A DNA stretch of 32,152 nucleotides from Verrucomicrobiota bacterium (GTDB lineage: Bacteria > Verrucomicrobiota > Verrucomicrobiia > Limisphaerales > Palsa-1400), in contig JBEKYR010000052.1 of assembly GCA_049510745.1 (NCBI GenBank), forward strand, positions 1-32,152, read 5' to 3'. Within the stretch, counting starts at the first letter, position 1. Each line of letters starts with the position of its first letter. Below, piece by piece: positions 1 through 32,152 of the stretch. The notes under the pieces were generated by a model. It was given only the letters and a program-made list of their open reading frames with translations, had not been told where the DNA came from and searched no databases. The position numbers were made by a program, and so were the translations under genes.

Positions 1-293
1 GGCCAGATGGCAAGCGAAAAAGAAAATCCTCTGCCAATGCGAAAGTGCCCCTCCCGATCTTAACCCCTTGATTCTTATGGCATAAGGTAAAAACCGCTAA
101 ATCAACTTACGAAATCGATGGGAAGAAGGCAGAAGGAAGAAGTCCGAAAGGCACAGTGGGCCCAAAGCCGGGGCGCTGACGGAGCGCCTGGAGCCGAACC
201 CTGCCCTGCCCGATGTGATGAGCATTTCATCGATGGATGTTATACCACAGGATTATGTATGATGGCAAGGACTTTTTCAGGAGAAGAGGATTA

Positions 294-542
294 GCCGCAG
301 AGAACGCATAGAGCACACAGAGAAGGGGTTATGGAGTTTTTGGCCGCAGGCCCGAAAGTTTTCGGGGTGCAAAATGGGAATGACGCAGAAAATGAATGTC
401 GGATTTTAAAGGCTGTGGGAGGGATGTTGACCACGAAAGGCGCAGAATACACGAAAAAGGGGGATCGGGTTTGCCGCAAAGAGCGCAAAGAGAAGGACTT
501 ATGGAGTTTTTGGCGGCAGCCCCGAAAGCTTGCGGGGTGCAA
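294..542. repeat. Two copies of a ~45-75 bp direct repeat containing a CCCGAAA-NN-TTTCGGG hairpin (REP-like)
   Basis: TTATGGAGTTTTTGGCCGCAGGCCCGAAAGTTTTCGGGGTGCAA at 329-372 and TTATGGAGTTTTTGGCGGCAGCCCCGAAAGCTTGCGGGGTGCAA at 499-542, 170 bp apart. Each is preceded by a GCCGCA(G/A)AGA..AGAGAAGG tract. Confidence 0.85.
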
Positions 543-641
543 GACACGGATTGGTTGAAGCATGGATGTGTGGAGTTGGTGGACGGACAGGGACAAACAC
601 GGACGGACAGGGACGGCGGAGGTCAGAGGTCAGAGGAAACA

Positions 642-704
642 AAAGCTGAAACCTGAAAGCTGAAACCTGAAAGCAGAAAGCGGAAAGTTGAAAGCGGAAA
701 GCTG
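642..704. repeat. Heptamer tandem repeat, 9 copies, consensus AAAGCTG
   Basis: aaagctg aaacctg aaagctg aaacctg aaagcag aaagcgg aaagttg aaagcgg aaagctg, read directly. An adjacent GAGGTCA heptamer run lies at ~619-636. Confidence 0.95.
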
Positions 705-798
705 GCGGGTGAGAGGTCAGTGGACGCGGGGCACTTGGCGTCTCTGCGTCTTTGCGTGAGAAGTGAATCGGGCTGAATCGTGCTAAATCGCGGCAAAC

Positions 799-2010
799 TC
801 AGAGGTGGGAGGAGACGTCCGCCGGCGGTTTGGACTCGCGCGATTTGGGCGCGTGATGGGGCGAGGCTTCCCGCAATCGGGCAATCACCCGCGGCAGGTG
901 GCTTAAAACGTAATCGACCTCGTCTTCCGTGTTGTAAATGCCCAGGCTGAACCGGACGCAGCCCTTGGCCCGCGCGGGCTTGAGGCCCATCGCGGTCAAG
1001 ACGTGGGATGGGTTGAGCGAGCCGGTGGTGCATGCCGAGCCGCTGGAGACGCATATCCCCAGGTGGTCCAACGCCATCAAAATGCCCTCCGCTTCGACGA
1101 ACTCGAAGGCGATGTTGCTGGTGTTGGGCAGGCGCGGTTCTTTCGGACCGGTGCGGATGGTGTTGGGAATGGTCCGCAAAATCGTGCTTTCCAGCCGGTC
1201 CCGCAACGCCCGCACCCGCGTGTTCTCCTCCTCCAAATGCGCCGCGGCCAATTCCGCCGCCCGCCCGAAGGCCACGATGCTGGCGGCGTTTTCCGTCCCG
1301 CCCCGCTTGCCGCGCTCCTGGTGCCCGCCGATGATATAAGGCTGGAATTTCGCGCGGCGTTTGACAAACAACAAGCCAATCCCCTTGGGCGCGTGCAGCT
1401 TGTGCGCCGAAAGGGTCAGAAAATCCACCCCCAGCGCTTTGACGTCGATCTTCAATTTCCCCGGCACCTGGGTGGCGTCGGTGTGGAATGGGACATTGCG
1501 GCTGCGGCAAATGGCGGCGATCTCCTCGATGGGAAAGAGCAGGCCGGTTTCATTGTTGGCCCACATGACCGAGACGATCGCCGTGTCGGGGCGGATCGAC
1601 TGGTCGAGCAAGTGCAAGTCCAACATGCCGTCGGCATCGACCGGGAGCAGGGTGACCTCGACGCCCTGCGCGCGCAACACCTCGCAATGCTTGATGATGG
1701 CGGAGTGCTCGACGGCGGTGGTGATGAGGTGGCGTTTGCCCGGCTGGGTGGCCAGGGCGCTCTGCAAGACGGCGTTGTTGCTCTCGGTGCCGCAACTGGT
1801 GAAGACCAGTTCCTTGGGATCGGCATTGAGCAGCGCCGCCACCTGGGCGCGGGCCTCCTCGATCTGGCGGGCCACCTGGCTGCCGAACCGGTAGGCGCTC
1901 GAGGGATTTCCCCAATGATCCCGCAAAAGCGGGACCATCGCGTCCACCACTTCCGGCGCGACGCGCGTGGTGGCGTTATTGTCGAAATAATAGATTTTCC
2001 GGTCCGTCAT
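799..2010 (-). CDS. nifS: Cysteine desulfurase, NifS/IscS class (PLP-dependent)
   Basis: YFDNNATT N-terminus, SCGTESNN, FHTDATQ, PLP-lysine motif LSAHKLHAPKG, catalytic Cys in SSGSACTTGSLNPSHVL; 403 aa. The DNNATT form favours NifS over IscS. No nifU/iscU is adjacent. Confidence 0.93.
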   Translation of the reverse strand: MTDRKIYYFDNNATTRVAPEVVDAMVPLLRDHWGNPSSAYRFGSQVARQIEEARAQVAALLNADPKELVFTSCGTESNNAVLQSALATQPGKRHLITTAVEHSAIIKHCEVLRAQGVEVTLLPVDADGMLDLHLLDQSIRPDTAIVSVMWANNETGLLFPIEEIAAICRSRNVPFHTDATQVPGKLKIDVKALGVDFLTLSAHKLHAPKGIGLLFVKRRAKFQPYIIGGHQERGKRGGTENAASIVAFGRAAELAAAHLEEENTRVRALRDRLESTILRTIPNTIRTGPKEPRLPNTSNIAFEFVEAEGILMALDHLGICVSSGSACTTGSLNPSHVLTAMGLKPARAKGCVRFSLGIYNTEDEVDYVLSHLPRVIARLREASPHHAPKSRESKPPADVSSHL

Positions 2011-2101
2011 ATCGGCGGCCAGTGCGAAAAGGCGCTGGCACCCCGGTAATTTAAGGGCCGGAGAATAAAGCGCAAGCCGCGATCACGGTTTTGCCCGCAG
2101 C

Positions 2102-2129
2102 TTGACATTCGGCGGAGGTGGCGCACATT
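2102..2129 (+). promoter_or_regulatory. Putative sigma70 promoter for the flavodoxin gene
   Basis: TTGACA at 2102-2107, 16-bp spacer, CACATT at 2124-2129, ~50 bp before the ATG at 2181. Confidence 0.4.
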
Positions 2130-2180
2130 GCGGCGCGCGTTTCAAGCGCGGACAATTCCGTTAACCCAAAGAAAAAGACT

Positions 2181-2780
2181 ATGGCAAAAATCGCAATCGT
2201 TTATCACTCAAAATACGGACACACCAAACTCCAGGCGGAGGCCGTTTTCCGCGGGGCGCAGTCGGTGCCCTCGGTCACCGCCCAGCTTTACACGGCGGAA
2301 GAGGCCGCGGCGCGCCTGGACGAACTGGACTCGGCGGACGGCATCATTTTCGGCTGTCCCACCTACATGGGCAGCATGTCGGCGGGCATGAAGACCTTTA
2401 TCGAAGCCGCCGCCAAAAAGTGGTTCACGCTCGCCTGGAAAAACAAAGTGGCCGGCGCCTTTACCAACTCCAGTTCCTTCTCCGGCGACAAGCTGAACAC
2501 CCTGTTCGGCTTGGTCATCAACGCCATGCAGCACGGGATGATATATGTCGGCCTTGGGATGATGCCCTCCGCCAACAAACCGGAAGAGATGAACACCGTC
2601 GCCGGGCCTGGCCCCGAGGCGCACAACCGGGTCGGCTCGTTCGTCGGCCCGATGTCGGCGAGTTTCCAAGTCAATCCCCCCGGCGCGCCGCCGAAGGGAG
2701 ACATTGAAACCGCGGAAGCCTACGGCCATCGCGTGGCGGAGATAACTCTTCAGTTCGTCAACGGGAACCTACGGCGTTGA
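2181..2780 (+). CDS. WrbA-family flavodoxin / NAD(P)H:quinone oxidoreductase-like protein
   Basis: MAKIAIVYHSKYGHTK FMN phosphate loop, DGIIFGCPTYMGSMS, KVAGAFTNS, AMQHGMIYVG. ATG at 2181 preferred over the upstream GTG at 2118; 199 aa. Confidence 0.92.
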   Translation: MAKIAIVYHSKYGHTKLQAEAVFRGAQSVPSVTAQLYTAEEAAARLDELDSADGIIFGCPTYMGSMSAGMKTFIEAAAKKWFTLAWKNKVAGAFTNSSSFSGDKLNTLFGLVINAMQHGMIYVGLGMMPSANKPEEMNTVAGPGPEAHNRVGSFVGPMSASFQVNPPGAPPKGDIETAEAYGHRVAEITLQFVNGNLRR

Positions 2781-5700
2781 GAGGCGGAAGAAGCGCGCTT
2801 TTTGCGACTGGACCGGCACGGCGTCGGTGTAGGAGGCCGTCGTCGAGGAGGCCGTGATATTGGTGACCAAGGCCCAATGGGTGAGATTGGTCGAAACGTC
2901 AATGGCATACGACTGCCCCGGATTGGCGCTCCAATACATGGTGAACCCGTTGGTCGGCGAGGTGATGCGCGCGGCCAGGAAAAGAGGCGCGCTGATGACA
3001 ATGCGATTGGTCACGGTCACGGCGGTGATCGTGTACTTGACCTCGTTGCTGCCGGTGTTCGGAACCGCCAAATACCAAATCCCGTCGAGGCTGGGCGCCG
3101 AGGCGTTGGTCCCGATCGCCACGAATTGAAGCTCCGTTCCGGGATTGAAGCTGCCGGAATAAGAGTTCGCCGGCGTGGGGAACGTCCCGTCGCCGACCAG
3201 CAACTGCGCGTTGGCTTGACCGCCAGTGTTGGTGACCGTGAACTCGACCCCTGCCGGATTGTTGGCCACGGTGAACGAATAGACAAGGTTGGTGGGGAAG
3301 CCCGGCACTTGATTGGTAGCGTATCCAACGCCGTCCGTCAGAGGAATCACCAGCATCGCGCCATTGGTCACGTAGGTCGCCAGGATTGTGTAGCCCGCGT
3401 TGGCCACGCCCGCAAAATTATAGACGGCCAGATACCAGGTCGTCGGGGCCGGCGGCAGCACTTCGTTGGTGGTCGCCGTCGGCAGCGGGACGGGCACGGA
3501 ATTGGTCGTCACGACGATGAATTGGTCGTTGGTGCCGGCGTTGCGGCTGTCGTAGTCAAAGTTCAACGGGCCGGGCACGGGCAACCCGTCGCGCGCAAAG
3601 AGGTCCAGTTCGGCGTTGGTCGTGTTGAGAATCTGGAAGGTGACCATGCTGGCGTTGCCGGGCACGACAAAGGAATAATACTGCGGGCCGGTGTTGCCGA
3701 TGTTGGTCGCAAAGAAGGCTCCGTTGGTAAGCGGAATGATGTTGTTCGAGGCGACATCGAAATTCACCTCCAGCGTATAGGGCACGTTGACCGATGCATT
3801 GTTTTGCACGCCCAGGAAATAGCGCCGGCCCGGCAGCAGCGGCGGCGGCGCCCCCTGGGTTGAAAGCGTGTTGGTTCCAGGCCCGTTCGCCGCGGTCACT
3901 CCGGCCAGCAACGTCATATCGCCCGGCAACCCGCCGGTGGGCAAGGCGCTTTGGTTGAAGAGCAGATTCAACTGATTGGTGCCGCCGGTCACGGTCAGAA
4001 TGTTGGTCGCGAAATTGGCCGTCGCGGGAACATCCACCCCAAAGTAGGTGATGTTGGTGTAGGTCCCTCCCGGGGCATTGGTGTAAGGAACGCCATTGGT
4101 CAGGACGACGAGGCTGACGTTGGTGGAGGAAATTGTCATCTGCAAGTCCCAGCTCAACAGCGCGCCGTTATTGGGCAGCGGCGAATCGCTGCGCGTGTCC
4201 CAAATTTGCAGCGTCCAGCAGCCTTGCGGATTCTCGCCGATGAAGGGCGTGAGCGGTTCCTCGGCCAGATAGTAATTGTTGTAGTTGGTGTTGGGCAGTT
4301 CGACCAATTGGATGTCATCGAAAAGCACGCTCAACGGGTTGCCCGCCAGTTCAATCGTCGTCTGGCTGTTGGTGGCGGTGAAGCTGTTGGTAAGGCCCTC
4401 CCACGGCCCGGCGAAATTGGTCAGAATCACGGTGTTGGTCGCAACGCCGTCAATGGAAAGCTGGAAATTGGGCAGCAGCGAGTTGGTGCTGTATTTGCCC
4501 CGGCTGCCGGCATTGCAGATCGCTCGGATTTCTGCGGGCGAGAGAGCGCGGTTGTAGAGCGAAGTCTCGTCAATAAGGCCGCCGAACATGTTCAGGTATG
4601 GCACCCAGGTGCCCGTCGTGCCAATGAACAGCGGTGTCGTGTCGTAATCCAACGCAAATCCCGGCGTCGCGGACGCCTCCGCCACGCCGTTGACGTAAAG
4701 GATGGATTGATTGCCGTCGTAGGTGGCGGCGACGTGATACCAGACGCCGCGTCGCGCAATCGTCTGGGAATTGATCACCACCTGATCGCCGTAGCGCGAG
4801 ACAACAAATTGGAAGCGGTCAGAGGAAGTCCCGTCACCGTTGTCAATGGTCTCTTTGTTGAGGCTGTAGCCTTCAAACCAGGCCGACCAGGTGTTCTTCT
4901 TGAACACGATCTGTTCGCCGCCGTTGTTGGAAGGCAGATTCGGATCGAGCAAGACCCACGCCTCGACGGTGACGTTGGCGGGCTTGAGTATGGGAGAATC
5001 AGGGACCTGGACATAGCCGTTGGTGCCGTCGAAACGGAAAGCTTGTCCCACCATGCCGGTGGCATAACTCGCACCACTCGGCGACAGTGTGCCGTTGTTG
5101 CCATTGAGTATGTCTTCGGCATTGTTGTCTCCCGGCCACCAATCGGTGATCTGCGGGGAACGGACGAAGTATTGCAGTTCGTAGGAGGCGCCGGGCATGG
5201 TCGTGAAGGTCTGGACAATCCGCCCGGTGGTCAGCGCCAGGAAATTGCTGCCGGCATGCGCGAAATTGGCGTGACTCACGATCCCAACCCGGTTGGTCAC
5301 GACAGTCCATCCGCCCACGACCTGGCCATTGGTGTAGGTGCCGTTGGTGTTGGCTTCGAAGCCGGTGTAGGCAATAAAGTTGGAGCCGGTGATGAAATTG
5401 GTCGAGGCGTAGGGCGGCGGGGCGAATTTGATGGGCACGGTGGCCAGATTGGTGTTCTCGGTGAAAACAGTATAAACGATATTGGTGGAGACGAGATTCG
5501 AATTCGCGGCGTTGGTGGAGAGCAAGGTCATGCCCAGGTTGGAGGCGTTCGTTCCGCCGCGGTTTTCAAACAGGAGCACACTGGTTCCCTGCGGACTGGT
5601 CAAATGCAGGACCAGATTGTCCAAATTGGTGTCGGCGATGCGCAGGCCGACTTGCAAGTCCACCAATTGCTGGCCCACCGGCTGCTGGCCGCTGGTGACG

Positions 5701-8700
5701 CAAATCTGGGAAGCGGTCGTGCCATCGGTGGTCAAGGGTGTGACCGTGTTGTTGCTGAAACTCTCGACCAGATTGGGCGTGAGGTTTTCCCGGAAAAAGA
5801 TGTAGTTGGTCAGCGTCACAGCCAGCGAGCCGAAGTTGTAGAGGCCATAATACCATCTGCCGCCGGTCAAGGGCGGGATGTTATTGGTTCCCAGAAGGAG
5901 ATAGCCGCCCGGAGGGACAATGCCGTTGCTGCCGAAATCGCCGGTGGAAACAGGGAGGGCGTTGGTCATATAGATGCCGATTGGCCCGCCGCTGGTCTGG
6001 CTTTCAAAGATGACCACATTGGTCAGATAAATGGCGTCGTTGGGAACATCCACATAGTTGAAATACGATCCTCCATTCGCCGCCAGGGCGACGGTGATCG
6101 GCCCGTCGAAGGGCGGTTTGGGAGACACCGTGACACTGAGAGCGGTGACGGTGCCGACGCCCCCCTGCGCATTGTCCACCTCGCTCAACTGCCATTCCCC
6201 GGCCGCCTGTTGTCCGATGAAATCCTGCAAACTCCCCGGCCCGTCGGAGGGCGTCAGGACGGCCAATGGATTCTCCGGCATATCGTCATAGGTGTTGGTG
6301 AATCCTGGCGCCGTGCCGGAGTGGTTGTTGAGAAAGACGGTTGCCGGGCTGGGCGGATGCATCAGGGTTCCGGCCAAATCACCCGGATTCTGATGCGCGA
6401 CCCCGTTTGCGACCACGACCTTGCGCACCGCGTAGGCGCCTTCAAAGGCTACAATGACCGTCACCTGGCCGGGAAAATCGTAGGAACCGTCCGGAATGAC
6501 CGCCGGAATGGGACTGCCATAATAGGTAACGTCGCCGGTCTGGGAGTTGACGCTGGAAAACGCATTTGATTGCGCCACCGCGTAAAATCCGAAGTCCGCC
6601 GCCTGCTGGTCCTCCGACTTGACGCCAATGAAATAAACCATGTTGGGCGGCTGGTTGCTGTAATAGATGAATTCGTTGCCGCCGCGGCCCAAGGACGTTC
6701 GGGCGCCGGCCAGGGCGGCGGGAGTCAGACTGAGCAGGCCGGGATCCGTGGACGCGTAGAGATCAATGTCCGCATCCGTATTGCGTGGCCGGGAGAGATT
6801 GGGCGGGTAGAACGTGGTCAACAAAATGTTGCTCCCAAATAGCTGGTCGTTCGTAAAGATGAAAAAGTGCCATTGGTTCGTGCCGCCGTTTGTCGCCCCC
6901 GCGGCGTAATTGTAAAGGTTCGGCTCATTGGCCCCGACGCGCTGGTGCAGCAACGGCTGGCCGCTTCTAACGACCGTAATCAGCGGGGTGAGCACGTTGG
7001 TGATCCCGTTGGTGGTGACGACCAGCGAGCCGGCCGGCGCGGTATCATCGCTTGAGACGACCAGCGCGAAATCCTGCTCGATTTGATTGGTCTGGGTCGT
7101 CACGGCGTCGACGTTGACCCGGGTGGCGTTGACCTTGATCGTGAGCGGAAATGAAATCGGCTGAAAATCCGTCGAGATATAAACGTTTTCGACGTTATTG
7201 ACGAAGTCGCTGGGCGCGGGATTGGTGGAACTGCTCGATTCCGTGAAGGTGTCGCCGGCGAGGAAATCGTTGCCGACATAGACGTTGGTCCCGCTGTTGT
7301 CCGTCACGGTCAAGTCCAGGTTGTTGACCAGGGCGATGCCCGCCGCCGGGTTGCCGGGCGGGTCGGTCCAGACCAGCGTCACGCGCAACGGGAAATTGGC
7401 CATGTTGACGTCGTTGGTGTTGATGGTATAGGTGCGATATTGGCCGGTGGAGAGAGCATTGGCCGGACTCTGGTCCGTGAACCAGAGGGAGGAGGAGCTG
7501 GCGTTGGTCATGGAAGCCGGGATGCTGTTCTGGAGGTTGACCAGGCCCCAGCCCTGTTCGTTGGCCACGCTGGACTGCATGTTGAAATCATAGACGCCGC
7601 CCAGGGAACGCGCGCCGTTAATGAGCAGCGCCTTGAGCAGCGCGGGGCTGGGATTTGGGTTGGCCGGGAAATTCGTCTGCAAAAACTGCTGCATCAGCGC
7701 CAGCACCCCCGACACGGCCGCGGCGGACATGCTTGTGCCGTTCTCATAACGGTAGTAAGGCCCCAACGTATGGTTCATGTTGCTCAACACCGTATAGTAA
7801 TTGCCCAGGGTGTTGGTCTGGTAGATGTAGATGTTCAAATCGTAGGAAACCGGTTGATTGGTGGGATTGATGATCGCCACGTACCAGTAGCCCGGAACCA
7901 GGTTGTTGGCGGTTGTCATCGGACTGGTCGATTCCGCGCCACCCGGCGGATTGTTCCGTCCGTTTTGGATCAGCAGCGGCGGGAATGGGCTGGGCGATTG
8001 CAGGTTCGCAACAAGCTGGACAGTGAGCGAAACGCTGTCCACCGGCAGAATAATCGGCAAAATGTTCGTCTTGCCAGGATTGACGATCTGGGCCGGCAGG
8101 TTGATATAATCCAGTATGTATTCGAGCGTCGGGTCCACGTAGTCGGCCGCCCGGCAGGAGACGGTGAAGACGCCCGGGGCGACGACATCCGGCTTGAAGC
8201 GCCCGAATTGCCCCTCGGACTGGATGCCCACGTTGCCGCAACTGGAAAAGAACGACACCAGGTTGCTGTTGTCGGTGGTGCCGTAAAACACGGCGTTGGA
8301 CGTCGAATTCGTCTGGGGCCAGTTGTAATCAACTTGGTTGGTGATGAAACGAGGGCTGTTAATGGAGCCGACGGTGATGACATTCTTGGCGGTGCCCGGC
8401 GAGGTAATGGTTCCTTCGAGTCCATCGGTGCCCGAACCCGATCCGTCCCCGCTGTTGCCGGCGGCGAAGACAAACAACATCGCCTGCTCGCCGGGCGTGG
8501 CCGGCTGCGCGTCACGCACGGCGGCGTCGTAGCTGGCAGCCGCCATGTCGTAGGCCATGCCCTGGTAATTCCAACTGTTGTTGGAAATAAAGCCGTTGGT
8601 GATTCCCGAGTGGCTGGCCGTCGCGTCCGTGATCAAGGCGGAGGAGGCGTTGCTTTGCAGATAGGCGTCGGAAATGAAGGGACCCAGCAGCAGGTCCAAT

Positions 8701-9797
8701 CCCTGGACGTACAACTGCGCACCCGGGGCCTTCCCGCGAAAATCGGCGCCGGGAATAATCGAGCCGGGCACATAATTGGTGACCGTGGCCGATTTCAGCC
8801 CGCTGCCCGCGAGAATCCCGGCGACATGCGTGCCGTGGCCGTCGTAATCGTACTGCACTCCGGAAACTCGATTTGACAGGTCCGGATGGCTGGCATCGAC
8901 GCCCGTGTCGTTGATGTTGACCCAGATATTGGAGCCGGTCAGATTGAGGTAATTGGGAGTATTGGTCAGGGTGTCCGCGGAAACGCCCAATTGCACGCGG
9001 GCCAGGTCATTCGCGGAGTGGCGCGGCCCATAGACCTCGATTTCCTGCGCCAAAGGCAACTGGGCCACGGCCGCCAGCGTGTCGGGCGGCGCTTGCACGA
9101 TCAAGATGGGGCCAAACGGGCCGCGGTCCTCGCCGATCACACTGGCGCCCAGGCCGGTCAACGCCGCCACCGCGGCATCGCGCTGGCCGGGGAAGGTGGT
9201 CACGCGCAAGGCGTTGGTCTGCGGCTCCTGCTCGACGGCCGAGGGCAGGAGAGTGGCGTCGAGCTTGTAATACGGTTCGTAAGGCAGCACCGCCTGGAAC
9301 GCCGGGTCCTGCACCATTTGCTTGGCCTGCTCCGGCGTGGCCTGCACCAACGCGGCGTTATTGGGAATGTAACCGACATAGGTCGCGCCGTTCTTTGTCA
9401 ATTCGGCGTAAAACTCCCGGTCCAGCGGGCGGTCGGATTGCACGATATAACTGCCGGGCGCTCCCTGGGCGCGCAAATGCGCCGGAATCTTCAGTCTGAC
9501 GGGCAGGGCGGTGTCGATGAGCGCGTTGCGCAAAATGAGGCCGTGATTGTTGCGGGCCAGTTGCCCGGCGGTGGCGCGGGTGTTGGACAACCGGTAGGAA
9601 TCGGGTTTGCCCGTCTGCGTCTGATTGGCCGCTTTGGTCAGGGCCGGAGCGCGCGGCGGCGGCGGATGGACGGGGGTCGTTGGCGTGGCGGCGCGGCGAT
9701 GGGCGGCGGAATACTTCTCGGCGTAGAAGCCCATCCACAGCGTGGCCGCGAAGAGCAGCAGACTGAGCAGAAACCAGGTTAGCGACTTAAAGCGCAT
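2769..9797 (-). CDS. Giant secreted/surface S8 subtilase (KP-43/TagC-like catalytic domain) with PPC-like repeats, two proprotein-convertase P-like domains, a LamG domain and a C-terminal RFFR module; 2342 aa
   Basis: ATG at 9797 after a GGAGGTG Shine-Dalgarno; hydrophobic N-terminus; propeptide YIVQ..GYIPNNA. Complete triad INDTG (~8908), GHGTHVAG (~8836), GTSMS (~7732); oxyanion FAAGNSG; KPDVVAPG; LKALLINGA; QGWGLVNL; LRVTLVWTDPPG. P-domain motifs HQNPGDL..GEWQL..D and DLQVGLRI..LTSPQGT..GCWTLQIWD; LamG WYHVAATYDG..IDETSLYNRALS. Confidence 0.92.
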   Translation of the reverse strand: MRFKSLTWFLLSLLLFAATLWMGFYAEKYSAAHRRAATPTTPVHPPPPRAPALTKAANQTQTGKPDSYRLSNTRATAGQLARNNHGLILRNALIDTALPVRLKIPAHLRAQGAPGSYIVQSDRPLDREFYAELTKNGATYVGYIPNNAALVQATPEQAKQMVQDPAFQAVLPYEPYYKLDATLLPSAVEQEPQTNALRVTTFPGQRDAAVAALTGLGASVIGEDRGPFGPILIVQAPPDTLAAVAQLPLAQEIEVYGPRHSANDLARVQLGVSADTLTNTPNYLNLTGSNIWVNINDTGVDASHPDLSNRVSGVQYDYDGHGTHVAGILAGSGLKSATVTNYVPGSIIPGADFRGKAPGAQLYVQGLDLLLGPFISDAYLQSNASSALITDATASHSGITNGFISNNSWNYQGMAYDMAAASYDAAVRDAQPATPGEQAMLFVFAAGNSGDGSGSGTDGLEGTITSPGTAKNVITVGSINSPRFITNQVDYNWPQTNSTSNAVFYGTTDNSNLVSFFSSCGNVGIQSEGQFGRFKPDVVAPGVFTVSCRAADYVDPTLEYILDYINLPAQIVNPGKTNILPIILPVDSVSLTVQLVANLQSPSPFPPLLIQNGRNNPPGGAESTSPMTTANNLVPGYWYVAIINPTNQPVSYDLNIYIYQTNTLGNYYTVLSNMNHTLGPYYRYENGTSMSAAAVSGVLALMQQFLQTNFPANPNPSPALLKALLINGARSLGGVYDFNMQSSVANEQGWGLVNLQNSIPASMTNASSSSLWFTDQSPANALSTGQYRTYTINTNDVNMANFPLRVTLVWTDPPGNPAAGIALVNNLDLTVTDNSGTNVYVGNDFLAGDTFTESSSSTNPAPSDFVNNVENVYISTDFQPISFPLTIKVNATRVNVDAVTTQTNQIEQDFALVVSSDDTAPAGSLVVTTNGITNVLTPLITVVRSGQPLLHQRVGANEPNLYNYAAGATNGGTNQWHFFIFTNDQLFGSNILLTTFYPPNLSRPRNTDADIDLYASTDPGLLSLTPAALAGARTSLGRGGNEFIYYSNQPPNMVYFIGVKSEDQQAADFGFYAVAQSNAFSSVNSQTGDVTYYGSPIPAVIPDGSYDFPGQVTVIVAFEGAYAVRKVVVANGVAHQNPGDLAGTLMHPPSPATVFLNNHSGTAPGFTNTYDDMPENPLAVLTPSDGPGSLQDFIGQQAAGEWQLSEVDNAQGGVGTVTALSVTVSPKPPFDGPITVALAANGGSYFNYVDVPNDAIYLTNVVIFESQTSGGPIGIYMTNALPVSTGDFGSNGIVPPGGYLLLGTNNIPPLTGGRWYYGLYNFGSLAVTLTNYIFFRENLTPNLVESFSNNTVTPLTTDGTTASQICVTSGQQPVGQQLVDLQVGLRIADTNLDNLVLHLTSPQGTSVLLFENRGGTNASNLGMTLLSTNAANSNLVSTNIVYTVFTENTNLATVPIKFAPPPYASTNFITGSNFIAYTGFEANTNGTYTNGQVVGGWTVVTNRVGIVSHANFAHAGSNFLALTTGRIVQTFTTMPGASYELQYFVRSPQITDWWPGDNNAEDILNGNNGTLSPSGASYATGMVGQAFRFDGTNGYVQVPDSPILKPANVTVEAWVLLDPNLPSNNGGEQIVFKKNTWSAWFEGYSLNKETIDNGDGTSSDRFQFVVSRYGDQVVINSQTIARRGVWYHVAATYDGNQSILYVNGVAEASATPGFALDYDTTPLFIGTTGTWVPYLNMFGGLIDETSLYNRALSPAEIRAICNAGSRGKYSTNSLLPNFQLSIDGVATNTVILTNFAGPWEGLTNSFTATNSQTTIELAGNPLSVLFDDIQLVELPNTNYNNYYLAEEPLTPFIGENPQGCWTLQIWDTRSDSPLPNNGALLSWDLQMTISSTNVSLVVLTNGVPYTNAPGGTYTNITYFGVDVPATANFATNILTVTGGTNQLNLLFNQSALPTGGLPGDMTLLAGVTAANGPGTNTLSTQGAPPPLLPGRRYFLGVQNNASVNVPYTLEVNFDVASNNIIPLTNGAFFATNIGNTGPQYYSFVVPGNASMVTFQILNTTNAELDLFARDGLPVPGPLNFDYDSRNAGTNDQFIVVTTNSVPVPLPTATTNEVLPPAPTTWYLAVYNFAGVANAGYTILATYVTNGAMLVIPLTDGVGYATNQVPGFPTNLVYSFTVANNPAGVEFTVTNTGGQANAQLLVGDGTFPTPANSYSGSFNPGTELQFVAIGTNASAPSLDGIWYLAVPNTGSNEVKYTITAVTVTNRIVISAPLFLAARITSPTNGFTMYWSANPGQSYAIDVSTNLTHWALVTNITASSTTASYTDAVPVQSQKARFFRLSTP

Positions 9798-9904
9798 TGT
9801 CACCTCCAGCCCTCGCAAGTAGGGGGCATTGATATGTTAACAGAAAGAGGATGTCCGTGCCAGAATAATCCGCGGGTCCGGCCGGCGCAAGTGCCAGGGG
9901 CGGA

Positions 9905-9948
9905 ATTGACAATTGCAAATTGAAAATTTTCAATTTCCAATTTTCAAT
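9905..9948. repeat. AT-rich 44-bp imperfect palindrome built from heptamers
   Basis: Perfect 20-bp core AAATTGAAAATTTTCAATTT (9917-9936), extending with two mismatched pairs to 9905-9948. Lies between the PilX-like gene and the protease. Confidence 0.9.
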
Positions 9949-10003
9949 ATCTTCGAAGACTCTCTTCTGGCTTTTCATAGTATCATCTCCATCCGCATCT
10001 GGT

Positions 10004-13000
10004 CTAATTCCCCGCCTCGATATTAAAGCTGTCGATCACAATCTTCGGGCTGGTGGCGAGCGGATCGCTGACCATGTGGCAGACTGTCCGGGTCAAAACT
10101 TCGCCGGTGATTTCGTAGTTGGTGCAGATGTTGAAATTGAGGCCGGTGCCGTAATAGAAGCTCTTGGGCCGCAGCGATTGGCCCCAGGCATAAATGACAA
10201 ACTGCGGATCGCCCAGCTTGACCAGCGATAGAATCTGCTGCGGGATGCGCTCGACGACTTCGTCCGAGTAAAGGGAAGCATTTGTGAGAAACGGCGACTG
10301 TACTGTGAGCGCCGGCGTCTTGAAAAGATAACCCAGACGGTGGAACAGGCCGTTCGGCTCGTTGGCGCGCGTCGCATTGATTCCGTTGGTGGCATCGACC
10401 AGCGCATAGATATTGGTCGGCGCGACGGTCACGCCGTAGAAGGCATTTGTCGGCACGACCAACCCGGCGAAGACCGCCGCCCAGGCGGCGTCGTTGGTTT
10501 GATTGATCGAGAGCAAGCCGCGCGCGGCATTATCATTGGGAACGGCGGTGAAAAGGTCCGCCAGGACATAATCATTTGTCGGATACGTTCCGAGTGTTCC
10601 CGACCAATTGCTCAACCAAGTGATCGCGTCGTTGGGGTTTGGTGAGTCGGGCTTAAAATAGACCGTCTGCCACGGCGTGCCGCGATGGACGCGTCCGAGC
10701 CAGCCGATGCCGGGGAACTTATTAGTCGGAAAATCAAAGCTGTCCACATTGGTAGCCATCGGATCCTTGAACAGCCAATTATTTCCGATCGCCGAATTGG
10801 GCCAGTTCCACGGTTCATAGCGGGGCGGTGGCACTTGCCCAAGATGAGTGTAATTGGTCGGGGACGCCAGGGCCGGGGTGGCGGGGCGGACGTACTGCAC
10901 CAGATTCGTTGATTGAAATTCAGGCCAGGAAAGATCATCAACCGTATAGTGGACCAATGGGTCGTTAGCCTGCCAAGTGCTCGACTGTTCGAGGTAAACG
11001 GTCGGCTGGAAGGGACAATCCATCGTCAAGTTGGTTCCGGTTCCCGACAGGAGGTGGTACCAATTAATCTCTAGGCCCGGATAATAGTCTGAAGGTTCGG
11101 GAGGGTAAGCGGGGGGCCAGTCTGAAACGGCAATACCGCCGAACAAAGGCCCTTCTCCAATGCGCATTTGGGCCAACTCCCCTTGGGACATGGCAGAACC
11201 GGGGCTGTCGCTGGCTCCGGTCGTATTCCAGACTATTGTGCTTGAATCGGGGTTATTGCCATTGCCCACCGGGAACATGGAAGTGCCCCCGGGATTCCCT
11301 AATATGCCGTTGGTCAGGCGCCCAATAAGATCAAGCGAGGTCCCCAGCGGGCCAAGATTGACGAAGTCAAGAAGCGGGCCTGGACTATTTGGTGAACCGT
11401 CGTACATGCAATACAGCAGGGAATTTGTAACGTTCACCACCCACGAATGCACCGGGAAAGATGTCTGGTAATAGTCGGCGGGAAGATACTCGGTGGGACT
11501 GCCGCTCATGTTGAAAAATGCCCGATTGTGCTCGGAATAATAAGCGTCCGGGAACGAAATCACATTCGTGAGGAGCGGCAGCAGCATGCTTCTCTTCCGA
11601 TTCCGGCCGGAAAAGCCCGCCCATTGGTCGTAGTTCAGCGTCAGGTTGGTCACGGTTATATAGTAATTGCTTATATACAAATAGGGCGCAAGCGGGGATG
11701 AATTTTCGATGACGACGGTCGCGAAATTGCTCACGTAGCATGTCACCTGTCTTGGATAGGCGTTGCTGTACGGGTTCCAAACCTGCGCGCCAATCAGGTT
11801 TGAAATCGACAAGTCATAAAACTGGTTTGTATAATCCGGGGGCGTGTTCGTTTGACGCCGCCAGCATGTGAGCTTCCGCGTCATTTCAATGGAGTTCACC
11901 GTGCTGAACTGGTTGAAACTGGGCAAGCCCTTGACCGTTCCGACAACCCACGGGACACCCAAAATGTTACAATCGCGGCCATTATTCGGGTCTCTATAGA
12001 GTTTCGAGTTGGGATCGTTCATGTTGTAGAACGGCTGGGCGGCTTGAAACGCCCAATTGGTGGAATTGACGATGGCGTAGTTAGTGATGCTGACCGTCAA
12101 ATTGGTGGTCCCATTTTGTCTCAGCGCGTAGAACTGCGGGCGAAATATATGTGGGACAAAAACTGTAGGATCGCCTGCTACCACAGGCGCCAGAGTATTG
12201 CTGCTTGAACCACATACATTGGCGTCGTAAATGTTGGCCGCCAGTTGCAACATGCGATGGATTTGGGCGTTGTAACGGATGCTGGAATTCGTCGAATTAA
12301 AGATGGGTATATTCGTGATTCCAAAATGCATGTACGCATAGTTCGTCACGTAGTTCGACGGTCCGATCAGGCTTATGTAGTTGGCCACGGGAAACTCCTG
12401 CGACCGCAAAAGCAAGTCGGCGGCGTTGGTGAAAAACGCCAGGGGCGCCCACGACGTCAGGTTCGTCGGCATCGGGACGAAGGGGGCGTTCGAGTCCTGG
12501 ATTTGGGCGGTGTTGTTGTAGTTGAGATTGATCTTGGTTCGCAGCCACGTCGGCGGGGCGCCGGAATTGGTGGTGATGGAATTGCTGTAAACGAACACCC
12601 CGTATTCGGGACTCGACCCGGTGCCGATGCACTGCAAGAGGCGCTGGAAGGTGTAGCGGTCAAAGAAATTAGTCCGCGCTTCCGCCAATAGCATTCGATT
12701 GGTGAATTGAAACGAGGTCTTGGTCGGGTCGAACAAATCCTGCGGATCATAAAACATGTTGGTCGAGTAGCTCCCTGGCCATGGGGCAGCCCTATTGACG
12801 AGAAACGCATCCGGGTCGTTAGTGTAGTTGAACGGAGCGGTCAACGGCGCGCTGGCGCAATAGCTGTCAATATTATCATATTCAAAATTTAGATAATTGG
12901 AATAGTCTTGCCGCAAACTGGCCAGAAAAGGCTTGGGCCCCCAATAGCGGTAATGCACGATGGATTCCGCGTCGTCGAAGGCGTAGCCGGTGTTCGGGCC

Positions 13001-13978
13001 GCCGGGGGACGCCGAGGGGTTGACATAGTAATACGGATTCAAGCTGTAATAGGGGTTGTATTCGTAAGCCCAGGGGCTGAGGACATCGAGCATCGCCGCC
13101 AGATTCAATTCCCAGGAACCCACTCCCTGGTCGCGGGCGAAGCCGTCGCTTTCGGGATTTCCAGTCAGTCCGGTCAGAGGGCCGACGGGACCGACGTTAT
13201 TTGTCAATACCGTAACGGAGTTCACGTAATTGCCTTTGGCCCAGTTGTGAATGAAATTGAAATCGAGGGTCTTGCCGATGGGCAGGACCATGTAGGCGTA
13301 GCGCCCGATGAATTTGTTGGAGGACGAGTGGCGGGAGAGCGGGTCGCTCAAAACACCGATCCATTCCGGTTCCCCGTTCCAGACCTGGTAGGGTCCCAGC
13401 GGCAACCCCCCCGCCGCTTCATTGGTTACGGTCGGGATATAGCCGTTGGTTTCAAAGCGGCCATTGCGGTTGACATCGACCCAAAAGCGGAAGTCGCTGT
13501 TGGTGGGGAAGTTCGCATTGGTGACGACGAAGACCGGCGGGCGCGGATCGTAGAAGAGATCGGCAATGTTTTGCGCCCAATCCTTGTCATAAGGGGGCTG
13601 TGAAGACATCGGCCGGTGAAGTGTCGCATTGTAGTCGTAATTGACGTTGCCGGTGTCGTTGCTGCGGGTGTTAAAGCCGTTGGGGTTGATGTAGTTCTGC
13701 GAAACCATGTAGTCGTAACTGAGCCAATCGGTTTGCGCCATCATGCGCGCGATGATTTCCCCCTGGGCGCGGGCGAAGGCGGCCTCGCTCATGGTGCGGG
13801 CGCCGTTGACGTCCATGCTGGCGGTCACGGCCGCGCGATCGCGACGCGTCATGGCCAGAAAGGCCACGGCCAGAAAGGTGATGACGGAGAGCATCAACAG
13901 TGTGATGACCAGGGCAATGCCGTCCTGGCGCCGGCGTCCGCCGCCGCTGACTCCGCTGGATTGTAGGTTCAAGTTCAT
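10004..13978 (-). CDS. Large PilX/GspK-like minor pilin (resembles Verru/Chthon cassette protein A), 1324 aa
   Basis: Basic leader RRRQDG, then IALVITLLMLSVITFLAVAFL lacking Glu5, followed by A..MSEAAFARA (PilX N-terminal pattern). GRYAYMV motif; C-terminal FVIYAWGQSL..YEITGEVLTRTV. ATGA overlap with the upstream gene. Confidence 0.82.
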   Translation of the reverse strand: MNLNLQSSGVSGGGRRRQDGIALVITLLMLSVITFLAVAFLAMTRRDRAAVTASMDVNGARTMSEAAFARAQGEIIARMMAQTDWLSYDYMVSQNYINPNGFNTRSNDTGNVNYDYNATLHRPMSSQPPYDKDWAQNIADLFYDPRPPVFVVTNANFPTNSDFRFWVDVNRNGRFETNGYIPTVTNEAAGGLPLGPYQVWNGEPEWIGVLSDPLSRHSSSNKFIGRYAYMVLPIGKTLDFNFIHNWAKGNYVNSVTVLTNNVGPVGPLTGLTGNPESDGFARDQGVGSWELNLAAMLDVLSPWAYEYNPYYSLNPYYYVNPSASPGGPNTGYAFDDAESIVHYRYWGPKPFLASLRQDYSNYLNFEYDNIDSYCASAPLTAPFNYTNDPDAFLVNRAAPWPGSYSTNMFYDPQDLFDPTKTSFQFTNRMLLAEARTNFFDRYTFQRLLQCIGTGSSPEYGVFVYSNSITTNSGAPPTWLRTKINLNYNNTAQIQDSNAPFVPMPTNLTSWAPLAFFTNAADLLLRSQEFPVANYISLIGPSNYVTNYAYMHFGITNIPIFNSTNSSIRYNAQIHRMLQLAANIYDANVCGSSSNTLAPVVAGDPTVFVPHIFRPQFYALRQNGTTNLTVSITNYAIVNSTNWAFQAAQPFYNMNDPNSKLYRDPNNGRDCNILGVPWVVGTVKGLPSFNQFSTVNSIEMTRKLTCWRRQTNTPPDYTNQFYDLSISNLIGAQVWNPYSNAYPRQVTCYVSNFATVVIENSSPLAPYLYISNYYITVTNLTLNYDQWAGFSGRNRKRSMLLPLLTNVISFPDAYYSEHNRAFFNMSGSPTEYLPADYYQTSFPVHSWVVNVTNSLLYCMYDGSPNSPGPLLDFVNLGPLGTSLDLIGRLTNGILGNPGGTSMFPVGNGNNPDSSTIVWNTTGASDSPGSAMSQGELAQMRIGEGPLFGGIAVSDWPPAYPPEPSDYYPGLEINWYHLLSGTGTNLTMDCPFQPTVYLEQSSTWQANDPLVHYTVDDLSWPEFQSTNLVQYVRPATPALASPTNYTHLGQVPPPRYEPWNWPNSAIGNNWLFKDPMATNVDSFDFPTNKFPGIGWLGRVHRGTPWQTVYFKPDSPNPNDAITWLSNWSGTLGTYPTNDYVLADLFTAVPNDNAARGLLSINQTNDAAWAAVFAGLVVPTNAFYGVTVAPTNIYALVDATNGINATRANEPNGLFHRLGYLFKTPALTVQSPFLTNASLYSDEVVERIPQQILSLVKLGDPQFVIYAWGQSLRPKSFYYGTGLNFNICTNYEITGEVLTRTVCHMVSDPLATSPKIVIDSFNIEAGN

Positions 13979-14847
13979 CGGGAGGCGACGGGTATGGTGA
14001 TGCGCTGGCGGAAGACATCCACTTTGTTGGGGGAGCTAAAGAGATAATTGGACACGGCCTGCGAATTGCCCACCAGGGCCTGCGCCCGCGCAAAGGCTTC
14101 CGGCTCCAAAACGGCCAATTCCAATTCGACGGAGTTGGGCAAGGTGTTGCTGATAATCGTGATGAGGCCGTTGGTGGACAAGTAAGGCGGATACGAAAAT
14201 TCCACGGCGTTATTCTGGTCCTTCTTCTGACTGAAGTCACCGTAATAGGACTCCCAGTAGGGTTCGTTGCCGTTCTGGTCAAACGCGCGCAGTTTCAAAT
14301 GAATGACCCCGTCGGCAACGGCGTGCCAGTTGGAGCCGAAAGTCTGGCGGGAGATACCCGAGTAGAAATTCGAGAACAGTTGGTAGTCAATGACGGGAGA
14401 ATTGGTGGAAACCACGTAGCGATAGAGCGTGCCCAGGCAGGGGCCGTTGTTGGAGACGGCATAACCGATTCCCGTCCAAACCGTGTTCGTATGGACCAGG
14501 ATGTATATCTCGTCCTGCTGGTTGGTGCGGACGATCACGCCGTCGATGCCTTGCGGGAGCTGATTGCTGGCGGCCCAACCCCAGTAGAGGTTGGTCACCG
14601 ACTGGTTCCGCGCGTCGGACATCTGCCGCAAATCATTCCCGATCATGTCCATGATGGTGCGGCCGGCGTCGGTCACATCGGATTGTTTGATGCCCGTTTT
14701 GAAGGCCCGCTGGGTTTGGATGAACACGGCGGTCAAGCCCAGGACAATGAAGGAGAGTATGGCGGTGGAAACGAGCATTTCCAAAATGGTCAGCGCATCC
14801 CGCGAGGGCGGGCGGGAGGAATTTTCGGTTGGAAATCGTGTTTTCAC
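13975..14847 (-). CDS. PilW/GspJ-like prepilin (cassette protein C-like), ~290 aa
   Basis: SRDA/LTILEMLVSTAILSFIVLGL with Glu5, then GRTIMDMIGNDLRQM; C-terminal LPNSVELELAVLEP. GTG start at 14847 overlaps the upstream TGA (GTGA), so the ORF-track start at 15033 is not used. Confidence 0.82.
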   Translation of the reverse strand: MKTRFPTENSSRPPSRDALTILEMLVSTAILSFIVLGLTAVFIQTQRAFKTGIKQSDVTDAGRTIMDMIGNDLRQMSDARNQSVTNLYWGWAASNQLPQGIDGVIVRTNQQDEIYILVHTNTVWTGIGYAVSNNGPCLGTLYRYVVSTNSPVIDYQLFSNFYSGISRQTFGSNWHAVADGVIHLKLRAFDQNGNEPYWESYYGDFSQKKDQNNAVEFSYPPYLSTNGLITIISNTLPNSVELELAVLEPEAFARAQALVGNSQAVSNYLFSSPNKVDVFRQRITIPVASR

Positions 14848-15746
14848 AGGTTGTTGAACGGCGGCGGCGGCACACTGTTCGTGTAGGAGAACGGTTGGAA
14901 GAACCAGTTCGTTTCCACTTGCCCGTTGGGCAGCAGGATTGAAGAGGGAAACAACTGGGCCGCAACCATGCTGCGGTAGGTTTGGCGGCCAGGCCCGACG
15001 ATGTAGCCGGCGCTGGCGGGCAGGACCGGCCAACTGAAATGAAGCCGGATTTCAAATAGATTATAGACCAGCGCTCCGTTGCCGGGAGTCGAAGTGGTCC
15101 AGGTTGTCTCGAGCCAGCGATTGGAACAGAGCGCCACCCAAGTGGGGTCCGGATTCGGAAGGCTTTGATAGTACACATAGTTTGTTGAATCCGGCGCAAT
15201 GTTGATAAACGGAACGACCTCGACGGTCATCTGGTATCTGAAGGCCGTCGCCGTATTCGCCCCGCTTTGCTGGCTCGCCGGCCCGCTCAGCGCCCGCACG
15301 ATGGCCGTGGTCGAGATGTTGGTGTAGGGACTGGCATAGAGCGGTTGCGGGGTGGAGAGCAGCCCGATAATGTTCGAGCCGCTGGTGAAATTCGAGTAAA
15401 CCGTTAAAAAGTTGAAGGCACCGTTGACGTAATTGGAGAACGTGATCGATTCCACGTAATTGGTCAGGAAATCCAGGCCGTGGTTGGCCCCCCCAAAGTT
15501 GGTCGAACTCGGCGGGCAGCCGTTGCGAATGGCCTCCAGGAAATAGGGAGCGTCCTGGGTGATGAGGGTATCCTCGCGGTTCTCCTTTTGCACGCCCATC
15601 CCCGCCGGGAGGATGCCAATAATCGCCACCAGGGCGAAACCGATGACACCAATGGCAATGGCAATTTCAACCATGGTGAAACCCAGCTCGCCCTGGCGGC
15701 GCTGTTCCTTGGCGTCTGCGACCGTATTTTCAGACGAAATCTTCAT
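14844..15746 (-). CDS. PilV/GspI-like prepilin (cassette protein B-like), 300 aa
   Basis: ELG/FTMVEIAIAIGVIGFALVAIIGILPAG class III signal peptide; TAATG coupling with the upstream gene. Confidence 0.85.
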   Translation of the reverse strand: MKISSENTVADAKEQRRQGELGFTMVEIAIAIGVIGFALVAIIGILPAGMGVQKENREDTLITQDAPYFLEAIRNGCPPSSTNFGGANHGLDFLTNYVESITFSNYVNGAFNFLTVYSNFTSGSNIIGLLSTPQPLYASPYTNISTTAIVRALSGPASQQSGANTATAFRYQMTVEVVPFINIAPDSTNYVYYQSLPNPDPTWVALCSNRWLETTWTTSTPGNGALVYNLFEIRLHFSWPVLPASAGYIVGPGRQTYRSMVAAQLFPSSILLPNGQVETNWFFQPFSYTNSVPPPPFNNL

Positions 15747-16714
15747 TAGAACTTATTCTGCAAAAGCGTGGCCCGGGACGTCAGCCAATCGATCCGGATC
15801 ATATTGGGATTGTTTGTTTCGTTGCCCGGCGGAGTGGCCACGACGCTGACCGGGCCTGCGACGGGCACTCCGTTGGAATCCTCGGAGTAAAAGACGCTGC
15901 CGCGTTTGAGCACGATGTACTGGTTGGTCTGCGTCAGCAGGCTGCCCTGGGGTGTAAAGGCGATGTAAGGCAGCTTGTTCACCGATCCCGCGGCGACGGA
16001 AGGAAATGGCACGGTCACGGGCGTCCAGTTCAATGGGAAGACCGTCTCGGGGTTGGTCTGGCCCGTGGTCGTGTTGGTGGTGGTAATGGTGAGAGCCGGC
16101 TGATTGCTAATGAACTCGAACTCGGAAATGAGCACCCCCTGGGGCAATGTCCGCCAGTCGGTCAAATAATGCGCGAAATGCTGTCCCGGCTGGTCGCCAA
16201 CCGAGTTCAAAGCCAGCAGGGCGTAGGAGGTGTATTGGCGTGCCAGCAGGTTGGTGAGTTGCAGATTCGAGAAATCGTTCGTCAAGCTCTTGATATAGTC
16301 CTGATTGGTCCAAAAACCAGGCGGAACGAACACCATATAGACCGTCGAACGATTGACCAACGCCCGCTGCCGCGCCAGGGCAACGTCATCGAGCAGTTGC
16401 CGGTCGGCCGCGGCCAGGGTGTTGGCTTTGGCGAAGCCGCTGACGTGCGGCAAAGCCATCGCCGCCAGAAAACCAATGATGGCCACGACCATCATCAATT
16501 CCAGCAGCGTAAAAGCCCGCGCCCGCCTGGAATGACGCCAGCCGCGAACTTTGCACGAGACCCTCCGGCCGGGAGCCGGGCACCGCGCCCCAATCCATCC
16601 GGAGCCGTCGCGCCGGCAAAGGAGCCGCGGCCACAGGGCCGGTTCCTCGATCCACAGCACGGGCAGGCGCCGCCGGAGGGAATCGTTTGTGGCGATGGAG
16701 TTCATAGAATTCAT
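15746..16714 (-). CDS. FimT/GspH-like prepilin (cassette protein D-like)
   Basis: RRARA/FTLLELMMVVAIIGFLAAMALP, then AADRQLLDDVALARQRALVNRSTVYMVF and IAFTPQGS (FimT/GspH pattern). TAATG coupling at 16714 implies a 67-aa leader; true start uncertain. Confidence 0.85.
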   Translation of the reverse strand: MNSMNSIATNDSLRRRLPVLWIEEPALWPRLLCRRDGSGWIGARCPAPGRRVSCKVRGWRHSRRARAFTLLELMMVVAIIGFLAAMALPHVSGFAKANTLAAADRQLLDDVALARQRALVNRSTVYMVFVPPGFWTNQDYIKSLTNDFSNLQLTNLLARQYTSYALLALNSVGDQPGQHFAHYLTDWRTLPQGVLISEFEFISNQPALTITTTNTTTGQTNPETVFPLNWTPVTVPFPSVAAGSVNKLPYIAFTPQGSLLTQTNQYIVLKRGSVFYSEDSNGVPVAGPVSVVATPPGNETNNPNMIRIDWLTSRATLLQNKF

Positions 16715-17367
16715 TACCAGTTGCCGTTAGTGATGATGACTAATTGGCCGCTTTTCGAGCCGATGGAATACTCGGCCCAGAGGTCGTAAGTGCTCGGGTT
16801 GTGCCGGTACGGGCTGGAGGAATCGTAATGCCAGAAATTGAGCTGCCCATTGGTCACAGGGACCGGCACCAGCAGACCGAAGATGCTCGGGTATGCGGCG
16901 GTGTAATTCGTGTAGTCCTTGGGCAACGGGAGCGGCTTGAAAAAGTTTTGCGGTTCAACGGCATCTGAGTTGGCAATGCCGCCCCGGGCAAAGACGTTAG
17001 TAAAAGCGATTCTCTGAATGGTCCCCCCGTTCCCGTAGTTCACAATATAATTGCCGCCCAAATTTGTCGGAATGGCCCCGGTCAACTCATAAAGCAGCGG
17101 GTTGGTGCGTGAATAACTCTCAACGGCTGTCTGCGCGGCCGCGGCGATGTTTCCGTTGTCCGGCGGATAGAAACTCAACTTCGACTGATAGTTGTCGATG
17201 GCGAGCATCAGCCTGTGCCTTTCGGCATCGACCATGCCCTTCTTGCGGGCGTTGGAGGCGGCGCCGGCCATGCTGATGACCATGGCGGCCACAATCCCCA
17301 TGATGGCAATGACCATCAGCATCTCGATCAGGGTGAAGCCGCTCCGTTTTGGGTTTGTCATGTTCAT
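16714..17367 (-). CDS. Prepilin / GspG-like pseudopilin, 217 aa
   Basis: KRSG/FTLIEMLMVIAIMGIVAAMV, AIDNYQSKLSFYPPDN, and C-terminal HNPSTYDLWA resembling the GspG YDLxS motif. Confidence 0.87.
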   Translation of the reverse strand: MNMTNPKRSGFTLIEMLMVIAIMGIVAAMVISMAGAASNARKKGMVDAERHRLMLAIDNYQSKLSFYPPDNGNIAAAAQTAVESYSRTNPLLYELTGAIPTNLGGNYIVNYGNGGTIQRIAFTNVFARGGIANSDAVEPQNFFKPLPLPKDYTNYTAAYPSIFGLLVPVPVTNGQLNFWHYDSSSPYRHNPSTYDLWAEYSIGSKSGQLVIITNGNW

Positions 17368-17368
17368 G

Positions 17369-17671
17369 CTAACCGTTCTGCGAGCGCGCGCCGAGTTTCT
17401 GGTCCCGCATTTCCTGTTCCATCCGCTCGCTCAGCCATTGTTTGATCATGCTTTGATAATTGAGATACCGCGACCGGGCCAGGCGCTTGATCCGCGCCAG
17501 CATCCGCGGGTCCATGCGCAAAGTGATCGTCGTCGAATCGGCCAATTCGCTGCCCGCCGCCACCGAACTGTCCATCAACCGCACGTCGATGCGGGACTCG
17601 GCCCAATAAGCGGCCTCGGCCTCTTCGCCGTCGAAGATCGGGACTTCCTCCCAATTGGAAATGGCATTCAT
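17369..17671 (-). CDS. CopG/BrnA-like ribbon-helix-helix antitoxin
   Basis: VPIFDGEEAEAAYW N-terminal motif and TTITLRMDPRMLARIKRLARSRYLNYQSMIKQWL RHH pattern; immediately downstream of a BrnT-like gene. Confidence 0.82.
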   Translation of the reverse strand: MNAISNWEEVPIFDGEEAEAAYWAESRIDVRLMDSSVAAGSELADSTTITLRMDPRMLARIKRLARSRYLNYQSMIKQWLSERMEQEMRDQKLGARSQNG

Positions 17672-17679
17672 AGGTGAAT

Positions 17680-17967
17680 CTATTGCGCCAGTGTTTGGTT
17701 GAGTTTTCGTTGATAAAAAAACCGCTCTTCCGGCTCGAAAGGCCGCGCGAAAATCACGCGGGCCTGCTTGCCATTGGTGCGGAACACCGTAAAAACACCC
17801 GTGCCATCCGCCGCCATGCCCAGATTGAAAAACCGGGCCTGGACAGCGAACCGGGGCGAATCCGGCAACAACCGGACCGCGAACGGGTCTTCAAACGACT
17901 CTTCGATGATTTGCAGCGAGAGCGAGGTTTCGAGATTGAAGGGCGGATTGTTCCAATCAAATTCCAT
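17680..17967 (-). CDS. BrnT-like (DUF497) toxin homologue, divergent
   Basis: MEFDW start, FEDPF, RFFNLG, RVIFAR (cf. RIISAR) and EERFFY; 95 aa; toxin-before-antitoxin order as in brnTA. Confidence 0.75.
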   Translation of the reverse strand: MEFDWNNPPFNLETSLSLQIIEESFEDPFAVRLLPDSPRFAVQARFFNLGMAADGTGVFTVFRTNGKQARVIFARPFEPEERFFYQRKLNQTLAQ

Positions 17968-17992
17968 ATATTCTGTAAATCAATTGACCATG

Positions 17993-18037
17993 CAATGTAT
18001 TTACATTGTATTTACCCCACCCAAGAGAAGGTGTCAA
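17993..18037 (-). promoter_or_regulatory. Putative promoter/operator of the BrnT-like/CopG-like pair
   Basis: Perfect inverted repeat CAATGTA-TT-TACATTG (17993-18008); direct repeat TGTATTTAC at 17996 and 18007. Minus-strand TTGACA at 18037-18032 and TACAAT at 18010-18005 (21-bp spacing, non-optimal). Confidence 0.6.
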
Positions 18038-18068
18038 GGGTTAAAAGCAAGTTTTTCCGAAAAATTGG

Positions 18069-18482
18069 TTAAGGCGCCTGGGGGGCGCGGGTGAAGGCGC
18101 TGGCCACTTTGATGTTCGCGGCTTTGGCGGCGTCCATGACCTTGACGACCTGGCCCCACGGAGCCTCGGTGTCGGCGCGGATGGCCAGGGTCGTTTCGGG
18201 ATTGGCGTGGACGGCGTCGATGAGCCGTTTTTGCAGGGTGTCCAGGGTCACGGGGTCCGATCTCAGGTAAAGCGGGCCTTGCTTGGAGATGGTGACGACA
18301 ATGGAGTTTTCAGCGGCGCCGGGTTTTTGCTGTCTGGATTCCGGCAGGGCCAGCTTGAGGTTGGGCTGCTGCTTGAAGGTGGTGGTCACGATGAGAAAGA
18401 TCAGAACGACGATGAGCACGTCGATGAGCGAGACAATGATGACGGAGGGAGCCTGCCGGCGTTTGCGAGTGGTGAATTGCAT
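18069..18482 (-). CDS. exbD: Biopolymer transport protein ExbD/TolR
   Basis: SLIDVLIVVLIFLIVT TM helix with the conserved Asp, LALPES, IRADTEAPWGQVVKVMDAAKAA; 137 aa. Confidence 0.92.
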   Translation of the reverse strand: MQFTTRKRRQAPSVIIVSLIDVLIVVLIFLIVTTTFKQQPNLKLALPESRQQKPGAAENSIVVTISKQGPLYLRSDPVTLDTLQKRLIDAVHANPETTLAIRADTEAPWGQVVKVMDAAKAANIKVASAFTRAPQAP

Positions 18483-18488
18483 GGGTGA

Positions 18489-19118
18489 TCAAGCGCGGGA
18501 GTCGGCGGGCGTTTCGGCTAATCGGGAGGCTTCCTCGCCGCGGTAGATTTGGTGGAGGAAGACGTCGCACAGAGCAGCCATCTCAATGGCCAGGTTTTCC
18601 GCTTTCTTGGTGTAATAGCTCCAAGCCACCAGCGAGGGGATGGCGGTGATCAAGCCCAACAAGGTGGAGTTGAGGGCCAGCGCAATGCCTCTGGCCAACG
18701 TGCTGTTGTCGCCCAGTCCGGTCGCGCCCATGGTGGCAAAGAGAGTGATGAGGCCGTAGATGGTGCCGACCAAGCCGAGGAGGGGAGCGACGCCCACGAC
18801 GATTTCCAGCACGACCAGGCCGCGTTCGAGGCGGGAAACTTCCTGGCGGGCGCTGATTTCCAGGCCCCGGGCGTTGTCTTCCCGGGGCCAATGACGGTTC
18901 TTGTCCGCCAGCAGCAAAAGGCGGCTCAAGGGCGCGGGATGTTGGCGGCAGATGTTGCGCAGCATCGGCAGATCATCCGCCGAGCGGCAGGCGTCCAGCG
19001 CGCTGAGGACCACCGGGGGGACGACTTTGGCCGCGCGCAAGGCCAGGCCGCGTTCGATGATAAACGTCAAGCCAACGACGGAGGTCAATAATAGTACTCC
19101 AATGATGATATCTTCCAT
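18489..19118 (-). CDS. exbB: MotA/TolQ/ExbB proton channel family protein
   Basis: LERGLVVLEIVVGVAPLLGLVGTIYGLI and GIALALNSTLLGLITAIPSLVAW; adjacent to exbD. Confidence 0.9.
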   Translation of the reverse strand: MEDIIIGVLLLTSVVGLTFIIERGLALRAAKVVPPVVLSALDACRSADDLPMLRNICRQHPAPLSRLLLLADKNRHWPREDNARGLEISARQEVSRLERGLVVLEIVVGVAPLLGLVGTIYGLITLFATMGATGLGDNSTLARGIALALNSTLLGLITAIPSLVAWSYYTKKAENLAIEMAALCDVFLHQIYRGEEASRLAETPADSRA

Positions 19119-19151
19119 GATCGAAATCTTCTCTCAGGAGAGCAGGTTAGT

Positions 19152-20150
19152 TCATTCCTCCATGTAATAGAAAGTAAATTGCACGTCGCGGAAATCCGCC
19201 GGGATTTCCAGGCGCATTTGCTTGGGCCAAGGCAGGTAAGGGGCGGGGTCGAGAATGGCTTGCTGGCAGATCATGGCGAGCAACTCGCTCACCTCGTTCT
19301 GGGTCACTTTGAGATCGGTGATGCGGCCGTCGGGGTGCAGGCGGAACTCGACCACGACTTTTCCGGGGACGTTGGCGCTGCGGTTCTCCAGCAATTGATA
19401 CCAGCGGGCCTTGACGGCCTCGACAAACTGCTCGTCGTAGGCGCCAATGGGGCTGCCTTTGGCGTCGAGGGCCGATTTCATGCTGAGATTGTTGACCCCG
19501 CCGTTTTGCCGGGCTTGTGCGCCGAGCGTGCCTTTCCTGGCCATGGCCTCAGCCAGGGTGCGGGGCCGCTGGTAAGCCGGCTGCGGCTGGGGGGTCGAAT
19601 CGGTCTCGCCCTTGCCGTCCTTGTCCTGGGTTTTATCGACAGGCGGAGCCAGGACGAGGTCGCCGGGGGTGTAGGATTTCCTGGGGGGCGGCTCGCTGGG
19701 GGTGGGTTGAGGCTGGGGCGGCGGCGTGGGCTGCAACGGCACGGCTTTGGGTTTGGCATCCTCCGTCGTCTTCATGACTTTGTCCTGCCGGCCCTCAATG
19801 TTGGGGACGGTCGAGGGTATCTTGATCTCCTTGTTGGCGGCCAGCGTATTGTTGGCGGCGTAGTATTTGGGATTCTTGGGCGCTTGCGCCGCGATCATGT
19901 CGGGATCGATCTCGACAAACACGGTGGGCGCCGCGGAGAGCAGCGGAGACAGTTTTTTTGGAAAGGCAGGCGCCAGAACTTTGGAGACCAACTGCATCCA
20001 GTGCGGCAAGCCCAGATGGCTCCACCAACCCTGGGCTTGGCCGGTTTTCCAAGCGCCGAAGACCAGCAGATGCAGCAACAGGGACAGAATGAGCGCCCTG
20101 AGAAGGAGTTTCTCAGTGGCGCTGGCGTCATCAATCTCGGACACAGTCAC
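19152..20150 (-). CDS. TonB/TolA-like energy transducer
   Basis: TM anchor ALILSLLLHLLVF (SxxxH), Pro-rich linker, C-terminal YDEQFVEAVKARW..GKVVVEFRLHPDGRITDLKV..AILDPAPYLPWP. GTG at 20150 preferred because the ORF-track extension to 20324 reads through intergenic repeats. Confidence 0.85.
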   Translation of the reverse strand: MTVSEIDDASATEKLLLRALILSLLLHLLVFGAWKTGQAQGWWSHLGLPHWMQLVSKVLAPAFPKKLSPLLSAAPTVFVEIDPDMIAAQAPKNPKYYAANNTLAANKEIKIPSTVPNIEGRQDKVMKTTEDAKPKAVPLQPTPPPQPQPTPSEPPPRKSYTPGDLVLAPPVDKTQDKDGKGETDSTPQPQPAYQRPRTLAEAMARKGTLGAQARQNGGVNNLSMKSALDAKGSPIGAYDEQFVEAVKARWYQLLENRSANVPGKVVVEFRLHPDGRITDLKVTQNEVSELLAMICQQAILDPAPYLPWPKQMRLEIPADFRDVQFTFYYMEE

Positions 20151-20339
20151 GGCCCAAGGATGGCAAAATTGGGGGGATAAAACAACGCAAAAGCCGTGAC
20201 CCAAATCCGCGCCCAAGGAATTGTCATTGAACCGCGAAACACGCAGAGCGGCCAGCCGCAACCAAAAAAAGACGGACAGGATGAACAGGATTGAGAACAG
20301 GCTCAGAAAAGAGAATTCCCACAATTGTTAAATGTTTAA

Positions 20340-21755
20340 CTACGTCCCCAATTTCCGCATCCATTGATAAAACATTGGCACCGGCGCTTGCGACGCTGCT
20401 GAAACGGTAAAAGTCGTAAAATCCCCCACCACTCCAATATGGCTCGCCGGTTGCGTCAGGATTGTCGGGGGCAGCGGCAGATTGACGGCCAGCGTCACAT
20501 TGGAACTGAGCGCCACATTCGGTTCCGTTCCCACAATTACGGCATAAGTTCCCGCCTCTCCGGGTAACACAGCGCCGAAACTCAACGCAGAATTGGTTGC
20601 ATTGGCGATGTTGGTTCCATCGAATGTCCATTGGTATTGCAGCGGCACCGGCCCATCGGCCAGCACGCTGAACGACGCCGGGCTGTACGCCGTGACGGAT
20701 TGATCGCTCGGTTGCGAAATAAGCACCGGAATGAGATCAACCACCAGTACTGCGTTGGAACTCGAAAGCCAGCCGTAGCTGTTGCTGACAATGACGCTGT
20801 ACGTTCCCCCTTGCGATGCCTGAACATTAGTCAACGACAGTGTCGCGTTCGTCGCTCCGGACAGATTCGTGCCGTCAAAAAGCCATTGATAAAGCACCGG
20901 TTCTGCTCCGTTCGCCACAATCGCAAAGGAAGCCGTATAGCCCCCAAAAATTGTTTGGTTCGTTGGTTGCGAAAAAATGAATGGCGATGACAGTGTCAGG
21001 CATTTCCCCGCGCTTCCCGCATTGTAAGTTGCCTGTATTTCCGCAGCGGTCAGCGGCCGATTGTAAACGGACAGTTCATCAATTGTTCCCCAAAATGGAA
21101 AGTAACCATCTTCCGCCTCGCATCCGATTGCCGCTCCGAATCTGCCAACATCAAAGACAAATGTTGAAGCATACGGCGGCATAGCGAAGCCGGTGCCGTC
21201 AATATAGATTAGCACCTCCGTCCCAGACTTCGTAACCCCGAGATGATGGAAGTTCGTGTTCGCAACAAGTTGATTCGTACAATCCACCTCGAAATTACCG
21301 CCAACCGTCGCTAGATAAAGCGTGCCGTCATCATAGATCCCGAACTCATATCCCTCGTACACGAAGCCGAAGATCACGCCTTGCCCACCACCGGACCCAA
21401 CACTAGTCGGATTGGCTCGCTTTATCCACCCTTCAATCGTAAAATCCTGTAACTGGAGATTCCCTGCGTCGCCCACCTCAAGTATGGAACCGCCACTCCC
21501 ATCGAAATAAAAACCCTGGCCCACCTCGCCAGATCCGTAACTCATAGCGCCACCATATACGGTCCCGTTGTTGCCACCGGTCTGGTCCAAAACGTTCGCT
21601 TCCCCTCTCCACCAGCTTACCAGCCCACTCGGCGCTGGCACGCAATTTGTGGATGCCCAAGAAGTAGTGACATTCGCACCTATAATTATCAACAAGACCT
21701 CGATACGCGCGATAGCAATCCGCGTAACTATCCTGAGGGTGCGTCCTAAGATCAT
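20340..21755 (-). CDS. Secreted LamG + immunoglobulin-like repeat protein, apparently 3'-truncated
   Basis: Signal-like N-terminus, LamG (GLVSWWRGE..FTIEGWIK..IDELSVYNRPLTAAEI), two Ig repeats (SQP..YQW.FDGTN..ATN..L..GTY.VIV). A third repeat stops just after YQW (YQWMRKLGT*). Confidence 0.8.
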   Translation of the reverse strand: MILGRTLRIVTRIAIARIEVLLIIIGANVTTSWASTNCVPAPSGLVSWWRGEANVLDQTGGNNGTVYGGAMSYGSGEVGQGFYFDGSGGSILEVGDAGNLQLQDFTIEGWIKRANPTSVGSGGGQGVIFGFVYEGYEFGIYDDGTLYLATVGGNFEVDCTNQLVANTNFHHLGVTKSGTEVLIYIDGTGFAMPPYASTFVFDVGRFGAAIGCEAEDGYFPFWGTIDELSVYNRPLTAAEIQATYNAGSAGKCLTLSSPFIFSQPTNQTIFGGYTASFAIVANGAEPVLYQWLFDGTNLSGATNATLSLTNVQASQGGTYSVIVSNSYGWLSSSNAVLVVDLIPVLISQPSDQSVTAYSPASFSVLADGPVPLQYQWTFDGTNIANATNSALSFGAVLPGEAGTYAVIVGTEPNVALSSNVTLAVNLPLPPTILTQPASHIGVVGDFTTFTVSAASQAPVPMFYQWMRKLGT

Positions 21756-22810
21756 TTTGGACCAGCGATTGCCCAGTTTAGATTGGTCAGTTGCGGCATG
21801 ACCACATTCGTGTAGTTTGTGCCCAACAAACTACTCGTCAACCAGAGTTGGTTGGAACCAGCTTGAGCATGTCGCCAGAGAATATCCGCAATCCCGTCAC
21901 CGTTAAAATCTCCCACTCCTTGAACTTGCCAATTCGCGTCGCCTTGGCTCGCTAGGTCATTCGTGCCGATGACGTTTGTTCCCTGCATGACCCAAACAAA
22001 ATTGTTCCCAGTTGTATAGTCACGCCACAATATGTCAGTCTGACCACTCCCGGTGAAGTCACCGACCCCAACAACTTTTGCCGTCGATGTTGGGGGGAGA
22101 TTTGTGATCGGAATGTCTGAAATCTTGCTGGTGCCGTCCATAAACCTGATCACCGGACCAAAAGAGTTTGTTATAACAATGTCTGCTTTACCGTCTCCGC
22201 TGAAATCGCCTGTCCCGACAATCCCGTAGGATGAGTTCCCCAGCGCCGGCAGCCAATTGGACGAAATAAAACTTGGCCCCTGCATCATCCAGAGCAAGAC
22301 GTTGGTGGTACCAGGCATCGTCCACAATATATCATTATTGCAGTCCCCTGTAAAGTCCGCCGTGCCGGAAATCACCCAGCCCGCCGGCATCGAGGGCAGC
22401 CCGTTGCTCGACAGGGTACCGCAACACGAGCACGAGTTGGTATTCGTTCCATTCATGGGCCAGAGGACGTTCTGCCCGGTGTTCGTATTCCGCCACAGCA
22501 AAGCCGGGCTGCCATTCAGAAAGAAATCCCCTTTCTGTTGTGTCCCAATGACCGGCGATCCGGCCCAAGGCGTTATTTGGATCAACGCGCTGCCGTTGCT
22601 GTTGTGATTGGCTGCCAAAAAGGAATCCGGCTGCCTTTGAAAATAGGTGTCGATCGGCTGCCTTAGGAAATGGGCGTTGAACAGGACAATGCCGTTGGTC
22701 GAACTGTCCAGCGTGTTTCCGCTCACCAGCGCATTGGTGATGTTCCAAAGGTAAAATCCCCAATTCGTAGGCATGGGGCCTGTAATAATGCGGTTAAACT
22801 GAGCTGTCAT
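21752..22810 (-). CDS. FG-GAP/VCBS repeat beta-propeller protein, apparently 5'-truncated
   Basis: Repeats ADFTGDCNNDILW, GDFSGDGKADIV, GDFTGSGQTDILWR, GDFNGDGIADILWR. No signal peptide. The frame stays open upstream of the ATG to 22930 (PQVALRHNVIVLTNSF...). ATGA overlap with the LamG gene. Confidence 0.8.
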   Translation of the reverse strand: MTAQFNRIITGPMPTNWGFYLWNITNALVSGNTLDSSTNGIVLFNAHFLRQPIDTYFQRQPDSFLAANHNSNGSALIQITPWAGSPVIGTQQKGDFFLNGSPALLWRNTNTGQNVLWPMNGTNTNSCSCCGTLSSNGLPSMPAGWVISGTADFTGDCNNDILWTMPGTTNVLLWMMQGPSFISSNWLPALGNSSYGIVGTGDFSGDGKADIVITNSFGPVIRFMDGTSKISDIPITNLPPTSTAKVVGVGDFTGSGQTDILWRDYTTGNNFVWVMQGTNVIGTNDLASQGDANWQVQGVGDFNGDGIADILWRHAQAGSNQLWLTSSLLGTNYTNVVMPQLTNLNWAIAGPK

Positions 22811-23062
22811 GGATGGAATCGGAGGAACGGCGTACAGATTACCAAGATAACTAAAAATCCCTACCGCCGCCCCCCAATAAGCAAAACTGTTCGTCAGAAC
22901 AATGACATTGTGTCGCAGAGCGACTTGGGGTCAACTTCATACATTCAACATTTCGGCGATTTTGTTCAGCCGAGCGATGCAGCGTTCCGGGCGTTTTGCT
23001 TCAAGAGCATCGGTTTCCACTATAGCGGGGGTCAAGCCCGGAATTCTGAATTGTATTCATAA

Positions 23063-24730
23063 TCAAGACGGGGCGGACGGCCTGGGCCTGGCTTCGACGG
23101 TGGGCGCGGGCTTCAATAGATAGGTCAGCGCTTTGACGGCCAGTTCCATCATGAGGAAGGGCTTGGCAATGAGATCGTTGCCGCCGGATAGGGAGGACTG
23201 GGCCCGGATTTCAAATTTGGTCAGACTGGTGACGAAGATGACCGGGGTGGTCTTGTTGGTGGGCAGCTTGCGCAACTCGGCGCACAGTTCGAAGCCGGTC
23301 AAGCCGGGCATTTCGGCGTCGAGAAAAATCAAGTCGAACGGGTTTTCCTTGAGCACATTCAGGGCCGCGCGCGAATCGTCCATGCCGATGCACCTGAGAT
23401 TGGCTTTGCCGAGGGCGACGGAGATGGTGCGGCGGGCGATTGGCTCGTCGTCCACCGCCAGGATAAGGAGGGACTGGGGAAGTTCACTGGGAAGGTGGCT
23501 GAGATCGCGGAACAGCAGGTTCATGCAGTCGGCGGCGTGGGCGATGGTGCGCAGGACGGAACTGGTCATCTGGCTGGGCTTTTTATGAAGGTCTTTGATC
23601 AGCGCGTCCAAGGCGCCGGAGAGATGAGCGATGCGGCCAAAGCCGGTGATGCCGGCCAGGCTGGCCAGGGAGGAAACGGTCGCCTCCAAGTCGTGGAGGA
23701 GGTTGAACTGGTCGGTGGTGCTTTTGCTCTTGATGAGGGCGCCGACGCGTTCGCGGAGTTCGTTCTGGATTTGCGGGGCGCGCCGGAGGAATTGCTCGCG
23801 AATTTCGGCGCGAAAATCCGAGCCGGAGGGCGCTTCCTCTTCGCCGGATATGGATTCGGCCGGCCAAGCGGGAGGGGGCGCCGCCTGGGGGGCAACCGGC
23901 GCGGACGGAGCCGGGGCGGCGGGCGGACTGGTGACAAAAGTTGGGCGTGTCGGCGTCCGCACAGCGGGAATCTCGGGACGGGGAACGGAGATTGCCGGCG
24001 TTTGGGCGGGCGGGCCGCCTTCTTTTTCCTGGGCAAAGGCGGGACGGGTTGGGGCGGTTCCCTTGGACGGAGGCAGATCAAGGCTGATCTTCAGCTTGGG
24101 CGGCTGCGAAGGCATGGACGGGTCATCGGGCCAGGGTGGAGGCGGTTCCGCCGGCGCCGCCCGTTTGGGAAGGGCGGGGCGCGGCGGCGGGGTCACGGGC
24201 ACGAAGGGAACGGCTTCCTGAGCCATGACCGGCTTGGAAGCGGGCGGCGCGGGGGTGGCGGGAGAAGGGGTTGGCGCGGCCGGTTCAGGCGGCGGCGCGG
24301 GAATGTCCAAGGCCCCTTTGGGCATGGAGATGGTGCCGAATTTGGGCGTGAACGAGGTGGCTTCGCCGCTGAGAAGTTGTTCGATCAACTCGAGCGCCAG
24401 GTTGGGAGTGCAGTCCATTTTGGAAACGCACTTGGTGGCGCCGGCTTTCCAGGCTTCCTTGGCCAGATCGGGGCGGTAGAAGCTGGACAAGACCAGGATC
24501 GGGACGGCGCGAAACTCCGGCCACGCCCGGATTTGGCGGATGACTTCGACGCCGTCAATGCCGGGGAGCATGATGTCCACTTGGATGACATCCGGCTTGA
24601 AAACGGGCAGCATATTGAGCGCGGCGGTGCCTTCCTCAGCGGTCTCGACCTTGTAGCCGGACATTTCAAATTTCCGGCGATAGATGGACCGGACGATCAA
24701 GTCGTCCTCGACGATGAGGATTTTCTTCAT
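23063..24730 (-). CDS. Response regulator: REC, Pro-rich linker, Hpt-like bundle, REC; 555 aa
   Basis: ATG at 24730 (MKKILIVEDD..VDIMLPGIDG..SK); C-terminal ILAVDDE..FLDAEMPGLTG..IAKPF. The ORF-track start at 25072 overlaps the Hpt gene out of frame. Confidence 0.9.
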   Translation of the reverse strand: MKKILIVEDDLIVRSIYRRKFEMSGYKVETAEEGTAALNMLPVFKPDVIQVDIMLPGIDGVEVIRQIRAWPEFRAVPILVLSSFYRPDLAKEAWKAGATKCVSKMDCTPNLALELIEQLLSGEATSFTPKFGTISMPKGALDIPAPPPEPAAPTPSPATPAPPASKPVMAQEAVPFVPVTPPPRPALPKRAAPAEPPPPWPDDPSMPSQPPKLKISLDLPPSKGTAPTRPAFAQEKEGGPPAQTPAISVPRPEIPAVRTPTRPTFVTSPPAAPAPSAPVAPQAAPPPAWPAESISGEEEAPSGSDFRAEIREQFLRRAPQIQNELRERVGALIKSKSTTDQFNLLHDLEATVSSLASLAGITGFGRIAHLSGALDALIKDLHKKPSQMTSSVLRTIAHAADCMNLLFRDLSHLPSELPQSLLILAVDDEPIARRTISVALGKANLRCIGMDDSRAALNVLKENPFDLIFLDAEMPGLTGFELCAELRKLPTNKTTPVIFVTSLTKFEIRAQSSLSGGNDLIAKPFLMMELAVKALTYLLKPAPTVEARPRPSAPS

Positions 24731-24731
24731 C

Positions 24732-25115
24732 CTATTGCGGAGGATATTGGTGGATGTAATCCCGCAGGCGGACGCGGACGATTTCCAGTTGTCTGGCGGC
24801 TTCGGCGAACAGCCCGGCGGCGCCGTTGAGATGGCCGTCCTTGGCGCCGTGTTCGAGCTGGCGGAGGGAGGGGACCATGGCGCGGACGCCGCAGGCCAGG
24901 CTGGAGCCGGCCAATTTGTGGGCCAGATGATCGACATCCGGGACGGAGCCTTCGGCAATGGCCTTTTCCAGGCCGGCCATGATTTCGCCGGCTTGGTGGA
25001 AATAAAGGTCCACCAGTTCGCGCAGCAGATGAATGTCGCCGTCGCAGGCGGATTGAAGCTGATCGAAATCAATCACCGGCTCGGCGGCCCCGCTATTTGG
25101 ATCGGAAGTATTCAA
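24732..25115 (-). CDS. Stand-alone Hpt (histidine phosphotransfer) protein, ~127 aa
   Basis: VIDFDQL..GDIHLLRELVDLYF..DHLAHKLAGSSLACG..LRQLE. TTG start overlaps the kinase TGA (TTGA at 25115-25112). This is the real part of ORF 24732..25970. Confidence 0.85.
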   Translation of the reverse strand: MNTSDPNSGAAEPVIDFDQLQSACDGDIHLLRELVDLYFHQAGEIMAGLEKAIAEGSVPDVDHLAHKLAGSSLACGVRAMVPSLRQLEHGAKDGHLNGAAGLFAEAARQLEIVRVRLRDYIHQYPPQ

Positions 25116-28100
25116 TGGCTTTGGTATTGACGGACATAGGAACCCACTTTGTCGCGGGTCAGTTCGAGGTGGCGGCTGGCGCGCTCGAACAAGGCCTCGG
25201 CGTCCTCCAGGCGTCCCTCCTTGCCGCGTTTCTCCAGTTCGCGCAAGGGCAGGACCATGGCGGACATGCCGCAGGCGAGGCTGGCGCCGACGAGTTTGTG
25301 GGCGAAATGATCGACGTCCTTGGCGGAGCCGGAATTGATGGCGGCGTGCAAGCCGTTCATCAGGTCCTTGGCCTGGGCGAAATAGAGATCGACCAGTTCC
25401 TGGAGGATTTTCGGGTCTTCGTTGGCCGCGGCTTCGAGGCGCTCCAAATCGACCAGGGCATCGCCCTGGGGAGACTCCTGGAGGGCCAGCTCGGGTTCGG
25501 GCGCCGGCGCTTCGGTTTCCAAGGCGGGGCGGGAACGGACCAGGGCCGCCTTCAATTCGGAGTCTTTCACCGGCTTGGAAAGGTAGTCGTTCATCGACGC
25601 GGCCAGGCACTTTTCGCGGTCGCCTTGCATGGCATTGGCGGTCATGGCGACAATATAGACGGGGCGCGCGCCCTCGGACTGCTCGCGCAGGCGGATTTGG
25701 CGCGAGGCTTCGTAGCCGTCCATTTGCGGCATCTGGCAATCCATGAGGATGACGTCGTAGCGGGTGCGTTTGGCGGCTTCGACGGCCTCGAGGCCGTTGT
25801 TGACGACATCGGGGGAGCAACCGAGTTTGCGCAATTGAGCGACGGCGACCTTTTGATTGATGATGTTGTCTTCGGCCAGGAGGACGCGAAGTTTTTCGGC
25901 CGGGAGCGCGCCGGGGGCGGCCTGGCTCGGGGCGGGTTTCTGCGGGATTTGACGGCGTCCTGTCAAACATTCATACAAGCGGGCTTGCTTGACCGGCTTG
26001 ACCAGACAGGCCTCGATGCCCATGCGTTGGAGCTGCTGGTCATCCATCAACTGGCCCAGGGAGGTGAGGATAATCAAGCGGGCGTGGGAGAGGCGCTGAT
26101 CGGCCTTGATGACCTCGGCCAGCGAGATGCCGTTCATGCCCGGCATGTGCATGTCCATGATGACGACATCGAAGCGGTCGGTGTCGGTGTCTTGGAGTTT
26201 TTCCAACGCTTCCTGGGCGCCGGCGGCGCTGGTGGCGCGGATGCCCCAGGCTTGCATCTGATCTTCCAGGATGCGGCGATTGGTGTCGTTGTCGTCCACG
26301 ATCAAGACGTGCAGATTGGAGAGAGCGACCTGGTCGTCGGAGCCGGCCTTGGCCTTGGCGGTGGTGGGCTGCTTTTCAAAGCGGGCGGTGAACCAGAAGA
26401 TGGAGCCTTGCCCCGGCAGGCTGGTAAAACCGATCTGGCCGCCCATCATCTCGATCAATTGCTTGGAGATGGCCAGGCCCAAGCCCGTGCCGCCGTATTT
26501 GCGGGTGGTCGAGCTGTCCGCCTGGCTGAAGACCTGGAAGAGGCGCGGTTGGATTTCCGGCGGGATGCCGATGCCGGTGTCGCGCACTTCAAAACGAAGG
26601 TCCACGTGGGTGGCGGTCTCGGAGAGGTTGGCGACGGAAACGACCACTTCGCCGTACTCGGTGAACTTGACGGCGTTGCTGACCAAATTGACAAAGACCT
26701 GGCGCAAGCGGCCCGGATCCCCGCGCAACTGAGTGGGAACATCGGCCAGGACAAAGCCGGCCAACTCGATGTTTTTGGCCTGGGCTGTTTCGGCCAGCAA
26801 TTCGAGCGAGCCTTCGATGGTTTCCTGGAGGTTGAAGTCGATGGTTTCGAAGATCAGTTTGCGGGCCTCGACCTTGGAGAAATCGAGCACGTCATTGATG
26901 AGCAAGAGGAGCGATTCGGCGCTGCGGCGGATGGTTTCGCTGTATTCGCGTTGCTGGGAATTGAGGTCGGTATCCATCAGCAGGTTGGTCATGCCAATGA
27001 CGCCGTTCATCGGGGTGCGAATCTCATGGCTCATCTTGGCCAGGAACTCGCCCTTGGCTTTGACGGCCCCTTCCGCGTCGGCCTTGGCCCGGCGCAACTC
27101 TTCTTCGACCGCCTTGTAGGAGCTGATGTCTTTGAGGGTGCCGGCGTAGCCGCCGCTCTGGCTGGCGCCGCCGTCCTCGTAGCGGATGGCGGCGGTGCGG
27201 CAGAGGACCCAGCGCACTTCCGCCGCCGGAGTCATGAGGCGAAATTCCTGGGCGAAGTCCTTGCGCTCCTGCAAGGCCTGGCTCCACAGGGCCAGAATCT
27301 TTTCCTTGTCCTCCGGATGAACCGCTTTGGTCCAGCCGTGGCCCAGGGTTTCCTTGTTGTCCAAGCCGGTCAGTTTCATCGCCTGGGAATTGCTGTAAAT
27401 CCACTGGCCGGCGGTGTCGGCCAGGAAGATGCCGTCGGGGGAGGATTCGCCCAGGGAGCGGAATTTGGCTTCGCTGGCCTGGAGGGAGGCCTGGATTTGC
27501 TTGTACTTGATGTTTTCCTGGCGGAGGGTTTCGAGGTGCTCGGCCACTTCGCGCTCAATGGTTTCGTGGAGGATTTGCTCTTCGGCCTGGTGGGTGGCGA
27601 CGAAAAACAACAGGCGCTGGCTCTCCCAAATCCAGAGGGCCAGCAGGGTGTCTTCAAACAAAACCCAGCCGGTAAACCCAATCCACGTCCAGGGCGCCGG
27701 CGGCGCGGCGCCAAAGACAGACTGGACCCATTCCAAGCCGCCGAGAAAGTGGTCGCCGGCCACGACGAGCGTGGCGCTCATCAGAATCCGAACGTCGCGA
27801 TAGGAAGCCAGGGCGGCAAGGGAGCCAAAGATAAAAAAATGGGTTTCAAAGCCGCCGCCGGTCAAATGGATGAACAGAGCCGGAGTGAGCATCTGGCCGA
27901 TGGCAATGACATGGCGGGTATAGGCGCGGCCGGGGCAGCGCAAGGCCAGATAAAGCGGCACCAGGTAAATCAATCCCGCCAGCGCCCCGGCCGTCCAGAC
28001 CAGGCGCATGGGCCGTTCGCTGGGCCAGATACTGGGGGAGATGAGCGACGCCGCCGCCATGGAGGCCAGCCACTCAAAGGCAATGAGCCAGGCAAACATG

Positions 28101-28252
28101 CGATCGGTTTGCTTGAAGGAGCTGACCCTGAGGGCGCGGAAGATCAATACGGCCCGTTCTTGGGCTGTATTGCCGGCGGCAGCCTTTTTTTCAGCAGCAC
28201 TCAATTGGTACGATTCAACCGCCCTTATAGCGGGTTTGTTCTCCCATTGCAA
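25112..28252 (-). CDS. Hybrid sensor histidine kinase: multi-TM sensor, PAS, HisKA, HATPase, 2x REC, Hpt
   Basis: FLAKMSHEIRTPMNGVIG H-box, NLVSNAVKFT, DTGIGI, GGTGLGLAIS; two REC domains (IVDDNDTN..MDMHMP; LAEDNIIN..MDCQMP); AHKLVGAS Hpt; PAS SPDGIFLAD..VHPED; 1046 aa. Confidence 0.95.
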   Translation of the reverse strand: MQWENKPAIRAVESYQLSAAEKKAAAGNTAQERAVLIFRALRVSSFKQTDRMFAWLIAFEWLASMAAASLISPSIWPSERPMRLVWTAGALAGLIYLVPLYLALRCPGRAYTRHVIAIGQMLTPALFIHLTGGGFETHFFIFGSLAALASYRDVRILMSATLVVAGDHFLGGLEWVQSVFGAAPPAPWTWIGFTGWVLFEDTLLALWIWESQRLLFFVATHQAEEQILHETIEREVAEHLETLRQENIKYKQIQASLQASEAKFRSLGESSPDGIFLADTAGQWIYSNSQAMKLTGLDNKETLGHGWTKAVHPEDKEKILALWSQALQERKDFAQEFRLMTPAAEVRWVLCRTAAIRYEDGGASQSGGYAGTLKDISSYKAVEEELRRAKADAEGAVKAKGEFLAKMSHEIRTPMNGVIGMTNLLMDTDLNSQQREYSETIRRSAESLLLLINDVLDFSKVEARKLIFETIDFNLQETIEGSLELLAETAQAKNIELAGFVLADVPTQLRGDPGRLRQVFVNLVSNAVKFTEYGEVVVSVANLSETATHVDLRFEVRDTGIGIPPEIQPRLFQVFSQADSSTTRKYGGTGLGLAISKQLIEMMGGQIGFTSLPGQGSIFWFTARFEKQPTTAKAKAGSDDQVALSNLHVLIVDDNDTNRRILEDQMQAWGIRATSAAGAQEALEKLQDTDTDRFDVVIMDMHMPGMNGISLAEVIKADQRLSHARLIILTSLGQLMDDQQLQRMGIEACLVKPVKQARLYECLTGRRQIPQKPAPSQAAPGALPAEKLRVLLAEDNIINQKVAVAQLRKLGCSPDVVNNGLEAVEAAKRTRYDVILMDCQMPQMDGYEASRQIRLREQSEGARPVYIVAMTANAMQGDREKCLAASMNDYLSKPVKDSELKAALVRSRPALETEAPAPEPELALQESPQGDALVDLERLEAAANEDPKILQELVDLYFAQAKDLMNGLHAAINSGSAKDVDHFAHKLVGASLACGMSAMVLPLRELEKRGKEGRLEDAEALFERASRHLELTRDKVGSYVRQYQSH

Positions 28253-28310
28253 CCTGTTTAAACCGGCTGGAGGGCGAGAAGGGGATACCCCCTCCCCCCT
28301 AGTGTAATGG

Positions 28311-28370
28311 GGTCTGATTTACTTTGATTTGGTTTGATTTGGTTTGATTTTTGGCTTGATTTGGCTTGAC
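28311..28370. repeat. Decamer tandem repeat, consensus GG(T/C)TTGATTT, ~6 degenerate copies
   Basis: ggtctgattt actttgattt ggtttgattt ggtttgattt tt ggcttgattt ggcttgac, 60-120 bp upstream of the kinase start. Confidence 0.85.
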
Positions 28371-28595
28371 CGAAATCTGTTGGAGGGGGCTGGACCGGCA
28401 AATTCTGCCGGTGGGACGCCGGCCCGGAAGCCGGCCGGCGGGTTGGCAGCGGATCGTCCGGGGCCGAGCCGCGTCCTCCCGAATGTGATGACTCCAAGTT
28501 TCATCGAATGGAGCATTAGCGCATTTTTATGGAATATGCAAGGGTTTTTTCAGACGAAACGCCTCCGCCTTCGCCGATCCTCCTGTGCCGAGGCT

Positions 28596-28621
28596 TCCGC
28601 CGTCGTGAAAACTATGGCGGA
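28596..28621. repeat. GC-rich hairpin (REP-like or terminator-like) downstream of the S53 pseudogene
   Basis: TCCGCCGT (28596-28603) pairs with ATGGCGGA (28614-28621), with one G-U pair; no clear U-tract. Confidence 0.45.
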
Positions 28622-28666
28622 CGCGCCGGATTGAGAAAAGCCAGCCGGATTGGTGACAGGGTTAAC

Positions 28667-29478
28667 TCAGGGGAGCAGAATCACCCGATAAAAGCGCTGC
28701 TGATCCGGCGGCCGAAGATCGGATTGGGTCATGAGAGCGTTGGTCGCGGTGATGGGCGGGCCGAGATTCTGCCAGGAGGGAGCGCCCAGGTTGGTCGCGT
28801 ATTGCGAAAGGTAACCGAGCGTTCCCGCCTGGGACAGATACGCCGCATAAGTGCCGGAATGAACGTAGGGACGGAAAGTCCTGCTGCCGGCGCCGACAAT
28901 CATCGCCCCGCCCGGGGCGTTGACCGTCCAATCGGCGAAGGTGGCCGTCTCGAAACCGCCGTTGAGCAGTGTCAAATCGAATTGCGGATTCTGCGCCAGG
29001 GCGGCGATCAGGTTGCCGCCCGCGGGGCTGCCCCAGCCGGTGCAGAGATCGTAGCCGGGGACGGCAAAAAACTCGTCGGCGCTCAGAAGATTTGTGTTGT
29101 TGCCGGTGGTGATGTCGTTGAAGATCGCGCTGGACTGCGGCCCGCGCGCCAGGGCGTAGAGGGGCGGGTTGGCAAAACCAATCGGCGGCTGCCCCTGGCT
29201 GAAGGTCTGCTGATTGACCAGCGCGGTAAAGGCTGCCCATAACGGGGCGGCGGCGCTGGTGCCGCCCACGGGAAACGAAAGGCCGTTGGACGCAACGACA
29301 GCCCCAGGGCCAGGTCCAGTTGTTGCGCGGCGTGCAGAGGGCCGAGAACGAGAGCGCCCGCCACCGCGGCGGGAACATGCCCTTGGAGCGACTGGCGTTG
29401 GGCGGGCCAGGCGGCAACGGCAAATTGCAGAAAAACAATGGCGGCTAGAGAAGACCGCCGTAATGGGACAACATCCAT
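28667..29478 (-). pseudogene. Sedolisin/kumamolisin (S53) protease pseudogene with internal deletions and a frameshift
   Basis: Signal peptide and prodomain start (QSLQGHVPAAV..LDLALGLSLR) in one frame, joined at ~29292 to the catalytic-Ser region in another frame (VGGTSAAAPLWAAFTALVNQ, GFANPPLY, FNDITTGNN, GYDLCTGWGSP). The rest of the prodomain and the catalytic Glu/Asp region are absent. Confidence 0.85.
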
Positions 29479-29506
29479 GTCTTGGCTGGAAAGAGGCCCC
29501 GTCCGG

Positions 29507-31342
29507 CTACTCCGCCACCACTTTATGCTGATGCGATTGGGCGGCGCGTTTGCGCCGGGTTTCGTCCAGGATTTTCTTGCGCAGACGCAGGTTCTTGGGG
29601 GTGGCTTCGACGTATTCGTCCGGGCCGATGTATTCGAGAGCGCGTTCCAGGGACATTTTCAGCGGCGGGTCCAGTTGAATGCCTTTGCCGTCGCCTTGCG
29701 AGCGCATGTTGGTGAGGCGTTTGGCTTTGCAGGGGTTGACGGGGATGTCGGTTTCGCGGGCGTTTTCACCGACGATCATGCCTTTGTAAATCTTTTCGCC
29801 CGGCTCGACCATCAGGCGGCCCCGTTCCTGCACCATGTTCAAAGCGTAGGCCATGGCTTCGCCGTCCTCCATGCTGACGAGGGAGCCGTTCTTGCGGGCG
29901 GAGATTTCGCCCCGGTCCGGTCCGTATTCATGGAACAAATGGCTCATCACACCCAAGCCGCGCGTCGTGTTGACCAGGTCGGTCTCGAACCCGATCAACC
30001 CGCGCATCGGGATGAGGGCCTCGATGGTCACCTCGTTGCCGTGATGGTCCATGTGGGCGATTTCCGCCTTGCGCCCGGAAAGATTTTCCATCACCGGCCC
30101 CATGGATTCCTTTGGAATTTCCAGGAAGAGTTTTTCAATTGGTTCGAGCAAACGCCCGTCTTTGTCGTGGCGATAGATCACTTCCGGGCGGGAGACGAGC
30201 ACTTCGTAACCTTCCCGCCGCATTTGCTCGACCAGGATGGCGATCTGCATTTCGCCGCGGCCGGAGACGTTGAAGATATTCGGCGCCTCGGTCTGGGAGA
30301 TGCGCAGGGCGACATTGGTGCGGACTTCCTTGGTCAGGCGCTCCCAAATATGGCGGGCGGTGACCAATTTGCCGTCCAAGCCGGCCAGCGGGCCGTCGTT
30401 GACGGCGAATTGCATTTGGATGGTGGGCGGATCAATGGGGACGAACGGCAGCGGTTCGCGCGTGACATTGTCGGTGATGGTTTCGCCGATGAACACGTCG
30501 TCGAACCCGGTCACGCCCACCACGTCGCCGGCGTGGGCTTCGGCGATCTCGATGCGTTGCAGGCCTTCAAAGTGGAAAATGGCGGTGATCTTGCCCTCGG
30601 ACTTGCGCCCGTCCCCGTGCAGGCAGGCGGCGGCGTCGCCCACCCTGGCCCGGCCGCTGTAAATCTTGCCGAAGGCGATGCGGCCCAGGTAATCGGAGTA
30701 ATCCAGGTTGGCCACCAGCATCTTGAATTCCGACCCGGCCCTGGCCCGCGGCGGCGGGATGTATTTGATAATCGCGTCGAAAAGCGGCGTCATGTTGCTG
30801 CTTTCGTCCTTGAGATGGACCTTGGCATAGCCCTCTTTGGCGCTGGTATAAATGGTCGGAAAATCCAACTGCTCATCCGTGGCGTGGAGCGAGACAAACA
30901 GGTCGAAAACCCGGTCGAGCACCTGGTGCGGATCGGCATTGTCGCGGTCGATTTTATTAATGACAACAATCGGCTTCGCGCCCGCCTCCAGCGCCTTGCG
31001 CAGGACGAAGCGGGTTTGGGCCTGGGGACCGTCGGAGGCATCGACCACCAGCAGGACGCCGTCGATCATATTCATGATGCGCTCGACTTCGCCGCCGAAG
31101 TCGGCGTGGCCGGGGGTATCGACGATGTTGATGTGGTATTCCTTGTATTTGAAGGCGGCGTTTTTGGCGCGGATGGTGATGCCCTTTTCCCGTTCCAGGT
31201 CCATGGAATCCATGATGCGTTCCTCGCCGGAGATGGCCTGGTTGGCGCGGAAGGTTCCGGACTGTTTGAGCAGGCAATCCACCAGCGTGGTCTTGCCATG
31301 GTCAACATGGGCGATAATTGCGATGTTTCGGATATGGTCCAT
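29507..31342 (-). CDS. typA: Translational GTPase TypA/BipA
   Basis: IRNIAIIAHVDHGKTTLVD, DTPGHADFGGEVER, NKID, VSGRGEMQIAILVEQMRREGYE, KRLTNMRS, EYVEATPKNLRLRK. Confidence 0.97.
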   Translation of the reverse strand: MDHIRNIAIIAHVDHGKTTLVDCLLKQSGTFRANQAISGEERIMDSMDLEREKGITIRAKNAAFKYKEYHINIVDTPGHADFGGEVERIMNMIDGVLLVVDASDGPQAQTRFVLRKALEAGAKPIVVINKIDRDNADPHQVLDRVFDLFVSLHATDEQLDFPTIYTSAKEGYAKVHLKDESSNMTPLFDAIIKYIPPPRARAGSEFKMLVANLDYSDYLGRIAFGKIYSGRARVGDAAACLHGDGRKSEGKITAIFHFEGLQRIEIAEAHAGDVVGVTGFDDVFIGETITDNVTREPLPFVPIDPPTIQMQFAVNDGPLAGLDGKLVTARHIWERLTKEVRTNVALRISQTEAPNIFNVSGRGEMQIAILVEQMRREGYEVLVSRPEVIYRHDKDGRLLEPIEKLFLEIPKESMGPVMENLSGRKAEIAHMDHHGNEVTIEALIPMRGLIGFETDLVNTTRGLGVMSHLFHEYGPDRGEISARKNGSLVSMEDGEAMAYALNMVQERGRLMVEPGEKIYKGMIVGENARETDIPVNPCKAKRLTNMRSQGDGKGIQLDPPLKMSLERALEYIGPDEYVEATPKNLRLRKKILDETRRKRAAQSHQHKVVAE

Positions 31343-31431
31343 CAATCGAGTCGGCTAATGTGCTCCATTGCGGCGAAAAGTCAAGCGCGGCGGGCCATTG
31401 GGCCATTTTGCCATTTTGCTCCAGTGACTGG

Positions 31432-31926
31432 TCAGGCCAACTCAATTGCACAGACTACCCTTTCCTCAGACCTTACGGAAATGGGTTTGCAGGCGTTGGA
31501 GAACCTGTCGTTGCCGCGATACTTACCCAGTGTGGCGATCCGAATGTGCCGGGTAATGGTCAGCTTCCCGAGTTCGCCAAGGTACGCACGGAACGAGACG
31601 CTCTCGCGTCGGCTCCACTCATGGTTCTCCTTGCGATCAAGGACGGCTAGATGTTCAAGAGCCGCGACGACGGCAGCCTTCGCGTGTATTGGGCCAAATC
31701 TTTCTTCAAATGAGTAAATGATGATCGCGTCAGCTTTATAGAGACTGACGACTTGCGTACCGCGCCCGCTCTCGTGCTTGGGGTTCTTGAAGACAACGTC
31801 AAGTCGCTTCCGATACGGCGAGTGGGAAAAACCGAGTTCTCCGAGCAGGCTGAGAATTTCAGGGACCGTGTGAGCAAAAAATCGCCCCTTGGCCGGACGC
31901 GCGATTTGATCTTTGTTCGGTTGCAT
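31432..31926 (-). CDS. Hypothetical protein, 164 aa, basic
   Basis: ATG-started ORF filling the carA-typA gap on the same strand, with globular-looking composition; no recognisable motif. Confidence 0.55.
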   Translation of the reverse strand: MQPNKDQIARPAKGRFFAHTVPEILSLLGELGFSHSPYRKRLDVVFKNPKHESGRGTQVVSLYKADAIIIYSFEERFGPIHAKAAVVAALEHLAVLDRKENHEWSRRESVSFRAYLGELGKLTITRHIRIATLGKYRGNDRFSNACKPISVRSEERVVCAIELA

Positions 31927-31959
31927 GAGGTCAACCTTGGCTTACTGCGATAGCGGCAC

Positions 31960-32152
31960 TTACGCCTTCTTTATCATCTCGCGGAACTGCGCGAAGAGCG
32001 GGGTGGAATCGTGCGGGCCGGGCGAGGCTTCGGGATGGTATTGCACGCAGAAAATCCTCTTGGTCTTGTGCCGCAGGCCTTCGACGGTTTGATCGTTCAG
32101 ATTGATGCGGTCCACCACCACCTCCGGCGGCAAGGTGGCGGGGTCCACGGCG
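31960..32152 (-). CDS. carA: Carbamoyl-phosphate synthase small subunit, 3' end (partial; runs off the window)
   Basis: [29 protein letters not shown] glutamine amidotransferase C-terminal motif characteristic of CarA. Confidence 0.93.

Follow-up and report, generated by a model that had tools for sequence, protein, structure and literature searches.

Cargo recognition by type II secretion systems (T2SS) as well as by type IV pili is still poorly understood, according to the accessible text of PMC10120004. In the T2SS, pseudopilins are encoded in the order GspG-H-I-J-K, as in the locus described here, and the K subunit (E. coli GspK, 3ci0; P. aeruginosa XcpX, 5vtm) resembles our cap pilin in lacking Glu5, in possessing an alpha-domain and in supplying its last strand in cis, the last two being predicted for our cap. 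GspK-type caps supply their last strand themselves and let cargo go, and modular caps such as Thermus ComZ (6qvi) and Caulobacter CpaL are K-like pilins that bear a large insert and have a cis strand, as here (PMC13533445, in the part available). Unlike ComZ and CpaL, the cap described here retains the GspK alpha-domain. In contrast to a T2SS, our K homologue is about four times longer and carries an insert of about 500 aa, PilT is linked, and the operon possesses one fixed downstream partner gene but no gspC/D/L/M. The type IVa tip (FimU-PilV-PilW-PilX-PilY1-PilE) shares with this locus a PilB/PilT/PilC motor, linked in relatives, and a large exported protein 3' of the K homologue; however, the partner here is without the PilY1 propeller.

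Four pilin-like genes, including a K-like member of about 1,300 aa, also make up the Verru_Chthon A-D families (TIGR02600, TIGR02598, TIGR02599, TIGR02596). In contrast to these, the cassette studied here does not recur many times across its genome and is tied to motor genes and a protease. A search of the openly accessible literature on Verru_Chthon, on Verrucomicrobia secretion and pilins, on Limisphaera/Pedosphaera and on Akkermansia found no paper on this system. As for the protease, it differs from KP-43 and SubHal by an N-terminal hydrophobic segment, by a catalytic-domain insert and by C-terminal modules that together span about 1,400 aa. The C-terminal domain of type IX secretion (T9SS; TIGR04183) and PorU offer a further parallel, namely a small beta-sandwich at the end of numerous exported proteins, a protease among them. 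By contrast, the tail domain found here is FN3-like, has no sequence match to that domain and no cleavable linker that we could find, and occurs in tandem copies. In Dichelobacter nodosus, optimal secretion of subtilases requires type IV fimbriae, and our protease resembles AprV2, AprV5 and BprV, subtilases with a pro-region and a P-domain extension whose secretion is fimbriae-dependent. These differ in having 36-kDa mature domains and extensions of about 14 kDa that are cut off and dispensable for secretion (PMC3480457, in the part available).

Results

We analysed a window of 32,152 nucleotides from a Verrucomicrobiota bacterium of the order Limisphaerales (contig JBEKYR010000052.1). The features described below all lie on its minus strand. 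Five prepilin genes are joined by the overlaps TAATG, TAATG, GTGA and ATGA, in that order. They encode a GspG/PilE-like prepilin of 217 aa (16714..17367; motif G/FTLIE; N_methyl and TIGR02532 over cut-off), a GspH/FimU-like prepilin (15746..16714) of 322 aa counted from the overlap ATG, with a 67-aa leader before A/FTLLE, a GspI/PilV-like prepilin of 300 aa (14844..15746; G/FTMVE), a GspJ/PilW-like prepilin of 290 aa with a GTG start (13975..14847; cleavage motif A/LTILE) and a giant pilin of 1324 aa (10004..13978; G/IALVI, Glu5 absent). A gap of 206 bp (9798..10003), without a terminator-like site and with an unremarkable hairpin (z -1.10), leads to the gene for an S8 subtilase of 2342 aa (2769..9797), which has GGAGG ahead of its ATG. 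The coordinates and junctions thus confirm what a sequence-only reading of this DNA had claimed: five overlapping prepilin genes with a co-oriented protease, its triad intact, 206 bp downstream. Its further statement, that genes for an ATPase, platform, secretin or peptidase are missing from the window, is correct for the ORFs translated or scanned. When checked against the Verru_Chthon models, as that reading had proposed, each gene matched its counterpart weakly and N-terminally: D by the H-like gene (TIGR02596, 43 bits, cut-off 70), B by the I-like gene (TIGR02598, 21 bits, cut-off 51), C by the J-like gene (TIGR02599, 23 bits, cut-off 256) and A by the cap pilin (TIGR02600, 25 bits, cut-off 332). 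The likeness to all four families stood, but every score fell far below cut-off.

The earlier reading lacked two features. One is a conserved brnT-like/brnA-like gene pair (17967-17369), and the other is a C-terminal domain, described below, that the protease shares with other proteins of this genome. The brnT-like gene (17680..17967, 95 aa) is the conserved head of the operon. Of 61 genomes, 55 have it, with identities of 49-91%, and it is single-copy in nearly all relatives; its PF04365 match (E 0.001) is below cut-off, the BrnT-like toxin score being 19.7 against a cut-off of 34.5 bits, and a PDB search with the protein did not find a BrnT match. The adjoining BrnA/CopG-like ribbon-helix-helix gene (17369..17671, 100 aa), the putative antitoxin partner, scores over cut-off with PF12441 and shows a median identity of 75% in 51 of 73 loci.

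The protease gene lies directly 3' of the large pilin gene in 54/54 assessable loci (73 GTDB loci in all) and in 49 of 61 relatives, the remainder being mostly contig breaks. In 32 relatives the gap between them ranged from 6 to 1277 bp, with a median of 167 bp, and the strict adjacency spans some 30 families. Within one soil/water order, almost all genomes that could be assessed have pilin genes and protease co-located, a pairing far above chance expectation; the synteny of the PilX-like gene with an S8 protease, suggested earlier as a check, is conserved. This locus is a core operon maintained by vertical descent. The proposal that it is an exchangeable tip module was rejected, because the genome has a single full-length copy of the large pilin, the brnT-like head is single-copy and the cassette is joined to motor genes in most assessable relatives. 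Proteases without a cassette also occur. One relative (G017) has four additional copies of the protease, which are 97-99% identical and of which at least three have no cassette upstream; in another (G020, 95% complete) a protease start was found without an upstream cassette, and the cassette was not found in the genome. In another class, the full cassette lay within about 6 kb of the giant protease in one of the 11 genomes examined. Outside the order, no adjacent S8 gene was found by BLAST at 20 loci with weak K-like matches, three of which ended at contig edges.

The fold of the giant pilin was read from orthologue L060, which is 44-45% identical to the window protein and whose AlphaFold model has a pLDDT of 75.9. 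The model matched GspK (3ci0_K) with a VIA Z of 12.5, XcpX (5vtm_X) with 12.0 and ComZ (6qvi) with 7.9, and it aligned to GspK and XcpX as far as the last strand of both. Absence of Glu5, an alpha-domain and a terminal strand in cis, the marks of a T2SS pseudopilin tip, were found in the orthologue model and the window sequence taken together. The 1324-aa pilin is accordingly predicted to be a GspK-type cap with its own last strand in cis. Such a cap would not be expected to take up a strand in trans, and by the available text of PMC13533445 no adhesin-donated C-terminal strand is expected. The earlier description of the protease as standing in place of PilY1 is therefore not supported in a mechanistic sense, since a PilY1-type slot is not expected in a cap that the model renders GspK-like. 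Foldseek at E 0.001 did not find a match to the cap, and nothing useful came from searching PDB sequences with the alignment of the cap.

For the beta-rich insert of the cap (10919..12466, about 500 aa), the matches to beta-sandwiches were only middling, with Z no higher than 6.5. The insert is also found on its own, in signal-peptide proteins whose C-terminus is the tail domain: among 150 relatives, 22 possess the tail domain without a pilin core, and none of the 108 with an N- or C-terminal pilin core has the tail domain. As tail and pilin core never occur together among them, it looks as if one passenger could take either of two routes, the pilin mount or the tail.

The protease scores over cut-off with PF00082 and has the Asp-His-Ser triad and oxyanion Asn of an S8 subtilase: D297 (DTG), H321 (HGTH), S689 (GTSM) and N448. 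All three strict triad motifs are present in 38 of 51 homologues. Pfam identified Peptidase_S8 (E 4e-34), P_proprotein and Laminin_G_3, and the protein comprises an N-terminal hydrophobic segment, a prodomain, the catalytic domain, and P and PPC-like beta-sandwiches. A PDB sequence search at E < 1e-10 gave two matches only, KP-43 (1wmd) and SubHal (5fax), spanning the catalytic end and the next beta domain, and by this measure the protease is KP-43-like. The orthologue alignment delimits a conserved prodomain (9012..9602), with putative self-cleavage ahead of N263 (NDLAR), which we take to correspond to the mature start of KP-43. The hydrophobic segment is conserved and looks uncleaved, so that the protease is probably a membrane-anchored zymogen; in homologues from another class, its position is occupied by an STN/secretin-N0-like domain in 8 of 11, below cut-off. 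Median identity is 47% for the prodomain, 52% for the catalytic domain and 30-39% for the four small pilins. Orthologues vary in length (2,176-4,665 aa), and a variable slot with low occupancy at residues 1550-1770 holds a LamG domain here (4527..5030, PF13385) and RCC1 or He_PIG/cadherin repeats in others. Pfam did not find the PF05567 beta-propeller of PilY1/PilC in the protease; a search of the genome gave no PF05567 match, but its controls were equally silent. An NCBIfam 'TafC' match was dropped, as it is weak, lies in the LamG region and points to a fimbrial family of archaea.

The C-terminal 74 aa of the protease (2772..2993), ending in ARFFRLSTP, are predicted to form a six-stranded sandwich of FN3-like fold. 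This unnamed domain terminates 121 ORFs of the genome, with no match in reversed ORFs, and was found in 86 phylum genomes, many with 25 or more copies. Of 32 protease orthologues, 7 have the domain in tandem, an arrangement as compatible with a binding module as with a tag. The idea that tail-domain genes cluster with pilins across the genome was rejected: 11 of the 121 lie within 500 bp of pilin genes, against a null mean of 6.4 (sd 2.4), and this is no enrichment. No conserved linker or cleavage motif was found ahead of the domain in the 60 of 121 proteins inspected. None of 76 members matched Por_Secre_tail, the T9SS C-terminal domain, in Pfam or NCBIfam at E 0.1, Foldseek at E 0.001 found no match, and T9SS tail structures were absent from the top VIA matches. 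A search of the genome gave no TIGR04183 or SprA match, but its controls were also silent.

In 26 of 43 loci with room, pilC lies upstream of the brnT-like gene at a distance of at most 1.5 kb, and pilB and pilT usually come before it (mostly as a pilB, pilT, pilB set). pilC is not directly upstream in the other 17, nor in this window. The linked motor genes of relatives best match the motor genes and a pilT paralogue on contig C6 of this genome, mostly at 65-90% identity, and by this comparison their orthologues sit on C6, which bears out the suggestion that the core machinery is encoded elsewhere. The C6 pilT passes TIGR01420 (445 bits, cut-off 319); both extension ATPases are just below the GspE and PilB cut-offs. 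The PilB, PilT and PilC motor of a type IVa system is thus present on C6 here and adjacent in the 26 loci. In contrast to a whole T2SS, with its GspE-type ATPase and no retraction ATPase, the linked motor cluster includes a PilT over cut-off. ATPase, platform, secretin and prepilin peptidase are all present elsewhere in the genome: its secretins number four and its ATPases 14, and contigs C14 and C53 carry additional pseudopilin sets; PilM over cut-off and an Amuc_1098-like secretin are on contig C46. A secretin match was found in only 2 of 116 cassette loci.

Discussion

We tentatively propose that these genes supply the pilins and the cargo of a conserved operon, that the operon builds a retractile type IV filament, and that this filament exports the protease dedicated to it, an explanation to which we grant nearly, but not quite, an even chance. 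A predicted GspK-type cap would complete its own tip. The protease would be made as an inner-membrane-anchored zymogen and cut itself ahead of N263, freeing an enzyme of about 2,080 aa into the periplasm. The C6 motor would then extend and retract the filament, pushing the giant subtilase through a secretin as dedicated cargo, with the tail domain as a possible tag for export or surface retention. The P, PPC and LamG modules may anchor the exported enzyme to surfaces or substrate. Cap-protease adjacency, the linked motor, the GspK-like cap, the exclusivity of tail and pilin core and the Dichelobacter precedent speak for dedicated export. Against it stand the other machines of this genome, which could carry the protease, the proteases without a cassette in G017 and G020, the lack of enrichment of tail-domain genes near pilins, the tandem tails, and the loci, this one included, where pilC is not directly upstream.

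Might the protease instead stay on the filament tip, probably via the cap insert or alpha-domain, as an extended and retracted protease-adhesin with the functional role of PilY1 by other attachment? Its gene occupies the PilY1/MshQ position directly 3' of the K homologue (PMC13533445, in the part available), its variable slot and range of lengths are adhesin-like, and a retraction ATPase is linked. However, the cap sheet is predicted to be complete in cis, the propeller was not found, and dispersed protease copies exist; moreover, a C-terminal domain common to about 120 unrelated proteins is not a private tip latch. We regard tip display as doubtful. A maturation enzyme, staying at the machine in periplasm or surface and processing the giant cap or tail-domain cargo, seems unlikely to a similar degree. 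PorU performs such a processing role in type IX secretion, and a conserved, uncleaved-looking hydrophobic segment, the STN/secretin-N0-like domain at that place in the other class, the proprotein-convertase P domains, and a prodomain and catalytic domain better conserved than the small pilins are consistent with it. Yet no conserved cleavage motif was seen ahead of the tail in the 60 proteins inspected, and a universal PorU-like role was rejected, as the giant protease (>200 bits in only 11 of 200 phylum genomes) is far rarer than the tail domain.

It is quite improbable, in our judgement, that the two are co-regulated only, the filament serving adhesion or motility via the cap insert and the protease being a surface enzyme that is transcribed along with it but leaves the cell by a different type II system. 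The other complete machines in the genome, the dispersed protease copies and the rarity of the full cassette near the protease in the other class would agree with this, but adjacency is strict, with gaps down to 6 bp, and the protease is kept adjoining while motor genes are often separated. Were it so, the finding would shrink to another member of known pilus operons. A broader version of export, also improbable in our view, would make the operon, with its retractile filament and giant GspK-type cap, the dedicated export machine for a large, so far undescribed tail-domain secretome of Limisphaerales (121 proteins here), with the subtilase as founding cargo or processing enzyme.

One conserved operon thus unites a retractile motor, a giant cap predicted to complete itself and a fixed protease partner with a discrete tail domain, in an abundant, little-studied order. 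Uncharacterised cassettes of Verru_Chthon type gain a structural identity (H, I, J and giant K) and a candidate function. As the tail domain is common to about 120 mostly exported-looking proteins, it allows a direct test as an export tag, and of the machine that reads it. If the tail-secretome reading is true, type IX secretion would have a counterpart built on a type IV filament, and machines of this class would have their first sorting domain that is discrete and folded.

Organization of the prepilin-protease operon

The layout that the sequence-only reading had claimed for the window was borne out: five prepilin genes with their overlaps, a 206-bp gap and a 2,342-aa S8 subtilase (2769..9797, minus strand). 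Glu5 is present in four of the window pilins and absent from the 1,324-aa pilin, a predicted GspK-type cap (the cap below; 10004..13978); five Glu5 prepilin motifs precede this large pilin in 43/51 loci, and four do so in the window. Counted from its overlap start, the H-like pilin (15746-16714) has a leader of 67 aa, and several same-family orthologues align from the first residues. Kinship with the Verru_Chthon cassettes, also proposed by that reading, stood as to gene order, the NCBIfam models D, B, C and A being matched in succession, and did not stand as to score, the matches being N-terminal and far below cut-off.

Upstream of the pilins, and 1 bp apart from them, BrnT-like and BrnA/CopG-like ORFs (17369-17967, minus strand) form part of the pilin unit. 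Almost all of 55/61 genomes carry this pair once, and its conservation (median 73-75%) exceeds that of every other operon gene, which is unusual for a toxin-antitoxin; one genome, G060, has two brnT-like genes (on contigs C60 and C98). The BrnT-like protein scores below its family cut-off and may be a domesticated regulator.

Motor genes outside the window

Of 43 loci with enough sequence upstream, 26 have pilC no more than 1.5 kb from the brnT-like gene; in most of these, pilB and pilT come ahead of pilC, and ahead of them another pilB if the locus extends far enough. These motor genes find their best matches in G000, the genome of the window, in a cluster on contig C6 (64269-70167) and a C6 pilT paralogue. 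The common operon order thus reads as pilB-pilT-pilB-pilC-brnT-brnA-pilins-protease, and in G000 the motor genes lie on C6. The core machinery had been predicted to lie outside the window, and the motor half of the operon does sit elsewhere in G000. The C6 pilT is over its family cut-off, and both extension ATPases score between GspE and PilB. The upstream place of the motor genes is occupied in the window by tonB-exbB-exbD (18069-20324, minus strand), for which a search of the 116 other cassette loci gave no match. Two overlapping genes, one with FG-GAP repeats and one with LamG and Ig domains, lie at 20340-22810 (minus strand), where GC is lower (52-54%); the LamG-Ig gene ends inside an apparent further Ig domain.

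G000 contains four secretins, 14 ATPases, one prepilin peptidase, two PilM and several other pilin sets. A PilM and a secretin on contig C46 resemble, below cut-off, the Akkermansia Amuc_1101 and Amuc_1098 families (PMC13174399 describes the Akkermansia MUL2 locus), and are candidate partners of the filament.

Linkage of the cap pilin and the protease

The large pilin was matched in 58 of 61 related genomes, drawn from 31 families within a single order, and the N-terminal 999 aa of the protease in 52. The protease follows the pilin by coordinates in 45, and in four more its start comes directly after the pilin at a contig end, giving 49/61. In eight of the remaining 12, the cap or protease gene is cut by, or less than 600 bp from, a contig end; G041 has a partial cassette only, in G020 no cassette lies upstream of the protease start, and in G053 and G058 (75% and 87% complete) neither gene was found full-length. 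A second sample comprised 73 GTDB loci, including Limisphaerales and Pedosphaera, assessable where at least 900 bp follow the pilin. The proposed synteny was upheld, with the protease directly after the pilin in 54/54 assessable GTDB loci and 49/61 relatives; the two samples may overlap, and kin among them are non-independent. Outside the order, a full-length orthologue of the large pilin was found in none of 200 phylum genomes.

The cap-protease pair occurs twice in G054 (C8 and C62), and protease or cap genes are broken into two or three ORFs at L004, L009, L010, L017, L018 and L033, by sequencing error or true frameshift. G017 carries four near-identical extra protease copies; its five copies (L010, L041-L044), three of them at contig ends, share 97-99% identity over 3-5 kb but only about 84% in their diverged 3' halves, a pattern of recent duplication with variation among the passengers.

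In another class of the phylum, a 3,500-4,200-aa protease homologue occurs in 11/200 genomes, with an STN-like N-terminal domain, below cut-off, in 8/11. Its link to type IV genes is looser: of the 11, one has a full cassette about 6 kb upstream, four a divergent pilin pair up to about 7 kb away, and two a gene judged by eye to be pilM-like, 5-6 kb downstream. These giant proteases (L122-L140) also carry TSP3, Kelch and carboxypeptidase-regulatory repeats, and a gene labelled by eye as glgC-like often follows.

Structure of the cap and the protease

A cap orthologue of 1,196 aa, modelled with AlphaFold (pLDDT 75.9, pTM 0.74), matched GspK best (Z 12.5, rmsd 4.5, 253/280 aligned; model 30-1194 on chain 29-315), ahead of XcpX (Z 12.0) and ComZ (7.9), and the GspK match extends through the last strand. 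PilY1/PilC attach by donating the last strand, and GspK-type caps have their own, according to PMC13533445. The suggestion that the protease stands in place of PilY1 is therefore not supported in the mechanistic sense, as on this model a PilY1-type latch would not be expected for it. The cap carries a beta-rich insert of about 500 aa, its least conserved region (median 29% vs 45-48%). Among the best 150 relatives of the insert, 22 lack the pilin core, open with an apparent signal peptide and carry at their C-terminus the tail domain treated in the next section, which was found in 0/108 with a pilin core.

The nearest solved relatives of the protease are KP-43 and SubHal. Its orthologues retain a basic-hydrophobic N-terminus closing in Trp and charged residues, probably an uncleaved membrane anchor, and a conserved prodomain terminating at an ND(L)xR motif. 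After the catalytic domain come P and PPC-like sandwiches with a variable slot, which holds LamG in the window protease.

A shared C-terminal tail domain

The last 74 aa of the protease (2772..2993) are confidently predicted as a six-stranded FN3-like fold (pLDDT 90). The model aligns with FN3 domains short of their end, e.g. 5-74 of 90 residues (Z 7.1, middling), suggesting that the last FN3 strand is missing. No Pfam or NCBIfam model matched over cut-off, and Atlas entries were unnamed Verrucomicrobiota clusters only. In G000 the domain matched 125 ORFs, 121 of them no more than 12 aa before the stop (Pro or Gln is the last residue in 96), and none among reversed ORFs; a loose signal-peptide heuristic picked 89/114 tail-domain ORFs vs 395/1,052 background ORFs. 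It ends 25/32 protease orthologues, a partly circular count since the same orthologues went into building the profile; split ORFs account for five of the others, and 7/32 have tandem tails. It also ends all ten other-class homologues read to the end. The domain occurs in 87/201 phylum genomes, many tail-rich ones lacking the giant protease, and in G000 its genes show no clustering with those for pilins. The window has a second such ORF (28670-29506, minus strand; 279 aa stop to stop, domain at its end), and on G000 contig C22 (68921-74469) a 1,248-aa tail-domain ORF and a secretin gene overlap.

Role of the protease

Our tentative preference, at slightly under an even chance, is that the filament is retractile and self-capped: self-cleavage would release the protease from the membrane, and the filament would then export it. 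Dichelobacter subtilases (PMC3480457) offer a precedent for pilus-dependent secretion. Counted against export are the unclustered tail genes, the tail-rich genomes without the protease, the tandem tails, the G017 copies and the other export machines in G000. We regard it as improbable that the protease is instead displayed at the filament tip, give a role as maturation enzyme the same low weight, and rate slightly lower still that cassette and protease are co-regulated only.

The operon is real and order-wide, and combines a type IVa motor with a giant cap in the type II style and a constant protease partner. New here are the tail-domain link and the finding that pilin core and tail domain are mutually exclusive on the cap insert.
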